From assembly GCF_045037415.1 (NCBI RefSeq), contig NZ_CP173440.1: 64,000 bases of DNA. One strand, written 5' to 3'. The stretch is from Escherichia coli (GTDB lineage: Bacteria; Pseudomonadota; Gammaproteobacteria; Enterobacterales; Enterobacteriaceae). Below the pieces are notes generated by a model, which saw nothing but the letters and a program-made list of their open reading frames with translations, had not been told where the DNA came from and searched no databases. Below, in pieces: positions 1 to 64,000 of this stretch (positions within the stretch are counted from its first letter, which is position 1; each line of letters opens with the position of its first letter). The translations under genes were made by a program, and so were the position numbers.

Positions 1-277
1 GGGAGATAACAGAGAAGTGTGACGTATCCCCGGACAATGCGGTCAGCTGGCCGAGTTCCAGAACCAGATGGAAATCAACATTGTTTTTGGATACCTCAGT
101 CGCCGGAATAATGCATACAGAAATTGCAGAGCTCAGGGACGTAACGGGAATTTTAATGTTTTCCTGTTTAGCGCCCGTGAAGAAAAGCACTTTGTCAAAG
201 TCATGAAGGGAAACCCCCTCAAGGCTTCCGATATTTTCATAATCAATCAGGGCAATTCTGGTTTTGGAACTGAGCAT
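1..277 (-). CDS. hypothetical protein, N-terminal part only (runs off left edge); possible NYN/PIN-like fold
   Basis: Not in ORF track because no stop lies in the window. ATG at 277-275 follows a GGGAGAG SD and stays open to position 1 (MLSSKTRIALIDYENIGSLEG...). ORF 68..379 is its antisense artefact. Confidence 0.55.
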   Translation of the reverse strand, partial: MLSSKTRIALIDYENIGSLEGVSLHDFDKVLFFTGAKQENIKIPVTSLSSAISVCIIPATEVSKNNVDFHLVLELGQLTALSGDTSHFSVIS

Positions 278-333
278 TATTCTCTCCCGAAAAAACAGGT
301 TGGACTAAATATCAACTTAATCACCACCAGCAG

Positions 334-389
334 CCCAAAAGTAACTTTTGGGCCTATGTACACTCCCGCCACCCGGTAAAAGTGACTTT
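334..389. promoter_or_regulatory. two copies of the plasmid-wide palindrome AAAGTWACTTT
   Basis: 19-bp perfect palindrome CCCAAAAGTAACTTTTGGG (334-352) and AAAGTGACTTT (379-389), 57-110 nt upstream of the minus-strand start at 277. Confidence 0.6.
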
Positions 390-407
390 TTACGGCGCAA
401 ATACTGA

Positions 408-827
408 CTAAACGTGCTGGTTCTGATTAAACATGGCTACGGCCATTGGTCTGGAACCACTGGTATCATCTACCTCTACGGCAATATCTATCCAATGGTC
501 GGGGTCGGATACCCAGTCAATCAGCTCTTTAAGGGACAGGCTGTATCTGAACTTAATTTTCTTAATGCTGTCATTGCCAAACCAGTTAATTCGGTTCACA
601 TGCTGTTTGATGTAGTACACATCCCATGAGCCATGGCCCAAAAAGTCCTTACCCCACTGCCGCTTATGCTCTCGCCAGTCACAGGGCAGAACGTCTGCAC
701 GAAAAAGACTGTCTGTTATCTGATAGATATCTGAAAACCCGACCTCGCTATCGGGGATCGTTTCCAGGTACAGGTATCCGGCAACCGGATGCTTCGTGCT
801 AATGACCACGTGTTTCGAGCTCATCAT
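408..827 (-). CDS. hypothetical protein
   Basis: 139-aa ORF with no competing frame. Confidence 0.6.
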   Translation of the reverse strand: MMSSKHVVISTKHPVAGYLYLETIPDSEVGFSDIYQITDSLFRADVLPCDWREHKRQWGKDFLGHGSWDVYYIKQHVNRINWFGNDSIKKIKFRYSLSLKELIDWVSDPDHWIDIAVEVDDTSGSRPMAVAMFNQNQHV

Positions 828-1372
828 AGTTCCGTTTTCCGTATGAACAGTCCTAACGCCAATAATCCAGTTATATCAAAATTTGTTTCAGAAATTCCTG
901 AATAACAGGACAAAAAAAATCCAGAGAGGAAAGAAATGCGGGACAAAAAGGGTCTTTCAGGATCGCTTATTTTGATATCGTCTATTAACTATTCCATCCC
1001 GAGATGTTCAAATGACGCCAGTATGCAGCGCGGGAAATGTGAAAACAGAATGTGCAGCAAGAAGAAAACGACATAGAAGGAGAGGGAGGCTCATTCACAT
1101 CACTGATGACAGCTATATTAACAGCAGAATGCTTGATCAGATATCCGACGACGTGATGTATCAGGAAGCATTCAGAAAAGGAACTTAACGACGAACGTAA
1201 AAAAACACACTCCACGGCCTTAAAGTACCTTTAAGTCGGGAAAAACCAAAATTTTCTATGTTAGATTATTATCTGTTTTAGTAGGCCAGAACTAAACCAG
1301 TGCCCTGTCTGGTAAAAGGGAGTGGCGGTAGCTTCTGAAAATTCAGTTTAACTTCCAGATTATTCAAGCGGG

Positions 1373-1732
1373 ATGTATATGCATGCAACTCATCTGACGA
1401 AAAAATTTAATGTTTTGGCGGTCGTCTATTTCACAATCATTGCTTGTGGTCAGATTGTTCTGTTCCCTCATTCTCAGCCCATTTTCCTGTTCCTCGTGAC
1501 TATGGCTATGGCGGTTCGCTTATTTGCCCTGCGGCCTCAATATAAAAATTTACGATTTCTGGTTTTGTCCATCATCTCACACCACCTTGTTTTTACCATT
1601 CTTTCACTCATCCAACTCTATATCGATGCCAGGTATAGCAGGGCAAGTTTCATTGAGTATCAAATGGTTTATGCGCCTTTGCTCATCGGGATGGGATATG
1701 TGTATTTCAACGTCTGGAGAGCGCGTACCTAA
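1373..1732 (+). CDS. putative small membrane protein
   Basis: 119-aa ORF with 3-4 hydrophobic helices. Confidence 0.45.
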   Translation: MYMHATHLTKKFNVLAVVYFTIIACGQIVLFPHSQPIFLFLVTMAMAVRLFALRPQYKNLRFLVLSIISHHLVFTILSLIQLYIDARYSRASFIEYQMVYAPLLIGMGYVYFNVWRART

Positions 1733-2112
1733 CATCCTTCCGACTTCTTTGGTTAAAAGAGCCTGCATGAATTGTTCTACCCACAAAGCCATACCGCTGA
1801 CCTTTTCTTGTGAAGTGGCAACAGGTACAGGTGTCCCCGTTAAGGTGTCAGACTGTTGTACGTTACCGGGTTAATAACGAGTATCGGGAATTGACCAGCG
1901 ATACTCATTAGATAGGATTAAACATGTTGATTAACAATAAAGTTAAAAAATAAATAAAGGCAAAAAGAAAGAAGGCGTCCAAAATATTTTGGACGTGCCA
2001 TTACATCGAAAAGAAATATCCTCAACCTATTTTTATAGCCCTTTTTTGGTTACCTTGGCTTCCTTTAATAGCATATATAAAGCTATTCCCGCAATTTTCT
2101 CCTTTAATTGCA

Positions 2113-2430
2113 TTGGCGATATACGGACTTGGGATTATAACAATACTTTCTGTATGGTTCTATTTGGATTTTCCTAAAAGCTGGATTGATTCACTGGACC
2201 GTCAAATTTTGAAGTACCGGTCAGATATGTCATTCATTGATGAGCTCAAAGATGTACACACTGATGATTTTATTGAACATGGCAAGGAAATACTAACGAT
2301 TAGCGACATTCAATATTGGGCTAATGACCAAGAATGGCAACTGGATAAACTACATAGAAAATATAGTCGCGTCAAAATCAAAAAAGAGGTGGTTGTTAAC
2401 CTTAAAAGTTTTGAAAGTAAAAAGGACTGA
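2113..2430 (+). CDS. hypothetical protein with N-terminal TM helix
   Basis: 105-aa ORF; hydrophobic N-terminus, charged C-terminus. Confidence 0.45.
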   Translation: MAIYGLGIITILSVWFYLDFPKSWIDSLDRQILKYRSDMSFIDELKDVHTDDFIEHGKEILTISDIQYWANDQEWQLDKLHRKYSRVKIKKEVVVNLKSFESKKD

Positions 2431-2462
2431 TATCCATTCATTAATTTTCAATTATCAAATTG

Positions 2463-2479
2463 CAGAAAGTTACTTTCTG
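2463..2479. promoter_or_regulatory. palindromic motif copy CAGAAAGTTACTTTCTG
   Basis: 17-bp perfect palindrome ending 8 nt before ATG 2488. Confidence 0.6.
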
Positions 2480-2487
2480 GGGGATCT

Positions 2488-3066
2488 ATGTCTGAAAAGA
2501 TAATCAAAAGGGGGGGGGAGCTCATAGAGTTGCCCTCTCATAACAACAATGCCGTAAAAACCGAGATGCAGACCAGGACAGAAAAACCCAAAACGAAAAT
2601 CACCAAAGCGCAAAGAGAAGAACTCAGATTAAAATTTGCGTGCAGGTGTGCCTACTGCGGCTGTGAGCTGAAGGAAAAGGGCTGGCATGCCGATCATGTA
2701 GAGCCAGTTCGTAGAGATTTCGATATAGTTCGCGCGCCCCAGGGGAGTAGGGTGAGTCACGTTGCACGAAGCAATGGACGAGTATTTCATCCTGATCGCC
2801 ATGATTTAGATAATCTTTTCCCCGCGTGTTCAGCATGCAACCTTTTCAAAGCGACATATTCAATCGAAGGATTCAGGGAACAGATTGCCCACCAGCCTGA
2901 GCGTGCTCAGGCATACTCAGTCAATTTCCGCACAGCCCAACGATTTGGGCTGGTAACGGTTATTGAGAAACCTGTGGTTTTCTGGTTTGAGGCGTACGAT
3001 GCCTCAAAAGAACTTGAACCCCAGCTTTCTTATTTTTTGGCACACCGGGAGGCTTATCAGGATTGA
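2488..3066 (+). CDS. HNH endonuclease
   Basis: CAYCGCEL...WHADHVEP...NLFPACSACNLFK is the Cys4/HNH signature. Confidence 0.8.
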   Translation: MSEKIIKRGGELIELPSHNNNAVKTEMQTRTEKPKTKITKAQREELRLKFACRCAYCGCELKEKGWHADHVEPVRRDFDIVRAPQGSRVSHVARSNGRVFHPDRHDLDNLFPACSACNLFKATYSIEGFREQIAHQPERAQAYSVNFRTAQRFGLVTVIEKPVVFWFEAYDASKELEPQLSYFLAHREAYQD

Positions 3067-3371
3067 GGTTTGCTGTCTTTTCTTGGACTGATGTCGGCTT
3101 CTTTAATCCGTTCCTCAGCTTGCATTCCGGTATAGATACATATAGCACTATTGTAATTATTAAAAGCAATCTGACTTTTGAAATCACAAAAATATGCAGG
3201 GTTCTTTGTCGCTATAGTATCGCCTTTCTGGCACTTCCCCTTCAGGCCTTCAATCAATGAGTCATTATCGGTGCCCATACATGCTTTGCCAGTTGGGGTT
3301 ATACCTTCTTCCTTACAGCCAGAAAGAAAGACTGTGGCACAGATCAACACTGTAAGCATTTTTTTTTGCAT
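3057..3371 (-). CDS. putative lipoprotein
   Basis: MQKKMLTVLICATVFLSGC: signal peptide plus lipobox (LSGC). The track ORF starts 9 nt further upstream. Confidence 0.6.
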   Translation of the reverse strand: MQKKMLTVLICATVFLSGCKEEGITPTGKACMGTDNDSLIEGLKGKCQKGDTIATKNPAYFCDFKSQIAFNNYNSAICIYTGMQAEERIKEADISPRKDSKPQS

Positions 3372-3474
3372 TGTTCCCATTCCCTGTTATACATGGTTTT
3401 TCAATTATAGACATTACCTGGTCTGATGCATCTACCAGTAATTGTATCGCGTCTATCTGGCTTAATGCCTCAAC

Positions 3475-3906
3475 ATGGTAAAAACGGATAAACGCATGCC
3501 ATCTCAGCTCCCCCTTGACCCAAAACTTCCGGCCAATTTTGATGACACCCCTAATAGTGAACGAAGCAAAGAACAGCTAGATGAATGGTGGGATCATCCT
3601 TATGGGATCACTAAACCAGACGGCTCATTTACTGACAGATGTCTTAACGGTGGAGCGAGGGACCGCTCATCGGTGCTTGGAAAGGTAAGAACTTACGAAG
3701 AGGCTTGTGTCCTGGCTCACGACGCCCAGGCAAAATGGGTCAATACCCGTCTGAAACCTATCTTCATGTACTCTAACGAACCGCCCTTCAGGCTAGTGGT
3801 TCAGTCCCCGCGACCAGATTACGAAGAAAGCATCATTGGGGAGTTCAATACTATTGATGAAATTAATTTGTTCTTGTTAAAGCAGCACCCCACCCGAACT
3901 ACTTGA
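3475..3906 (+). CDS. hypothetical protein
   Basis: 143-aa ORF. Confidence 0.55.
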   Translation: MVKTDKRMPSQLPLDPKLPANFDDTPNSERSKEQLDEWWDHPYGITKPDGSFTDRCLNGGARDRSSVLGKVRTYEEACVLAHDAQAKWVNTRLKPIFMYSNEPPFRLVVQSPRPDYEESIIGEFNTIDEINLFLLKQHPTRTT

Positions 3907-4065
3907 ATTACCTCCGACCATCGACACAAAACTCATTGATCTTGAGACCCTGGCCTGGTATGGGAAAGAGCTTGATCTCGCTGCCTCCAGACTAAAGGCT
4001 GAGCTTATGGCCATTTCTGTTTTGCGTGAGGAGGTCAGTATGGCCGTTCGGGTAATGACTCCAAC

Positions 4066-4569
4066 TTATTGATAGTGTTTTATGTTCAGATAATGCCCGA
4101 TGACTTTGTCATGCAGCTCCACCGATTTTGAGAACGACAGCGACTTCCGTCCCAGCCGTGCCAGGTGCTGCCTCAGATTCAGGTTATGCCGCTCAATTCG
4201 CTGCGTATATCGCTTGCTGATTACGTGCAGCTTTCCCTTCAGGCGGGATTCATACAGCGGCCAGCCATCCGTCATCCATATCACCACGTCAAAGGGTGAC
4301 AGCAGGCTCATAAGACGCCCCAGCGTCGCCATAGTGCGTTCACCGAATACGTGCGCAACAACCGTCTTCCGGAGCCTGTCATACGCGTAAAACAGCCAGC
4401 GCTGGCGCGATTTAGCCCCGACGTATCCCCACTGTTCGTCCATTTCCGCGCAGACGATGACGTCACTGCCCGGCTGTATGCGCGAGGTTACCGACTGCGG
4501 CCTGAGTTTTTTAAATGGCGGAAAATCGTGTTGAGGCCAACGCCCATAATGCGGGCGGTTGCCCGGCAT
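4066..4569 (-). CDS. insB: IS1 InsB (made as InsAB' by -1 frameshift)
   Basis: 167-aa ORF recognised as IS1 InsB. A-run frameshift site (TTTAAAAAAC on the coding strand) at about 4506-4515. Confidence 0.9.
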
Positions 4570-4763
4570 CCAACGCCATTCATGGCCATATCAATGATTT
4601 TCTGGTGCGTACCGGGTTGAGAAGCGGTGTAAGTGAACTGCAGTTGCCATGTTTTACGGCAGTGAGAGCAGAGATAGCGCTGATGTCCGGCGGTGCTTTT
4701 GCCGTTACGCACCACCCCGTCAGTAGCTGAACAGGAGGGACAGCTGATAGAAACAGAAGCCAC
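4488..4763 (-). CDS. insA: IS1 InsA
   Basis: 91 aa, [43 protein letters not shown] (zinc finger plus HTH). Confidence 0.9.
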
Positions 4764-4867
4764 TGGAGCACCTCAAAAACACCATCATACACTAAATCAG
4801 TAAGTTGGCAGCATCACCGGCCGTTCGTAGGAAAAAAGGAGACGCCAGTTAGCGGCGGACTGTGGGA

Positions 4868-5227
4868 TTACCGGCGTTTATCAATAGTGTCAACTATCAA
4901 GCTTATGTAAGCAGACCTCGAATCTTCACTGTCGGACTGTCTTGCATAGGCTTTTTTTATTGCTCCATCGGAGAGTGGATGCTTCATATTGAGGAATAAC
5001 ATTACCACCAACACATCAATACAGCGGGCGGATGCAAAATACTCATAGATATAATCGTACGTCGTTTTTTTAAAATCGCCCCCCACTGAGCCGAGGTCAA
5101 TCAGCGCTGCGATTATCTCTCCTGCCTCGCCATTCCTAACAGTTGGCTTCAACTGGCTTAGTTTTCGTTTCAGAGCCTCCTCGCGATCTCGTTGTTGCTG
5201 TAGATAATCAGAAAGGCTATTAAACAT
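4868..5227 (-). CDS. hypothetical protein
   Basis: 119-aa ORF. Confidence 0.5.
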   Translation of the reverse strand: MFNSLSDYLQQQRDREEALKRKLSQLKPTVRNGEAGEIIAALIDLGSVGGDFKKTTYDYIYEYFASARCIDVLVVMLFLNMKHPLSDGAIKKAYARQSDSEDSRSAYISLIVDTIDKRR

Positions 5228-5457
5228 TCAAACTGGTCCTGTGCATTCTCATCTCACCTATCATACGGACATTCTTAAAATCTTGGAACCAGGGAAAGAT
5301 ACGGTCGGATCTAGACCGGTAGTGGGGGAGTATCGACTTTTACCTTTCGAAAAAACAGTCGTTTTATAAAAGGGGTTGCAGCGTACCTAAAATAAGGTAC
5401 AATTTGTTTGAAAGGGAAGGCTACGGAGCCGCCCATTAACTGCCTAAGGAGGCGTTC

Positions 5458-5901
5458 ATGTCAACTATCCCTCAATTAGCTAAGCTGGGTTTTTCCTCAG
5501 ATGTTGTTCCTGTGATCAATACCCCAGCGCCCAATATGACTCGCGGATTTGAGCGCTTTCATATCAGCTATAACAGTTCATCTGCCGGGTATGGCTGCGA
5601 TACAACCGCTCTGGTTCTGGATGGCCGTGTGTTTTTCGTACTGAACGGGGACCATGCCTGTGATATGACCAAAGCTGCCGCAGCACGCGGTATCGATGGC
5701 TGCATTGACGTCTTCATAGACCGTATCGAGTCGGCTAGTCGACACAGCGAGCATAAAATGGCTATTGGTCTGACAAACGATGAGTTCGGATTGATGCCGA
5801 CCGCGCTCGCTGTCATCGGAGAAGAGAACATCCTCCGTCTTCTATCTGCTGTGACAGGAAACGTTCAGGACTTTTCAGCGTACGGTATTAATCAGGATTA
5901 A
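5458..5901 (+). CDS. hypothetical protein
   Basis: 147-aa ORF; AGGAGG SD 7 nt upstream. Confidence 0.6.
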   Translation: MSTIPQLAKLGFSSDVVPVINTPAPNMTRGFERFHISYNSSSAGYGCDTTALVLDGRVFFVLNGDHACDMTKAAAARGIDGCIDVFIDRIESASRHSEHKMAIGLTNDEFGLMPTALAVIGEENILRLLSAVTGNVQDFSAYGINQD

Positions 5902-5942
5902 CCATTCTCAGCCCCTACTGACCCATAACTTTTGAGGCTTGT

Positions 5943-6146
5943 ATGAAACTTGAAGATTTAACAGGTGACGACCGTACTCTGGTTGTAGTCGCTCTCCAGG
6001 CTCTTTTCCGGGAGCGAAGTAACTCATATCATGCAGCCTGCACCGCCTGCCAGCTTGCAGGCGAGAAACCACCAGCTGAGAATCTTTTTGGCGTGGAGGA
6101 AAGTATTTCGGCAATTCGCCGGATGGGAGCTCTCCCGCAGAGATGA
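5943..6146 (+). CDS. hypothetical protein
   Basis: 67-aa ORF; ATGA stop/start overlap with the next gene. Confidence 0.5.
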   Translation: MKLEDLTGDDRTLVVVALQALFRERSNSYHAACTACQLAGEKPPAENLFGVEESISAIRRMGALPQR

Positions 6147-6415
6147 AGCCAGATATGAAATCAACCAATGAGAACGAAAACAGACGCGGATTGCTCATCA
6201 GTGCAGGTCAGTTGCTGTTTGGTGAGCGCTGGCAAACAGAACTCGCCAGAGCCCTTGGACTGTCGGACGGCAGACGCATCCGGCAGTGGCTTTCTGGTGA
6301 CAGACCAATACCTGTCGGTATATGGGATGACCTGCGTGAACTCCTGGAGGACAGAAGCTCCAAAATGGAGCTGATAGTTAAACAGATTCAAGCCAGTAAG
6401 AAAGATAAAATGTAG
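6143..6415 (+). CDS. putative HTH DNA-binding protein
   Basis: WQTELARALGLSDGRRIRQWLSGDRPIP resembles a Cro/YdaS-type HTH. Confidence 0.5.
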   Translation: MKPDMKSTNENENRRGLLISAGQLLFGERWQTELARALGLSDGRRIRQWLSGDRPIPVGIWDDLRELLEDRSSKMELIVKQIQASKKDKM

Positions 6416-6447
6416 GTACCTGCAGCTGACCATTAACAGGAGGCATA

Positions 6448-6882
6448 ATGACGCAACAATTTTCTCCTCCGTATGAGGTGGTGGAAATGTCCCGGCGTAT
6501 TTTTGAAAATTTAATCTCCAGTACTCTTAAGACATCTGATACCACAGGAACCTGCATGTATGGTTCGATTCTGGTATCCATGCTCCTGGAGAAATTTTCA
6601 GGTGTCAGGACACGTATCGCCGGTGGAGATGGTGTTGATGATGGTGGAATACTTACTGCCGCCGGTATGAAAGGGCATTATTGGGTTGTTGCCAACGTAA
6701 ATGGAATGCTCTTTGTTGTCGATATCACGGCAGATCAGTTTGGCATGGACAAAATCGTATACAAAGGGCTAAAGGATGCTCCAGAGTATATTGAGGGCCA
6801 CCAAATCACCATTGATGAGCATGTTCATGAGACCCTTCACCAGATCATAGGAAGTTACAGTTCAGAATATAACCAGCTGTGA
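6448..6882 (+). CDS. hypothetical protein (possible Cys-His-Asp papain/transglutaminase-like fold)
   Basis: 144-aa ORF; GTCMYGS...GHYWVV...VVDITADQFG spacing suggests a C/H/D triad. Weak. Confidence 0.5.
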   Translation: MTQQFSPPYEVVEMSRRIFENLISSTLKTSDTTGTCMYGSILVSMLLEKFSGVRTRIAGGDGVDDGGILTAAGMKGHYWVVANVNGMLFVVDITADQFGMDKIVYKGLKDAPEYIEGHQITIDEHVHETLHQIIGSYSSEYNQL

Positions 6883-6970
6883 GTTCTATAAAAAAATTTG
6901 GCTATGTTTTAGGCGAAACTATTCGTTACTAAAGAAGAACAGCATCAGCAGAAAGAGGAGGGGAATTTTT

Positions 6971-7300
6971 ATGGATAAACGTTACGAGTTGGCTGACAAG
7001 CACGGGATGTCCCATGAATTCATCGACTGGTTTTTCGATAAAAAGAAGGATGGTTCTGGGGACCTGTGGTTTGTCATGATGTCGGCAATGTGGGAGGGCT
7101 ATAAAGCCCGGGACACCCATTCGACAAAAGCATTTGCGTACCACCAAGAGCAACAAAATTTTGAAGCATGGTGGGAACAGAACAACGAAGGGGGGCCTCT
7201 CTCTGGTTGGGAGAATCTCCGAGCTAAAGATGGATATAATGACGAAGACATTGACAAACAATGGGAGGCCTGGCTGGTCAGAGCTCGTTATACTGGTTAA
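6971..7300 (+). CDS. hypothetical protein
   Basis: 109-aa ORF, Trp-rich and acidic. Confidence 0.5.
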   Translation: MDKRYELADKHGMSHEFIDWFFDKKKDGSGDLWFVMMSAMWEGYKARDTHSTKAFAYHQEQQNFEAWWEQNNEGGPLSGWENLRAKDGYNDEDIDKQWEAWLVRARYTG

Positions 7301-7371
7301 AACCACAGATATTATTTGCGCTGGGTTAAATGAGTGATAAACTATCACGCAGATAACCTGTGGAGGCAATA

Positions 7372-8787
7372 ATGTCTGAATTTGATTCCCTTGCGGAAGA
7401 GCTGGTGGAAGAGGCACGTAATGAAGAGGCCAGACAACAGCAAAGGGACCTGTCCCTGATAGGGAAAGTCCTTGAAATCTATGATCAGAAGTTTGTTGCC
7501 GAACTTTTGCGTAAGCTGGGAAATTCAGACTGGACCAGGGAGACCCTGAACCGCTGGATTAACGGGAAATGTGGGCCACGTTCACTTACCGTAACTGAGG
7601 CATCGCTTCTTGAAAGACTGCTCCCGCAGCCGCCAGCAAACCATCCCAATTATGCTTTTCGCTTCATCGATCTCTTCGCCGGTATCGGCGGTATCCGTCA
7701 TGGGTTTGAAGCCATTGGCGGCCAGTGTGTTTTCACAAGTGAATGGAACAGCTATTCAGTCAAAACTTATAAAGCAAACTGGTACTGCGATCCCGAAGCG
7801 CATATCTTCAATTCGGACATCCGCGATGTGACACTCAGTCATAAGGAAGATGTCAGCGAAGAAGATGCCTACGCCCATATCGATAAATCGATACCCGATC
7901 ATGATGTTCTGCTGGCTGGTTTCCCGTGTCAGCCCTTTAGCCTTGCAGGTGTGAGCAAAAAAAACTCACTTGGCCGTAAACACGGTTTTGAATGTGACAC
8001 CCAGGGGACCCTATTCTTTGATGTGGCTCGTATCATCATGGCAAAAAAACCGGCCATCTTTGTACTCGAGAACGTCAAGAACCTCAAAAGCCATGATAAA
8101 GGGAAAACTTTCCGTGTCATTATGGATACCCTGAATGAGCTCGGTTACGACGTTGCTGATGCTGAAGCTACAGGTGCGGATGATCCAAAAGTTATAGATG
8201 GTAAGCATTTCATCCCTCAGCACCGGGAGCGTATTGTTCTGGTGGGCTTCAGACGTGACCTGAATTTAAGTCAGGGATTTAGCCTTGCTGACATTTCTTC
8301 GCTGTTTCCTGAAAGAAAAGTGCTGTTCAGAGAACTCCTTGACAGTGATGTTGATGATAAATACACACTAACGCCAAAGCTGTGGGATTATCTCTATAAA
8401 TACGCCAAAAAACACCAAGAGAAAGGTAATGGCTTTGGCTTTGGCCTGGTTAAACCAGACGATGATAAAGCTATTTCCAGAACAATATCAGCAAGGTATC
8501 ACAAAGATGGCAGTGAATCGCTTGTTGATCGTGGTTGGGATAGCGAACTCGGTGAAAAAAACTTTAATGACCCTGATAACATGGCCAGACGTCCTCGGCG
8601 TCTAACACCGCGTGAGTGTGCCCGGCTAATGGGATTTGAGCAGCCAGGGAAAGTAACTTTTCGAATCCCAGTATCCGATACTCAGGCTTACCGCCAGTTC
8701 GGAAATTCCGTCATCGTGCCGGTATTTGATGCGGTAGCGAAATTGCTGGAGTCACGGATCATCGAGGCTGTAAAGTCTCGGAAATAG
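7372..8787 (+). CDS. DNA cytosine-5 methyltransferase, Dcm/M.EcoRII-like (probably CCWGG)
   Basis: Motifs [10 protein letters not shown] (I), [11 protein letters not shown] (IV), ENVKNL (VI), QFGNSV (X). Near-collinear with Dcm/M.EcoRII as I recall them. ATG 7372 follows a GGAGG SD. Confidence 0.92.
8650..8660. promoter_or_regulatory. intragenic copy of AAAGTAACTTT inside the methylase gene
   Basis: Exact motif encoding GKVTF, at a position where Dcm and M.EcoRII have different residues. Confidence 0.4.
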
Positions 8788-8795
8788 TACACTAA

Positions 8796-8815
8796 AAGAG
8801 CCCTGAGGGGCTCTT
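8796..8815. terminator. bidirectional hairpin between the convergent M and R genes
   Basis: AAGAGCCCTGAGGGGCTCTT GC-rich stem between stops at 8787 and 8877. Confidence 0.5.
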
Positions 8816-8876
8816 CATTTATCTGTGCAGGTATTGTTCTGTGCGCATAAAACATTCAATGATATTAGGGAAGACG

Positions 8877-10079
8877 TCAAGAATAGAGTTCCTTAATTTC
8901 ATTGATAAACGCAGACAAAGACATTAACTCTCCTCTAATTTCCTCGGGAAAGGCCTTATGTAACCCTTCCGGTACAACGAGTCGTATGCCCTCAGCCTGC
9001 ATTTCCCTGAACTGGGCGACAGATACGCCCTGCTGTAGGGTGAACAGGTGTACTGTATCTATTCTGTTAGCCTCATTCAGTACCTGCCGCCAGCGGTCCT
9101 TACAGGTTGTTTTTACCCCCAACATGCGTAACCGTTCTGCCGGGTAGTCAGGATCGCGATAGGCTGCACCGGAAGGGAAGATGAAATCGGGTTTTTTCTT
9201 ACCTTCTGTGGTGGCCTGCGTTTCGAAGCTCGTTGCGCCGTGTTCGGTGAAAAGGGACTCAAGATGTAGCTCAAGGCTTTTCCCGGCACGAGACTTCCTT
9301 CGGTTACTCACCGAGTTAGCAAGCGTAATAAAATCATTCACAGTTGCAAAACCTTTGGCTATCTGCCCCAACACGTGCAGTTCCTCAACGGCAAGGAAAA
9401 TTTCAAACTCAATTTTTCTTCTTCGCGTCAGTTGAGTATCCGGATCGCTTGTCTTTTTATCGTAATGGCATGCAGCAAAACCAATAATTTCCCTGCCTGA
9501 AGGGAAATAGTGATTCCATTCCGGTGGTAACTTATACTTTGTTCTTCCTGGAGGGGTCTCTGTAACGAACCCTCCAATTATTTTGTCTCCAGGGCCAAAT
9601 ATTGTTGCTCCCGGGATAACTTCACCAATTATTGGTTCAAGAATCTCTTCCTCGCTCAGGTCTTTGCACACCCAGACATCACAATAACTGGAAGATGTTC
9701 CTGGCATATGATCGAAGGCGAGAAGTGCCAGAGCGCCGGTATTCTCCGGATTCTGGAGAGGATTTTGTTTACCAAAACCCGTCAGACGCTTTTCATCACG
9801 GGTGCCGCCGAAAAATTTATTGTTGTAGTAAATGGCCCTTACATCATTTAGGTCAGGACAATCAGGATGAGATGACACGTGAACGGAAAAAAGAGCTTCG
9901 GGATTTCTTAACTGAGTATCACGGAGGGAGGGGAACAGCTCATCAATGACGGCACCCGGCATGTAAAGACCAGACTGGTGGGATTTTGTAGCGCCGGTAT
10001 CGTTAGCGGATAAGCGCTTAACGAATACCCAAACATTCGCAGAACACTTTGTTTGCAACCACTCCGCCAGAAGACTCAT
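8877..10079 (-). CDS. type IIE restriction endonuclease, EcoRII-like
   Basis: N-terminal VKRLSANDTGATKSHQSGLYMP effector domain. C-terminal ANSVSNRRKSRAGKSLELHLE, VKTTCKDRWRQVLNEA, HLFTLQQGVS match my recollection of R.EcoRII. Convergent with the methylase gene. Confidence 0.88.
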   Translation of the reverse strand: MSLLAEWLQTKCSANVWVFVKRLSANDTGATKSHQSGLYMPGAVIDELFPSLRDTQLRNPEALFSVHVSSHPDCPDLNDVRAIYYNNKFFGGTRDEKRLTGFGKQNPLQNPENTGALALLAFDHMPGTSSSYCDVWVCKDLSEEEILEPIIGEVIPGATIFGPGDKIIGGFVTETPPGRTKYKLPPEWNHYFPSGREIIGFAACHYDKKTSDPDTQLTRRRKIEFEIFLAVEELHVLGQIAKGFATVNDFITLANSVSNRRKSRAGKSLELHLESLFTEHGATSFETQATTEGKKKPDFIFPSGAAYRDPDYPAERLRMLGVKTTCKDRWRQVLNEANRIDTVHLFTLQQGVSVAQFREMQAEGIRLVVPEGLHKAFPEEIRGELMSLSAFINEIKELYS

Positions 10080-10658
10080 TCAAACCACTCCACCATAAAC
10101 ACTCACTGTTTATGAGCGATGTTACGGATCCTGAGGTAAGAAGCAAGTCTAATGAGACTGAGCAAGACAGCAGGGAAGGAATTTTTAACTATGAATCCAC
10201 TTTTATGATCAGAAGGTTATGCATAAAAACATTCAAACACCATTATTGAATGATTTATTTAATCACTAGTTATCTGAATAAATGTTATCACTATCTTAAC
10301 ATTACATACATAAATTAATTTACATCTGAAAATGATAATGAAATTAATAACAAACAACATTGTGTAATTTCCTTCTTATAATTTTCCACTGTTTATGAGA
10401 TGTGTCCCCCTCTTTAATTCAAAATTAGCCGCCTAAAGAAATTTAAGGGATTGACGAAGCGACTTTAAATGCAAGAATAGATATGCACGTTGTTCTTAGT
10501 AATGAAAGATACATAGGAAAGAGCTGTGTTTTCGTTCTTAAAGGTCAACATAGTGCGTACAAAATATGTTTTATTACAATCAAAATGCGGGATTTCATTG
10601 ACTAAACATTTATATGTGGAAAAATAGATTCATCCCGTATCACTCAAAAAGGTAACAT

Positions 10659-10907
10659 ATGATAATCCGTGACAAGATTACCGCAGAATTGAATTACCAG
10701 GCATCTGTAGAAGGAGAGACGGGTAATATAAAAATGTGTCGCATTATTCTGGGGGCTGTGAACAACATGGTTGTTTACAATACAATGGTAAAGGTAAAGA
10801 AAGCACCAGGTTCTGACTCAAAAACCGATGATGAGCAGTATTTCCACTATGTAAAGCCCTGGGTGGTTCCGTTCATTGAAAAAATGCATGCAGTCAATGA
10901 CAAATGA
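10659..10907 (+). CDS. hypothetical protein
   Basis: 82-aa ORF; AAAGG SD-like sequence upstream. Confidence 0.45.
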   Translation: MIIRDKITAELNYQASVEGETGNIKMCRIILGAVNNMVVYNTMVKVKKAPGSDSKTDDEQYFHYVKPWVVPFIEKMHAVNDK

Positions 10908-10934
10908 ATGCAGCATAACTGAAAGGAACAACTC

Positions 10935-11248
10935 ATGGCATTACTGATATCAGCAGACGATCGCATTACATATGCCCTCTGGACATGGAAGGTAGCCGTG
11001 ATAATGACGGTGCATTCTCGCTTGCAGATATGCAACAACTGGTCGGTGGTTACATTGAAGCTGTGAAGCTCAACCCTGTAATCGTTCATGAAAACATTCG
11101 ATATTGCTGGTTGATTATTAATGAAGAAGGAAAGCTTCTATCCTTACCAGTAAATAAAAATGCAACTCTTCTGGTTAAAAGCGTTATCAGCCCTGGCGAC
11201 TATATAGTCGGAAATGCGTTGATGCTCGAAGAAACCGAATTTCAATAG
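10935..11248 (+). pseudogene. DUF3846-like gene, apparently frameshifted near 10975
   Basis: MALLISADDRITYA (frame from ATG 10935) and ...DGAFSLADMQQLVGGYIEAVKL...EEGKLLSLPVN (track ORF 10985..11248) are the N- and C-parts of one family. They sit in different frames across the GCCCTCTGG run. Confidence 0.45.
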
Positions 11249-11300
11249 CGTAACACCATGGCTTTGAATGTTTTTTTATGAAGTTTTGGTCTTTATATTA

Positions 11301-11322
11301 GCCTGTCATTGACAGGCTTTTT
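11301..11322 (+). terminator. rho-independent terminator
   Basis: GCCTGTC-ATT-GACAGGC followed by TTTTTT. Confidence 0.6.
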
Positions 11323-11362
11323 TATAAAAATCATGGTGTTGGGATTTAATCCAGGTGCAAGC

Positions 11363-11377
11363 AGAAAGTTACTTTCT
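11363..11377. promoter_or_regulatory. palindromic motif copy AGAAAGTTACTTTCT
   Basis: Exact core 11365-11375; overlaps the stop of 11369..11662, between convergent genes. Confidence 0.5.
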
Positions 11378-11662
11378 TTTTGACGTTCCTGAGGAAATAT
11401 TTAGAGCTAATATATCAGGTTTAACATTAACCAGTTGCAATAAACATTCTCTATGGCCATATGTGCTACCTCCGGATTTATCGATATAGACTTCACCATT
11501 AGCTCTCTTTCTTTCCCTTCCGTAACGTGCTGCGTATGCTTCTGGCATATTTTTTGAGCAAATCTCGCAAGGCCCTAGGTAGTCACTACTCCGACCCGTT
11601 GCTCTGGTGACTTTAACCATACGACCTGTCGGTTCATTTTGAATCATTACAATCCCCCCCAT
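11369..11662 (-). CDS. hypothetical protein
   Basis: 97-aa ORF; Cys/His pattern (CEIC...HREC). Confidence 0.55.
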   Translation of the reverse strand: MGGIVMIQNEPTGRMVKVTRATGRSSDYLGPCEICSKNMPEAYAARYGRERKRANGEVYIDKSGGSTYGHRECLLQLVNVKPDILALNISSGTSKRK

Positions 11663-11691
11663 CTAATCTAAATGAAATATAGGATTCGTGC

Positions 11692-11931
11692 CTACCCATT
11701 AAAATAGTTAAAAATTAGCAAGCCAAACACACCAAATACACTAAAATAGAACGTAGCAACAATGATTCTGGCAGACACAGTAGGTGTCATCCTTGCATTG
11801 AATGCACAGATGAAAAGCGCAATGGTTGCAACAGTTTTTATAATGTAGCCTGGAAATACATTGCTTTCGCCAATAATCTTGCCGACTTGTGAGCTTAATA
11901 GGCAAAAAATGAGAATAACCAGCGGGCTCAA
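11692..11931 (-). CDS. small membrane protein
   Basis: 79 aa with 3 hydrophobic helices. Confidence 0.5.
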   Translation of the reverse strand: MSPLVILIFCLLSSQVGKIIGESNVFPGYIIKTVATIALFICAFNARMTPTVSARIIVATFYFSVFGVFGLLIFNYFNG

Positions 11932-12040
11932 CCATTTTTGGTTTCGACTAAAGTAAGAATCACTTTTTTGTTTTGCATACTCATATATTTTTTCCTTTTT
12001 TTGAATGGTATTCTGCTGATATCATCTGCTTTGTTGTTAA

Positions 12041-12051
12041 AAAGTTACTTT
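12041..12051. promoter_or_regulatory. palindromic motif copy
   Basis: Exact AAAGTTACTTT, 110 nt upstream of the start at 11931. Confidence 0.5.
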
Positions 12052-12707
12052 TTGCGAGTCGTGTTCTTGCATGCGATAAAAACAAGCAGACCAACCACAC
12101 AAATTGTGAGGAAGAACGCTTGCAATTGGCTCCTGAGATCATCCATTGCTTGAGATTCGTTTAATGGCGTCGTTCTATGAAGATCGTTGTTCTCAATGTC
12201 GACTTTTAGCTTTTGAGCGTCTGCACCCAAATCCTCCACCATTAACTCAATCATGTCATTTTTTGTTGATTTTAAAACATTTGCTTCGGCAGTTATATTT
12301 TTAGAGATGACCGCATCATGGCTTTGTTTTTGGCTTTCAAGTATAGAGATCAGACGCTAAATGCTAGAATTCAACTCTTCGCTGGATGAGTTGTTTTTAT
12401 TCAATGATGAGATCAGTTGATCGATTTTTTCTTGTTCAAGTTAGTTCTTCAGCTGCATGAATATTTTATTGGTCAGTTCCTCCTGACTTTGATTAAGCAC
12501 GTTGTGCTCAGATATTTTTGCAGAAGTAGTGTTTCTTTCATTAATCAGATCAGTTAAGTGGTTCAACCCCGGTAAATCGCTAGACTCAAATTTATCATTG
12601 GCTGGTTCATCAATACTGCTGGCAAAGCTACCAGGGCTCATGAATGCAGTCAGAAGAATGACTGGCAGGGATGACCGAAAGAAGGGAGAAAATTTCGAGG
12701 ATTTCAT
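12045..12707 (-). pseudogene. secreted coiled-coil protein with C-terminal TM anchor, interrupted by two in-frame stops
   Basis: Track ORFs 12441..12707 (signal peptide) and 12045..12254 (C-terminal TM) share one frame. Between them lies open sequence broken only by TAA (12441-12443) and TAG (12357-12359). Confidence 0.6.
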
Positions 12708-12758
12708 AAAAATAGCCTGAGTAGTAGAGAAAGTGGTCTATCTATCGTACAGGCCAGT

Positions 12759-12769
12759 TAAGTTACTTT
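12759..12769. promoter_or_regulatory. palindromic motif copy (10/11)
   Basis: TAAGTTACTTT, 52 nt upstream of the start at 12707. Confidence 0.4.
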
Positions 12770-12865
12770 TCTGATTTAAATGCTCATAAACAAGGTTTAA
12801 ATATTTTTTTTTGCAAACGGATAACCAGAGGTATGCCCCAGGGACATAGAGGGGCACAAATCTGC

Positions 12866-13174
12866 TCAGCATCCCATCATCCGTTCCATTTTTTCCATTT
12901 GGCTCAGCTCATCCAGTTCACGCTGTTCACGCCGTCTTTCCACTAACGCTCTTTTTTCGCCGAAAGACATCTCGCGGATATTTGGAACTTTCACTTTCCC
13001 GCTGCCTTTACAGGTAGTGCAAAGGACATCATAGGCACCGTTAACGATCCTTTGCCGTTCCTCTGGCTCAATATCGTAAAGTTCAGAGTTGGTAAAACCA
13101 TCTGAAAATGCAGGGTTGTCCATGCTACCGTGGCCATCACAGTGATGGCAAATTGCCCAATAAAAGTTTCCCAT
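12866..13174 (-). CDS. DnaJ-type zinc-finger protein
   Basis: CHHCDGHG and CTTCKGSG (CxxCxGxG repeats). Confidence 0.6.
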   Translation of the reverse strand: MGNFYWAICHHCDGHGSMDNPAFSDGFTNSELYDIEPEERQRIVNGAYDVLCTTCKGSGKVKVPNIREMSFGEKRALVERRREQRELDELSQMEKMERMMGC

Positions 13175-13468
13175 AATGCCTTCCTCAATCTGCTGTTACA
13201 CCACTCATCGTATGTTTTTAGCGGCTTATCGGTGGTTACGTCATTACACTTACAATTATATGCCGTAGGAGGAACATATTTTGCAATCACATCTATGTGG
13301 TGGCTCATGTTTTTCAAAGCACGTCAATGTATGCAGTCTGAGCGGAGGAATACGGCGAAATACGGTATGACCGCAGCTAAGTCGTAAGACCCAGATCCTG
13401 CCTCCTCTTTCTCCAGTTGTGATGTCAATGTGTACAACATCCCTCCAGACCTTTTTCATTTTGGTTTC

Positions 13469-13903
13469 TTATCCAGGCTTTTTGCTGTTTTTATCAAAGG
13501 GAGGATCAATTACCATATCCGCAGCTTTGTCCCACTCACTTGGGGTCACTGCTCCCGTCAGGTACGCAATCCTCATACCTATTGTAGGTCTGCCCGCTTT
13601 CATGAGATACGCCGCTGCACCTGCACACATAGCATCTTTCGTTGAAGGGGTGTACAAGCCATCTTCAAATTGCCCGCCAGCAATAGAATGTACAATTTTA
13701 TGGCAGTAAAAGGTTGTGTGATCATCTTTTAGCAGGGTATCGATAATGGACGATAGACGACCAGGGCTCAGATGGATGGCCCCTTCTTTCCTGAAAGGGC
13801 AGTTAGCACAGGGCATCTTTAACCGAAACATATCTTTGATGCGGAAATGCCCCCCAGCACCCAAGGTTGTTGGTTCGATACTGCCTGTTTTATCTTTTTG
13901 CAT
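13469..13903 (-). CDS. hypothetical Cys-rich protein (start uncertain)
   Basis: Track ORF extends to 14026, but that N-terminus overlaps a better small ORF in another frame. Conserved-looking part starts near MQKDK/MFRLKMPCANCPF. Confidence 0.5.
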   Translation of the reverse strand: MQKDKTGSIEPTTLGAGGHFRIKDMFRLKMPCANCPFRKEGAIHLSPGRLSSIIDTLLKDDHTTFYCHKIVHSIAGGQFEDGLYTPSTKDAMCAGAAAYLMKAGRPTIGMRIAYLTGAVTPSEWDKAADMVIDPPFDKNSKKPG

Positions 13904-13931
13904 ACTTGCACCAACCGTGATAAACGAAAAT

Positions 13932-14102
13932 TGCTTGTGATTGCAGTCAGCGATCTGAGCACCGTTCCTCTTTTCTCTCTTCTGAATCGTCCCAGCAGTA
14001 TTCTGATATCGCTCTAGTGACAGCAACTGAGTTGTCTTCAGCTAAAACATGATAATCAGCAAACCTAAAGTTATCACACAGTATTACTGTGTAACGCTTC
14101 AT
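13932..14102 (-). CDS. small hypothetical protein (56 aa)
   Basis: Below the track cutoff; GAGGAG SD 5 nt before ATG; MKRYTVILCDNFRFADYHVLAEDN... Confidence 0.4.
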
Positions 14103-14131
14103 TTTTGCTCCTCAGATCTGAGATCTGCAAC

Positions 14132-14752
14132 CTAAACAAGATGGGGGTGTGTTATGTCGTAAAACTGTCCATAAGTTAGTTTCTTGAAGTTTGGGGGGAT
14201 GATAACTGGTTTATTATACCCATCATTCCTGTTAGGTATGGCGAAAGCTAATGCATCCTGCCTTCCAGAGATTGTACCACCGTAAGTTGTCAGGATAGCT
14301 GTAGCGAAAGGGCGATTGGCCACTGGTCCACCGTGGGCGCTGTGCATGATGCCAAAATGATTAATTATGTATGAAGACCAGCATGGGAAAGGACCGAGTT
14401 TGTTATTAACATTTTTAATAATTACATCGAGTTTTTTGTTGAATTCCCGCCCATCCGATGTATTTCCTTTCCCCCGGGCTACAATCACCGGTACCTTATC
14501 CATATAGCTTCGTCTTTTGATCGTGATTTCGCACGGGAATTTGTGATCTGCTTTCCAGACGAATGACTGTATTTTATCCCCCTTATCACCAAAACTCTGG
14601 GAGTCGACCCAGCCTACGGCTTCAACGAGTGTCATGGCTTCTTTAATTAATTCTGACCGCTTCTGTGAAATCGGCTCGAAGGACTCAATTAGAGCCTGAA
14701 TCTCTGGCCCTTCCACAATATAGTAATCATAAAACTTCACATGGTCGGACAT
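14132..14752 (-). CDS. hypothetical protein
   Basis: 206-aa ORF. Confidence 0.6.
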   Translation of the reverse strand: MSDHVKFYDYYIVEGPEIQALIESFEPISQKRSELIKEAMTLVEAVGWVDSQSFGDKGDKIQSFVWKADHKFPCEITIKRRSYMDKVPVIVARGKGNTSDGREFNKKLDVIIKNVNNKLGPFPCWSSYIINHFGIMHSAHGGPVANRPFATAILTTYGGTISGRQDALAFAIPNRNDGYNKPVIIPPNFKKLTYGQFYDITHPHLV

Positions 14753-14793
14753 TGTGCTTTCCTTTTAATAATATTGGTTTGGGTGCCATCAAA

Positions 14794-14806
14794 GAAAGTT
14801 ACTTTC
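14794..14806. promoter_or_regulatory. palindromic motif copy GAAAGTTACTTTC
   Basis: 42 nt upstream of the start at 14752. Confidence 0.55.
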
Positions 14807-14818
14807 CGTGCGTCTAGT

Positions 14819-15037
14819 CTAGAGGCCTAGTACCTCTTTCATTTGCTTTTGCGTTCTGATGGCTTTTGCCAGCGTTAGATCAACATCTCCCCTGTATCCC
14901 GTACCATCAGGTAAAATAACCAGACGCACCATTTTTCTGTTAGGTTTACAAATCTCTATCCTGTCTCCTTTGCGAAATACAGAGTATCCTTTTTTACTTG
15001 CCTCAGAGACTAATTTTTCAATGCCTTTACTTGCCAT
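14819..15037 (-). CDS. hypothetical protein
   Basis: 72-aa ORF. Confidence 0.5.
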   Translation of the reverse strand: MASKGIEKLVSEASKKGYSVFRKGDRIEICKPNRKMVRLVILPDGTGYRGDVDLTLAKAIRTQKQMKEVLGL

Positions 15038-15072
15038 AAGTTAGCCTTACTCGGATTGAATCAGTATTAAAA

Positions 15073-15345
15073 TTAAATATACAGTACCAGGAAGCCACAA
15101 GGTCGACAACAGCAAGGAAAAATTTCATCCTGTCCAACATAATCCAGCGGGTCATTATCATACTTCACTTCACCCGATTTTTTCTTGAGTCGACATGCAC
15201 CGCAATAACCAGAACGGCATTGTGATTCCACCTGGATGCCTGCTGATTCCAGTTGTTCCAAGATAGTAGTAACGGCATCTTCGCCAGTTATAACTGCCTC
15301 ACTCTGTTCGGTAGAAACAATCTGACAATTAAAGTTAGCTGACAT
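15073..15345 (-). CDS. [2Fe-2S] ferredoxin, YfaE-like
   Basis: QCRSGYCGACRL (C-x4-C-x2-C) plus FPCCCRP, as in E. coli YfaE. Confidence 0.75.
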   Translation of the reverse strand: MSANFNCQIVSTEQSEAVITGEDAVTTILEQLESAGIQVESQCRSGYCGACRLKKKSGEVKYDNDPLDYVGQDEIFPCCCRPCGFLVLYI

Positions 15346-15623
15346 AACGCCCCCTTGGTAGTTGGTTCATTATATCACTTCCAGATGCCACCATAACCCC
15401 CTTAATTATTTGGCAACAGGAAAAAAAACCTTAGTTAATTCACCTCGTCATAAACAGCCAGAAATAACCACTTGGGGTTTCCCTCAAAAAACAAAATGAA
15501 AACACCCCGCCCAAAAACTGCGAATGTTTTTGAAATATCACTCACCTTTTCTCTTCTAAATTTAAAATGACCCCTTGTCGTAGCGTTTTAATATGCAATC
15601 ATATTCATAACAAAGGAGGAAAT

Positions 15624-15935
15624 ATGATTCATTCATTTGAAGAAAAAAATCTTGAGAAGTTATTTACGAGCGGGAAATCGCAGTCAGGGCTTCCTACGGA
15701 TATTACTAACAGTCTTAAAAGAGCCCTTAATGAGTTACACGCTGCGGGAAGCGAAGCCGACCTGATCCGTCTTAAAAGCCGTAACTATGAAAAAATCCAC
15801 CATACGCGGTTACGCGAACGTGAAAGGGCGGGCGATATGTCCTCTATCCGCGTGTCTTCAAAATACCGCCTGCTGTTTACGTGGGCCAATGGTGGGGCTA
15901 ATCGGGTCAAACTTACCGCTCATGCCCATGCTTAA
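15624..15935 (+). CDS. HigB-like toxin (RelE/ParE superfamily)
   Basis: MIHSFEEKNLEKLFTSGKSQSGLP...YRLLFTWANG resembles the HigB 'killer protein' family. AAAGGAGGA SD before ATG 15624. Confidence 0.6.
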   Translation: MIHSFEEKNLEKLFTSGKSQSGLPTDITNSLKRALNELHAAGSEADLIRLKSRNYEKIHHTRLRERERAGDMSSIRVSSKYRLLFTWANGGANRVKLTAHAHA

Positions 15936-15946
15936 GGAATTGTTGA

Positions 15947-16264
15947 ATGCACCATGTAGCAGAGCATCCTGAGGAAGAAATCCGGGCTATCGAGTTATAT
16001 ACATTGTTGGGCCGGGAAGGCGTGCAGGTGCGTCTGAACAGTCTCTCTGTTAAGGCTATATCTCGTTGGGAGCAAGCTCTACCTTTGCCTCCTGATTTTA
16101 CGGGGACACCATTTGATTTTCTGACGGATGCTGAACGCGAAGAAAGGCATCTTTTGTTAATCGGACAGATGCTCTGCATTGATGAACAGGCAGAGGCCCG
16201 CGAGCGTATCAAACAGCGTTTAGCCAGTCGTAGGAAAGGTAGCAGCCAGCAAAATGCTGACTGA
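15947..16264 (+). CDS. putative cognate antitoxin (divergent HigA-like HTH)
   Basis: Starts 12 nt after the toxin stop. HPEEEI...LSVKAISRWEQ layout resembles HigA. Weak. Confidence 0.4.
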   Translation: MHHVAEHPEEEIRAIELYTLLGREGVQVRLNSLSVKAISRWEQALPLPPDFTGTPFDFLTDAEREERHLLLIGQMLCIDEQAEARERIKQRLASRRKGSSQQNAD

Positions 16265-16293
16265 ACCAGTCAAAGCAAATATATGGGACGACA

Positions 16294-16683
16294 ATGTTAG
16301 AGAAAATTTATTACCTTGCCCTTTTTCTGATTGCGATTTGCATTATTCGCGGTTTAGTTTTCGCATGGAGCAGACGCAGTCCATTGGCCCTGACGTTGAC
16401 CATCAGTGCCCTGGTGATTTGTCTGGCTTTCCATACTCTGGATAACTCGGTAGCAACAGGTATGGATCAGATATTGTCCGGTACAAGGGACTTTACACAG
16501 TGTGACTTCATTGACCAGCAATCAGCTGAAATCAGCGGTCGTGGCTATCCGGTCGTTGTCCTAATGTGCGATGACGGTCAACAGGTTGTTAATGCTGACG
16601 TTTACTCACGACAGCTGATGCAGAATCAGGATTGCAACACGTTCAGGGGGGTGACAAGTTGTCACTTACTGCCAGAAAAGTAA
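16294..16683 (+). CDS. membrane-anchored hypothetical protein
   Basis: 129 aa with two N-terminal TM helices. Confidence 0.5.
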   Translation: MLEKIYYLALFLIAICIIRGLVFAWSRRSPLALTLTISALVICLAFHTLDNSVATGMDQILSGTRDFTQCDFIDQQSAEISGRGYPVVVLMCDDGQQVVNADVYSRQLMQNQDCNTFRGVTSCHLLPEK

Positions 16684-16687
16684 CTTT
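16677..16687. promoter_or_regulatory. palindromic motif copy
   Basis: Exact AAAGTAACTTT supplying the stop codon of the previous ORF; 127 nt upstream of ATG 16814. Confidence 0.5.
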
Positions 16688-16813
16688 CGATAAAAATAAT
16701 TATCCGCTGCGGCATTTGTAGCGGTTATGCGAGGAAGCTTACTTTCAAATCTGATAATCTTTCTGAAGTAAACATGCAGTGAACGAAAAACCTTATTAAT
16801 CATAGAGAAAACA

Positions 16814-17548
16814 ATGAATTTTAACGACGAGCAGAATAATGCCAGCGACAAACATGCAGATGATCCTGTGCAATCAGGACAGAGCGAACAAAACACAATT
16901 AGGATTCTTAAACCAGGATCAAATAACGACCTGATTGACCAACTTCGTGGTGGGCCTCTGGACAAAACATCCGTTAACTATGAATACCACTCACCGGATC
17001 CTACTGAAACTGCCCAACGTCTTGCTTTAATTAATTATTTGTGTGCCGGAGAAGAAAAAATGGTGCCTTTTAATCCTGTTAATTTGCTTCAAATTATGTC
17101 ATCTCACAAGATGGAGACAGATGATGTTGCGCTAATCGCCGGTACCGATTCTGTTGCAGTGGAGTCCTGGTTCCAGGATGGGGTCGCCAGTGAGACAGCA
17201 CTGCACAACATCGCATGTGCGGTCGGGGTATCGACGGAATGGATTCGGGGCTTTGTCTCCGGTAAAGATGAAACCCTTAAGGCAAACAGTGAAGGCCTGA
17301 CGAAAGAGTTGCAGAATCTTCCCCCTGAAGAAATCGCCGTTCTGGCAAAAAGCTTCAGTTTGCGTTTGAAAGAAATCAGCGAAGCCGGGTCGATCGTCTC
17401 ACTTAATGAGGTTTACAATAGTGATACCGAAGAGCTCCTAGCTATTTATCGGCTAATGCCTGAAACAGAAAGACAAAATCTATATCGTGTTGTTTGTTTA
17501 AGACACAAAGAACTATCACGACTTTACGAAAAATATATTAAATCTTAA
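16814..17548 (+). CDS. hypothetical protein (possible HTH)
   Basis: 244-aa ORF; IACAVGVSTEWIRGF is HTH-like. Confidence 0.55.
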   Translation: MNFNDEQNNASDKHADDPVQSGQSEQNTIRILKPGSNNDLIDQLRGGPLDKTSVNYEYHSPDPTETAQRLALINYLCAGEEKMVPFNPVNLLQIMSSHKMETDDVALIAGTDSVAVESWFQDGVASETALHNIACAVGVSTEWIRGFVSGKDETLKANSEGLTKELQNLPPEEIAVLAKSFSLRLKEISEAGSIVSLNEVYNSDTEELLAIYRLMPETERQNLYRVVCLRHKELSRLYEKYIKS

Positions 17549-17578
17549 CAACGATTTAATAATGCAGTCTGGCTCCCG

Positions 17579-17610
17579 AACTGGACATTTGCGAAAGCAT
17601 GTGTCCAGTT
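17579..17610 (+). terminator. rho-independent terminator
   Basis: AACTGGACA...TGTCCAGTT stem followed by a T-rich tract. Confidence 0.55.
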
Positions 17611-17796
17611 GTTTATTTCCCCTCCAGGCTTTCAATGAAACAGTTAATCCTTCATAATCACTGGATGATTACAAATTATTTCCTCTATTAATTCACCCCC
17701 CCCCTGGTCAAAGCATTTGTATCTGGCATAATGGTTATGTCGGGGACACCCCAACCTCCCGAAAATAAATCCTCAGCTACTTAATATTCGCAGGAT

Positions 17797-17976
17797 ATGC
17801 CAATGCCAACTAAGAATGAGGCTTTAAATTTATTAGCGGTTGCGATTCAGGCCGCAACCGACAGTGGTCTTTTCGATAATGAGATGTTAGGCGCTGTTGC
17901 TAACGCAGACTCCATTAATGATTTCTGTGATGCCGTATCTTTTTTGTCCGGAGAAAAAAACAAACTCCAACAGTAA
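17797..17976 (+). CDS. small hypothetical protein (59 aa)
   Basis: Below the track cutoff; MPMPTKNEALNLLAVAIQAATDSG... Confidence 0.35.
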   Translation: MPMPTKNEALNLLAVAIQAATDSGLFDNEMLGAVANADSINDFCDAVSFLSGEKNKLQQ

Positions 17977-18100
17977 TTCATTATTAATAAATATTTTGTT
18001 CCAAACGGACTCAGTATTGACCCTGAATCACTTACTCATGAGAAGGTCGAGCAATTCATTCAAATCATTAAAACAACACAACAGCTATCAGTGAGGCGAT

Positions 18101-18748
18101 ATGTCGACAGAGAGCAGCTCAAAAATCACTTTTACTTTTAACGGTAAGGCTCCTCAAAACTGGAGAACTGCCTTGAATAGTAAAAAGAAAGGGTCCTGGA
18201 TTGATCCGCAATCCAGCGGCAGCAAAGTACTGCAAGAAATCCTCAGTAACACCGGAATTGATGCGGACAGCCTGAGCGGTAATGATGTTCTGATTTTTTC
18301 GGTGCCCTCTCAGCGTGAGATTTTGTCTGAACTTCTTGGGATCTATGCCGTTTCAGATGCCAGAGTGTTGCTTATTGCCGCTACGCAATTCTGCCCAAAC
18401 CTTTCTGGTGTGCTGGTAACAACCCACCAGCTTCTTTCTGATGGCAGTTCCGTTGCCAGCGAACAAAAAGCTACACGTAACCTTTTGTTCATGACACACA
18501 ACGGTATCTGTATTCAGTGTGATTTTTCTTTGAATCTTGATCCGTCCAAACTACCCGGTGCCCGTTTCTTTGCCTGTGAAGCTGATATGGAACAAGCAGG
18601 TATTGAGCGCTGGGGCGAGAATGGTGGAGATGCCTGGCGTGCCGTAGCTACGATTATGCATGGCGAAAAAATTCTCCTGAATGGTTCCGGCCAGATATTA
18701 AAACTGGATGACAGGCCGGAAGAACGAATTAACGCTGTCAGCAATTAA
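18101..18748 (+). CDS. hypothetical protein
   Basis: 215-aa ORF. Confidence 0.6.
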   Translation: MSTESSSKITFTFNGKAPQNWRTALNSKKKGSWIDPQSSGSKVLQEILSNTGIDADSLSGNDVLIFSVPSQREILSELLGIYAVSDARVLLIAATQFCPNLSGVLVTTHQLLSDGSSVASEQKATRNLLFMTHNGICIQCDFSLNLDPSKLPGARFFACEADMEQAGIERWGENGGDAWRAVATIMHGEKILLNGSGQILKLDDRPEERINAVSN

Positions 18749-18761
18749 ATCCATTTAAAGG

Positions 18762-19016
18762 GTGACGATTATGAACACAACTTTTCTGGGGCAGAGTGAG
18801 TTTATCAAGCATGAAGGTCTTTTATTCTTGTTATCTGACGAAAGCTGTTTAGCTATTAACCATATTGAATGGGCTGAAAAAATATTGTCCAGTGATAATG
18901 TTAAATATCAAAATGGCCGGATGTCTCATGAAGTCGCCTACGAAGTTATGGAAGAATCCCAAGATATCTTATTAGAATATTTGTGTCTGACTTTACCGCA
19001 AGTTCCCACCCGATAA
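18762..19016 (+). CDS. hypothetical protein
   Basis: 84-aa ORF; ATG at 18771 is also possible. Confidence 0.5.
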   Translation: MTIMNTTFLGQSEFIKHEGLLFLLSDESCLAINHIEWAEKILSSDNVKYQNGRMSHEVAYEVMEESQDILLEYLCLTLPQVPTR

Positions 19017-19045
19017 ATTATCTACTTGAATCGAATGAGACTATC

Positions 19046-19072
19046 GAGCCCCCCTGAGTTCAGGAGGGGCTC
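19046..19072 (+). terminator. hairpin terminator
   Basis: GAGCCCC...GGGGCTC stem after the stop at 19016. Confidence 0.5.
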
Positions 19073-19277
19073 TTAACCATAACCAGAGTTCCTTCAGTCA
19101 ATACAATCAGAAGCAAATAGTTTTATCAAAAAATTAATGCAAACCAACCATAAACAGTTAATGTTTATATTGTTGCCAGCAACAACACACATTAAATCTT
19201 CCTTTTTTTATAATCAACCCCTGGCGCACAGAACTAAATGTGAGATAATGGGTTTGTGAAATTCACCGGAGTCTTAT

Positions 19278-20522
19278 ATGTCGCGTCTGAACATGGATTT
19301 AATCGAAGCTATTTATTCCGAATCCGACCGCGAACTCACTAATAATGAGTTGTATCGGGAGGTTCAGTCTCGCCTTGCTATTCCAGATGATGCGTTCAAT
19401 GCAAAAGAAAAATTCGGTACGGCGGGTGTTCCCCATAATAAAATTAAACACCGTATTCGCTGGTTTCAACAAACCCTAAAATCCATGAACGTCATCGAGC
19501 GTTTAAGCTCTGGCCGTTCTCTATGGCGTCACTGTCGGAAAAACAAATCAGGCCTATCCGAGGTCAGAGAAGGGGCTTGTTTAGTGGCATTCAGTACAGA
19601 TCTCGGGGTGGCGATTTTAGGCAACTCTACAATGGTGTTACCAGGCAATACCGAGCCGGTCCATCTCTGCCTGACATCTCCACCGTATCCACTCAGAAAG
19701 CAGCGGGATTATGCCGCAGCCTTCAAAAACGACAGTGACTATATTGATTTCATCGTGGAAGCCATTAGACCAATCGCCCGCCAGCTGGTTAACGGTGGTT
19801 CTGTTGTGCTGAATATCGGTCAGGATATTTTTAATCCGGGTCAGCCTTCTCGTTCCCTCTACCCTGAGCGCCTATTACTGGCCTTGTGCGAGAAACTAGA
19901 CCTCTACCTGATGGACCGGGTGCCGTGGGTGAATATGAGCAAACCACCCTCACCGACATATTGGGCCTGCCGTAAGAAAGTTCAGCTGCTGGCCGGTCAT
20001 GAAATGATTTTCTGGCTGACCAATAATCCTGATGCTGTCCGCTCCTGTAACCAGCGCGTTTTGCAGCCCCACACTGAGAGCCACAGCGCGTTGGTTGCCA
20101 GAGGCGGAGAGAACCGTACGACCATCTACGGTGACGGTGCCCATGTCGTGAAACCAGGGGCCTTTTCTCAATCCACTGACGGGGCTATTCCCAAAAATGT
20201 AATAATCCGAGGCCATGCATGTGCTGACACTCGCCGGTTTCATCAGGAGGCTAAACGCTTAGGGCTTCCTGCTCATGGGGCGATGTTCCCTACGGCCATC
20301 CCCGATTTTTTCATACGGTTCCTGACGGAGGAAAACGAGCTTGTTGTTGATCCTTTTGCCGGTTCTCTCAAGACAGGCCTGGCCGCCGAGCGGCTCAACC
20401 GCAGATGGATGTGTTTTGATAGTATTCTGGAATGGTTACGAATTTCAGCCACCGGCTTTTTTTCTGACTTCCCGGGATTTGAGATGAACCCGATTATTGA
20501 TAACGGTGAGTTGTTCGCGTAA
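19278..20522 (+). CDS. N4-cytosine/N6-adenine DNA methyltransferase (beta class)
   Basis: Motif IV LTSPPYP precedes motif I VVDPFAGSLKTG. About 110-aa N-terminal extra domain. Confidence 0.85.
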   Translation: MSRLNMDLIEAIYSESDRELTNNELYREVQSRLAIPDDAFNAKEKFGTAGVPHNKIKHRIRWFQQTLKSMNVIERLSSGRSLWRHCRKNKSGLSEVREGACLVAFSTDLGVAILGNSTMVLPGNTEPVHLCLTSPPYPLRKQRDYAAAFKNDSDYIDFIVEAIRPIARQLVNGGSVVLNIGQDIFNPGQPSRSLYPERLLLALCEKLDLYLMDRVPWVNMSKPPSPTYWACRKKVQLLAGHEMIFWLTNNPDAVRSCNQRVLQPHTESHSALVARGGENRTTIYGDGAHVVKPGAFSQSTDGAIPKNVIIRGHACADTRRFHQEAKRLGLPAHGAMFPTAIPDFFIRFLTEENELVVDPFAGSLKTGLAAERLNRRWMCFDSILEWLRISATGFFSDFPGFEMNPIIDNGELFA

Positions 20523-20590
20523 GCGGCCGTTACGAATAAACATTATTCACTCTGTCTTTTGCGGAGTGAACGATCACAGGAGATGGCGAT

Positions 20591-23500
20591 ATGCCTGACA
20601 TTATCCCGCACCAACAACAGCCGGAACGTCTTCATAAATTTCACTCCCTCAAGGGAGGGCAATACTGGCGCGCAAAAAACGATATTCCTGAGCAATGTAT
20701 TGAACAGGATGAAGTGTTGCTGATTGAGTCGCTCCGCTGGGTTGATAATGCACTCCATACTGTGATCCTCCGCACCCATCCGTCAAAATACGGTAAAGAC
20801 TTTGTTTTCAAATTTACCGATGCTGCTGGCCGTAGCTGCCGCACCACGAAATCGTTTAAAGAGCATCGATTTCTGTTTAATGACTTTCTGGATAAATTTG
20901 AATTTGCAGATGATGGGCAGGATATCCGGAGCCAGGAACTGCTTGCAGCTCAAAACCGGGTTAGCCAGCTGACTCAGCAAATGACCGAAACCATGTCTGA
21001 TCCTGAAGCACTGCGTACGGAACTCCTCGGCAGGGTTGAAGCAAAGAAAGCCAGTTCATCGACGCCAGGCGATGACAAAAAGCAACTTCCTATGGTTATG
21101 GAGCTGTCTTCATCAACTGAGATAGCGTCTCTTGGCACAGCTCTGTCATCAGGTATCGATGAAGCCAAAATAGCACAGCTCCAGCAGGCTGTTGAGTTCA
21201 GACATGAAATCGCACAGGCGCAAATCGACTGGATTAAAGAAAAGAATAATGCGATTTCGAGAGCCGTCATGGCTATTACTCCCTATCTGGAAGAGTCGGC
21301 TGCCGCCCAGCTTGCCATTGCCGAAGAAAGTCGCGAAACGCTGAATAAACTGATGGACGGTATAAAGTCCCTTGACCTCTACATCGGGAAAGATGTGGTC
21401 GTGAACACTATCAGGGAGGGTGAATCAGCACCGCCACACATTCCCTTGACGTTCGTACAGCGTAAGCTGGCCGTCGATGAGGAAACGGCTGTTTTTCTCG
21501 ATATAGGAGAATGGTTTGATTTTGAAAAGTTGCCACTTTTTTTCCATGCATTAAACAACCATCCAGGGCTGGTGGAGCAGATCTTCCCGTCACAGCGCTG
21601 CGTGGTATGTATGACCACTACCCGTCGCTATATTGATTATCAGGACCGTTGGGCTAACTGGGAGCTCAATGCAAAAAACCAGACGGTCTTTCTGATGGTT
21701 CGGGACGGCGAACGGCTGTTCCAGGTTTACTCTGGAGTAGAGTCTCACCTCGGCGCTCATACACTTTTTCCAACCACCGATGAACAGGGAAATATCTTTC
21801 GAGGCATTGACGGTTCGCAGGTTACGTTCAATGACGTGTCATACACTGACAAGCTTAAAGCGCATGAGATGGTTGCTCTGCATTATTACCGGTTTCTTAT
21901 CCTGTGCTGCGGGCTCGACCACCGGCTTAAGCTGTTTGGCGAGTTCTACGACCCTCAGGACCGCTTAAGTTTCGTCTCTATGGCGTTCCAGGAGAAGTAT
22001 TGTCGATTCATTTATGATCATGATGGTACTGGCCTTCTGGACGATCCTGATGCGAAAGTGCGCCCCTCTATTGAGGAGTATATAACCCAGGCCAATAGCC
22101 ATTTGCGCTCAGGTTCAAGAGTGTTTTGCGAGTGGAGAACTGTTTGTACACCAAATACTGCGCCGGGTGTTGTGAAAGTCGATACTAGTACCAGTTACCG
22201 ATCCTATTATTTTACTGCCGATTTCATCAATGATGATGGAATGGCAGTGGCCTTTACCCGCAACAATGAGATTTGCGTGGAGGTTCCGGTCAAAAAAGAT
22301 ATCTTCCGTCGCACCCGGGCTAATGATGTACGTGAATTTAATGCGAAAGTATCTCTCACTAATTTTCAGCGTGATCCGTGGGATGACGCCTGCAGCGTGG
22401 GATTCCTCTGTCTGGACGCGGTTAAAGCCGATGATCTGGATTATTACATCCACAGCCGTTCCAGCCGTAAGAATTTTATGTACTACATAAAGCTCTTCAA
22501 ACGCCTTTCAGCTGTCCTGAGAGTGGAAGAAGAGCAGGAGAAGCCCTATCGGCAAAAGCTCATCAGAGCGCTGGTGGATGGCAACATAGGCACAAAAACT
22601 AATCGTGCTGAAATCGTCGACAAGACAGTCATCACCTGGCGGGCGGACAAAAAAGGTCAGCCGCTTAGTGAAGGAATTGACAACGAGAAAAGCTGGAAAG
22701 CATTACTTGGCATGATGGACCTGATCGCCTGGCGCGGTTTGAGCCATAGAGAGGCTGCAGTGGAGATGGCCATCTCCCGGGGTAGCAAACCGTTACGTCT
22801 TATAGTCACGACAAATGCCAGACTGGCTCTGTATGTTACCCCTACAGCCGAGGAACGTGACGATCGCGTGGAAAAACATAAGTGGGCCATGCTGCTGACC
22901 TTTAAAATGTTAGCAAAAGGTCTGACTCTTGATTCCAGTAAACCTGCGTTGCTAAGCAAAAATAGTGTGTGCGAAACAACCCTCTATGAATGGCCGGAGG
23001 CCAATGAGTGGAAAGGGTTGAAATCAGTGTTCTCCAGCTTTAACGAAAAGCAAAGAGCGTTTGAATATATTGAGACAGGCAAAGAGGACCTCCGAAAACT
23101 GTCTCCGGCTAACCCCTCAGAATTTGAGGCTGGGGTACGTGAATGGATGACGGCCTACTGCGAAATGAATGATTACCGCAAAACCGGGGGCCAGGTGCAG
23201 CAGCCGAGATTGATGATACCGGTAGGCATCTACATTAACCGGGGAGACTGGCAGTATATCTACGTCACTACAGAGAGTGAGGCCGCTGGGTATTCTTATC
23301 ACAACTGCAGCGAACGCCTGAAAAAGGAACTTTTTCAGGAATATGTTTCACGCTTTGCTCACCCGGAAGGAAAGCTCGAACGGCTTGAAACTCGGGGGAA
23401 CCAACTGGCATTGGTCATGACGAACAAAACTCCCGACATCGGCATGTTCTGTGCAGATCGCAATATTGAAATGGATAGCGTGAATTATGGACCTTTATCT

Positions 23501-23971
23501 TACAGTGCCTACAGCCAGCTTCAGCGAATTGAAAACCGATTGATTTTTGTCCTAGCTGAAGCGGAACGCGGGTTACATCGCAGGATTTATATTGCCGATA
23601 ACCTTAAAAGCGACAATGGTGAGTTTATCATAGATGAACTCCTTGGTTCCTCACATCTACAGGCACAGTCTCCCGTTGATGTTTTCGAAGTCATTCTACC
23701 TAAGTCGTTGTCAGAAGGCCCGCTGCCGGTAATGAAATCGAGTGGTGAAATCTACCGTATTCACCACTGGTTTGATATCTGTCCAAAAGGCGCTGAGGCT
23801 AATGTTTCATTGAGCAATATCGAGGCACCAGTAAATAAGGTTACCAGACACAGTTTCGATAGCAGGGAGGCGGCAATCATGCATATCCTGATGCAGAAGG
23901 ATACCGTTAGGAAAAATATCTCCGAAGACAGATTCAACACGCCAGAAGGCGTTGTCGAAAGGTGGTATTAG
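20591..23971 (+). CDS. large protein of unknown function (1126 aa)
   Basis: Single uninterrupted ORF. Coiled-coil-like region at about aa 110-260. I could not find Walker A, nuclease or methylase motifs. Confidence 0.8.
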   Translation: MPDIIPHQQQPERLHKFHSLKGGQYWRAKNDIPEQCIEQDEVLLIESLRWVDNALHTVILRTHPSKYGKDFVFKFTDAAGRSCRTTKSFKEHRFLFNDFLDKFEFADDGQDIRSQELLAAQNRVSQLTQQMTETMSDPEALRTELLGRVEAKKASSSTPGDDKKQLPMVMELSSSTEIASLGTALSSGIDEAKIAQLQQAVEFRHEIAQAQIDWIKEKNNAISRAVMAITPYLEESAAAQLAIAEESRETLNKLMDGIKSLDLYIGKDVVVNTIREGESAPPHIPLTFVQRKLAVDEETAVFLDIGEWFDFEKLPLFFHALNNHPGLVEQIFPSQRCVVCMTTTRRYIDYQDRWANWELNAKNQTVFLMVRDGERLFQVYSGVESHLGAHTLFPTTDEQGNIFRGIDGSQVTFNDVSYTDKLKAHEMVALHYYRFLILCCGLDHRLKLFGEFYDPQDRLSFVSMAFQEKYCRFIYDHDGTGLLDDPDAKVRPSIEEYITQANSHLRSGSRVFCEWRTVCTPNTAPGVVKVDTSTSYRSYYFTADFINDDGMAVAFTRNNEICVEVPVKKDIFRRTRANDVREFNAKVSLTNFQRDPWDDACSVGFLCLDAVKADDLDYYIHSRSSRKNFMYYIKLFKRLSAVLRVEEEQEKPYRQKLIRALVDGNIGTKTNRAEIVDKTVITWRADKKGQPLSEGIDNEKSWKALLGMMDLIAWRGLSHREAAVEMAISRGSKPLRLIVTTNARLALYVTPTAEERDDRVEKHKWAMLLTFKMLAKGLTLDSSKPALLSKNSVCETTLYEWPEANEWKGLKSVFSSFNEKQRAFEYIETGKEDLRKLSPANPSEFEAGVREWMTAYCEMNDYRKTGGQVQQPRLMIPVGIYINRGDWQYIYVTTESEAAGYSYHNCSERLKKELFQEYVSRFAHPEGKLERLETRGNQLALVMTNKTPDIGMFCADRNIEMDSVNYGPLSYSAYSQLQRIENRLIFVLAEAERGLHRRIYIADNLKSDNGEFIIDELLGSSHLQAQSPVDVFEVILPKSLSEGPLPVMKSSGEIYRIHHWFDICPKGAEANVSLSNIEAPVNKVTRHSFDSREAAIMHILMQKDTVRKNISEDRFNTPEGVVERWY

Positions 23972-23980
23972 GGGAGCTTT

Positions 23981-24334
23981 ATGTTTAGCAAGTTCTTTGT
24001 TTTGACCAGTATTGTTGTTTGGATTATGCCGGTGATGACTATCGCTGGCGCAATTTTCCGTAAGGACCTGTTAACCCGAAAAGAATGGATTTTTCTCGTT
24101 TTCTTTAGCATTGTCGGTGCATCCTACGTTTCTTATTCCAGCTGGCAGGACAGGAACATAGGCCTGGTGCCAATAGGGAAAGAATATTTATCTTGCCAGT
24201 TAAAATCGCGTAATGAACCCGACCCCGAAACTTTCAGGACTGTGACCCTTGATTGTGGCGGAGAAGAAAAAATGGCTAAAGAGGAATTGTATGATGCAGC
24301 TGTAAAAGCCGCCATAAAATACGGTTACGAGTAA
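23981..24334 (+). CDS. small membrane protein
   Basis: 117 aa with 3 TM helices; starts 10 nt after the 1126-aa ORF. Confidence 0.6.
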   Translation: MFSKFFVLTSIVVWIMPVMTIAGAIFRKDLLTRKEWIFLVFFSIVGASYVSYSSWQDRNIGLVPIGKEYLSCQLKSRNEPDPETFRTVTLDCGGEEKMAKEELYDAAVKAAIKYGYE

Positions 24335-24410
24335 ATCATCAAGAACCACTTTTCTCCATTTTACCCCTCTGCAATTTTGTATTTCGTTCTATCCACCAGC
24401 ACAGGCCCAC

Positions 24411-24618
24411 GGTCCCGGTAAACCCGGAACCGGGACCTGTGCCGTGAGAACCACTTTAGACGGGTCACATCACTTCAAAGGGAAGCTGTCGCCGTCTCAG
24501 TCACCCGGTCTCAAAATTTTTACAGGCATTCAGCCTGCAAAAACTTTGAGCTGCGGCTTCCTTCTCCGCCCTTTTTCGTTCTGTTTTCCCCGTCTGCGTT
24601 TGTCTCACGGCACAGGTC
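24411..24618. other. long imperfect hairpin / structured intergenic element
   Basis: GGTCCCGG(24411-18)/CCGGGACC(24430-37). 16-bp perfect inverted repeat GACCTGTGCCGTGAGA (24434-49) / TCTCACGGCACAGGTC (24603-18). Inner AGACGGG/CCCGTCT pairing. Confidence 0.45.
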
Positions 24619-24655
24619 AGGCCGCACACAATCCTAAATTGCTGGAGAATACGCT

Positions 24656-25447
24656 ATGAATGCTTTTAATAATCTGTTTAACCGTCACTGTCAAAACACT
24701 CTGCTGGCTCGCGGATGGCCTGCCGATATGGAACTGAACTATTCATTAGCTTACTGCCAGGGAGATGGTGTGGCATTTTACGGCGTGCTGCATGACAAAG
24801 AAATATTGTCCTTATTGGCTGGTCTGGTGAAATATAATCATATCACTGCAAAACTGGCAGAAGAGGTTGCTGAAGTAATCAAAGACAGCGAAACAAAACT
24901 CATCCTTGAACGCAACGGTTTTGGGTACCGATATTCTCATGCAAATACCATCCGAGTCCTGTTAGAAAATTACCCAGAAGATATCGGATATGAAGATCGC
25001 TTTTATGACGTTCTGGATAGTATCCAGGGGAGCATTGAGGAGATATGTAGCACGCTTGAAAATGACGGTTATAAAATCCATGAAAATATGAGCCCTTCCT
25101 ATGCAGGCGACCTTGTTATGTCACGTGCCACAGCTAATTTCGAAATCATTGTAACCGAAAGCGAAGAGGAATTTTGGGACACATCAGATGCCTGGGATGA
25201 TGAATGTAAAGATTTATACATAGCTGATCTTCTTACCGGGAGATATGAACTGAAGAATCTTGAAATAATCGTGAGGGGAAGAACCACAGGAAAGGTATAC
25301 GGACAACATTACGCCGAACTGGTTTCAATTAACAAAAATAGTCCGGTGCGACGTTGGTTTGACCGCGATTGGTTAAGGTTAGCATTTGAGGAAGCGCGGG
25401 TAAAAATTGAAGATAGCCGTAAGGAACTTACAAACATAAGGTTATAG
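24656..25447 (+). CDS. hypothetical protein
   Basis: 263-aa acidic ORF. Confidence 0.65.
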   Translation: MNAFNNLFNRHCQNTLLARGWPADMELNYSLAYCQGDGVAFYGVLHDKEILSLLAGLVKYNHITAKLAEEVAEVIKDSETKLILERNGFGYRYSHANTIRVLLENYPEDIGYEDRFYDVLDSIQGSIEEICSTLENDGYKIHENMSPSYAGDLVMSRATANFEIIVTESEEEFWDTSDAWDDECKDLYIADLLTGRYELKNLEIIVRGRTTGKVYGQHYAELVSINKNSPVRRWFDRDWLRLAFEEARVKIEDSRKELTNIRL

Positions 25448-25459
25448 TTTCTCCAATGA

Positions 25460-25481
25460 GGGGCTGCAGCAGTGCAGCCCC
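25460..25481 (+). terminator. hairpin terminator
   Basis: GGGGCTGCA-GCAG-TGCAGCCCC, 13 nt after the stop. Confidence 0.55.
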
Positions 25482-25893
25482 AACCTTTCAGGTGACCGTC
25501 CCAGGAGTAGTGCGATTCATGGTCCGGTGGGTTCAGAAAACATTGCCAGATAGCGTTTGCTGTCTTCTGCGCCCCTTGCTGTACGAAATCTAAGGCCCGA
25601 ACCATAGCTTTCGTAGCTACGTTTATCCTTGAAAGAACCATTTTCTAACGACATCAAACCATCCACAAAAGCCCAATTTTTGGATTATCGTCCGGAAGCG
25701 ATCGTGCTCAGGATCACGCGGATCCTTTTCTGGATCGTTAAGGGTAAAACCTTTCAGTTAGTTCAGCCTGCTAGTTAACTAGCCTCTCAGAGGCCCGTAA
25801 TCGCTCTCAGAAGCCGTTTCTTAGAAAAATGGTACCTACCTACGTATAATATTTGCGACTAATCCTGGTGTGTTTGACGACCATTCTGCGCTG

Positions 25894-26420
25894 GATCCGA
25901 TCATTACCACTGTTCGAGGTACCGAAACTCAACCACCAGCACTACCCTGCAGAGAGGCAACACCCACTGGTTTTGTTCTTATCATACTAATAAATAACGA
26001 ATTATTAAACTGTATGACAGTGATCTACGTTATGTCTTCGGCATATTTGTTGTTGTTTATTCCGATCTGGGATCCAGCTTCGGTAAGAGTTAGGGGTCAA
26101 ATCCCCTAAAAGGAGACAAATGCTGTGTTTGTAAACGATTTTGTGGGTCCAGCCACTTATCCCCGTTATCCACACCCTATAACCAATAATTGATCCCAAT
26201 ATGATCCTAGATCTAACCCATAAAAACCAAAAGGATCCCCGGCGCTGTATCCAATTGAATTATATAAGAAAATCGACACTTTTGATTAACCGTCGTACGT
26301 GTTTTTGTTAATGTTCATATGGAGTTTCATTAATGCATGAATGATTTTAGTTAACAGTCGTATGCTGGATGATCTACAGTAATGGGATTCAACATTAACG
26401 GTCGTATGTTTAGGATAGGA
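25894..26420 (+). other. oriV-like region (DnaA box, GATC cluster, iterons)
   Basis: TTATCCACA at 26166-26174 with TTATCCCCG just upstream. GATC at 25894, 25899, 26064, 26071, 26192, 26203, 26210, 26234. Three iterons follow. Confidence 0.6.
26285..26408 (-). repeat. three iterons (consensus CRTACGACNGTTAAT)
   Basis: ATTAACCGTCGTACG 26285-99, GTTAACAGTCGTATG 26350-64, ATTAACGGTCGTATG 26394-408. The last lies 12 nt before the rep ATG. Confidence 0.75.
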
Positions 26421-26439
26421 ATGACTGTGAACAAGAAAA
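26421..26439 (+). pseudogene. detached first 6 codons of the rep gene
   Basis: AGGATAGGA SD plus ATG ACT GTG AAC AAG AAA A abutting the IS. Continues in frame as ...INNEIKEQ at 53299 on the minus strand. Confidence 0.7.
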
Positions 26440-26699
26440 CGGAATCTATGGTCACTCCCGTTTTTGCAACACCGATTTTGACGATAAATTGGCTTGCTTG
26501 AATCTATCCGGCGTCTGAATGGGATTTTATTCCCGCGCCTCGATGAGTTCCGCGCCTGATGAACCTCCAGAAAATATACGGCTTCAATGAGCCTTTCCGT
26601 TTTACAGGTTCCTCAACAGGCCGGTGGGCCGTTAGTATCATCAATATCAGTATTCGCAAAACCAGATCAGTGATTCTTTAAACCGGTGTATTTCTGCCG
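26440..26699 (-). ncRNA. candidate seekRNA/bridge-RNA region of copy 1
   Basis: 260-bp non-coding tail 3' of the transposase gene; see copy 2. Confidence 0.3.
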
Positions 26700-27704
26700 T
26701 TATGCTACATAAGTTTGCTGTCGTGCCGTTAGGGCCCAGGCTATTCTGGCCAGCTTGTTTGCCAGAGCACAAGTGACGACAAAGTTGCTTTTCCTACACA
26801 GTAGATCCCTGACCCAATCGGCCAATTTGCCAGACTGGTGTTCCAGTTTTTGTATGAATACCCTGGCACATTGAACCAACAAAGTTCGGATCTTTTTGTT
26901 ACCTCGCTTACTAATTCCCAGCAATGTCGTCCGACCTCCCGTGCTGTACTGTCGGGGTACCAGCCCTGTTGCCGCCGCAAAGTCACGACTGCTGGCGTAC
27001 TGCTTCCCGTCGCCAATCTCAGTTGAAATAGTACTCGCTGTCAGTGTTCCGACGCAGGGAATGCTCAGCAAGCGCTGTCCAATCTCATCTTCGTCCAACT
27101 TTCGTTTCAACTGGGATTCCAAATCTTTAATCTGCTCAACAAGATAGTGATAATGCTGTTGTAATTTCAGCAATAACTGGCTGAGGTATAGAGGCAAACT
27201 ATTGTCCTCAAGAAGGGTACTCAGTCGGCTAATAACGGCAGCTCCTCGTGGAACGCTGATGCCAAATTCCAGCAGAAAAGCATGCATCTGATTGGTTGTT
27301 TTTACCTTATCCTGAACCAGGGATTCACGGACACGATGCAGCGCACGCATTGCCTGCTGAGATTCAGTTCTGGGCTGTACAAAACGCATAGACGGACGCG
27401 ATGCAGCTTCACAAATAGCTTCGGCGTCGACAAAGTCGTTTTTGTTACTTTTAACGAATGGACGGACAAATTGTGGTGATATCAGCTTAGGAAAATGCCC
27501 CAACTCTTCCAACTTGCGTGCCATAAAGTGAGAGCCACCACAGGCTTCCATTGCGATGGTTGTAGCGGGGCATGTCGCCAAAAATTCGATTAACTTTGGC
27601 CGTGTAAATTTTTTACGGTAAACAGCCTTGCCGCGACGATCTTGGCAATGAATATGGAAAGAGTTTTTACCCAGATCGATACCAATGAGCGCAATGTTTT
27701 CCAT
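26700..27704 (-). CDS. IS110-family DEDD transposase
   Basis: 334 aa; MENIALIGIDLGKNSFHIH... N-terminal RuvC-like signature typical of IS110/IS1111. Confidence 0.92.
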   Translation of the reverse strand: MENIALIGIDLGKNSFHIHCQDRRGKAVYRKKFTRPKLIEFLATCPATTIAMEACGGSHFMARKLEELGHFPKLISPQFVRPFVKSNKNDFVDAEAICEAASRPSMRFVQPRTESQQAMRALHRVRESLVQDKVKTTNQMHAFLLEFGISVPRGAAVISRLSTLLEDNSLPLYLSQLLLKLQQHYHYLVEQIKDLESQLKRKLDEDEIGQRLLSIPCVGTLTASTISTEIGDGKQYASSRDFAAATGLVPRQYSTGGRTTLLGISKRGNKKIRTLLVQCARVFIQKLEHQSGKLADWVRDLLCRKSNFVVTCALANKLARIAWALTARQQTYVA

Positions 27705-27771
27705 GATAGTTCTCCGAATGAAAGCCTATCCTCAGCATAGTACCGGGAAGGAGGGAGTGACCATCTCATTA

Positions 27772-28023
27772 AATGTCATCAATCACTACATCAAAACCTG
27801 TGAACATCTCCGAAATGTGATCACATTCTTCAAATTGCTGAGCGGTAGGGTATAGAGCATCGGGAACCTCAAGTTCAGCCAAACATGATTTACCAGACCC
27901 GGTTTCTCCAATAATAAATACAAGAGCTTTATCTTCTGTTTGCTTGAGATATTTAGTAATGACCCCCATGTTATCCTCAAGATTTTTCATTACTAAAGCA
28001 GGTAAGTTTTTATCAAGATTCAT
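27772..28023 (-). pseudogene. N-terminal half of small P-loop protein, truncated by the IS
   Basis: Walker A IIGETGSGKS and Walker B-like FDVVIDDI, then the IS-supplied stop. The C-terminal half is at 54632..54862 on the other strand. Confidence 0.8.
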
Positions 28024-28074
28024 GTTAAACCTCTTATTAAATTTACTGTTATAGAAAAATTGACAACACGGTAT

Positions 28075-28485
28075 TTATTCATTCTTCCAGTACGTTACAC
28101 CATCGTCACAGAGATACCCTGTCTGGTCAGGTTCACCTCCAATAAAAACACCAGCCTGACCTTTTAGTGAAACACCCACTCCCGTCGTGGTAGCACCTTC
28201 TCTTTTTTCTATAACTTTGCAATGCTCAGCTGCAAAGTCTCGCCAGTCCTGTTCCTTCTGGTCGCTTGCCAACACCAAAACCACCAGCACGGACATAACT
28301 CCACACAGGAGTGCAATGCCAGCCAGTCCGGAAGCAAATGTTGTCAGTAAAGAAAAGTCCTTAAACAAAACAGCGCCAAGAACCAATACCACAAGCAAGG
28401 CATAAAAAATTACTGCTCCGTTACTTGTTAATAATGACGTTCCCCAATCCCAAAAGGAATTAACAGTAATTTCACTCTGCGTCAT
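28075..28485 (-). CDS. membrane protein
   Basis: MTQSEIT start after an AAGGTGAG SD; 3 TM helices. Confidence 0.55.
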   Translation of the reverse strand: MTQSEITVNSFWDWGTSLLTSNGAVIFYALLVVLVLGAVLFKDFSLLTTFASGLAGIALLCGVMSVLVVLVLASDQKEQDWRDFAAEHCKVIEKREGATTTGVGVSLKGQAGVFIGGEPDQTGYLCDDGVTYWKNE

Positions 28486-28514
28486 AATTCTCACCTTCAG
28501 TTTAATGGAAATCT

Positions 28515-28922
28515 TCAAACAAAGTCTAAAACTGTGCTGAATTGTTCTGCTTCAGGTAACATCGGCTTCAGCCCACTACGTCTTGCAATGCGAGTAACGA
28601 GTATTAATGTATCGGTCGTATCAGGCAAAGTTATTTGTTTGTGAGAAATTCGGATATCGTCTTCATTAACCATGGAAACATCTACATCGCCAACGCCAAT
28701 GGTGATTGAGAATGTCTTATCCGAACCGTAAAAAAGCACCAGCTCAGTTAATGGTCCACCAGCCCGATAACAAGTCAGGGACATTTTATGAATGCTGCCA
28801 ATATTTGAAATGCAGCTATCAATGAAGTCATCGGCATGCTCGTGCTGAATAAGACGATCTGTAGAGGTAACTCCATACAGAAACTTTAAGTGGTTACCAT
28901 TTGATTGATTGATACCTTTCAT
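28515..28922 (-). CDS. hypothetical protein
   Basis: 135-aa ORF; its stop overlaps the next ORF. Confidence 0.55.
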   Translation of the reverse strand: MKGINQSNGNHLKFLYGVTSTDRLIQHEHADDFIDSCISNIGSIHKMSLTCYRAGGPLTELVLFYGSDKTFSITIGVGDVDVSMVNEDDIRISHKQITLPDTTDTLILVTRIARRSGLKPMLPEAEQFSTVLDFV

Positions 28923-28931
28923 TAATTAGCC

Positions 28932-29339
28932 TTAGGAGTTATTTTTGTTAAAAAGCATTGCCACTGAGCCTATACCTAAAAGGACGGTCATACCGTAAAG
29001 CAAATACGATGAAATATTGTAGAGATCAAAACCGAGTATGGTGCGTGCTTTTTCATCCGGCAAAACCACGGTAAATATAAGGTTCCACAAAGCAATTAAA
29101 ATTATCTGGGCACCAAATAATCTAGGCAACGCGCCAAGTTCTTCGAATGCAAACAAACACATAGTCACAACCAACACAACCATAATGCCAATGAATGAAC
29201 ATAATATCGCTGAAATCCCAAAACCAAACGCAGTAAACACAATTGATTCTTTGGCGGTTAATCCCGTGACTCCGTAGACCAATAGCACCATAATAATAAA
29301 AAAAAGAAAACCCTTTATAAATGCCATAAAATCACCCAA
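28932..29339 (-). CDS. membrane protein
   Basis: 135 aa with 4 TM helices. Confidence 0.55.
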   Translation of the reverse strand: MGDFMAFIKGFLFFIIMVLLVYGVTGLTAKESIVFTAFGFGISAILCSFIGIMVVLVVTMCLFAFEELGALPRLFGAQIILIALWNLIFTVVLPDEKARTILGFDLYNISSYLLYGMTVLLGIGSVAMLFNKNNS

Positions 29340-29517
29340 GATTATTAGAAAATGATCTTTTGTTGGCCAAACAGAAGCTTACAATAACAATGTATTTAAA
29401 CCAATAAATCATTCAACCTATTTTATGTTGTAAGCAACTGAATTTAGCCTTCTGGAATTTCTAAAAGATTTATCGAGCCTCATAAAAGATAAAATTCCTG
29501 CTCAGCCTTTCTCCCGC

Positions 29518-29700
29518 TTACGCGCAATTAAATCCCTGCGACGCAACCAGCGGTGAAATATATCTTATGAGTAAATTAAAAACAAAGCCGAGTGTAAGGC
29601 TCAGGATTAACACCACGATAAAGCGATGTGGGTCTTTACCCAGAACAATATCTAAAAATCTTCGCATGATATTTGTAAGATAATTTAAAAAAAGAACCAT
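29518..29700 (-). CDS. small membrane protein
   Basis: 60 aa with 2 TM helices. Confidence 0.4.
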   Translation of the reverse strand: MVLFLNYLTNIMRRFLDIVLGKDPHRFIVVLILSLTLGFVFNLLIRYISPLVASQGFNCA

Positions 29701-29742
29701 CTTTTATCCCCTTCTATACCAATTCACAAATCATGAGGCAAG

Positions 29743-29760
29743 CCGGGGAAAACTCCCCGG
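29743..29760 (-). terminator. hairpin after the parB-like gene
   Basis: CCGGGG-AAAACT-CCCCGG, 15 nt past the stop. Confidence 0.45.
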
Positions 29761-29774
29761 TTACGCCTTAAATA

Positions 29775-31016
29775 TTATTGCTCTGAGTTTTTTTTCTGGA
29801 TTTTTTCCAGATGCTTATCGTAGCTGTCTTTGGCTGCAGTCAGCTGCAAAAACTCTTCATAGGTTAACGTCAGTTGATACTGGGCTTTAGCGAGAACCTC
29901 TGCACCGTCTTCCATAAAGGGAATTTCTTTCGCTTCGGTAACGATACGGTTAATAACATCAAGAGAGTTATCTACAATCTCTTTGGAGATTTTTTTCGGC
30001 AGCACGTCGAACACCGACGGCTGAGATTTGATATTTTGTTTAGGTTCGCGTTTCGCCGCAGGGGTCCGTTTCGGTTCGGATTTTTCACCGCCTTCCCCTT
30101 CTTCTGAACCGCCACCCGCAACGCCTGCATCATTGCCTGCAGAGCTTTCAATGACACCAGCAGCCGCGTCAGAGGCACTATTAGATCCGTTACCTGCATC
30201 AGTCGTTGTAATGGTTGTCACATTGCCATCAGATTCACCATTAGTGTCGTTTTCACCTGTACGCTTAGCAAGAAGGACCTGACCAATGGTTTTGTCGGTA
30301 GCTTTGCCAAACTTATCAAACGCTTCCTGAATGATAGCGACACAGTTATCCGGGTATTTCTCCATCACGTCGAGTGCTGCGTAGTATGCTACTACACCTT
30401 TAACGATCAGACCTTTTAACGCCTCCGGGGCGGTGTGAACTTTGAGCAATTTACGGACATGGGTTACGGAGACTTTACGGTCTGCGGCCAGCTCTTCGAT
30501 GCTCATAGGCTCTTCTGCGCTGTTGTGCATGCGATACATGGACTCAGCCTGAGCAACGATCGAGACCGGAAGTTGATCGTTTCCTTTAAGATTAAAAAGT
30601 TCTGCTTTACTGTCAGAGCCACGGAATTCGTCAACACGAATTTTATCAACCGGGCCCTCACCCCGTTCTGCGCGAATTTTATTAGCCAGTGGAATTGCAC
30701 GGTGACGGCAGTGTCCCTGACGAATGACAACCTGACCATCACGAACCTGGACAACCATAGGGGCCATTTCCAGAGGGCTATCGGCATATTGCTGAGCCAG
30801 ACGCGCCAGGTGGTCCTTAACTTCCGGGAGTTCCCAGTAAGCCTCACCCAGGCCAGCGGTACGTGTGTTAAAGCCAGGGATGATGTTCAGATGCGTCGGG
30901 TCCATAACAAGACCATTGCCCAGACGACCACCGATACCATTTTTTTCTAAGAAGGTACGCAGAGAAACATTTTCGTTTTTGGCTTTAGCTGGAGTTGCCA
31001 TAGTTGCAGTAGTCAT
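29775..31016 (-). CDS. ParB/KorB-like DNA-binding protein
   Basis: ParB/Srx N-domain (VVIRQGHCRHRAIPLAN, GxxRxxA-like box). HTH SIEELAADRKVSVTHVRKLLKV. Long Gly/Asp/Ser-rich linker. No parA neighbour. Confidence 0.8.
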   Translation of the reverse strand: MTTATMATPAKAKNENVSLRTFLEKNGIGGRLGNGLVMDPTHLNIIPGFNTRTAGLGEAYWELPEVKDHLARLAQQYADSPLEMAPMVVQVRDGQVVIRQGHCRHRAIPLANKIRAERGEGPVDKIRVDEFRGSDSKAELFNLKGNDQLPVSIVAQAESMYRMHNSAEEPMSIEELAADRKVSVTHVRKLLKVHTAPEALKGLIVKGVVAYYAALDVMEKYPDNCVAIIQEAFDKFGKATDKTIGQVLLAKRTGENDTNGESDGNVTTITTTDAGNGSNSASDAAAGVIESSAGNDAGVAGGGSEEGEGGEKSEPKRTPAAKREPKQNIKSQPSVFDVLPKKISKEIVDNSLDVINRIVTEAKEIPFMEDGAEVLAKAQYQLTLTYEEFLQLTAAKDSYDKHLEKIQKKNSEQ

Positions 31017-31126
31017 TGAATTTTCCTCTTCCTGTTGTATGTGGGTAAACGGTCATTGCCGTTGTTAGACCCAGGATACATTCTCAAAACGCTCCATCAA
31101 GCCCCTATTTTCACTTTGGCGTGAAA

Positions 31127-31885
31127 AAAGTTACTTTTTTTTGTTCACGGCAAAAATTTTACACATGATTCTTCTGTGGCAAGGGCTCCAGGAGCCGGAT
31201 TTCGGTGTTTATGTGAAGAAAATTTTTTCAGTGGTATGCCGGGGATCATAATTTTTGGATAATTTTGAAGGAGATACGAACAGTGAAGGTGATTACAGAC
31301 GATGCATGTCTCATTGATTTTTAGGACATAAATCGTCAAAAGTTACTTTTTTGAGGGTGATAACGACACTTGAACACGCTTCTCAGGACAGAAAAGTAAC
31401 TTTTTTCAGTGCTGAGCCCACTCTTTCAAAAGTTACTTTTTGATAAAACCTGCGTTCGGGGAAGGAGGCAAAGCTTGCGGGGGGAAGGAAGAAACTATTT
31501 TTATCTGATTGTGCAAATCATAGACGCTCAGCCCGTCATGTTGATCCCCGTACGCAGATAGACAAATGTTCGGGGTTTAAAAAGTTACTTTTCAGGTGCT
31601 GTGCTGTTTCACGCTGCCGGATACATAGCAGGTACAGGTATCCTGTCCTGCTATGAGAAGACCAGCGCCCCTGTTTAGTTCGTCTCTGTTTGCAGCTCTT
31701 TGCGAGCGTTTGCGATCAACTCGTTCACTTCATCGCGGTCAAATCCTGGCATTGCGGGCAAAACCGTATCGGAAGGAACGGCATCAATCCACTCAAGAGC
31801 CGCAAGCAGTGCGCTTAGTAATTGTTCATTAATTTTCATTAGACCGCCTATTTCAACCTTTTTACTATCTTTAAAAAGTTACTTT
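31127..31885. promoter_or_regulatory. cluster of six AAAGTWACTTT palindromes upstream of the parB-like gene (parS/operator-like array)
   Basis: Exact cores at 31127, 31339, 31393, 31429, 31581 and 31875. Confidence 0.6.
31675..31839 (-). CDS. small hypothetical protein (54 aa)
   Basis: Below the track cutoff; MKINEQLLSALLAALEWIDAVPSD... Confidence 0.35.
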   Translation of the reverse strand: MKINEQLLSALLAALEWIDAVPSDTVLPAMPGFDRDEVNELIANARKELQTETN

Positions 31886-31899
31886 TGCTGAGTGCAAAC

Positions 31900-32355
31900 T
31901 CAATCTTTAGACCACTCGATAAGCGCATTATGCAGTTCCATCGCGCCGGAAGAACGAAGCTCAGCGTCCTCGTACGATATCCCGAGGCGGTCCATGACGC
32001 AATCCGTATCCAGAAAGTCAGAGGTGGCGTTCAGAGCTTCTTTAATGACCTGTCCATGGGTAACCGCCACTAACTTGCGCTCGTGATCGGCTATCTGTAA
32101 TGCTTTGCCTCCATCAATGCTGTTGCCCTGGTCGTCTATCCCACTGGTTGTCTGACAGTCGTTATCGAGGACAGATACTGGCTCATCGGCATTAGCGGTG
32201 CCGTGTTTTGCATTTTCCGCTAACGCGATAGCTGCCTGAACGGCGGGTATCATGGCAGTGGAATCTACGTTATCGGAAAATAAAATATCGGTTTCCATTT
32301 CAACATTATCTTCGAGCCAGCGAAGAAGAATTTCTAAAGAATCCTGAATGTTCAT
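31900..32355 (-). CDS. acidic hypothetical protein
   Basis: 151-aa ORF, strongly acidic. Confidence 0.6.
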   Translation of the reverse strand: MNIQDSLEILLRWLEDNVEMETDILFSDNVDSTAMIPAVQAAIALAENAKHGTANADEPVSVLDNDCQTTSGIDDQGNSIDGGKALQIADHERKLVAVTHGQVIKEALNATSDFLDTDCVMDRLGISYEDAELRSSGAMELHNALIEWSKD

Positions 32356-32642
32356 ATTTAGCTCCGGCCAAAAAAATAATAACAGGGGTGAAGACAGACA
32401 TTCTAAATTATGAAGAATTCATGCCGCAGAACCAGGATACATTTTCAACTCAAAAAAGCAACCCTTTGCAATCAGGAAAAGTTAATTAATTGCAACCTGA
32501 AAATTCACCACTTAAATAAACAACGGGGTAATATTATTGGAAAGAAACAGCAAGCCGGTTATTTTAAGGAGCTCTGCTATCATGCTTGTCATTATATTTT
32601 AAGCCACTGTTTATGCGGCACTCACAATATGCATTCAAATAT

Positions 32643-33251
32643 TCAGGCGTCAGATTGATTCCTGGAATTGATAAATGCATTTAAGCATTCCTGCATTCCC
32701 CAGGATGCCTGCCACTTGCAAAGAAAAAGGTACTTTCTCTCAAGGTTCTCCATCTCTTGAAGATTTTCCGCTGAAAAATACGTCCATATATCATGCCAGC
32801 ATACATCATAAGTAACCCCTGCGGGTGGTTGGTACGTCATGGCATCTGCACAGATAATGTCCACACGCTTATCATCTATAAAGGCCGGAGCGACAAGGTT
32901 GATAACGTCTTGCTCTTTTTCAATAACGGTTACGTGGGTCACATCCTTTTTTTGCAAAATGACATGGAGAACCATCCCCAGTCCAAGCCCGTTGATAAGC
33001 ACGCGCCCCGTTGCCCGCTCAATAAATTCCATGCACGTGTTAATTTCCATCGGTGTATTGGACATGACGACTTCGCCATTATTTGAGAGACGACGATACT
33101 TACCAGGTGGAATGTATTCATTCTGATTGCCTGTTACGTCGGCCCTGAGAGAGAGCATATGCGCTTTCTCCTGAGAGATGGTGAATGTATCCAATGTCCA
33201 CGATCCGGATTTACCGTCCGTAACAGGGAGATCGTAAAAAAGAGTTCCCAT
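32643..33251 (-). CDS. class I SAM-dependent methyltransferase-like protein
   Basis: VLINGLGLGMV (motif I-like GxGxG), then VTVIEKE acidic loop and ICADA. Confidence 0.6.
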   Translation of the reverse strand: MGTLFYDLPVTDGKSGSWTLDTFTISQEKAHMLSLRADVTGNQNEYIPPGKYRRLSNNGEVVMSNTPMEINTCMEFIERATGRVLINGLGLGMVLHVILQKKDVTHVTVIEKEQDVINLVAPAFIDDKRVDIICADAMTYQPPAGVTYDVCWHDIWTYFSAENLQEMENLERKYLFLCKWQASWGMQECLNAFINSRNQSDA

Positions 33252-33320
33252 TTTCAGTCCTGTAGTGTCGGAGCGTTACTTACCGGAAATTACCACAAAC
33301 CGGCTACTTTTGCAGGAATA

Positions 33321-33770
33321 TCAGTCGCTGAAATGTGTCTTTTGCCGCCGCCACACAATGTAACGTTCAAGACACCCGCACATGATGGCCGTATCACGGG
33401 CTCCCTGAGCGGCCACGGCAGCTGACGTACGCCGTCCACCATTTCCTGTGAACTCGCGGGAGGATGCGTCCTGTAGCGTTGTCTTATCGCCATTCATCCG
33501 GTTCAGGAGCGCGTACAAATCGTCGAGGCTGAGGTGTTTCCAGCGAACGTCTGACAACCTGATTTCCTCCTGATTTGCTTTCTCATACCGTTCGTCACGG
33601 GTTAAAAGCTCACTTGGCCGGGCTTTCCTGAATGCTTGTGTTGCTTGTTCGACAGCACTTTCTTTACTGCTGGCAAAGAGATAATTTGCGCCGATGGAAT
33701 AACGGTATTTCCAGCGACTGCCGACCTTTCTGAGAAGGTCAAATTCAATCAACTCCTTTTCCGTTACCAT
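33321..33770 (-). CDS. hypothetical protein
   Basis: 149-aa ORF. Confidence 0.55.
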   Translation of the reverse strand: MVTEKELIEFDLLRKVGSRWKYRYSIGANYLFASSKESAVEQATQAFRKARPSELLTRDERYEKANQEEIRLSDVRWKHLSLDDLYALLNRMNGDKTTLQDASSREFTGNGGRRTSAAVAAQGARDTAIMCGCLERYIVWRRQKTHFSD

Positions 33771-33779
33771 GATTTAACC

Positions 33780-33965
33780 TTAATTAATGAATGATTTTGA
33801 CGATTCAAGAATAAGGTTTTCAATGTCACGTTTTGCTGCCTGACGTGCGCGATGTTTATCGGCACGCAGTACACTACTGTAGGCATTATTTTTACGGTAT
33901 CCCCTGGAACGACATAATCCACAGGTGCAACCAGTTACAGAATAAGACAAGCCATAAGGTTTCAT
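33780..33965 (-). CDS. small basic Cys-rich protein
   Basis: MKPYGLSYSVTGCTCGLCRSRGY... after a GAGGGAAAGG SD. The track ORF starts further upstream. Confidence 0.45.
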   Translation of the reverse strand: MKPYGLSYSVTGCTCGLCRSRGYRKNNAYSSVLRADKHRARQAAKRDIENLILESSKSFIN

Positions 33966-34221
33966 ACCTTTCCCTCTTTTTAAATATCCGCATCGCGATA
34001 AGTATATTAAATAAAACAGATAGTGCAAGTACCGTAATTAATATTAATCACACCCGGAGCGGCCGGTATAATTCATAATTTCTGAAGCATTATGTAGACC
34101 GGCCAGATAAAACCATCCTGAAAACAGTTTTCTTTTGATTGAAATGTTAGCGGTTAATTGGTCCATATTTTTTACTGGCAGGGAGGGAAACAGTCCAGCA
34201 TGCTCTTCGCTTTTACGAAGT

Positions 34222-34989
34222 CTATTCCGCCGGTGTGTGAATATGAAAGCGTGGTTCTCCATCTTCAGGGTCAGGCCAGTTCCGGGATTTGTTCACTTTC
34301 AGCTTTTCGATCATCGCCCGGGTAATCTGCTCGTCAGTGATACCGGCTCGGCGTTGGGCATCCCAGAGTAAAAATTGCATATCAGCCCATTCAGCATAGT
34401 TACCGGGCGCTTCTGCGGTTTCCAGCGCCTCGAGACTGAGATGCTTCAGCGGGCCAGTCGGGCCAACATCGCCGAATGTATCCTGAGACCACTCGGCGTG
34501 GTCACGGCGGATCTGGTCGCGTTCAGGAGATGGAGAGGCATAGAGATAGAGTGCTATATCAGAACCGTCTAATATGGGTTCAGGCCAGATTTCCCCAAAA
34601 CCATCTTCGCACTGAAGCTCAGTGCGGGATGTGTATACCACCGGCCTATTATTTTTCGCAAACCCGCGATGTTGCAGGAGTTCGCGGATAACGGCGGCAA
34701 TAACACCAGGCGCAGCCAAACGGCCAAACTCGCATTGATAATTTGGGTCGGGGTGACAAACCGATTCTTCCGCATACCAGAGCATGTTCGCCAGGTAATC
34801 ATCCTCAACTGGCGTAGAAGTTTCGGCCTGACGTCGTTTTTTTAACTCTCGGGCCATTATTGCTGCCTGATGGGGTGAAACCACTTCGCCAGCGATGATC
34901 CGGTCCAGTTCATCGACTGAAAAGGGATAATCATCCGGAAGAGTGTGGGTCTCTATATTGAGTAGGGCTTTGTTACTTTCGTGGCTCAT
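34222..34989 (-). CDS. phage-type protein with C-terminal DUF550/MazG-like dNTP pyrophosphohydrolase domain
   Basis: C-terminal HAEWSQDTFG...PLKHLSLEALETAE...EWADMQFLLWDA...KLKVNKSRNWP resembles DUF550 of lambdoid prophages (recollection). Confidence 0.55.
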   Translation of the reverse strand: MSHESNKALLNIETHTLPDDYPFSVDELDRIIAGEVVSPHQAAIMARELKKRRQAETSTPVEDDYLANMLWYAEESVCHPDPNYQCEFGRLAAPGVIAAVIRELLQHRGFAKNNRPVVYTSRTELQCEDGFGEIWPEPILDGSDIALYLYASPSPERDQIRRDHAEWSQDTFGDVGPTGPLKHLSLEALETAEAPGNYAEWADMQFLLWDAQRRAGITDEQITRAMIEKLKVNKSRNWPDPEDGEPRFHIHTPAE

Positions 34990-35052
34990 AGTGTGCTCCA
35001 GTTATTTTCGATCACTACGCCGAAGGTTAAAGCTAATCGCATCGTTTTGCCT

Positions 35053-35577
35053 TTAAATATCCAGGTCTGCTAGAAAGCGTTGTTGAATCTCATTTTTTTG
35101 AATGATGTCCACCAGCTGGCTGGGGTCAACCGTCTTAGCCAGCAGATTTGAGGCATCATCCAGTGCCCAGGCTTTTAACACCATATCGCCTTCAGACATA
35201 AACATTTCCCGTCCATTTTCATGGTTGTACCATTTCTGATTATCATCCAGTGTCACGAGGATATGCGTCGGTTCGTTGCCAGGATCCCCGTTGTCGAAAT
35301 AGTGGATTGCATAGAGGCCCGGTTTTAGACTTTGCTGGGTGAGCTGGAGGTTATTGTTGCTCTGTGCCAGCAGATTTGAGGCATCATCCAGCGCCCAAGC
35401 TTTTAAAAATGTATCGCCTTGGTGTCGCAACATATCGAGGCCTGTTCCCTCTTCACGCCAGAGTTGGTTGGCGTCCTGGGTCGCGAGGGTATAATACAGA
35501 TCACCATCAACATCCCAGCAATCGAAATACCAGACAGCATAGAGACCCGGTTTCAGGTGATTTAAATTCTGTTTCAT
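35053..35577 (-). CDS. hypothetical protein made of two tandem homologous domains
   Basis: LKPGLYAVWYFD...KAWALDDASNLLAQ repeated as LKPGLYAIHYFD...KAWALDDASNLLAK. GGAGG SD before ATG 35577. Confidence 0.6.
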   Translation of the reverse strand: MKQNLNHLKPGLYAVWYFDCWDVDGDLYYTLATQDANQLWREEGTGLDMLRHQGDTFLKAWALDDASNLLAQSNNNLQLTQQSLKPGLYAIHYFDNGDPGNEPTHILVTLDDNQKWYNHENGREMFMSEGDMVLKAWALDDASNLLAKTVDPSQLVDIIQKNEIQQRFLADLDI

Positions 35578-36030
35578 AATAAGCCTCCGGTGAGCATGCA
35601 CACAGACTAAAACCTATAAAAACCCAAGTGGAATTTAATCGAAAAAAAAGAAAACCTAACTAGCAAGTGAAATACAAAGCAGGTGGTTGATACTACCAGA
35701 ATACTATTTTATTACGCTTGTTCAAGACCCAATTTTTAATGTCAGGGAAAAGAAAGAGATTTTTTGGGAGAGATTGCAATTTCTGGATGATAATTAAAAG
35801 CTGTGAAAATCTTGGAGGTGATAAAAGTGTTAATTAAAAACCATCATAAGTCAAAAAAACTGGGTAATGCTGCACATTCAGCTCTTACGAATATACAGCC
35901 TTTCCCTGAATGTTGATTGTTTATTCAACCTGTTTCAGAAGTTTTTCTATTCCTGATTTTTGTACCTGTCAACATTATCAATTCAAGATAAATAATGCTC
36001 AACAGGGTAGTCAGCCTTCACCGGCAAATA

Positions 36031-36318
36031 TTACCAGTCTCCGCCCTCCACTCTTAGGTCCGGTGCCGCATGAGCTAGTAACTCCTGCTGGGGCTGGTCA
36101 TGTTTATTATGACTTTCCCCAAGCAGCAGGCTTAAACTTCCAGACGCCGCATAATACGAAGCATCCGGGAAGTGCTCGCGGACCTCGTCCAGAAGTCGGG
36201 AGAGGTTTTTTGCGGTCCGGTAGAATCGAGAGGCTGCGTTTGGCATAGCTTCGCTTAACAGCTCATGAGCTGTTGTATTTTCACTGGATATTTTTGATAA
36301 AACGTCATCCTGGTCCAT
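36031..36318 (-). CDS. hypothetical protein
   Basis: 95-aa ORF. Confidence 0.5.
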   Translation of the reverse strand: MDQDDVLSKISSENTTAHELLSEAMPNAASRFYRTAKNLSRLLDEVREHFPDASYYAASGSLSLLLGESHNKHDQPQQELLAHAAPDLRVEGGDW

Positions 36319-36373
36319 TTACAGTTCTCCCGTTTGATGGTTGTTAATGATGGCAATAGTGCATCAGTCCTGA

Positions 36374-36535
36374 TCACACCAATCCCAGTTGCCAGGCGAT
36401 GCCCCGAATGGTGTATTCACCGCTCCACCCTGTCACAACATAGAAGCGGTCCCCGTTTTTATTACTGCCCGTTAACTTCATTTTTTTTCCGGTGCTGGCA
36501 AGTAACACTTTCATTGATTTTACAGTGACTTTCAT
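36374..36535 (-). CDS. small hypothetical protein (53 aa)
   Basis: Below the cutoff; AGGTGGA SD; MKVTVKSMKVLLASTGKK... Confidence 0.35.
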   Translation of the reverse strand: MKVTVKSMKVLLASTGKKMKLTGSNKNGDRFYVVTGWSGEYTIRGIAWQLGLV

Positions 36536-36598
36536 CTTCCACCTAAACATTCAAGACTCTCTGTTTTTCCTTACTGCTTACAAATTCATTGTGGAATA

Positions 36599-36871
36599 TC
36601 AATCCTTGATATTCATGGTGGCAGCGGCTTGTTTCCCCGTGTCGGTAAGCGTGACCGCATAAAACAAGGCGTGTTCTCTCCCCCCCTTATGTACATAGTC
36701 CACCAGCCCGAGACGAAACAGGACAGGAATAGATGGTGCAGAAATATCATCGGTGAATATCCCTGATCCTGGCCTGCATTCCCGCGCCTTTTTTCCGTCA
36801 CCACGGAGTTGATATTTACTCCCCCCGGATAATCGCCGCAGTGTGTAGATCTGTGCGTTAGTAAGCTTCAT
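36599..36871 (-). CDS. hypothetical protein
   Basis: 90-aa ORF. Confidence 0.55.
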   Translation of the reverse strand: MKLTNAQIYTLRRLSGGSKYQLRGDGKKARECRPGSGIFTDDISAPSIPVLFRLGLVDYVHKGGREHALFYAVTLTDTGKQAAATMNIKD

Positions 36872-36954
36872 CTTAAATCCTTGAGATACTGATACTTTTT
36901 AGAACCAAAAAAGAAGCCAGAATTATTATTCTCAATAATTATATATTTCCGACT

Positions 36955-37209
36955 CTACTCAAAGGTAATGACCTCCATAACACAAACATGCTGTGTAGCA
37001 TCAGGAGGAAGTAAGACACGGCAGTTGGGGCAAGGAGTCATGCGCTTGGTTATTATACTAGCTAAATCTGTCATGCGCTTGGTTATACTAGTTAAATCTG
37101 TCATTTTCTCTCGCGAGCCGTCAGAAAGTTCCATTAAAGCTTTTTCAAGTAAATTGCTCATTTTTATATATCCTCTAAGATTTATGTACAATCTGTTGTT
37201 CTCGCCCAA
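36955..37209 (-). CDS. hypothetical protein containing a 33/30-bp tandem repeat
   Basis: GTCATGCGCTTGGTTAT..AAATCT occurs twice (37037-37099), encoding RMTDL(A/T)SI(I)TK twice. C-terminal CPNC motif. Confidence 0.45.
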   Translation of the reverse strand: MGENNRLYINLRGYIKMSNLLEKALMELSDGSREKMTDLTSITKRMTDLASIITKRMTPCPNCRVLLPPDATQHVCVMEVITFE

Positions 37210-37264
37210 TGTTGAGATTATTGAATTATCTTCAACCTACAGGCGATGACCAAAATTAGTAATA

Positions 37265-37275
37265 AAAGTAACTTT
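37265..37275. promoter_or_regulatory. palindromic motif copy
   Basis: Exact AAAGTAACTTT, 56 nt upstream of 37209. Confidence 0.5.
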
Positions 37276-37462
37276 TTCCTGATTGCGACGCTAGTGCTAT
37301 CATACGCGCACAAAAAACATACCAGCACTACCGTTTGCTTTGTTATTACTCCACTTGATAAGTGAACTATACACTACGCGTCACGAGAATAGAGAGTTGA
37401 CAGGAGCTAAACTCTATCCCACTGTATATACCATTTCATACAACGAAAAGAGTGATTTGCGG

Positions 37463-37660
37463 TCATATCTGTCGCCTCATCTTCGAAATAGGGTTATTCC
37501 AGGCATCAATATCTTCCTGAATCACCCTGCCGTTACCACCGCATAACATACAACCGGATAGAAGGCCGTAACACTCAGGGCATTTTTCGAATGGCCCAAA
37601 CTGGCGCTTCCATTTTAGCAGTGCTGCTCGCTTGCCCATTTCTTCAATGGAGGGCATCAT
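37463..37660 (-). CDS. small zinc-ribbon protein
   Basis: MMPSIEEMGK...CPECYG...CMLCGGNG. AGGAGG SD; ATGA overlap with the upstream stop. Confidence 0.55.
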   Translation of the reverse strand: MMPSIEEMGKRAALLKWKRQFGPFEKCPECYGLLSGCMLCGGNGRVIQEDIDAWNNPISKMRRQI

Positions 37661-38556
37661 TTCACCTCCTGTGGGGCGGCTGCGAGCATGGCTTTGTATG
37701 TGCCTTTTGATGAAGGGTTCTTGGTGGCCATGTAGTGCAGCCACCCGGCATCAATCATCTCTTTTGTCGGTTCCTTCGGTAACATCACGTAACCAGGAGG
37801 TGCTACGTAGCGAACTTCCACTGTTCTGTCAGCACCTGTTGCCTGGTCAATGCCAATTACCGGAGAGTTGACTGCCTGGAGCATAGCGGCCCGGAAAGCG
37901 TTCCAGGAATCAGCGGCCGCATTTCGCTGGTCTTCATCCCACTGGAATACAGCGTGGTCACGACGCCTGGCGCTGGCAAGAATCTCGATACTGTCCGGAG
38001 TAGCTTCTTCCGGCACTACCAGCGTTGGCTGAGGGGCGGCGAAAAGTTCGTGCACACCATCAGGGCACATTTGACCGCCCTTTACAGTGCATACCGCCAC
38101 TGGCTCAGCCTCCACCTTCATGCCATTTGCCAGCAGAATAGTGATAGCGCGAGTTAATGCCATGCGCTCACCACTTTGAAGAATCCGAGCAGCCTCTGCG
38201 CACGAGGACTCTGCTGAACCGGCACGTTCAAGAAGATTTTTTACGTTATTTTCGTATACTCTGCAGTCTTTATCCAGCTCAGCAATACGCTGCAGGGCCT
38301 TCTCCAGTGACTCTACCAGCGCATCAACGTAACCAGCGGCACGAAGGGCAAACGCCGTGATTGATAGCTCTGCGTCAGTTTCTTGCCCGTAGCTTTCGCA
38401 TTCCGAGACAACTGCAAAATAGTCGGAGTCGATCTCGTTATTTGCCAGGTGGCGTAGCAAATTGGCCGTTTCATTTCCGTTTGCGATGAGTAGATCATGG
38501 CTCTGCGGTTGTTCGGTGATATCGGTTCTCTTGCTGCACTCAAATGAATTGTTCAT
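37657..38556 (-). CDS. hypothetical protein (coiled-coil N-half)
   Basis: The track ORF's first 29 aa look non-coding; MNNSFECSK start at 38556 chosen. Confidence 0.55.
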   Translation of the reverse strand: MNNSFECSKRTDITEQPQSHDLLIANGNETANLLRHLANNEIDSDYFAVVSECESYGQETDAELSITAFALRAAGYVDALVESLEKALQRIAELDKDCRVYENNVKNLLERAGSAESSCAEAARILQSGERMALTRAITILLANGMKVEAEPVAVCTVKGGQMCPDGVHELFAAPQPTLVVPEEATPDSIEILASARRRDHAVFQWDEDQRNAAADSWNAFRAAMLQAVNSPVIGIDQATGADRTVEVRYVAPPGYVMLPKEPTKEMIDAGWLHYMATKNPSSKGTYKAMLAAAPQEVK

Positions 38557-38665
38557 GGTTATATTCCGTATGAGAACGTGCGACCTAGAAAAGTAGAAAC
38601 ATGTCACTGTAAACCAGGTTATCATATTAAAACGTTCCTGCAACTCCTATTATCTTATCATTTAT

Positions 38666-38676
38666 AAAGTAACTTT
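38666..38676. promoter_or_regulatory. palindromic motif copy
   Basis: Exact AAAGTAACTTT, 110 nt upstream of ATG 38556. Confidence 0.5.
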
Positions 38677-38893
38677 CTGGATTTATAAGGTGGCAACCTT
38701 CTGTAAAGTTGGATGACTAAAAGCGAAGCTTTGTAGTGTGGAGGAAGTATTAACTTAAGTGGATAATTTTAAAAATCAAGGCAAACACTCGAAAAAAACC
38801 TCGGATGATAAAAGCATTTTTTATTAAGCAGGCCTTCGACCTGCTTTTTCGGAATGAGATAAAATGAAAGCTTCATTATCGCTGGTGGGAAAA

Positions 38894-39235
38894 TTAAATA
38901 TCGTCGTCAGGAAACTCTTGCTGGATGGCATGGACCAGTTCAACCTTATGCTCACGAGTTAAATCACCCCATGCAACTTTAGCCAGTGGCGCTTCGCCAT
39001 CAGTTGTTGCTTCAATATATGACCATAATTTTCTGTAAAGTTCTTGCCCCACCCCATCGAGACATTCAGCTACTTCATCCACTGTCCAGTGGTTCAGAAG
39101 TTCTGGCATAGCTATGTCATTACCAGGGCAATCGTCTGAAGAACAAAGGTCTGCGTCATGATAAATGCGACCGCAATGAACGCACTCAAAATTTGATAGA
39201 GGAATTTTTGGTACAGATACATTACTCATGATCAT
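38894..39235 (-). CDS. hypothetical Cys-rich acidic protein
   Basis: 113-aa ORF; CVHCGR...CSSDDCPG. Confidence 0.55.
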   Translation of the reverse strand: MIMSNVSVPKIPLSNFECVHCGRIYHDADLCSSDDCPGNDIAMPELLNHWTVDEVAECLDGVGQELYRKLWSYIEATTDGEAPLAKVAWGDLTREHKVELVHAIQQEFPDDDI

Positions 39236-39312
39236 ATCTCCAATATTAAGTTTCCTGCTTTATAAAATACAATGACGTCAGAACCCGGATACTACCAGTG
39301 CGGTGATATCCG

Positions 39313-39528
39313 TCATGTTCGCCCCCGTTTCAATGCCTTGTGAATTTGCTGCATCTGCCGCAACGTACTTGCATGACCCTGCCTCGGATGACATCCGCTA
39401 AACTTGGTATGTTCGCGGTCGTAGTCGTTAATTAAATCTTCCATTGCGGTGATGGCCAACTCGATTGCACTAGCAGCAGCTCGTAACTTTGCTCTTCTAT
39501 ATTCTTTTACAACGGTGGAATCATTCAT
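39313..39528 (-). CDS. hypothetical protein
   Basis: 71-aa ORF. Confidence 0.45.
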   Translation of the reverse strand: MNDSTVVKEYRRAKLRAAASAIELAITAMEDLINDYDREHTKFSGCHPRQGHASTLRQMQQIHKALKRGRT

Positions 39529-39776
39529 GAGCGATTGTCTCGGTTAATATCCTTTTTCTTTAAACCCAGGATACTACTTTGGAACTCATGTGCAAGCCCC
39601 TATTTGCAGGTTCCAGGAAAGCAAATAAGGAATGTCCATAAACACTGGGAAATAATGAGCGAAGAATAATATAGTTTCGCGATCAGTATGATGACTACAA
39701 AAAGGTGAGTATGAAGATCTTCATTATCGACGAATACCTCCCCGCTTATGCGGGGTTCTCTCTAACAGAGAGTAGG

Positions 39777-39787
39777 AAAGTAACTTT
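39777..39787. promoter_or_regulatory. palindromic motif copy
   Basis: Exact AAAGTAACTTT next to hairpin CCCCGCTTATGCGGGG (39741-56). Confidence 0.5.
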
Positions 39788-39807
39788 CTATCTGACTGCC
39801 TGTGACA

Positions 39808-40221
39808 TCATTCATCCTTTATGACAGCCCGGCACGCTTCTCGCAGTACCCACTCAACGGCATCTTTATAAGCTCCCGTTTCTACTGGCGGATTTTCACG
39901 CTTAACCTGCTCATAAAATGCTACAGCTTGTATCAATGCATCCGGCACTAGCTTTGCGTGCCGATAGAGCGGTATATCCCCTGTCTCTGAGTTCTGCTTT
40001 CCCCAAATCAGAGAGGTTTCTCGGCCCATGGCAATATGATGAAGGTTTCGTTCGTCTGTAAACACTACCGGCTCGCCGTCCATTGCGGTCAGCGCCATGC
40101 GGGCCACTCTCTTAAGAATCTCGATGTCGGCGAGCCCAAGTGTATAACCAGCTTTTAGATCAAATACAGCCTGAATATTTTCGTCTCTACTCATGCATCC
40201 GCCTAAAAAATCTAAGTCCAA
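39808..40221 (-). CDS. hypothetical protein
   Basis: 137-aa ORF; alternative start at 40194. Confidence 0.55.
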   Translation of the reverse strand: MDLDFLGGCMSRDENIQAVFDLKAGYTLGLADIEILKRVARMALTAMDGEPVVFTDERNLHHIAMGRETSLIWGKQNSETGDIPLYRHAKLVPDALIQAVAFYEQVKRENPPVETGAYKDAVEWVLREACRAVIKDE

Positions 40222-40286
40222 GTGATTCCAGCAGGGGGAGAACCTGTTTTTTGTTATAAACCGGATAATAGTGGTTAGCTGCCTAC

Positions 40287-40610
40287 TTATTTATAACTTC
40301 CGTACCACCACCCGTCCCCGCCATCAGTCAGGGATATTCGGCACTTTCCCACTGCATTAAATACGCTAACCGAGCAACTGAATATGCCCTGTCTTTGAGT
40401 TACCGTCACTCCGTTCTCGTACTCGCCAAGACGGATAGTTTTATTATCCTCATCAATCTGAATGTCTATTTTAGTTCCGCGCAGTCCAGTGTCCTTAGTA
40501 ATAAGCCCACCAGTAGCACCAGATTTTGTCTTTCTAAACGAAACGAACTTAGAACCTGGCACTCTTCCGCTACGCTTTGGTATTGTTCCCAGTTGAGATA
40601 TGAATGCCAT
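40287..40610 (-). CDS. hypothetical protein
   Basis: 107-aa ORF, abutting the upstream stop. Confidence 0.55.
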   Translation of the reverse strand: MAFISQLGTIPKRSGRVPGSKFVSFRKTKSGATGGLITKDTGLRGTKIDIQIDEDNKTIRLGEYENGVTVTQRQGIFSCSVSVFNAVGKCRISLTDGGDGWWYGSYK

Positions 40611-41255
40611 CTATTCAACCTCCATCTTGATGCCAGCGGCGGCCAGCAAAACGGCCTCTACTACCTCCATGGACGGTGTACCCTCCCAACATTCGCATTG
40701 GTCATCGTACCCTATTGCGTTCTGAACTTTGCTGATAAATTCTGGATCAATTTTCCAACCCGGGTCAGAATCTTTAGGTTTCGGCAGCTGCACGGTGCGG
40801 GACTCCAGCTCTGCAATCTTTCGCTGCTGATTTAATAGCGTTCGCTGGGCTATGAATAACTGGCCTCGTGCCAGTTCATTCTCGGTTTGCGTGTTCTTCA
40901 GCGCCTCCAGAACGTAACCATCTGGTAATTCCGATGAGATGCCAGTCAGCATGCGGATAATGGCGGAACCGCGTGCGGCATATTCAGTAATGGATACGTC
41001 AGAGCCAGTGTCGACATCAGCGATCTCAAAACGTAAATCTACTGTGTCGCTATCAATATCAGTTGCCTCAAAGCTACCGATAAGCTCTAATACAGCGGCA
41101 ACATGCTCGACCTCATCCGCCACTACCGGCTTGCTACTCATCGCGGCCAGCGCCAGCTTGAAAGCAGCCAATGTGTTGCTGTCAGTGATGCCAGCGCCTT
41201 CAATTGCTGAAATTTGATGCTGTAACCACTCTCTGCTTAAGGTTTCTGTTGTCAT
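40611..41255 (-). CDS. hypothetical protein
   Basis: 214-aa ORF; start overlaps the upstream stop. Confidence 0.6.
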   Translation of the reverse strand: MTTETLSREWLQHQISAIEGAGITDSNTLAAFKLALAAMSSKPVVADEVEHVAAVLELIGSFEATDIDSDTVDLRFEIADVDTGSDVSITEYAARGSAIIRMLTGISSELPDGYVLEALKNTQTENELARGQLFIAQRTLLNQQRKIAELESRTVQLPKPKDSDPGWKIDPEFISKVQNAIGYDDQCECWEGTPSMEVVEAVLLAAAGIKMEVE

Positions 41256-41479
41256 GATTTAGCCCTCACCCATCCCTTAGTTGTGCTGCGGATTACACCA
41301 GCTTTACGTAGCGCCTGGAGTCGGCGATCGAGAATGCGAAAAGGTTCAGGTTTATTCTCCTCCGTTGCAAGTCGGATACATTCTTCTGCAACATCTTTGA
41401 CGTACAGACTGGAAAATGGCGTTGGATGCCCGCTAATTTTAGTCAGTATTTTTGAGTCAAGCTCGTTATATTTTGTCAT
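41252..41479 (-). CDS. hypothetical protein (winged-helix-like)
   Basis: MTKYNELDSKILTKISGHP... start chosen. Confidence 0.5.
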   Translation of the reverse strand: MTKYNELDSKILTKISGHPTPFSSLYVKDVAEECIRLATEENKPEPFRILDRRLQALRKAGVIRSTTKGWVRAKS

Positions 41480-41744
41480 TGTCAGATTTCTCATGTTTTA
41501 AATTGTCTATGCAGAACTGAGTAAGAACTCTGGCCTTCTCACCAGTAATTCTATACCGGTATGGATTTCCAAAGGTGTCAATCGTGTCGCCGAGTGCGTA
41601 CCAGTCGTCAGTGTAGGGGCACGATTCGAATTTTCGTCCATCCCCACCAGTGACATAACGATGACGACGTGTGATCCCCCTGCGTGTGCAACTCCCGCCC
41701 TGCCAGCATGTCGCACCAGTTGGGTAAAAATCGCGCTTAGCCAT
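41466..41744 (-). CDS. hypothetical protein
   Basis: 92-aa ORF. Confidence 0.5.
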   Translation of the reverse strand: MAKRDFYPTGATCWQGGSCTRRGITRRHRYVTGGDGRKFESCPYTDDWYALGDTIDTFGNPYRYRITGEKARVLTQFCIDNLKHEKSDNDKI

Positions 41745-41956
41745 TACTCATCTCCATCGAAGGGTCTGACTCTCCGGATGCGAGTTGCGGTTACGACCGC
41801 ACTCATTACTGAATTAGCCTTCTTCTTTGCCCCCACCATATTTAAAATATATTGGGAAAAATCCGTGCGAATTGAGTGACGGGTGTGGGGTACTCGCTGA
41901 GTTGCTTTAGCTGAGACAAAGCACCGTTTATTTCTGACTGTGTCAGTTCGGTGAAA

Positions 41957-42145
41957 TCAGTCATCTCTGCTCTCTGCGATAATTTCTGAAATCAAACGTT
42001 CCACGACCCAATGGTTTATATTCTGAACTGATGGAAAACGCTTATATCTTCCGCCTCTGCCATTTCTTTGCCCGCGCTGAGCATTCAATCGCCGGAGTAC
42101 GCCATTGTTGATTTTGGGTGGCAGTGCGGTGATATCAGTTTTCAT
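41957..42145 (-). CDS. hypothetical protein
   Basis: 62-aa basic ORF; start overlaps the upstream stop. Confidence 0.4.
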   Translation of the reverse strand: MKTDITALPPKINNGVLRRLNAQRGQRNGRGGRYKRFPSVQNINHWVVERLISEIIAESRDD

Positions 42146-42639
42146 ACTATACCACCTTTGACGCGGGCGATGGCTTCACGCGCAGCCCATACAGCATGTT
42201 TGTCAGGAATAACTACTCCGCTTTGCTTTCCATCCCGGTCACGTTCTCCAGTGTCACAAGCAGCAGAAAGTGCTTCAAGGGCTGTCAATAATTCATCACG
42301 CTGTCCTGCTACTTTCAAATACTCAGTCGCGGCGGTAGCCATTTCGGCTTTATGCTTCTTGTAAGCCTCATAGGCATGCCAGGACTGGCCTTTGCGCACG
42401 CTGGTGGTTATGTCTGCTACCTGGTCTGGCGTAAGCGTGGTCAATGGCTGTGCCGGGTAAATCAACACCTGACCGGCACTCCAGTCGAACCCGGCCTCGA
42501 TGGACTCGACTTCTACTGATGGAGTAACTCCGACACTTCCCGGAGAGTGGATGATGATCGTGACTTCAGGATCGCGGCGCTGGTTGATTTTGTTTGCCCA
42601 TATGGCAGTTATCAGCTCAAAGAATCTGGAAAATTTCAT
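42142..42639 (-). CDS. hypothetical protein
   Basis: MKFSRFFEL start after a GAGGAAG SD. Confidence 0.55.
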   Translation of the reverse strand: MKFSRFFELITAIWANKINQRRDPEVTIIIHSPGSVGVTPSVEVESIEAGFDWSAGQVLIYPAQPLTTLTPDQVADITTSVRKGQSWHAYEAYKKHKAEMATAATEYLKVAGQRDELLTALEALSAACDTGERDRDGKQSGVVIPDKHAVWAAREAIARVKGGIV

Positions 42640-42731
42640 ACAACGCTTCCTCAAAAGAACTTCACACTAGATTTGCAGAAATTTGCAGGCTATGTCCGGC
42701 AAGAAGTGGATGTAGTTTTATGACAGACAAA

Positions 42732-42950
42732 TTAACTTACCTGGCCGGACTTTTTGTCTGCTTTCATTTTGTGATATACAGCCCAGCTCAAAGCATCCAG
42801 TTTTTTCAACCCAGCCTTGTCATAAAGGAAGATCCCATTATTACAGGCGTGTTCTTCTTCAACTTTCTTTTTTAGTTGTTCTAACTGGTCATATGTGAGC
42901 GTCGAAAGCTTTATCCGGTTCCAGCCAAAATTACGAATGTGAGTGGCCAT
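42732..42950 (-). CDS. hypothetical protein
   Basis: 72-aa ORF. Confidence 0.5.
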   Translation of the reverse strand: MATHIRNFGWNRIKLSTLTYDQLEQLKKKVEEEHACNNGIFLYDKAGLKKLDALSWAVYHKMKADKKSGQVS

Positions 42951-43115
42951 TTATTAGCCTCCGTTACCCAGTAAATTTTATTCGCATTAATCACCAGGAT
43001 AGCAACTTAGAACTCCCAGTCAACCCCTCTAAACACCCTATTTGTCATTAATTCATAATCACTGGAGCACTTAGCAGCAATGTAATAAAGCATGACATTA
43101 ATTACGTGATTATGT

Positions 43116-43388
43116 TTACTTTGATTGTAATGATGGATCCTTATAATCAATAGATGCAGATACGTTAGAAAAGAACGCCTCCCGGGTGTGGCTGTTAAGT
43201 GCACGAGCGAAGGTTGCATTAAGCACCTCGGCATCACTGCCATCAGTAATATAAAGTGCGATTTTTGTAGCAAGCCGTGCCTTGGCTTCTTTTAACTTCA
43301 TATCACGACAGGCACGGGGAATATATTCCGCAATCTGGGCAATAGACTTTTCAGTTTGGTTAAACATTAAAACTCCCTCGGCATTCAT
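43116..43388 (-). CDS. hypothetical protein
   Basis: 90-aa ORF. Confidence 0.5.
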   Translation of the reverse strand: MNAEGVLMFNQTEKSIAQIAEYIPRACRDMKLKEAKARLATKIALYITDGSDAEVLNATFARALNSHTREAFFSNVSASIDYKDPSLQSK

Positions 43389-43468
43389 GATATTAACAAT
43401 GTCATTTCAAAAAAAATGCGTCCCGCTTAATAGCGTTATTGAACCCGCACACAGTTATAAAAAGGTAA

Positions 43469-43479
43469 AAAGTTACTTT
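43469..43479. promoter_or_regulatory. palindromic motif copy
   Basis: Exact AAAGTTACTTT, 81 nt upstream of 43388. Confidence 0.5.
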
Positions 43480-43487
43480 CCAGGTAG

Positions 43488-43811
43488 TCAGACGTTCCGG
43501 CGGTTATACGTCACTTTCCAGTCGTGATAATCTTTCCCGTCATTAAGAGGGCTAAGTTTGACGACATTTTCCGCCAGTCCATTCATCATCAGCACGCGCT
43601 CAATGTCAGAAAACCAGTCTTCCTCAGAGCTCAACGGGAACCAGAGATTATGATTAGCGCCACTTAGTAGCTCATCATTACAGAAATGAATCCCTCTGCC
43701 ATATTTTGTCACACAGCCGGTGACAATCACTTCATGTCGAACGTCATTGTCGGTTGCAGGAACATCTTGCTGTACAGAACTATTTCCGTTTTCTATGCCC
43801 ATTTGCGACAC
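43488..43811 (-). CDS. hypothetical protein
   Basis: 107-aa ORF. Confidence 0.55.
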   Translation of the reverse strand: MSQMGIENGNSSVQQDVPATDNDVRHEVIVTGCVTKYGRGIHFCNDELLSGANHNLWFPLSSEEDWFSDIERVLMMNGLAENVVKLSPLNDGKDYHDWKVTYNRRNV

Positions 43812-43882
43812 CTTGATTTTCTGTTTAACGTTTTATATATAGCCCCCGCCACGACAGGTTGTTAGGTCCTGGTAAAGAATTG

Positions 43883-44203
43883 TTACCAGTCCCACGCAAT
43901 AAGTTCATCCACAATATCTGCGTCACGATCAAAGTGAACACATTCGAACCCTGCGTTAAGTACTTTTTCGATATTTTCGATTGTAGGCCAGGATATACCA
44001 TCATCACGTAAATGTTGTTTCCATTCCTGATTATCACAAGTTATCCGAATAATGTAACCATATTCATTTGCGTGAATCCAGTTACGACCACTTTCAGAAC
44101 GAGGATTATAACTGGCTTCAGTTAATAACACTGCATCATCTTTAGAAATGTGAGCTGTGCTGATAACAGCGGTGGTATAGCGTTCTTTAATTTCAATAGC
44201 CAT
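43883..44203 (-). CDS. hypothetical protein
   Basis: 106-aa ORF. Confidence 0.55.
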   Translation of the reverse strand: MAIEIKERYTTAVISTAHISKDDAVLLTEASYNPRSESGRNWIHANEYGYIIRITCDNQEWKQHLRDDGISWPTIENIEKVLNAGFECVHFDRDADIVDELIAWDW

Positions 44204-44256
44204 GTCATGTTACCTGTATAAATAGTAGTGCAAGGGTATAAAGTTAGAATTAATTG

Positions 44257-45126
44257 TCATACTCTGGATGGTAAAGCATCAGGGTATCTACTGGCCACAA
44301 TCTCATTAATTTTGTCAACGAGGTCTGGACGTGTGAACGTCACATGAGCGGACCCTTTCCAGAAAGATTTAATAGTGAACCACTCACAGGTAAACACACC
44401 GTTTAACGTATAACTGTTTAAGTTGATAAAATCCCTGTACTGGCTTCCTTCCGCTATCCGTGAATCTGGAACGTTTTTATTGTCGATAAGGCAGAAAGCA
44501 CGGGCGAGATCATTAATCCAGTTCTGTGCATTAGTCCTGACCGAAGCGTATCGGTTTCGCGAGATATTTATGGATAAAACACCTTCGAGGATAATTTTCT
44601 TGCCCAGACGGCAAGGATTATTTGTTTTGTAGTCCCAGGACAGCTTACGGAAAACGTCAATAATACCTGTTACAAATGTTTCGTTCTTTGAGGCATGAAG
44701 ATGCTGAAACGTACTGATGACATTGTCCAGAGTAACTTCAGGGCATTCTTCACTGTATACCTGGTCAGTCCATTTATCATGTTGCTCACTACTCATAAAC
44801 GTAAACATCCCTGTCTGGGTCATCAGGCGCGTCCAGATACTGCTATCAACACAACGAGCCACCCTGCGGCGTAAAGCCTCTATTTCATTTTCTTTGCGGC
44901 AACGCCTACCTGACGCCACAATCTCATCCAGCCCTGAGAACCAATCCTTTTCAGCAGCAGCTGCGAACAACAATTCTGCTTCTCTGAGTTTCTCTAAACC
45001 TTCCATAAACGCCGCAATGCCAGCAGTACGTTGAGCAATGATTAAATCAATAGGTACAGAAGGAATAATATCTCCTGTGTTCTCTGATGTGTTTAATTCA
45101 TCAATCAATGTATTTTCGATGGACAT
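44257..45126 (-). CDS. hypothetical protein
   Basis: 289-aa ORF. Confidence 0.65.
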   Translation of the reverse strand: MSIENTLIDELNTSENTGDIIPSVPIDLIIAQRTAGIAAFMEGLEKLREAELLFAAAAEKDWFSGLDEIVASGRRCRKENEIEALRRRVARCVDSSIWTRLMTQTGMFTFMSSEQHDKWTDQVYSEECPEVTLDNVISTFQHLHASKNETFVTGIIDVFRKLSWDYKTNNPCRLGKKIILEGVLSINISRNRYASVRTNAQNWINDLARAFCLIDNKNVPDSRIAEGSQYRDFINLNSYTLNGVFTCEWFTIKSFWKGSAHVTFTRPDLVDKINEIVASRYPDALPSRV

Positions 45127-45233
45127 AGAAACTCCCTGAAAGAAAAGGTTAGTACGAAAAATCTTTCTTCGTTGAAACCAGGATACCTTTTTTTACCTCT
45201 TCATCAACCCCCATTTTTTAAATTTCCTTAAAA

Positions 45234-45244
45234 AAAGTTACTTT
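45234..45244. promoter_or_regulatory. palindromic motif copy
   Basis: Exact AAAGTTACTTT, 108 nt upstream of 45126. Confidence 0.5.
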
Positions 45245-45514
45245 CTCGGAGTCTGACATTCTGGATTAAAACCCTATAATTCATTATGCTCCAGTGTTTA
45301 CGCACAGGGTTTAAAAAAACAGGATCTTAAGCCAAAATCATTGAGTAATGATGAGGGGTATTAGACTGGTACGAACCGTAAATACGTAAGTTTCATGCAC
45401 CAAACATTTTCTGATTGCATTTCAGATTTTCTGTAACAGAACTAGAACGAATAGTTGAGAATGTCATGTTTAAAACAAAGCCCCGGGACTAAACCGGAGC
45501 TGCATTTAGAATTT

Positions 45515-46096
45515 TCAGATGCAAATTGCAGAGTTTAGCTGGGGAAGTCTGTCGGTTAATAAACTGTATTCGGAGAGTCTGTCTGTTTCCAAGGTATGCA
45601 AGAGCAATGTTTCCGTCCTGGACAATAAAACATTATTCTCCCATACATCATGATGTAATTTATTGACCGGTTCTCCGGTTCGATATGATTCCATCATTGG
45701 TTGTATTTTAACCGGCGCGGCGTTGTGATAAGAAGGATGGAGCCTCGGTTTAAATTCATCAAGCCCAATATTTAAGCCTATATATTGTGATATTAGATCA
45801 AAATCACAATCCAGCACTATAGTTTTAATATTGTGCTGAACAATACCGATGTCTTCTATGTACCATTTATATTGTGTTGTAAAATGACTTACTTTTTTAT
45901 CATATTCAAGAAGTAAGCCAATCATTGCTTTACGATTTTTTTGCATACCCACATTAAGCCGTTTATTAGGAAACGGTCTTCCGCATGAAAGCGCATCGCC
46001 TTTAATCTCAAACTTCAGTTCCGGGATCGTCACTGATTCAAGTCGGCATTTATTTGAAATGGTGTGGTATAGTGTTGGTACAAGATGAAGATGCAT
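45515..46096 (-). CDS. hypothetical protein
   Basis: 193-aa ORF in an AT-rich segment. Confidence 0.55.
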   Translation of the reverse strand: MHLHLVPTLYHTISNKCRLESVTIPELKFEIKGDALSCGRPFPNKRLNVGMQKNRKAMIGLLLEYDKKVSHFTTQYKWYIEDIGIVQHNIKTIVLDCDFDLISQYIGLNIGLDEFKPRLHPSYHNAAPVKIQPMMESYRTGEPVNKLHHDVWENNVLLSRTETLLLHTLETDRLSEYSLLTDRLPQLNSAICI

Positions 46097-46134
46097 GACT
46101 CCCCCCGAAAAAGATGTAGTCCCAGCAGCTTAGT

Positions 46135-46428
46135 TTATTCAGCCCAGAACGGGGTTAATGGTACGCGGTCTCCCCTGAGTAGTTGCTTTAAATTGGCCTC
46201 GTGAAAAGTCCGATAATGCTCAATGTTCGCTTCGCAAAAGGCTTCAAGTTCAAGTTCGGTCAGTCGAGGAGAATAAATCAGGAGTGAATCGGTTTCATCA
46301 TCAGCAAACTGCTCTGTTCCATCGGGATACATGAGTCGTGGAACTCCTCCAATAAGCATTTCCACCTCAGTTATAAAAGGTGTCGTATCTTGAGACTGGA
46401 AATTCAAAAAAACAGTTCTGTCACACAT
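46135..46428 (-). CDS. hypothetical protein
   Basis: 97-aa ORF. Confidence 0.5.
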   Translation of the reverse strand: MCDRTVFLNFQSQDTTPFITEVEMLIGGVPRLMYPDGTEQFADDETDSLLIYSPRLTELELEAFCEANIEHYRTFHEANLKQLLRGDRVPLTPFWAE

Positions 46429-46444
46429 TAAGATGCTCCTGCTT

Positions 46445-47026
46445 TCAAAAATAGAGTATTTTGTACTTATCTTGGCTGAACTTCACGTTCAGGAAGAGAG
46501 GTGTATAACCAGGCTCAATCGTCTTGTCATCAAATGAAATCCCCCGTGCAATGTTTTCCCTAATCTTTCTTTTAAGTAGTTTGATGAATTTTGACTTTAA
46601 AAAAGACTCTTGCGACAAATCAACCTGCGAAACTGGAATGGAATAAATTTTCTTTGAGTACCGGTAACCATCGAAATCATTATAACATAGATTTATACTA
46701 ATAAATTCCGAACGCGAACCCCTGCCTTTATTTGCTAAATCATATGCTGATTGCTTATCTGACTCTTTAATTTTAATAAATGAAGAATCATGATAGTTCT
46801 CTGGTAACACCGTAACGATACATCCTGATGTTATGTCCCTGATTAGAACGTACCATCTTTCATCCAGACGACTATAAATCAGAATGTGTTCTTTTAATAT
46901 CCCGGGCTTGGAACCCAAGTCGACATATTCCCTTTTATCGAGAATATCAGTGAGTACATGCAGAGGAAGTCGAGAACGCTGCATAAGTCTGAGTCTGGCA
47001 TGGTCGGTTATGCCTGTGTATACCAT
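46445..47026 (-). CDS. hypothetical protein
   Basis: 193-aa ORF. Confidence 0.55.
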   Translation of the reverse strand: MVYTGITDHARLRLMQRSRLPLHVLTDILDKREYVDLGSKPGILKEHILIYSRLDERWYVLIRDITSGCIVTVLPENYHDSSFIKIKESDKQSAYDLANKGRGSRSEFISINLCYNDFDGYRYSKKIYSIPVSQVDLSQESFLKSKFIKLLKRKIRENIARGISFDDKTIEPGYTPLFLNVKFSQDKYKILYF

Positions 47027-47079
47027 ATTTCCTCCTCACCTACTGTTTTATACAAATGTTAATTATTCATCCATGACTG

Positions 47080-47469
47080 TTAATCACCTCCACTGCACCC
47101 TGAATCTGAAGTGTCCGAATAACTGCAATCTCCTCCATTAATAATGGTACTATCCGATTGTACGTTGCTTGTTGATGATAAATAAATGCTATGGATAATC
47201 AGTGAGGAATCATCACTATCACTCTGTTTATACCGGTGAGTCAGAGGTTTCCCCGCTATGGATAATGATTTTTCGTTTTTATTTATGTTGCCTGGAACAA
47301 CTGGAACTTTAGGGGTAATGAAAATATACCAGCTAAATGAAAACCACCAGGAGACCAACGCGTAATAAAACAACCACGGCCAGTCGCTTAGCCAATAACC
47401 ACCGTGATAGGCCAAAAGTAAGGTACAGGCCCCTCCCAACAACACCAGTTTCCGAAACAGCATAAACAC
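47080..47469 (-). CDS. membrane protein
   Basis: 129 aa with 2-3 TM helices. Confidence 0.5.
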   Translation of the reverse strand: MFMLFRKLVLLGGACTLLLAYHGGYWLSDWPWLFYYALVSWWFSFSWYIFITPKVPVVPGNINKNEKSLSIAGKPLTHRYKQSDSDDSSLIIHSIYLSSTSNVQSDSTIINGGDCSYSDTSDSGCSGGD

Positions 47470-47475
47470 CTCTTA

Positions 47476-47492
47476 GCAAAAGTAACTTTTGC
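47476..47492. promoter_or_regulatory. palindromic motif copy GCAAAAGTAACTTTTGC
   Basis: 17-bp perfect palindrome, 7 nt upstream of start 47469, directly before the RBS. Confidence 0.6.
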
Positions 47493-47504
47493 GAGTGGGT
47501 TTTA

Positions 47505-47984
47505 TCAGTGCAGCATCAATTCCTGAGCCGTAGATTGCCCGCGATGCCCAGCATCAATAACCGCCATCATCGGCTCAGCAATACCGACTACATCCTCGTC
47601 AATACCAGCACAACGACAGACCACATCAATGATCGCCAGAAGTTCATTAAGCGTCATCGGCTCATCAATCTTCACTTGCGTAATATCTTTCTTAATAATC
47701 GCATCACGGGCAGCACTATGCCGTTTCTGGTTATATAGCCAGACTGCATGGGTATTAGGTACCTGTTCACCGGGTGCGGAATTGTCAGTGTCTGAGTCTG
47801 CTACAAAAATGCCAACCTGGTTTTCAATCCCTGCGCACTGGCAGATTGAATTTGTCAGCTCCAGAAGCTGATTCAGTGTAGGAGAACAGAGCAACTCAAT
47901 TGATGATGTTGCACGGGCCTTAATAGCGCTTGCTACAGTGTCATGATGTTTTTTGCTGTAAAACGACACGGTCATGTTACTCAT
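47505..47984 (-). CDS. hypothetical protein with internal duplication
   Basis: ...LNQLLELTNSICQCAGIENQVGIF... is repeated as ...LNELLAIIDVVCRCAGIDEDVVGIA... Confidence 0.55.
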   Translation of the reverse strand: MSNMTVSFYSKKHHDTVASAIKARATSSIELLCSPTLNQLLELTNSICQCAGIENQVGIFVADSDTDNSAPGEQVPNTHAVWLYNQKRHSAARDAIIKKDITQVKIDEPMTLNELLAIIDVVCRCAGIDEDVVGIAEPMMAVIDAGHRGQSTAQELMLH

Positions 47985-48067
47985 GGTGTTTTTCCTTCTA
48001 TGCTTTTCCGTAAATTGACTGAGTGGCCTGTATGTAGAGAGTGGAACAGGCCAGTACAGGTAATGCT

Positions 48068-48274
48068 TTACTGACCGGTAGTTTTGCCTTCCTGAGGTTC
48101 GTCTTTAGAAGACGCCCTTTTTTTCAGTCCAAAACGACCAGCAAAGTAGGCCAGCGCCAGGATGGCGTATACCTGCCAGAAAGGCCAGTCCGAAAGGAAA
48201 TAGCCCATGTGGTAGGAGAGGATCAACAGCCCGATGATGGGTACCAGTAATGCTTCCCGTTTAATGTTTTTCAT
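48068..48274 (-). CDS. small membrane protein
   Basis: 68 aa with 2 TM helices. Confidence 0.5.
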   Translation of the reverse strand: MKNIKREALLVPIIGLLILSYHMGYFLSDWPFWQVYAILALAYFAGRFGLKKRASSKDEPQEGKTTGQ

Positions 48275-48284
48275 TTCTACCTCA

Positions 48285-48295
48285 AAAGTGACTTT
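48285..48295. promoter_or_regulatory. palindromic motif copy (centre G)
   Basis: AAAGTGACTTT, 11 nt upstream of start 48274. Confidence 0.5.
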
Positions 48296-48351
48296 TATTG
48301 GTTAATTTGTGCCTGTGGCATAGTAATGACACTATTCTTTACTTCTCTCTC

Positions 48352-48882
48352 CTAGTCGCAGTTCACCCCCACTACAAAAAGGACCAGCCCAGTGGTGACA
48401 TTAAGGCTTCTGAGATCGGTCTGTTCTGTGGTTAAGGCCCTGAGATTGGCGTCAGTCGCATCCAAGGGGTATAGCGCCTGTGTCAACAGGAGAGCATTTT
48501 CATCCGAGCAGGTTAAACCGAGAGAAATAACGTATGACTGATAATTCAGCCGTACCCGCTTCTGTTCCTCGTCGCCCGCGCAGTTAAAATAATCGAGCGA
48601 GCGTGGCTCAAATGCCTCATCTGCAATGCTCTCCAGCACCCCATGTTTTTGAGGCATGATCTGCAATGGTAATACCGCTGCCGGGAACTGGTTACAACTG
48701 TGGCCTCCGCATTGTTCTTCGCCAAGGAACCAGTCCTGGGAAGGTGACTCCGGAACTATCTTCGTTGAAGCCAGCACCAAAGCAGGGTATTGATCGTCAT
48801 GACAGAACCAGGGGGCAAAATGCTTCTCCGAAATATCGGATATATTTCTTCCATACAGAATCGGTGGAATAGAGGATTTCAT
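48352..48882 (-). CDS. hypothetical protein
   Basis: 176-aa ORF. Confidence 0.55.
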   Translation of the reverse strand: MKSSIPPILYGRNISDISEKHFAPWFCHDDQYPALVLASTKIVPESPSQDWFLGEEQCGGHSCNQFPAAVLPLQIMPQKHGVLESIADEAFEPRSLDYFNCAGDEEQKRVRLNYQSYVISLGLTCSDENALLLTQALYPLDATDANLRALTTEQTDLRSLNVTTGLVLFVVGVNCD

Positions 48883-49015
48883 TACTCTGACCTGCCTTAA
48901 TTTTTGATTATCTTTCTAACCAGATATCTTCTGCTTGTCCGAAACATAATTCACTCTTCCATACATAACCACCATATACTTGAAGTGTATCCTGATATGC
49001 AGTGGAGATTCTGGC

Positions 49016-64000: not shown

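What the first reader, a model, noticed from the sequence alone, without database searches (positions are those of the whole stretch)
19278..24334. Methyltransferase plus 1126-aa unknown plus small membrane protein: uncharacterised three-gene module
A beta-class N4/N6 DNA methyltransferase (SPPY motif before the DPFAGS motif, with an extra N-terminal domain of about 110 aa) is followed after 68 nt by a single 3.4-kb ORF. A 3-TM protein starts 10 nt after that.

In the large protein I found no P-loop, no PD-(D/E)xK or HNH signature, no methylase motif and no HExxH. There is only a coiled-coil-like stretch at about aa 110-260.

The module lies between two defence loci and is followed by a large structured element. 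A methylase coupled to a giant unknown protein could be a novel methylation-dependent defence or anti-defence module. It could also simply be an orphan leading-region methylase beside a structural or establishment protein. I cannot tell which from sequence alone.
Basis: inference. Interest (0 to 1): 0.55.

Follow-up and report, generated by a model that had tools for sequence, protein, structure and literature searches.

The report
Orphan methylase beside giant unknown protein
The three neighbouring genes on this Klebsiella resistance plasmid are real but are not a functional unit: an ordinary solitary DNA methylase sits next to a large, widespread mobile-element protein whose fold and function are still unknown.

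Summary
The three ORFs exist exactly as described. The window is backbone of a Klebsiella pneumoniae IncHI1B/IncFIB (pNDM-MAR-type) plasmid.

- Of 38 loci carrying a relative of the 1126-aa protein, only the window and an 83%-identical K. grimontii copy have the methylase next to it.
- On IncHI2 plasmids both genes are present but 77-170 kb apart.
- A complete IncT plasmid has the giant gene and no such methylase.
- Most IncHI2 plasmids keep the methylase while IS26 has truncated the giant gene.
- The 117-aa protein is confined to the IncHI1B lineage.

The methylase is an orphan M.PvuII-like enzyme, probably N4-cytosine, with an Mrr_N-like N-terminal domain. Relatives occur on about 2,175 plasmids.

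My best guess is a dispensable, stand-alone establishment or anti-defence factor of large mobile elements. That is inference only. Interest is modest and rests on the giant protein alone.

The parts
19278..20522 (+). Orphan beta-class DNA methyltransferase, 414 aa. It is M.PvuII-like and probably N4-cytosine-specific. Residues 1 to about 104 form an Mrr_N-like winged-helix domain; residues about 104-396 form the catalytic domain.
   Evidence: PF01555 E 3.7e-27; Mrr_N E 1.7e-4. PADLOC MTase_II PDLC03323 E 2.5e-50. Best solved relative is M.PvuII 1boo, E 1.1e-41, over residues 104-396. SPPY at 134 and DPFAGS at 358.
20523..20590 (+). 68-nt spacer with a weak 7-bp inverted repeat and an AGGAG ribosome-binding site. 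No terminator-like site, so co-transcription with the methylase is likely here (inference).
   Evidence: Sequence read; terminator scan.
20591..23971 (+). 1126-aa (129 kDa, pI 5.9) cytoplasmic protein of an uncharacterised family. It is a stand-alone accessory gene of large mobile elements.
   Evidence: Homologues. Presence on 1,329 plasmids. No family match. AF2 model with pLDDT 80. No fold relative.
20915..21385 (+). Giant protein residues 109-265: acidic (pI 4.7) antiparallel helical hairpin with a disordered, poorly conserved tip at 157-186.
21386..22426 (+). Giant protein residues 266-612: the most conserved part. It comprises an alpha/beta core plus a beta-rich subdomain with no recognisable fold relative.
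22427..23200 (+). Giant protein residues 613-870: a basic helical region (613-730, pI 9.5, with conserved R623, R626, K637, R654 and R684) followed by a beta/helical region.
23201..23968 (+). Giant protein residues 871-1126: poorly conserved C-terminal region. In many distant relatives it falls outside the profile match.
23981..24334 (+). 117-aa small protein with two N-terminal hydrophobic segments and a soluble C-terminal half. It is specific to the IncHI1B lineage.
   Evidence: Hydropathy. Found on only 520 plasmids, all of this lineage. Unrelated to the genes downstream of the giant gene elsewhere.

Best explanation
The region is ordinary plasmid backbone. Three functionally independent genes lie side by side in one lineage only, the Klebsiella IncHI1B/IncFIB pNDM-MAR-type plasmids. 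They are probably co-transcribed there.

(1) The methylase is an orphan M.PvuII-like beta-class enzyme, most likely making N4-methylcytosine. It has an N-terminal Mrr_N-like DNA-binding domain. It has no nuclease partner. I infer that it pre-methylates plasmid DNA, and perhaps host DNA, so that the plasmid survives type II restriction when it enters new hosts. A regulatory role is also possible.

(2) The 1126-aa protein belongs to a large uncharacterised family carried singly on big mobile elements. These include IncHI1, IncHI2, IncHI1B and IncT plasmids, beta-proteobacterial plasmids and ICE-like loci, and one jumbo phage. It has no ATPase, nuclease or methylase signature. It combines one or more small SH3/Tudor-like barrels, an acidic coiled-coil hairpin, a conserved core of unknown fold, a basic helical region and a variable C-terminus. 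It is dispensable for plasmid replication and transfer. My inference, with low confidence, is that it is a non-enzymatic or novel-enzyme host-interaction factor. It would act on its own to help a large invading element establish itself, for example by binding or blocking a host defence or nucleoid component. The variable C-terminus would provide target specificity.

(3) The 117-aa membrane protein is a lineage-specific add-on.

Shown: gene identities, orphan status, lack of synteny, dispensability and the absence of known folds. Inferred: every biochemical role.
For: Plasmid identity. The region is 100% identical to IncHI1B/IncFIB, MOBH, MPF_F plasmids.

Lack of synteny.
- In 38 loci with a giant-gene homologue, the methylase is adjacent only in the window and in K. 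grimontii L016 (83% identity). No gene family co-occurs within 10 kb in more than 8 of the 38 loci (contexts).
- The genes downstream of the giant gene are unrelated to one another.
- Both genes sit on the same IncHI2 plasmids but far apart. In NZ_CP085773.1 the methylase is near 38.5 kb and the giant gene near 211 kb. In CP067063.1 they are near 286 kb and 205 kb. In NZ_AP025793.1 they are near 336 kb and 184 kb.
- The complete IncT plasmid NZ_MW864328.1 has the giant gene and no methylase homologue.
- Methylase homologues stand alone in E. coli, Rahnella, Cupriavidus and Aeromonas loci.

Dispensability. Only 298 of 698 IncHI2 plasmids keep at least 80% of the giant gene. In the one truncated copy examined (L056) the gene is cut by IS26 next to a resistance island. 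686 of the 698 are still typed conjugative. Fragmented copies occur in IncT/Rts1-like plasmids.

Methylase class. PF01555 match, M.PvuII 1boo at E 1e-41, and the SPPY-before-DPFAGS order. Large plasmids commonly carry orphan methylases, and some of these protect against restriction (PMC11602122).

Giant protein is not a conjugation or partition part.
- No family hits.
- No PDB sequence hit.
- Foldseek found nothing at E 0.001 or below.
- A 37.8%-identical homologue, gp128, occurs in the isolated jumbo phage Tunturi 5.
Against: Within the IncHI1B lineage the three genes are tightly packed, with no predicted terminator between them. The order is kept even in a divergent member where the small protein is only 55% identical. 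A lineage-specific functional link therefore cannot be excluded.

IncHI2 plasmids carry both the methylase and the giant gene, so co-occurrence at plasmid level was not ruled out statistically.

Nothing computed here gives direct evidence for an anti-defence or establishment role of the giant protein. Many invariant polar residues (H386, D415, H431, R434, D443, D476) could equally mark an unknown enzyme.

The methylase's target site and base (m4C or m6A) are inferred from similarity only.
Confidence: 0.7

Rival explanations
1. The methylase, the giant protein and the small membrane protein form a novel methylation-dependent defence system, analogous to R-M, BREX or DISARM. The giant protein would be the effector that attacks unmethylated DNA.
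For: The genes are tightly spaced and co-oriented, with no terminator between them. The order is conserved across about 520-530 plasmids of the lineage, including a divergent one. Other defence loci lie on the same plasmid.
Against: The adjacency is absent from all 36 loci whose giant protein is 49% identical or less. The giant gene occurs on an IncT plasmid with no such methylase. It lies 77-170 kb from the methylase on IncHI2 plasmids. The methylase persists where the giant gene is truncated. There is no PADLOC hit for the giant or small protein. The giant protein has no nuclease, ATPase or helicase motif or fold.
Confidence: 0.05
2. The giant protein is a housekeeping component of large plasmids. 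It would be a coiled-coil DNA-organising, partition-accessory or conjugation-accessory protein in the manner of KfrA or an SMC-like scaffold.
Confidence: 0.12
3. The giant protein is a single-gene defence or exclusion protein, such as an abortive-infection or anti-plasmid factor, carried as plasmid cargo. The variable C-terminus would sense invaders.
For: The architecture is a conserved N-terminal 850 residues with a variable C-terminus. The gene is dispensable and patchily lost. It sits among toxin-antitoxin, R-M and CRISPR loci.
Against: There is no PADLOC match. No effector-type domain is recognisable. It is fixed as a single-copy backbone gene at a constant position in whole plasmid lineages, rather than in variable defence islands. 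It is carried by a jumbo phage among early-type small genes.
Confidence: 0.13

Closest known systems
M.PvuII (PDB 1BOO), a beta-class N4-cytosine DNA methyltransferase
   Same: The catalytic domain aligns over residues 104-396 with E 1.1e-41. It has the SPPY catalytic motif, and motif IV precedes motif I.
   Different: M.PvuII is the partner of the R.PvuII endonuclease and lacks the ~100-residue N-terminal Mrr_N-like domain. Here there is no endonuclease. The target sequence is unknown, and CAGCTG is not avoided in the window.
Orphan methyltransferases of large conjugative plasmids, such as the pKAZ3 cytosine methylase in PMC11602122
   Same: It is a solitary methylase gene on a large conjugative plasmid. 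Relatives occur on about 2,175 PLSDB plasmids, and none had a nuclease gene beside it in the six relatives' loci inspected (L013, L014, L015, L050, L051, L052).
   Different: Protection against restriction has not been tested for this family. It is a different methylase class from Dam or Dcm.
Defence systems that combine a methylase with large proteins (BREX PglX/PglZ/BrxC, DISARM)
   Same: A methylase is followed by a very large ORF in one apparent operon.
   Different: The gene pair is not conserved. The giant protein lacks ATPase, helicase, phosphatase and nuclease domains and has no PADLOC model hit.
SH3/Tudor-like barrels of SF1B helicases and TraI translocation-signal domains (3E1S, 4L0J, 5DMA)
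   Different: Only a small generic barrel matches. No helicase or relaxase core is present, and the matches are too weak and short to imply homology or secretion.
Large stand-alone host-takeover or anti-restriction proteins of big mobile elements, such as P1 DarB-type proteins (from my own knowledge)
   Same: It is a very large single gene carried by big plasmids and a jumbo phage. It is dispensable and sits among small early or accessory genes.
   Different: DarB has recognisable methylase and helicase domains, whereas this protein has none. No functional evidence exists. The resemblance is of lifestyle only.

Membership tests
Beta-class N4/N6 DNA methyltransferase (Pfam N6_N4_Mtase, PF01555) | Profile match above the curated cut-off | tested here: met
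   96.2 bits against a cut-off of 26.7, residues 128-389.
Beta-class N4/N6 DNA methyltransferase (Pfam N6_N4_Mtase, PF01555) | Catalytic (D/S)PP(Y/F) motif IV lies N-terminal to the AdoMet-binding FxGxG-like motif I | tested here: met
   SPPY at 134, DPFAGS at 358.
Beta-class N4/N6 DNA methyltransferase (Pfam N6_N4_Mtase, PF01555) | Methylated base (m4C or m6A) and recognition sequence | not testable with these tools
   m4C is suggested by the SPPY motif and by M.PvuII as the nearest solved relative. SMRT or nanopore methylome data are needed.
Type II restriction-modification system | A cognate endonuclease gene next to the methylase | tested here: not met
   Neither neighbour has a nuclease motif, family or fold. 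Homologous methylases are solitary elsewhere.
Known methylase-containing defence systems (BREX, DISARM and others in PADLOC-DB) | Partner proteins match the system's models | tested here: not met
   The methylase matches generic MTase_II models and one weak MTase_III model (E 8.4e-5). The giant, 117-aa and 263-aa proteins match nothing.
   The methylase is adjacent in 2 of 38 loci, both in the same lineage. The small protein is found only in that lineage. The large genes are separated or singly present on IncHI2 and IncT plasmids.
Conjugation, partition or replication protein families | Sequence or fold similarity of the giant protein to type IV secretion, relaxase, ParA/ParB/ParM or Rep families | tested here: not met
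SMC/Rad50-like coiled-coil ATPases | Walker A/B ATPase head flanking the coiled coil | tested here: not met
   No Walker A motif. Foldseek hits to Smc5/6 and RecN have probability 0.08 or less and cover the helices only.
Leading-region (early-entry) anti-defence genes of conjugative plasmids | Location next to oriT on the first-transferred side, with single-strand promoter elements | tested here: inconclusive
   No transfer gene or oriT lies in the 64-kb window. A strong hairpin follows the module, but it was not shown to be a single-strand promoter. In the IncT plasmid the giant gene lies about 77 kb from mobI.

The most novel reading that the evidence does not exclude
The 1126-aa protein represents a previously undescribed class of single-gene host-interaction factor of large mobile elements. 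The class has at least 2,038 clusters at 50% identity and is present on about 1.8% of sequenced plasmids, including the IncHI1, IncHI2, IncHI1B and IncT resistance plasmids. It also occurs in beta-proteobacterial plasmids and ICE-like loci and in a jumbo phage. It would be built on a core fold with no solved relative. It would act alone, independently of the neighbouring methylase, to counter a host defence or nucleoid barrier during establishment.
Probability: 0.3. Interest if true: 0.7.

Novelty: new member of a known kind. Interest (0 to 1): 0.35.

Why it matters
The proposed module would have been a new kind of methylation-linked defence. It is not one, which removes a false lead.

Two things remain. 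The first is routine: another orphan plasmid methylase, probably helping IncHI-type resistance plasmids cross restriction barriers. The second is a real gap. A 129-kDa protein is conserved on major multidrug-resistance plasmid families and on other large mobile elements. It has no annotation, no domain and no recognisable fold. Knowing what it does could bear on how very large plasmids establish themselves in new hosts.

Tried and rejected
- Family scans of the giant protein against Pfam, NCBIfam, PADLOC and PHROGs gave nothing. A Pfam scan of all 42 aligned family members gave no recurrent hit.
- A profile search of PDB sequences returned only chance hits with E of 1 or more.
- Motif regexes for P-loop, HExxH, DExx, PD-(D/E)xK, HNH-like and GIY found nothing convincing.
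- A search for a conserved partner gene around 38 loci found none.
- Literature searches by accession and topic found no paper on either the IncHI1B or the IncHI1 copy. The main text of the IncHI1 core-genome and proteome paper does not single the gene out; its supplementary tables were not opened.
- I counted CAGCTG, the PvuII site, as a proxy for methylase specificity. There were 28 sites against 14.8 expected, so the site is not avoided and the result is uninformative.
- An Rfam scan of 18000-28000 gave no hit.
- Promoter and terminator scans of the region were at background level.
Full report
WHAT IS THERE

The three ORFs are present at exactly the stated coordinates: 19278-20522 (414 aa), 20591-23971 (1126 aa) and 23981-24334 (117 aa), all on the + strand. 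The gaps are 68 nt and 9 nt. Each downstream ATG is preceded by a Shine-Dalgarno-like sequence. No terminator-like site lies between the genes. A hairpin resembling a terminator closes the preceding gene within the 261-nt upstream spacer. In this plasmid the three genes therefore probably form one transcript; this is inference.

The segment is 100% identical to many Klebsiella pneumoniae plasmids of 300-420 kb. These are typed IncHI1B/IncFIB (some also IncR), MOBH, MPF_F, the pNDM-MAR type. In them the genes are annotated 'site-specific DNA-methyltransferase' and 'hypothetical protein' twice.

THE METHYLASE

- PF01555 matches residues 128-389 at 96 bits against a cut-off of 26.7.
- SPPY at residue 134 precedes DPFAGS at 358, which is the beta-class order.
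- The nearest solved structure is the N4-cytosine methylase M.PvuII (1boo), with E 1.1e-41 over residues 104-396.
- The first ~104 residues give a weak Mrr_N match (E 1.7e-4). The same domain is recorded for most of the 881 homologues found.
- Relatives at 40-57% identity occur on about 2,175 PLSDB plasmids. These include plasmids of IncHI2 size (214-385 kb), a set of smaller (137-212 kb) enterobacterial plasmids I did not type, Pseudomonas megaplasmids and Xanthomonas plasmids.
- In the E. coli, Rahnella, Cupriavidus and Aeromonas loci that I inspected, the methylase stands alone among small backbone genes, with no nuclease partner.

It is therefore an orphan methylase of a common mobile-element type. 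Published work shows that large plasmids usually carry orphan methylases and that some of them protect against restriction on entry (PMC11602122). I did not test that role for this family. CAGCTG, the PvuII site, is not avoided in the window, which says nothing either way.

THE MODULE TEST

I collected 38 loci that encode a relative of the 1126-aa protein: the window, six from exact-protein look-ups and 31 from one-genome-per-species contigs. I then clustered all flanking ORFs within 10 kb.

- The methylase is adjacent only in the window and in a K. grimontii contig whose giant protein is 83% identical.
- All 36 loci at 49% identity or less lack an adjacent methylase. L039 and L041 each have a same-cluster N6_N4-type methylase ORF, but 6.8-8.2 kb away and of different length (553 and 305 aa).
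- No gene family accompanies the giant gene in more than 8 of the 38 loci.
- The genes immediately downstream of the giant gene are unrelated to the 117-aa protein and to one another.
- The 117-aa protein is found on only 520 plasmids, all of this lineage. In a divergent member where it is only 55% identical, the whole backbone from RelE to the methylase, giant gene and small gene is collinear. That reflects lineage backbone conservation rather than a mobile module.

The two large genes also behave independently in three ways.

- IncHI2 plasmids carry both, but 77-170 kb apart. This is seen in NZ_CP085773.1, CP067063.1 and NZ_AP025793.1.
- The complete IncT plasmid NZ_MW864328.1 has an intact giant gene and no homologue of this methylase, by tblastn over the whole plasmid.
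- Of 698 IncHI2 plasmids matching the IncHI2 giant gene, only 298 keep at least 80% of it. In the example inspected, IS26 and a resistance island cut it after 144 bp. The plasmid is still typed conjugative, and the group as a whole retains the methylase family.

The three-gene module is therefore not supported.

THE GIANT PROTEIN

It has no signal peptide-like or membrane segment; the maximum hydropathy is 1.15. It has no Walker A, HExxH, DExx, PD-(D/E)xK or methylase motif. It has no Pfam, NCBIfam or PADLOC match; the only PHROG match is non-significant (E 0.077). A Pfam scan of all 42 aligned relatives also finds nothing recurrent.

The family is nevertheless large.

- A first search found 231 full-length relatives of 1,000-1,180 aa in Gamma- and Betaproteobacteria.
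- A profile search of 1.84 billion representatives found 2,038 clusters at E 1e-3 or below, 658 of them at 1e-30 or below.
- tblastn finds the protein on 1,329 PLSDB plasmids, 1,165 of them typed conjugative. These include IncHI1A, IncHI2, IncHI1B, IncT/Rts1-like and other MOBH plasmids, and Pseudomonas and Xanthomonas plasmids.
- Every source calls it hypothetical.

Conservation is highest over residues about 240-480 and low beyond about 840. Many distant relatives match the profile only up to about position 930.

AlphaFold2 with a 42-sequence alignment gave mean pLDDT 80. The model shows, in order:

- an N-terminal beta-barrel (25-105) with invariant H56, H63 and H92;
- an acidic helical hairpin (109-265) with a disordered tip;
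- an alpha/beta core followed by a beta-rich subdomain (266-612);
- a basic helical region (613-730, pI 9.5);
- further beta and helical elements, and a variable C-terminal third.

CLUES TO FUNCTION

- The gene is dispensable. It is truncated in most IncHI2 plasmids and fragmented in IncT/Rts1-type relatives. This argues against an essential role in replication, partition or transfer.
- It always sits in long co-directional arrays of small unknown genes typical of plasmid accessory or establishment regions. Neighbours in different elements include umuDC, dsbA, H-NS, KfrA, ArdC, DUF3846, DUF6283, DUF7673, toxin-antitoxin pairs, ssb, dinI, dam and rdgC.
- It is not confined to conjugative elements. 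Jumbo myovirus Tunturi 5 (309 kb, host in the Acidobacteriota) encodes a 37.8%-identical full-length homologue, gp128. That gene lies among small hypothetical genes, an RNA ligase and a DNA ligase. One IMG/VR contig also has a homologue.
- The pattern of a conserved body with a variable C-terminus fits a protein that meets changing host targets.

My best inference is a stand-alone host-interaction factor that helps a large invading element establish itself, that is, anti-defence in the broad sense. I put this at about 0.3-0.35. Single-gene defence or exclusion (about 0.13) and a non-essential DNA-organising role (about 0.12) remain open. None of these roles is shown.

CONTEXT AND VERDICT

The 'two defence loci' are a Dcm-type type II R-M pair at 7360-10079 and a type IV CRISPR-Cas locus from about 55 kb. 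The 'structured element' is a hairpin at about 24398-24622, with 16-nt perfect arms and a folding z-score of -6.8. No transfer gene lies in the window, so 'leading region' is unproven.

The module interpretation is wrong. The modest alternative, an orphan methylase beside an unrelated protein, is right. The only part with real residual interest is the giant protein family.

Noticed in passing
window 24398-24622 (intergenic 24335-24655): A long imperfect hairpin lies directly after the 117-aa gene and before the 263-aa gene. Its 16-nt arms at 24434-24449 and 24603-24618 are perfectly complementary. As single-stranded DNA the minimum free energy is -59.5 kcal/mol against -34.3 for shuffles (z -6.8). 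There is no Rfam hit, and it is unique in the window. It could be a single-strand initiation or promoter element, but this was not tested.
   Followed up: partly
IncHI2 plasmids, e.g. L056 (NZ_CP039170.1) 5001-5171; The IncHI2 copy of the giant gene is reduced to its first 144 or 719 bp in about 400 of 698 plasmids. In the example inspected it is cut by IS26 next to a dfrA14-arr-2-cmlA resistance island. The plasmid is still typed conjugative.
   Followed up: partly
L061 (Tunturiibacter phage Tunturi_5, PP885688.1) 7025-10327: An isolated 309-kb jumbo myovirus of Acidobacteriota encodes a full-length homologue of the giant protein (gp128, 37.8% identity over 84%). Weak partial matches also occur in large Erythrobacter and Flavobacterium phages.
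   Followed up: partly
window 13469-14026 (-); L007 11497-11922; L030 13503-13880: A DUF6283-like protein in the window is 44% identical to the gene lying directly downstream of the giant gene in Burkholderia. A homologue also lies downstream in Massilia. In both it is followed by a tyrosine recombinase. The DUF6283-recombinase pair recurs near the giant gene in several beta-proteobacterial loci.
   Followed up: no
L009, L011, L017, L019, L033, L045, L046; L013 11435-13819: A PAPS-reductase-like protein, about 800 aa where full-length, recurs within a few kb of the giant gene or of the methylase on other plasmids. The Tunturi 5 paper also lists a PAPS reductase (gp62). None is present in this window.
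   Followed up: no
window 7360-8787 (+) and 8877-10079 (-): A convergent C5-cytosine methylase and type II restriction endonuclease pair lies 9 kb upstream. It is a separate, complete R-M system.
   Followed up: no
window about 55400-60400 and 60774-61337: A plasmid type IV CRISPR-Cas locus (Cas6/Cse3-like, DinG-type helicase at 56753-58660 and others) is followed by an array of repeats with the palindromic core CCCCCGCATGCGGGGG.
   Followed up: no
window 26700-27704 (-) and 53366-54370 (+): Two copies of IS4321 (IS110 family) are present in opposite orientation. One lies 1.2 kb after the 263-aa gene, where gene orientation in the window flips from + to -.
   Followed up: no
window 31122-31593 and 51300-51610: Clusters of inverted AAAAGTAACTTTT(T) repeats are present. 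The second cluster lies close to the RepB-type initiator gene (52234-53385, -), so they are probably iterons.
   Followed up: no
window 62101-63588 (+): A group II intron reverse transcriptase/maturase (ltrA) lies directly after the CRISPR array.
   Followed up: no
window 24656-25447 (+): The 263-aa protein after the hairpin matches two phage protein families of unknown function: phrog_8919 (E 8.6e-13, full length) and phrog_5162. It has no Pfam, NCBIfam or PADLOC hit.
   Followed up: no

Follow-up and report, generated by a model that had tools for sequence, protein, structure and literature searches.

A RepFIB-like iteron replicon split by inverted IS4321/IS5075-type insertions and inversion of the segment between them

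The window, that is, the whole 64,000-nt stretch of Escherichia coli DNA analyzed here, contains the origin of a RepFIB-like replicon, the two separated parts of its initiator gene (rep) and two copies of an insertion sequence (IS) that lie at the points of separation (Table 1). The origin region combines DnaA boxes, a cluster of GATC sites, AT stretches of 68–76% and iterons. The DnaA box TTATCCACA at 26166–26174 is the sole perfect copy in the window, and an imperfect box (26157–26165) lies directly 5' of it. GATC occurs 14 times in 25690–26440, whereas the window as a whole averages 2.9 sites per kb, and the top GATC density per 300 bp across the whole window falls within the origin region. 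The iteron motif, TTAACNGTYGTAYG, is found in 7 copies in the 64 kb vs 0.17 expected, a count reached in 0 of 100 shuffles; three copies precede rep and four lie beyond it, the latter oriented like rep. Between the end of the third iteron and the ATG at 26421 there are 12 nt, which include an AGGA-type SD. The perfect DnaA box, the GATC cluster, the three origin-side iterons with this spacing and the four iterons beyond the rep body had all been described in an earlier note on this DNA, and our motif searches recovered each of them. The same note also placed four operator copies among the downstream iterons, and these could not be found: a repeat search of 51600–52300 recovered no operator repeats, but only the iterons and short sequences that matched twice by chance. 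Judging from other replicons with this architecture, the downstream four iterons presumably form a copy-control or incompatibility locus. A promoter-like site at 26351–26380, with its -35 element within iteron 2 and with iteron 3 just 3' of its -10 element, would fit an autoregulated rep promoter, in a scan that did not rise above chance.

Table 1. Features of the split replicon in the window and records in PLSDB that match its rep site
Feature	Position	Strand	Basis or remark
oriV of RepFIB-like replicon	25894..26420	+	GATC cluster, two DnaA boxes, AT-rich stretch, three iterons, promoter-like site, SD
Upstream iterons (n=3)	26286-26299, 26351-26364, 26395-26408	+	motif as given in the text
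rep 5' stub, codons 1-8 (MTVNKKTE)	26421..26444	+	comparison with intact relative
IS4321/IS5075-type copy 1, 1,327 bp	26445..27771	-	transposase 26700-27704, minus strand; boundary ambiguous by one A
Site-B gene, 5' part (small P-loop NTPase-like)	27772..28023	-	interrupted by second IS
Segment inverted relative to pEBSI041-1 arrangement, 25,527 bp	27772..53298		junction searches, gene order
Downstream iterons (n=4)	51775-52042	-	motif as given in the text; orientation that of rep
rep body, codons 9-362 and stop, Rep_3 family	52234..53298	-	ORF, profile match, intact relative
Chimeric IS-rep ORF, 383 aa from ATG 53385	52234..53385	-	ORF list
IS4321/IS5075-type copy 2, 1,327 bp	53299..54625	+	transposase 53366-54370
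Site-B gene, 3' part	54626..54862	+	rejoins with 27772-28023
Intact rep target site			163 PLSDB records
Junction of rep 5' part with IS			74 PLSDB records
Junction of IS with rep 3' part			71 PLSDB records

The two parts of rep lie about 26 kb apart on opposite strands, in agreement with the earlier note, which had located the origin and the rep start at this distance from a minus-strand rep body ending at 52234. In NZ_CP032223.1, the gene is intact, encodes 362 aa and reads ATGACTGTGAACAAGAAAACGGAA/AAAATTAAC (MTVNKKTE/KINN; the slash marks the insertion point), and this copy fixes the break after codon 8. The note was thus right that rep is severed very early, but the cut falls after codon 8, not codon 6–7. 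The 9 nt at the end of the stub (AAAACGGAA) recur beside the other IS copy, and when the window alone is considered, they look repeat-derived. We considered the whole identical stretch 26436–27773 as the IS, which would leave a Rep of 360 aa, and rejected it: the result is 6 nt short vs the intact gene, and AAAACGGAA is the target at both sites and not part of the IS. In its present position, the stub runs into the IS and encodes a 26-aa peptide, MTVNKKTESMVTPVFATPILTINWLA. Membership among RepFIB-type replicons implies a contiguous rep under its own iteron-overlapping promoter, and here the gene is in two pieces.

Rep matches PF01051 (Rep3_N; E 2.3e-5, 25.3 bits, cutoff 22.4), with a score under the cutoff for PF21205 (Rep3_C; 17.8 bits, cutoff 21.1), no model in NCBIfam and no hit in a PDB sequence search. 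It shares 46% identity with the IncFIB(K)-type RepB of Klebsiella and about 40% with the IncFIB RepB of E. coli; alignments with homologues start at about residue 24–28, and conservation is absent over the first ~27 residues of Rep. The only long ORF that now covers the rep body is a chimeric one that begins within the IS and diverges from the transposase gene, whose start it overlaps, exactly as the earlier note had it. RefSeq places the start of this ORF at GTG 53313, yielding a 359-aa protein named 'RepB family', with AAGGAGG located 2 nt upstream, and a 372-aa version is annotated in pEBSI041-1.

The IS copies account for the one long inverted repeat of the window, with identical arms at 26436–27773 and 54634–53297 (1,338 bp including shared flank). 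Comparison with empty sites gives an IS length of 1,327 bp. The transposase encoded by each arm (334 aa, DEDD type, IS110 family) matches PF01548 (DEDD_Tnp_IS110; E 1.8e-20), PF02371 (Transposase_20; E 4.5e-20) and NCBIfam NF033542 (transpos_IS110; 341 bits vs cutoff 140), and RefSeq names it 'IS110-like element IS4321 family transposase' (WP_000427620.1). The 12-bp subterminal inverted repeats, ATGGTCACTCCC, lie 3 nt from one IS end and 7 nt from the other. Both copies occupy AAAACGGAA/AA and face the same way with respect to this target core, with no clear target duplication, the empty sites showing at most 1-nt ambiguity. In every respect that could be tested, the mobile element fits IS4321/IS5075 (IS1111 group, IS110 family).

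Neither copy resides in a transposon terminal repeat; both interrupt backbone genes. The insertion context is CAAGAAAACGGAA/AAAATTAAC in rep and GCATCAAAACGGAA/AATGTCATC at the second site (site B), which lies in the small P-loop gene. Joined, the halves of the latter gene form a 162-aa ORF; the joined sequence is found unbroken elsewhere at 100% identity, and site B is uninterrupted in 339 of 509 records. The Tn21 repeat, which we take to read …CAGAAAACGGAAAATAAAGCAC…, would match the rep site over 13 nt. The sites in rep and in the small gene mimic the Tn21-family terminal-repeat target of this IS. IS5075 and IS4321 are reported to target Tn21-type terminal repeats as well as look-alikes, such as ureC (PMC8269217; PMC11187229), and the flank given for IS4321R, AATAAAGCAC (PMC6657655), is consistent with the target seen here. 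The 3' non-coding region of the IS contains, 97 nt past the transposase stop (54467–54476), the 10-mer AAAACGGAAA, which has the same sequence as the target's left flank. This 10-mer and the stable fold of the region (z = -3.0) hint at a putative guide (seek) RNA with matches to the flanks of the target. An Rfam search of the IS matched no family.

At copy 1, the rep stub adjoins the right end and the 5' part of the site-B gene adjoins the left end; at copy 2, the rep body is next to the left end and the 3' part of the site-B gene is next to the right end. The halves of both genes are therefore positioned at reciprocal IS ends, which implies an inversion of 27772–53298 between the inverted IS copies. 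When this inversion is undone, all 7 iterons share the orientation of rep, with three upstream and four downstream. The earlier note had recognized the split iteron replicon and the chimeric ORF but missed their cause, two inverted target-specific IS copies and recombination between them.

The following scenario accounts for the present arrangement. The ancestral order, which intact relatives show, was DnaA box, GATC/AT-rich region, three iterons, rep (362 aa) and four iterons. An IS4321/IS5075-type element then entered rep after codon 8, at AGAAAACGGAA/AAAA, because the sequence there mimics the Tn21-family terminal-repeat target, and an identical copy entered the small P-loop gene 25.5 kb away, at CAAAACGGAA/AAT, in the opposite orientation. 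Recombination of the inverted copies flipped the 25.5 kb between them, leaving the origin and the stub at one IS and the rep body with the downstream iterons at the other. Altogether, we consider it very probable that the replicon was split by IS insertions followed by inversion, that the RepFIB-like replicon is non-functional and that the plasmid depends on an IncHI1B-type replicon. Of these elements, the structure, the two empty target sites, the intermediates and the second replicon of the nearest relative were observed directly; that the split replicon is inactive and that the inversion took a RecA-type route are inferred.

Every intermediate of this scenario is represented among public plasmids. 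The reconstructed replicon had 450 matches in PLSDB, nearly all of them large conjugative Klebsiella plasmids typed IncFIB,IncHI1B. The window is part of a large conjugative resistance plasmid of the IncHI1B/IncFIB type (pNDM-MAR-like, 'IncHI3') of Klebsiella pneumoniae. The junction matches in these records fall into two IS variants, with 100% and ~98–99% identity, some with an 'IS5075 family' transposase; therefore, the rep site was hit more than once. Plasmid pEBSI041-1 (NZ_MW245019.1) carries both IS insertions with the intervening genes in the opposite, uninverted order, a collinearity established from the reversed order of identical protein accessions together with junction searches. Empty sites, single insertions and this uninverted double insertion are thus all present in public Klebsiella IncHI1B/IncFIB plasmids.

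Both inversion junctions occur together in a single PLSDB record, NZ_CP117741.1 (341,460 bp; USA, urine). Compared with this plasmid, the window has an extra IS1 at 4051–4818 and lacks ISKpn26 near 32.4 kb, and because the two differ elsewhere, the inversion is backed by two independent assemblies. Other records show further arrangements of the interrupted gene: in NZ_CP140511.1, the rep halves are inverted and far apart, and in NZ_CP117746.1 and NZ_ON261191.1, they are on the same strand, 41 kb apart. Insertion into rep can also be followed within one patient. The index plasmid of a chronically infected patient, p283.4 (NZ_CP097238.1; 283,371 bp), carries rep uninterrupted at 76757–77845, and the later p284.7 (NZ_CP097233.1; 284,698 bp, exactly 1,327 bp longer) carries the junction of the rep 5' part with the IS at 76721–76840. 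The interrupted rep arose de novo within this patient, and it persists in p390.4 and p235.4, the descendants of p284.7. For this step, the published account mentions no more than 'the additional insertion of a 1.3 kb IS4321' (PMC9676029).

The earlier note had offered two explanations for the split: either the replicon is dead and the plasmid relies on another one, or Rep is expressed from an outward promoter of the IS and acts in trans. The evidence favors the former. NZ_CP117741.1, the closest complete relative with the same inversion, is typed IncFIB,IncHI1B and carries, at 1–885, a gene for an intact 294-aa Rep followed by ~28 copies of a 42-bp repeat. The length of this gene is the same as that of the repHI1B of pSIM-1-BJ01 (885 bp; PMC6657655), and IncHI3 plasmids combine repHI3B with a repFIB-like gene (PMC6339943); because of its identity to the IncFIB(K)-type and E. 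coli IncFIB RepB proteins, the split Rep corresponds to the repFIB-like partner in such a pair. In the plasmid studied here, the second replicon would sit outside the window and is deduced from NZ_CP117741.1, its nearest but non-identical relative. Typing of six records with the junction of the rep 5' part and the IS, including NZ_CP117741.1 and pEBSI041-1, gave IncHI1B as well in five; the sixth, OW967782.1, was typed IncFIB,IncFIB, without IncHI1B. Among these six, no case was established in which the IS-interrupted rep is the sole replicon.

The native promoter and SD would now yield the 26-aa peptide only, leaving the rep body promoterless, and this loss argues that the RepFIB-like replicon is non-functional. 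Most likely, the split replicon is dead and dispensable, with an HI1B-type replicon carrying the plasmid. We also considered whether RepHI1B could use the orphan FIB iterons and found this unlikely: the HI1B unit GGTCACGTTTACCC, contained in the 42-bp repeats, bears no relation to TTAACCGTCGTACG, and identity between the two Reps is only 36%.

The alternative, that the split replicon still works, with a chimeric Rep initiated at GTG 53313 or at ATGs further upstream firing the origin 26 kb away in trans, appears improbable to us. The transcript for this Rep would begin within IS copy 2 or run through it, and the autoregulation of copy number would be rewired, since rep would have escaped the promoter embedded in the iterons. 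It draws on several features of the locus. The chimeric ORF is open, with AAGGAGG and an in-frame GTG as well as further in-frame ATGs upstream, and RefSeq annotates its 359-aa product; only 8 N-terminal residues of Rep are replaced, and since the N-terminus is not conserved among homologues, a Rep without its first 8 residues might be active. Neither the origin nor any of the 7 iterons is damaged. Iteron initiators, such as those of F, P1 and R6K, can act in trans. Furthermore, the interrupted rep is kept in 74 plasmids without further decay; these plasmids are, however, so closely related (99.8–100% identity) that the preserved state of the rep body is uninformative.

What such a Rep appears to lack is a promoter. 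When the IS and its flanks were scanned with the promoter consensus, one 9/12 match appeared on the relevant strand (54457–54429), 1.1 kb upstream, with fewer matches overall than in shuffles, and a more lenient scan returned nothing convincing near the left end of the IS on the minus strand; scans of this type could miss weak or non-canonical promoters. The genes beyond copy 2, upstream of the chimeric ORF, run on the strand opposite to the rep body, and the spacing between the SD and the GTG is only 2 nt. In IS1111-family elements, the two ends join in the circular intermediate to form the described promoter, which is directed at the transposase, and inspection of ISEc11 showed no other promoter (PMC11187229); here, the parts of this promoter would point away from the rep body. 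Expression of Rep from an IS-borne outward promoter, as the earlier note had entertained it, thus receives no positive support, and the intact second replicon suffices to explain maintenance of the plasmid. A particular form of this alternative, in which the left end of the IS would, through the chance sequence of its subterminal repeat (…AAGGAGGGAGTGACC…), supply the ribosome-binding site and the GTG and, with a weak antisense transcript, the 74 or more plasmids with an interrupted rep, as well as the inverted form in the window, would keep a working Rep off the iteron-repressed promoter, is very doubtful on this evidence. If true, it would represent a naturally rewired, physically split iteron replicon, in which Rep of the window would reach its origin in trans over a distance of 26 kb. 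The preferred reading remains that of a dead RepFIB-like replicon on a plasmid maintained by its IncHI1B-type partner.

The inversion itself was most likely produced by ordinary homologous recombination. Judging from the nucleotide sequence, RecA-type and recombinase-mediated exchange would give the same product. The latter route, in which the IS's own RNA-guided DEDD recombinase would have acted at the inverted IS-target junctions in place of host homologous recombination, is compatible with the presence of both copies at the core AAAACGGAA/AA, inverted with respect to each other, and with the matching 10-mer in the 3' non-coding region of the IS. Bridge RNA-guided recombination reportedly permits programmable insertion, excision and inversion, and the recombinases of the IS110 and IS1111 families use a bridge or seek RNA. 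We nevertheless regard this route as unlikely: RecA has ample substrate in 1.3 kb of perfect identity, the product is the same either way and offers nothing positive in favor of the recombinase, this family moves via a circular intermediate with abutted ends and not by exchange between integrated copies (PMC11187229), and a comparable IS5075-bounded inversion was ascribed to recombination (bioRxiv 10.64898/2026.09.09.750360). It is highly improbable that the inverted order reflects an error of assembly or a single isomer out of a mixed population, with the orientation of the segment mis-assigned: segments between identical inverted repeats are well known for being mis-oriented, and the related records CP154635–CP154639 have collapsed IS copies with remnants of 171–276 bp at two sites, but the independent complete record NZ_CP117741.1 contains both inversion junctions at 100% identity, and rep is interrupted by the IS whichever way the segment points.

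These findings describe a known kind of event that involves known elements, in an arrangement already present in a public record, NZ_CP117741.1, and leave the understanding of iteron replicons and of the IS4321/IS5075 mechanism unchanged. They have a bearing on plasmid typing. Methods based on sequence matches (PlasmidFinder, MOB-suite) still call 'IncFIB' despite the interrupted rep, so that working replicons are overstated, and in some of these plasmids, the rep halves are tens of kilobases apart. Moreover, the 74 plasmids, at least 2 IS variants and one in-patient event indicate that IS4321/IS5075-type elements recurrently strike short target mimics in backbone genes, and multiple IS copies seed large inversions and hence structural isomers.

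The split replicon resembles RepFIB (F/P307, IncFIB(K) and the repFIB-like replicon of IncHI3/pNDM-MAR) in its Rep_3 initiator, DnaA box, GATC-rich origin and iterons on both sides of rep, an architecture that it has in common with P1 and mini-F, but differs from RepFIB-type replicons in that the gene is cut after codon 8, with its halves 26 kb apart on opposite strands. Likewise, the IS copies share with IS4321/IS5075 the length of 1,327 bp, the DEDD transposase, the 12-bp subterminal repeats and orientation-specific insertion at AAAACGGAA/AA; unlike the copies of these elements found in Tn21-family terminal repeats, both reside at mimics in backbone genes, one of which encodes a replication initiator. 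Inversions bounded by inverted IS5075 copies have already been proposed (bioRxiv 10.64898/2026.09.09.750360). As in the IS5075.1-bounded inversion of pIMP76_1 and the IS26-associated inversions of pMR plasmids, inverted IS copies bound a segment of variable orientation; here, in contrast to those IS-bounded plasmid inversions, the boundary falls inside rep, with a split replicon as the by-product.

The 10-mer AAAACGGAAA that forms the left flank of both IS insertion sites, in rep and in the small P-loop gene at site B, also occurs inside each IS copy (see table). The internal copy is probably the target-matching segment of a putative seek/bridge RNA of the element, whose 255-nt non-coding region gave a fold z of -3.0. 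A third copy in the window marks a near-target for the IS4321/IS5075-type element with no IS in place; it has three A residues after GG, compared with four at site B and six at the rep site. The protein encoded at site B yielded only weak Pfam matches (nSTAND3, AAA_16), and its gene has an intact paralogue directly downstream of the 3' fragment.

Coordinates of features in the window and, where indicated, in the nearest relative
Feature	Position	Strand	Remarks
10-mer AAAACGGAAA	54467-54476	+	IS copy 2, 97 nt past transposase stop codon
10-mer AAAACGGAAA	26594-26603	-	IS copy 1, 97 nt past transposase stop codon
Third AAAACGGAAA copy	43783-43792	-	context AGAAAACGGAAATAG
Site-B gene halves	27772-28023; 54626-54862	-; +	small P-loop NTPase-like protein, split by second IS copy
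Intact site-B paralogue	54929-55360	+	
IS1	4051-4818		768 bp; InsA/InsB ORFs; 9-bp target duplication
ISL3-family transposase	49864-51084	-	just past downstream iterons of split replicon
Cas6-annotated region	56217-58660	+	
Group II intron reverse transcriptase/maturase (ltrA)	61980-63467	+	
About 28 tandem 42-bp repeats	941-2164 (NZ_CP117741.1)		directly downstream of 294-aa RepHI1B-type gene

The record of the nearest relative, NZ_CP117741.1, is near-identical to the window except that it lacks the IS1 and carries, near 32.4 kb, an ISKpn26 that is not in the window; given these differences in IS content, the window belongs to a sibling of that plasmid. The 42-bp array of NZ_CP117741.1, which overlaps a CDS annotated 'hypothetical protein', is presumably the iteron/control array of its primary replicon. 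Near this HI1B replicon (record 4165-5652) lies a second, identical copy of ltrA, and the pair could serve as a further repeat able to seed rearrangements. The ISL3-family transposase is named as ISCfr12 family in pEBSI041-1, a plasmid carrying both IS copies with the genes between them in uninverted order. Separately, the annotation of NZ_CP117741.1 places a 'type I-E CRISPR-associated protein Cas6/Cse3/CasE' gene next to one for a helicase C-terminal-domain protein; no CRISPR array was noticed in connection with this Cas6-like gene, which is an orphan of the plasmid backbone.

Among related PLSDB plasmids with the IS in rep, the element is cut down to remnants of 171-276 bp in CP154636.1, CP154638.1 and CP154639.1, and to ~1,190 bp in CP154635.1, where the site-B copy is shortened too. 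These short forms look like assembly repeat collapse, not biology. In NZ_CP117746.1 and NZ_ON261191.1 the two rep halves share a strand and are separated by 41 kb; in NZ_CP140511.1 they are far apart and inverted. Each of these plasmids carries 4-6 IS copies, among which recombination appears to be frequent, and together they represent three more routes to separated rep halves, beyond the arrangement in the window.

Follow-up and report, generated by a model that had tools for sequence, protein, structure and literature searches.

An orphan ParB-superfamily protein of the IncHI backbone

The 64,000-nucleotide stretch of DNA analyzed here (the window) is of the IncHI1B/IncFIB (pNDM-MAR-like) type, a large, resistance-bearing Klebsiella plasmid. 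Its minus strand encodes an orphan ParB-like protein, which we call ParBL1, and the region upstream of this gene holds six copies of a palindrome that is dispersed over the window (Table 1). ParBL1 is part of the conserved IncHI backbone. Scans of the single protein sequence against Pfam-A and NCBIfam gave no significant match, the Pfam ParB_N model did not match it, and phmmer retrieved nothing from the PDB sequences. PHROG 1033 ("ParB-like partition protein") matches residues 36-245 (E=1e-23). A family profile built from 67 sequences, gathered by an exhaustive HMMER search with ParBL1, matches the ParB, Spo0J and Noc entries of the PDB (E=8e-17 to 1e-14) and KorB (2e-6), in each case over both the N-domain and the HTH. 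Pfam HTH_ParB (PF17762) is matched by 58 of the 67 family members; ParBL1 itself falls slightly under the threshold and aligns throughout. In Foldseek, structures of ParB, KorB and Noc are matched by the AF2 model (pLDDT >95 over residues 20-255), with TM values of 0.6-0.74 against the DNA-binding domains of Noc, ParB and KorB. By profile and fold, ParBL1 is thus clearly a member of the ParB/Noc/KorB superfamily. The ParB/Srx N-domain, ParB-type HTH and low-complexity linker described in the initial annotation are borne out by PHROG 1033, the profile, the AF2 model and the low pLDDT (<50) of the linker.

Table 1. Features of the window, numbered from its first nucleotide
Feature	Position	Strand	Remarks
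Dispersed palindrome	338-348	.	Exact match
Dispersed palindrome	2466-2476	.	~17 bp before HNH-gene start
Dispersed palindrome	8650-8660	.	Within cytosine methyltransferase gene
Dispersed palindrome	11365-11375	.	Intergenic
Dispersed palindrome	12041-12051	.	Intergenic
Dispersed palindrome	14795-14805	.	48 bp upstream of minus-strand gene
Dispersed palindrome	16677-16687	.	132 bp upstream of plus-strand gene
ParBL1 gene	29775-31016	-	ATG start, 413 aa; orphan ParB-superfamily; WP_004197197.1, annotated "hypothetical protein"
C-terminal helical domain, aa 335-412	29781-30014	-	Helices 341-363 and 386-412 in AF2 model
Disordered Gly/Ser/Asp/Glu-rich linker, ~aa 262-334	30015-30233	-	pLDDT <50 for residues 262-314
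HTH_ParB-type DNA-binding domain, ~aa 136-255	30252-30611	-	PF17762 in 58/67 relatives, alignments, Noc/KorB fold matches
Recognition helix, aa 184-194 (SVTHVRKLLKV)	30435-30467	-	Alignment
ParB/Srx-type N-terminal (CTPase-fold) domain, ~aa 19-135	30612-30962	-	Invariant columns, HMM alignment, pLDDT >95
Inferred ParBL1 promoter	31073-31100	-	-35 TTGATG (31095-31100), 16-nt spacer, -10 TATCCT (31073-31078)
Palindrome 1 (AAAAAGTTACTTTTT)	31127-31137	.	Center 116 bp from ParBL1 ATG, ~-66 from inferred TSS
Palindrome 2	31339-31349	.	Conserved in L027
Palindrome 3	31393-31403	.	One arm change in L027
Palindrome 4	31429-31439	.	L027: arms conserved, center flipped
Palindrome 5	31581-31591	.	L027: arms conserved, center flipped
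Palindrome 6	31875-31885	.	41 bp upstream of 54-aa ORF 31675-31839(-); L027: arms conserved, center flipped
Dispersed palindrome	37265-37275	.	109 bp upstream of minus-strand gene
Palindrome 38666-38676 with shared promoter cassette TTGCAG-N16-TAACCT	38616-38676	-	
Dispersed palindrome	39777-39787	.	Intergenic
Dispersed palindrome	43469-43479	.	107 bp upstream of minus-strand gene
Palindrome 45234-45244 with shared promoter cassette TTGATG-N16-TATCCT	45180-45244	-	Upstream of DUF4942 gene
Dispersed palindrome	47479-47489	.	Intergenic
Second-cluster palindrome	51306-51316	.	Beside repHI1B
Second-cluster palindrome	51477-51487	.	
Palindrome flanking iteron-like repeats	51594-51604	.	
Palindrome between iteron-like repeats and repHI1B stop codon	52161-52171	.	
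Dispersed palindrome	57074-57084	.	Within helicase gene
Dispersed palindrome	61475-61485	.	Unannotated stretch before group II intron

Box I of the N-terminal domain reads PGFNTR, with N50 and R52 invariant; for R52 this holds in all 67 relatives. Box II (G101-H-C-R104-H-R106-A107) aligns to the GERRxRA motif of ParB in 4umk and 7bnr. G101 and R104 are likewise invariant in the 67 relatives. R104 aligns to the second GERR arginine, the residue (R80) that B. subtilis ParB requires to bind CTP according to work cited in PMC13370423. Cys103 replaces the first GERR arginine, and in Box III (ENxxR) only N146 is kept, with Gly145 in place of the canonical Mg-coordinating Glu. CTP hydrolysis by ParBL1, or even CTP binding, may differ from that of canonical ParBs. 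The linker differs in length among aligned ParBL1 orthologs. The C-terminal domain, presumably a dimerization module, is conserved solely within the ParBL1 clade in a full-length alignment with the R27 and R478 orthologs. The Pfam scan gave no match of ParBL1 to the KorB domain (PF08535) or to KorB_C, and PF08535 touches just 10 of the 67 relatives.

Neither a conserved small partner ORF nor an HTH domain was found downstream of ParBL1, and an Rfam scan of the upstream gap gave no match; the palindrome is the sole repeat there. A genome-wide scan for relatives with alignment A2 returned 3 loci. Gene order makes R0104 the likely counterpart of ParBL1 in R27. R0104 is well expressed at both temperatures while its neighbors are silent (PMC7366339 supplement), a behavior that maps to ParBL1 by gene order only. 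The initial annotation did not include the paralog ParBL2 (WP_004196657.1), which adjoins Tra2 outside the window and has R0042 as its R27 ortholog, nor the HtdA-TrhR/TrhY regulon, nor the relatives that lack ParBL1. The HtdA-TrhR/TrhY regulon is known in IncHI plasmids as plasmid-wide and controls most R27 genes through a cis element that is undefined. A possible third paralog, R0153 (the "partition protein" of R27), was rejected, as blastp finds no similarity between the ParB-like proteins and the 406-aa product of R27 144482-145702. Judged by its position beside the methylase, R0153 probably corresponds to the adjacent thermonuclease-family gene.

A dispersed palindrome under selection

The window has 25 exact copies of AAAGTWACTTT where 0.05 would be expected, and none of 100 shuffles gave more than one match. 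The initial annotation had defined the palindrome as 17 bp long; the conserved unit is instead the 13-mer RAAAGTWACTTTY, which within the cluster upstream of ParBL1 becomes 15 bp (AAAAGTWACTTTT plus flank). The backbone of the 341-kb relative NZ_CP117741.1 holds 79-91 copies, with none in the resistance island. This reference plasmid has 79 palindromes (0.23 expected) and R27 has 42 (0.15 expected). All copies lie in the IncHI backbone, and ~150 kb of accessory DNA from other Klebsiella replicons is without the motif. Annotated genes exclude 27 of 29 copies, although the DNA outside them amounts to only 29% (P=5e-13). In R27, R478 and eight further IncHI-like loci, too, the 13-mer ranks first among the palindromes, and it is unchanged in all those examined; the carriers range from Klebsiella to Photorhabdus hosts, and ParBL1 is only ~35% identical across IncHI-like elements that keep the same palindrome. 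Searching the literature for the motif strings gave no relevant paper, and a description of the palindrome was not found in the searchable literature. The reading of the palindrome as a dispersed cis element, mostly intergenic and under strong selection, is supported.

The ParBL1 promoter region

The six palindromes within 31127-31885, the 760 bp upstream of ParBL1, form the densest cluster of the window, as stated in the initial annotation, and no 1-kb stretch elsewhere in NZ_CP117741.1 is as dense. Palindrome 6 lies upstream of a separate ORF and falls outside the intergenic gap of the other five. In simulations, the excess over random scatter is marginal once the intergenic bias is allowed for (P ~0.05), and the weight of the cluster comes from its conservation across lineages instead. 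We compared the cluster with that of an 87% ortholog (L027): arm positions are changed in 1 of 60 cases, flanking non-coding positions in 136 of 473 (P=2e-7), and the central base in three of the six copies. This footprint shows that the palindrome arms are under purifying selection. The position of palindrome 1 is matched in R27 (-105), R478 (-101), L013 (-109) and L027 (-116). In all, the upstream copies number six in the window (-116 and five more), five in L027 (-116 to -856) and two each in R27 (-105/-223), R478 (-101/-228) and L013 (-109/-211), with L009 having a copy at -257. Most ParBL1 orthologs examined have one or two palindromes at most ~260 bp upstream of the start. The ParBL1 promoter is supported as being among the most heavily and consistently palindrome-occupied places in every lineage examined; as a point against ParBL1 as the reader, two further intergenic regions, oriT (mobI-trhR) and the Tra2 divergent promoter, keep at least two copies across lineages as well.

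The cassette that we assign as the ParBL1 promoter also follows the palindromes at 45234 and 38666, and it is nearly identical in the 87% ortholog. This putative promoter falls under the threshold of a generic sigma-70 scan and is assigned from three-way similarity and cross-lineage conservation only.

Candidate readers of the palindrome

Judged from the sequences, the best reading is a KorB-like regulatory role for ParBL1, which we put forward tentatively, at a little under an even chance, as the candidate reader of the palindrome. ParBL1 dimers would recognize the 13-bp palindrome at ~90 mostly intergenic places of the backbone and would from there control backbone promoters, including their own via the upstream multi-copy array. 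KorB acts in this way on RK2, and the KorB-type ParB of IncC probably does too. The arginines conserved in Box I and Box II suggest nucleotide binding by ParBL1. If it is retained, the palindromes would be loading sites for a ParBL1 sliding clamp, which would explain the widely varying distances between palindromes and promoters. We infer ParBL1 as the reader, its nucleotide dependence, and repression or counter-silencing as the outcome. A more far-reaching version, which we hold to be unlikely, would give all IncHI-type plasmids (IncHI1, HI2, HI1B and the Photorhabdus and Buttiauxella relatives) a plasmid-wide cis code of 45-90 invariant 13-bp palindromes, at which a ParBL1 clamp would load and coat the AT-rich backbone. 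It would form a third regulatory layer, silencing H-NS/Hha-bound genes or counter-silencing them in the manner of VirB, and would extend to oriT, to the Tra2 promoters and to the repHI1B origin, with transfer, replication and small "hypothetical" genes acting as one switch.

All five ParBL1 lineages share the recognition helix [S/T]xxH[LIV]Rx[LM][LV][KR], in contrast to the hypervariable helix of ParBL2. An xxH[VI]R helix is also found in the orphan protein of IncC and in a relative outside IncHI that has no palindrome in its flanks, and the helix alone thus does not specify the motif. Every IncHI-like element carries the same palindrome, so that helix and palindrome offer no contrast among them; non-IncHI relatives have either another palindrome, that of their own KorB-type ParB (IncC, Comamonas), or none visible (L030). 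With ParBL1 down to 35% identity and the palindrome unchanged, a more conserved reader would fit too, and the alternative candidates comprise ParBL2 and many uncharacterized backbone proteins. ParBL1 is absent from ~7% of related plasmids, among them pKP13f, which keep the motif. The initial annotation had counted motif conservation in plasmids without the gene against its proposal. Formally such plasmids exist, but the losses are recent deletions and therefore carry little weight against a reader role.

It appears rather improbable to us that ParBL2, or both paralogs together, read the palindrome and that ParBL1 is just one target. ParBL2 is a member of the ParBL1 subfamily (31% identity to ParBL1; TIGR00180 E=7e-8) and is retained by plasmids that lost ParBL1. 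Palindromes lie upstream of its gene (KP -117 and -296; L019 -43; L020 -13; L032 -114/-291), and R0042 ranks among the highest-expressed genes of R27, with induction when conditions promote conjugation (PMC7366339). Its recognition helix, however, varies widely among elements with identical palindromes (SEMAVRQIIS, SNTTIAALIR, SAVTVTNYIR, TTAYVKKLLS), and upstream of R27 ParBL2 there is a one-mismatch copy only. Somewhat unlikely, in our view, is an operator function for another factor of the IncHI backbone, be it a component of HtdA-TrhR/TrhY or an uncharacterized small DNA-binding protein, in which case ParBL1 would have an unrelated role such as post-transfer establishment, like HerB/YfjB of F. 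Such a factor would agree with a motif that tracks the IncHI backbone and not the wider ParB-like family (the IncC, Comamonas and L030 relatives are without it) and with ~60% of backbone genes being hypothetical; moreover, a defined motif is no prerequisite for the action of orphan plasmid ParB-like proteins, as HerB shows (PMC13370423). A perfect palindrome nevertheless fits a homodimer better than a TrhR/TrhY pair, no DNA-binding domain was detected in the TrhR, TrhY and HtdA candidates, and no small HTH partner is conserved beside ParBL1. The F, Z and AN operon promoters of R27, the classic TrhR/TrhY-HtdA targets, have no palindrome even at one mismatch, in regions set by annotation rather than by mapped TSS. 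A TrhR/TrhY box as the identity of the palindrome is weakened by this result.

A host (Enterobacterales) protein exploited by IncHI plasmids would fit a motif that stays invariant over plasmids with proteins at ~35% identity and over a host range reaching from Klebsiella to Photorhabdus. We consider this very improbable, as the ~150 kb of same-plasmid accessory DNA from other Klebsiella replicons lacks the motif and sister plasmid families in the same hosts carry different palindromes; we know of no enterobacterial regulator with this palindrome as its site. The initial annotation had also seen a parS array in the cluster, which would make it a centromere and ParBL1 a partition adaptor with a distant ParA. 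ParBL1 is a ParB-family protein, a multi-copy site array adjoins its gene, and its N-terminal GRLGNGL resembles the ParA-activating LG[K/R]GL peptide. Yet in all orthologs the segment reads G-N-G-L/M, with Asn where the ParA-binding consensus G-[K/R]-G-[L/F/I] (PMC12704722) needs Lys or Arg, and it is a structured beta-hairpin in the AF2 model. The annotation of near-identical plasmids places no ParA gene within ~40 kb of ParBL1, in agreement with the earlier remark that none is adjacent. Elsewhere the plasmid has a complete canonical parAB, whose separate 2.7-kb centromere consists of 41 x 66-bp repeats. Some stable relatives are without ParBL1, and ~90 sites scattered at promoters are not a centromere layout. 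With parAB having its own 41-repeat centromere and ParBL1 being without a ParA-binding motif, a centromere role is very unlikely, and ParBL1 is most probably not the partition protein of the plasmid. The canonical ParB, in turn, was rejected as reader of the palindrome, since its 66-bp repeats carry AACAACCCCGTTGTT and no AAAGTWACTTT.

Implications for IncHI plasmids

Multidrug resistance in typhoid is carried on IncHI1, mcr-1 on IncHI2, and NDM/hypervirulence hybrids, which include the plasmid family of the window, on IncHI1B. Regulation of the IncHI backbone is partly understood: HtdA-TrhR/TrhY and H-NS/Hha affect most genes, with no cis element defined. An invariant, selected palindrome between most backbone operons is a concrete handle on this regulation, and palindrome and cluster together suggest a previously undescribed plasmid-wide control system. 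Should ParBL1 be the reader, it would represent a global regulator of the KorB kind that is split from partition, with ~7x more sites, and it would extend the set of ParB-CTPase switches repurposed for gene control on mobile elements.

Comparison with known systems

We compared ParBL1 to other ParB-like proteins on mobile elements and chromosomes. Two orphan ParB-CTPase proteins carried by conjugative elements, BisD of ICEclc and HerB/YfjB of plasmid F, serve in regulation and not in partition (PMC12409273, PMC13370423). BisD acts jointly with BisC to activate transfer-competence genes; HerB, in contrast, is a 652-aa protein with extra domains and without a defined motif, and its target is the host chromosome. 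Noc of Bacillus subtilis, an orphan ParB paralog with ~70 dispersed palindromic sites, is among the best sequence and fold matches of ParBL1. It is chromosomal, however, binds the membrane via an N-terminal amphipathic helix and has a role in cell division, not in transcription. The Shigella virulence plasmid likewise encodes an orphan ParB-like protein, VirB, which binds CTP, is loaded at specific sites and controls transcription on an AT-rich, H-NS-silenced, temperature-controlled replicon. IncHI plasmids, too, are thermoregulated via H-NS and Hha (PMC7366339). VirB differs in having few sites and in counteracting silencing, and the profile match of ParBL1 to its DNA-binding domain is poor (E=0.58).

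In the sister MOBH/MPF_F family IncC/IncA, the ParB of the parAB053 operon binds 14 scattered 22-bp parS inverted repeats in EMSA (PMC10954446). These are spread over the conserved backbone and are again mostly intergenic, with one copy in the promoter of the regulator, although the palindrome sequence differs from that of IncHI. The IncC/IncA reader is a ParA-partnered KorB-domain ParB whose sites serve partition, whereas the partnered ParB of IncHI is of another type with a tandem-repeat centromere.

The parallel to KorB of IncP-1 RK2/RP4, drawn in the initial annotation, is apt in format and has a counterpart in the 14 inverted repeats of IncC. KorB has 12 OB operators (TTTAGCSGCTAAA) compared with ~90 palindromes on the IncHI backbone, and it is also a partition protein paired with IncC (ParA), whereas ParBL1 is an orphan without a ParA-binding motif. 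KorB has KorA/TrbA as partner, and none was identified for ParBL1; its C-terminal part is an SH3-like dimerization domain, whereas the ParBL1 C terminus is predicted to be helical and has no KorB/KorB_C Pfam match. Sequence similarity between the two is remote (profile E=2e-6), yet both combine a ParB-CTPase fold with an HTH, and KorB (8qa9) is the structure on which ParBL1 superposes best (TM 0.65-0.67). The KorB operator is a 13-bp palindrome of 6-1-6 layout with a degenerate center, the same arrangement as in the IncHI palindrome, and in both systems the sites are dispersed around the backbone at variable distances from promoters, with autoregulation of ParBL1 being likely.

The palindrome and its distribution

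The 64-kb window contains 25 copies of the palindrome AAAGTWACTTT, whereas base composition predicts 0.05, and none of 100 dinucleotide-preserving shuffles of the window contained more than one copy. The initial annotation had described a dispersed 17-bp palindrome. The palindrome is real, but when all 25 copies are aligned conservation reaches just one base further on each side, giving a 13-bp unit, RAAAGTWACTTTY, with a degenerate centre and no conservation outside it. The ParBL1 ORF and the cluster of six copies upstream of it stand as originally located, and every copy of this cluster has the fuller form AAAAGTWACTTTT. In the gap upstream of ParBL1 the palindrome is the sole repeat, and no Rfam family was found there. 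Judged on the window alone, six copies in 760 bp represent a marginal excess over random scatter, given the intergenic bias (simulation P ~0.05).

Large Klebsiella pneumoniae plasmids of the pNDM-MAR-like group (IncFIB/IncHI1B, MOBH, MPF_F) match the window almost exactly, and from these we took NZ_CP117741.1 (341,460 bp) as the reference plasmid. Over the 25 kb compared directly (window 14001-39000) the two are collinear save for one ISKpn26 insertion; in the first 14 kb of the window, some site offsets differ. The reference contains 79 exact copies (0.23 expected) and about 12 more with a C or G centre. The IncHI1B backbone (0-140 kb, 170-201 kb and around 247 kb) accounts for the majority, and a further four map to the tellurium-resistance (ter) region or its surroundings (297-315 kb), with none in the resistance island (140-170 kb) or other virulence-plasmid-derived segments. 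Of the 29 copies in the portion of the reference shared with the window, 27 are located outside annotated CDSs, in non-CDS sequence that accounts for 29% of this portion (binomial P = 5e-13). The distance from palindrome centre to the next start codon has its mode near 105-120 bp and varies between 16 bp and over 1 kb, some copies lying just 17-50 bp from an ATG. Such varied positions would be more typical of proteins spreading or sliding from their sites than of a classical operator.

The 890-bp region upstream of ParBL1 was aligned to its counterpart in Klebsiella grimontii, where the ortholog is 87% identical. All six cluster copies align, and their arms are changed at 1 of 60 positions, compared with 136 of 473 in the distal non-coding DNA around them (Fisher P = 2e-7). 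At the centre, three of the six copies differ, by A to T or T to A each time. The proximal 180 bp, with a palindrome and the -35 and -10 boxes, are almost identical. The motif is also the commonest palindrome in every IncHI-like (MOBH/MPF_F) sequence retrieved: R27 (IncHI1) has 46 copies, 42 with a W centre, against 0.15 expected, a 41-kb part of R478 (IncHI2) has 7, and it again ranks top in contigs of metagenomic or genomic origin, including those from Photorhabdus and Buttiauxella. ParBL1 orthologs in R27, R478 and similar elements share 35-38% identity with the window protein, and palindromes precede them too (see table). At least two copies are also found across lineages at the oriT region (mobI-trhR) and at the Tra2 divergent promoter; the ParBL1 promoter is thus one of the regions in which copies recur most consistently, not the sole one. 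We conclude that this palindrome is a genuine cis element under strong selection across the IncHI backbone; we found no mention of it in a plasmid context in the searchable literature.

With sites oriented by their downstream gene, three promoters, those of ParBL1, a DUF4942 gene and a third gene, are nearly superimposable: palindrome, 22-26 bp, (GG)TTGATG/TTGCAG, 16 bp, TATCCT/TAACCT, then GG. The palindrome centre lies near -66 of the inferred start site of transcription, which would place it upstream of, not beneath, RNA polymerase. The cassette resembles a promoter module that backbone genes have reused.

Four iteron-like repeats, AACGTACGACGGTTAAT, adjoin repHI1B; two palindromes bracket them and two more lie nearby, so that the reader of the palindrome may also have a role at the replication origin. 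A 1.4-kb unannotated stretch of the reference, past the DUF1173 genes and ending at IS1, carries three palindromes and may be a remnant of a backbone region cut off by insertion.

Coordinates of the features discussed (negative offsets are upstream of the gene named; L-numbers denote retrieved relative loci)
Feature	Location	Remarks
ParBL1 ORF	window 29775-31016	minus strand, 413 aa, ATG start
Six-copy cluster	window 31127-31885
Palindromes upstream of ParBL1	window	-116 and five more
Palindromes, ortholog	K. grimontii (L027)	-116 to -856, five copies
Palindromes, ortholog	R27 92336-93541	-105, -223
Palindromes, ortholog	R478 (L017 19959-21143)	-101, -228
Palindromes, ortholog	L013	-109, -211
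Palindrome, ortholog	L009	-257
Cassette, ParBL1	window 31073-31137	minus-strand gene
Cassette, DUF4942 gene	window 45180-45244	minus-strand gene
Cassette, third gene	window 38616-38676	minus-strand gene
ParBL2, WP_004196657.1	reference 56925-58103 (L003 6925-8103)	392 aa, adjoins Tra2; palindromes at -117, -296
ParBL2 clade member	R27 45191-46348
Four-copy cluster, Tra2 divergent promoter	reference 54173-54504
Canonical parA-parB	reference 65441-67698	~11 kb left of window start
Centromere-like array	reference 61928-64610 (L003 11928-14610)	~41 tandem 66-bp repeats, 2.7 kb
Three further 66-bp repeats	reference 67881-68102 (L003 17881-18102)	past parB
Iteron-like repeats	window 51772-52051	palindromes 51594, 52161 (bracketing), 51306, 51477
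repHI1B	window ~52234-53313	minus strand
Unannotated stretch	reference 247249-248635	palindromes 247335, 247672, 247868
Methyltransferase and 1126-aa protein genes	window 19278-23971
ISCfr12 (ISL3)	window 49864-51084
ISKpn26	reference 109453-110433
IS4321 copies (IS110 family)	window 26700-27704 (-), 53366-54370 (+)
Group II intron	window 61771-63588	RF02005 at 61771-61996, 186.6 bits
ltrA ORF	window 62101-63588	WP_004178082.1; also reference 4165-5652
Cas6/CasE-like block	window 55423-60397	palindrome 57074 in helicase gene
Second Cas6/helicase copy	reference ~249-250 kb	truncated
ACTTTCACATGTGAAAGT repeats	IncC p1002-NDM1 (L021)	1643, 4979, 16023, 19438
TTTTCGCATGCGAAAA copies	Comamonas plasmid (L033)	8775, 16147, 16183, 19771, 20918, 27940

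IS content differs among near-identical plasmids. The ISCfr12 copy of the window is absent from the reference, whose ISKpn26 interrupts the DUF957 gene that lies a short way upstream of the cluster. The segment between the two inverted IS4321 copies, which includes ParBL1 and the cluster, is inverted relative to plasmid phvKpST395_NDM1_1657 (L001). The window also has a group II intron with an ltrA reverse transcriptase/maturase ORF, the same protein being annotated at a second place in the reference, and a four-gene block with a hypothetical gene, genes for a Cas6/CasE-like protein and for a helicase that has a C-terminal helicase domain, and two further genes; no CRISPR array was found nearby.

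ParBL1 is an orphan member of the ParB superfamily

ParBL1 (WP_004197197.1) is labelled 'hypothetical protein' in all near-identical K. pneumoniae plasmids. Single-sequence searches against Pfam-A, NCBIfam and PDB sequences gave no significant match, and a word-indexed homolog search returned close relatives only (at least 79% identity). PHROGs matched family 1033, 'ParB-like partition protein', over residues 36-245 (E = 1e-23). An exhaustive HMMER search yielded 255 relatives, from which we built a 67-sequence alignment that served as a profile and as the basis of an AlphaFold2 model. The profile matches solved ParB/Spo0J, Noc and KorB structures across the N-domain and HTH (E = 8e-17 to 2e-6), and 58 of the 67 members match Pfam HTH_ParB. 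In the model, residues 20-255 have a pLDDT above 95, residues 262-314 are disordered and two long helices close the C terminus. Foldseek against the PDB returned solely ParB, KorB, Noc and Spo0J as top matches, with the best superposition on the KorB-KorA complex 8qa9 (TM 0.65-0.67). The protein thus scores under standard annotation thresholds despite its family membership. The ParB/Srx N-domain, ParB-type HTH and low-complexity linker described in the initial annotation are borne out by these searches, and the ORF is a genuine orphan ParB/KorB/Noc-superfamily gene of the IncHI backbone.

Box II of ParBL1 reads G101-H-C-R104-H-R-A when aligned to GERRxRA, with Cys replacing the first GERR arginine. 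R104 is the counterpart of the second, B. subtilis R80, which is required for CTP binding (as cited in PMC13370423). G101, R104 and R52 of the Box I-like PGFNTR are invariant in the family. Box III keeps the Asn alone, with Gly in place of the Mg-coordinating Glu. Alignment and model together indicate that a ParB fold and part of a predicted nucleotide pocket are present.

The window further encodes an N6/N4-type orphan DNA methyltransferase (414 aa) followed by a 1126-aa hypothetical protein. Methyltransferase genes of similar size adjoin ParB-like genes in IncC (L021) and at the L018 locus; size and position suggest an ancestral methylase and ParB-like gene pair.

Candidate readers of the palindrome

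The plasmid carries three ParB-family genes: canonical parB, ParBL1 and ParBL2. The canonical parB belongs to a parA-parB pair with its own repeat centromere. Each 66-bp repeat has AACAACCCCGTTGTT and none contains AAAGTWACTTT, which largely excludes the canonical ParB as reader. Since parAB has its own centromere, such a role for the ParBL1 cluster is unnecessary. In addition, ParBL1 orthologs have G-N-G-[L/M] at the ParA-binding position, departing from the consensus G-[K/R]-G-[L/F/I] (PMC12704722), and the model places the G-N-G segment in a confidently folded beta-hairpin, not a free peptide. Neither a small conserved partner ORF nor an HTH protein was found downstream of ParBL1. A centromere role for the cluster, as in the proposed parS array, is highly improbable.

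The initial annotation had also put ParBL1 forward as the best candidate reader. It is still the best single candidate because of its family and the site format, because palindromes at its own promoter and its recognition helix are conserved, and because the canonical ParB is largely excluded, but the link is circumstantial and the assignment tentative. ParBL2, which lies outside the window and could not be seen earlier, is the obvious, if unlikely, alternative, with two palindromes upstream and a four-copy cluster in the nearby Tra2 divergent promoter. It shares 31% identity with ParBL1 across the N-domain and HTH, and blastp places the two in separate clades, both represented in R27. The recognition helix of ParBL2 is hypervariable between lineages with the same palindrome, whereas that of ParBL1, [S/T]xxH[LIV]Rx[LM][LV][KR], is kept in five of five lineages, which favours ParBL1. 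An xxH[VI]R helix is also present in an IncC orphan and in a relative outside IncHI with no palindrome in its flanks, and this weakens the argument.

Another IncHI factor is a lesser possibility than ParBL1, and a host protein is improbable. Most R27 genes are under the control of the HtdA-TrhR/TrhY circuit, H-NS and Hha, and in an htdA mutant at 25 °C 139 of the 181 expressed genes go up; the binding site is undefined in that work (PMC7366339), and we found none elsewhere in the searchable literature. With R27 promoter regions assigned from annotation, the AC and H/R regions contain the palindrome, and the F, Z and AN operons have no upstream copy even with one mismatch allowed. PF is the standard reporter of TrhR/TrhY-HtdA control and the F region has no copy, so that on these annotated promoter regions the palindrome is unlikely to be the element through which TrhR/TrhY act. 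The candidate TrhR, TrhY, HtdA, HtdF and HtdK proteins of the reference have no detected known DNA-binding domain.

R27 expression data (PMC7366339) include probable counterparts of both orphans. R0042, annotated 'partition protein', follows an adenine methylase gene and therefore corresponds to ParBL2; its expression is among the strongest in R27 and increases both at 25 °C and upon htdA mutation. R0104, which we infer by gene order only to be the ParBL1 ortholog, reaches 2196 units at 25 °C and 2155 at 37 °C, its neighbours R0102, R0103 and R0106-R0109 being scored not expressed, and rises 2.6-fold in the htdA mutant.

The motif does persist in relatives without the gene, which the initial annotation had held to count against ParBL1. 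In pKP13f (NZ_CP004000.1), an IncHI1B/IncFIB plasmid typed as conjugative, the single tblastn place is ParBL2 and ParBL1 appears to be lacking completely; ParBL2, Tra2 and 13 palindromes in 24.6 kb of the Tra2 region are kept. Among PLSDB plasmids of this group, at least 60% identity, ~567 have ParBL2 and ~528 ParBL1, ~7% being without the latter. Apart from this absence, the plasmids without ParBL1 hardly differ from the other members of the group, and the motif has therefore not had time to decay; this recent-looking loss points to no particular reader, but shows that ParBL1 is dispensable for short-term plasmid survival.

Comparison with known ParB-type systems

IncC plasmids, a sister MOBH group, have 14 copies of a 22-bp inverted repeat scattered over the backbone, which bind the KorB-domain ParB of the parAB053 operon by EMSA (PMC10954446). 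Four such repeats, ACTTTCACATGTGAAAGT, the published IncC parS, occur in a 24.6-kb IncC region (p1002-NDM1) that also encodes an orphan ParBL1 relative and contains no AAAGTNACTTT. A Comamonas plasmid with the same gene layout as IncC carries six copies of TTTTCGCATGCGAAAA, one of them preceding parA and another 92 bp upstream of the ParB-like gene for its own orphan ParBL1 relative. In this plasmid superfamily, a ParB-fold protein reading a dispersed palindrome is thus an established design. IncHI plasmids are without the KorB-type partnered ParB that is the reader in IncC. The ParB-CTPases of mobile elements, KorB, VirB, BisD and HerB/YfjB, can act as repressors, counter-silencers, activators or host reprogrammers. 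The ParBL1 arrangement is KorB-like in kind, but differs in that the putative regulator stands apart from partition and in having ~90 sites.
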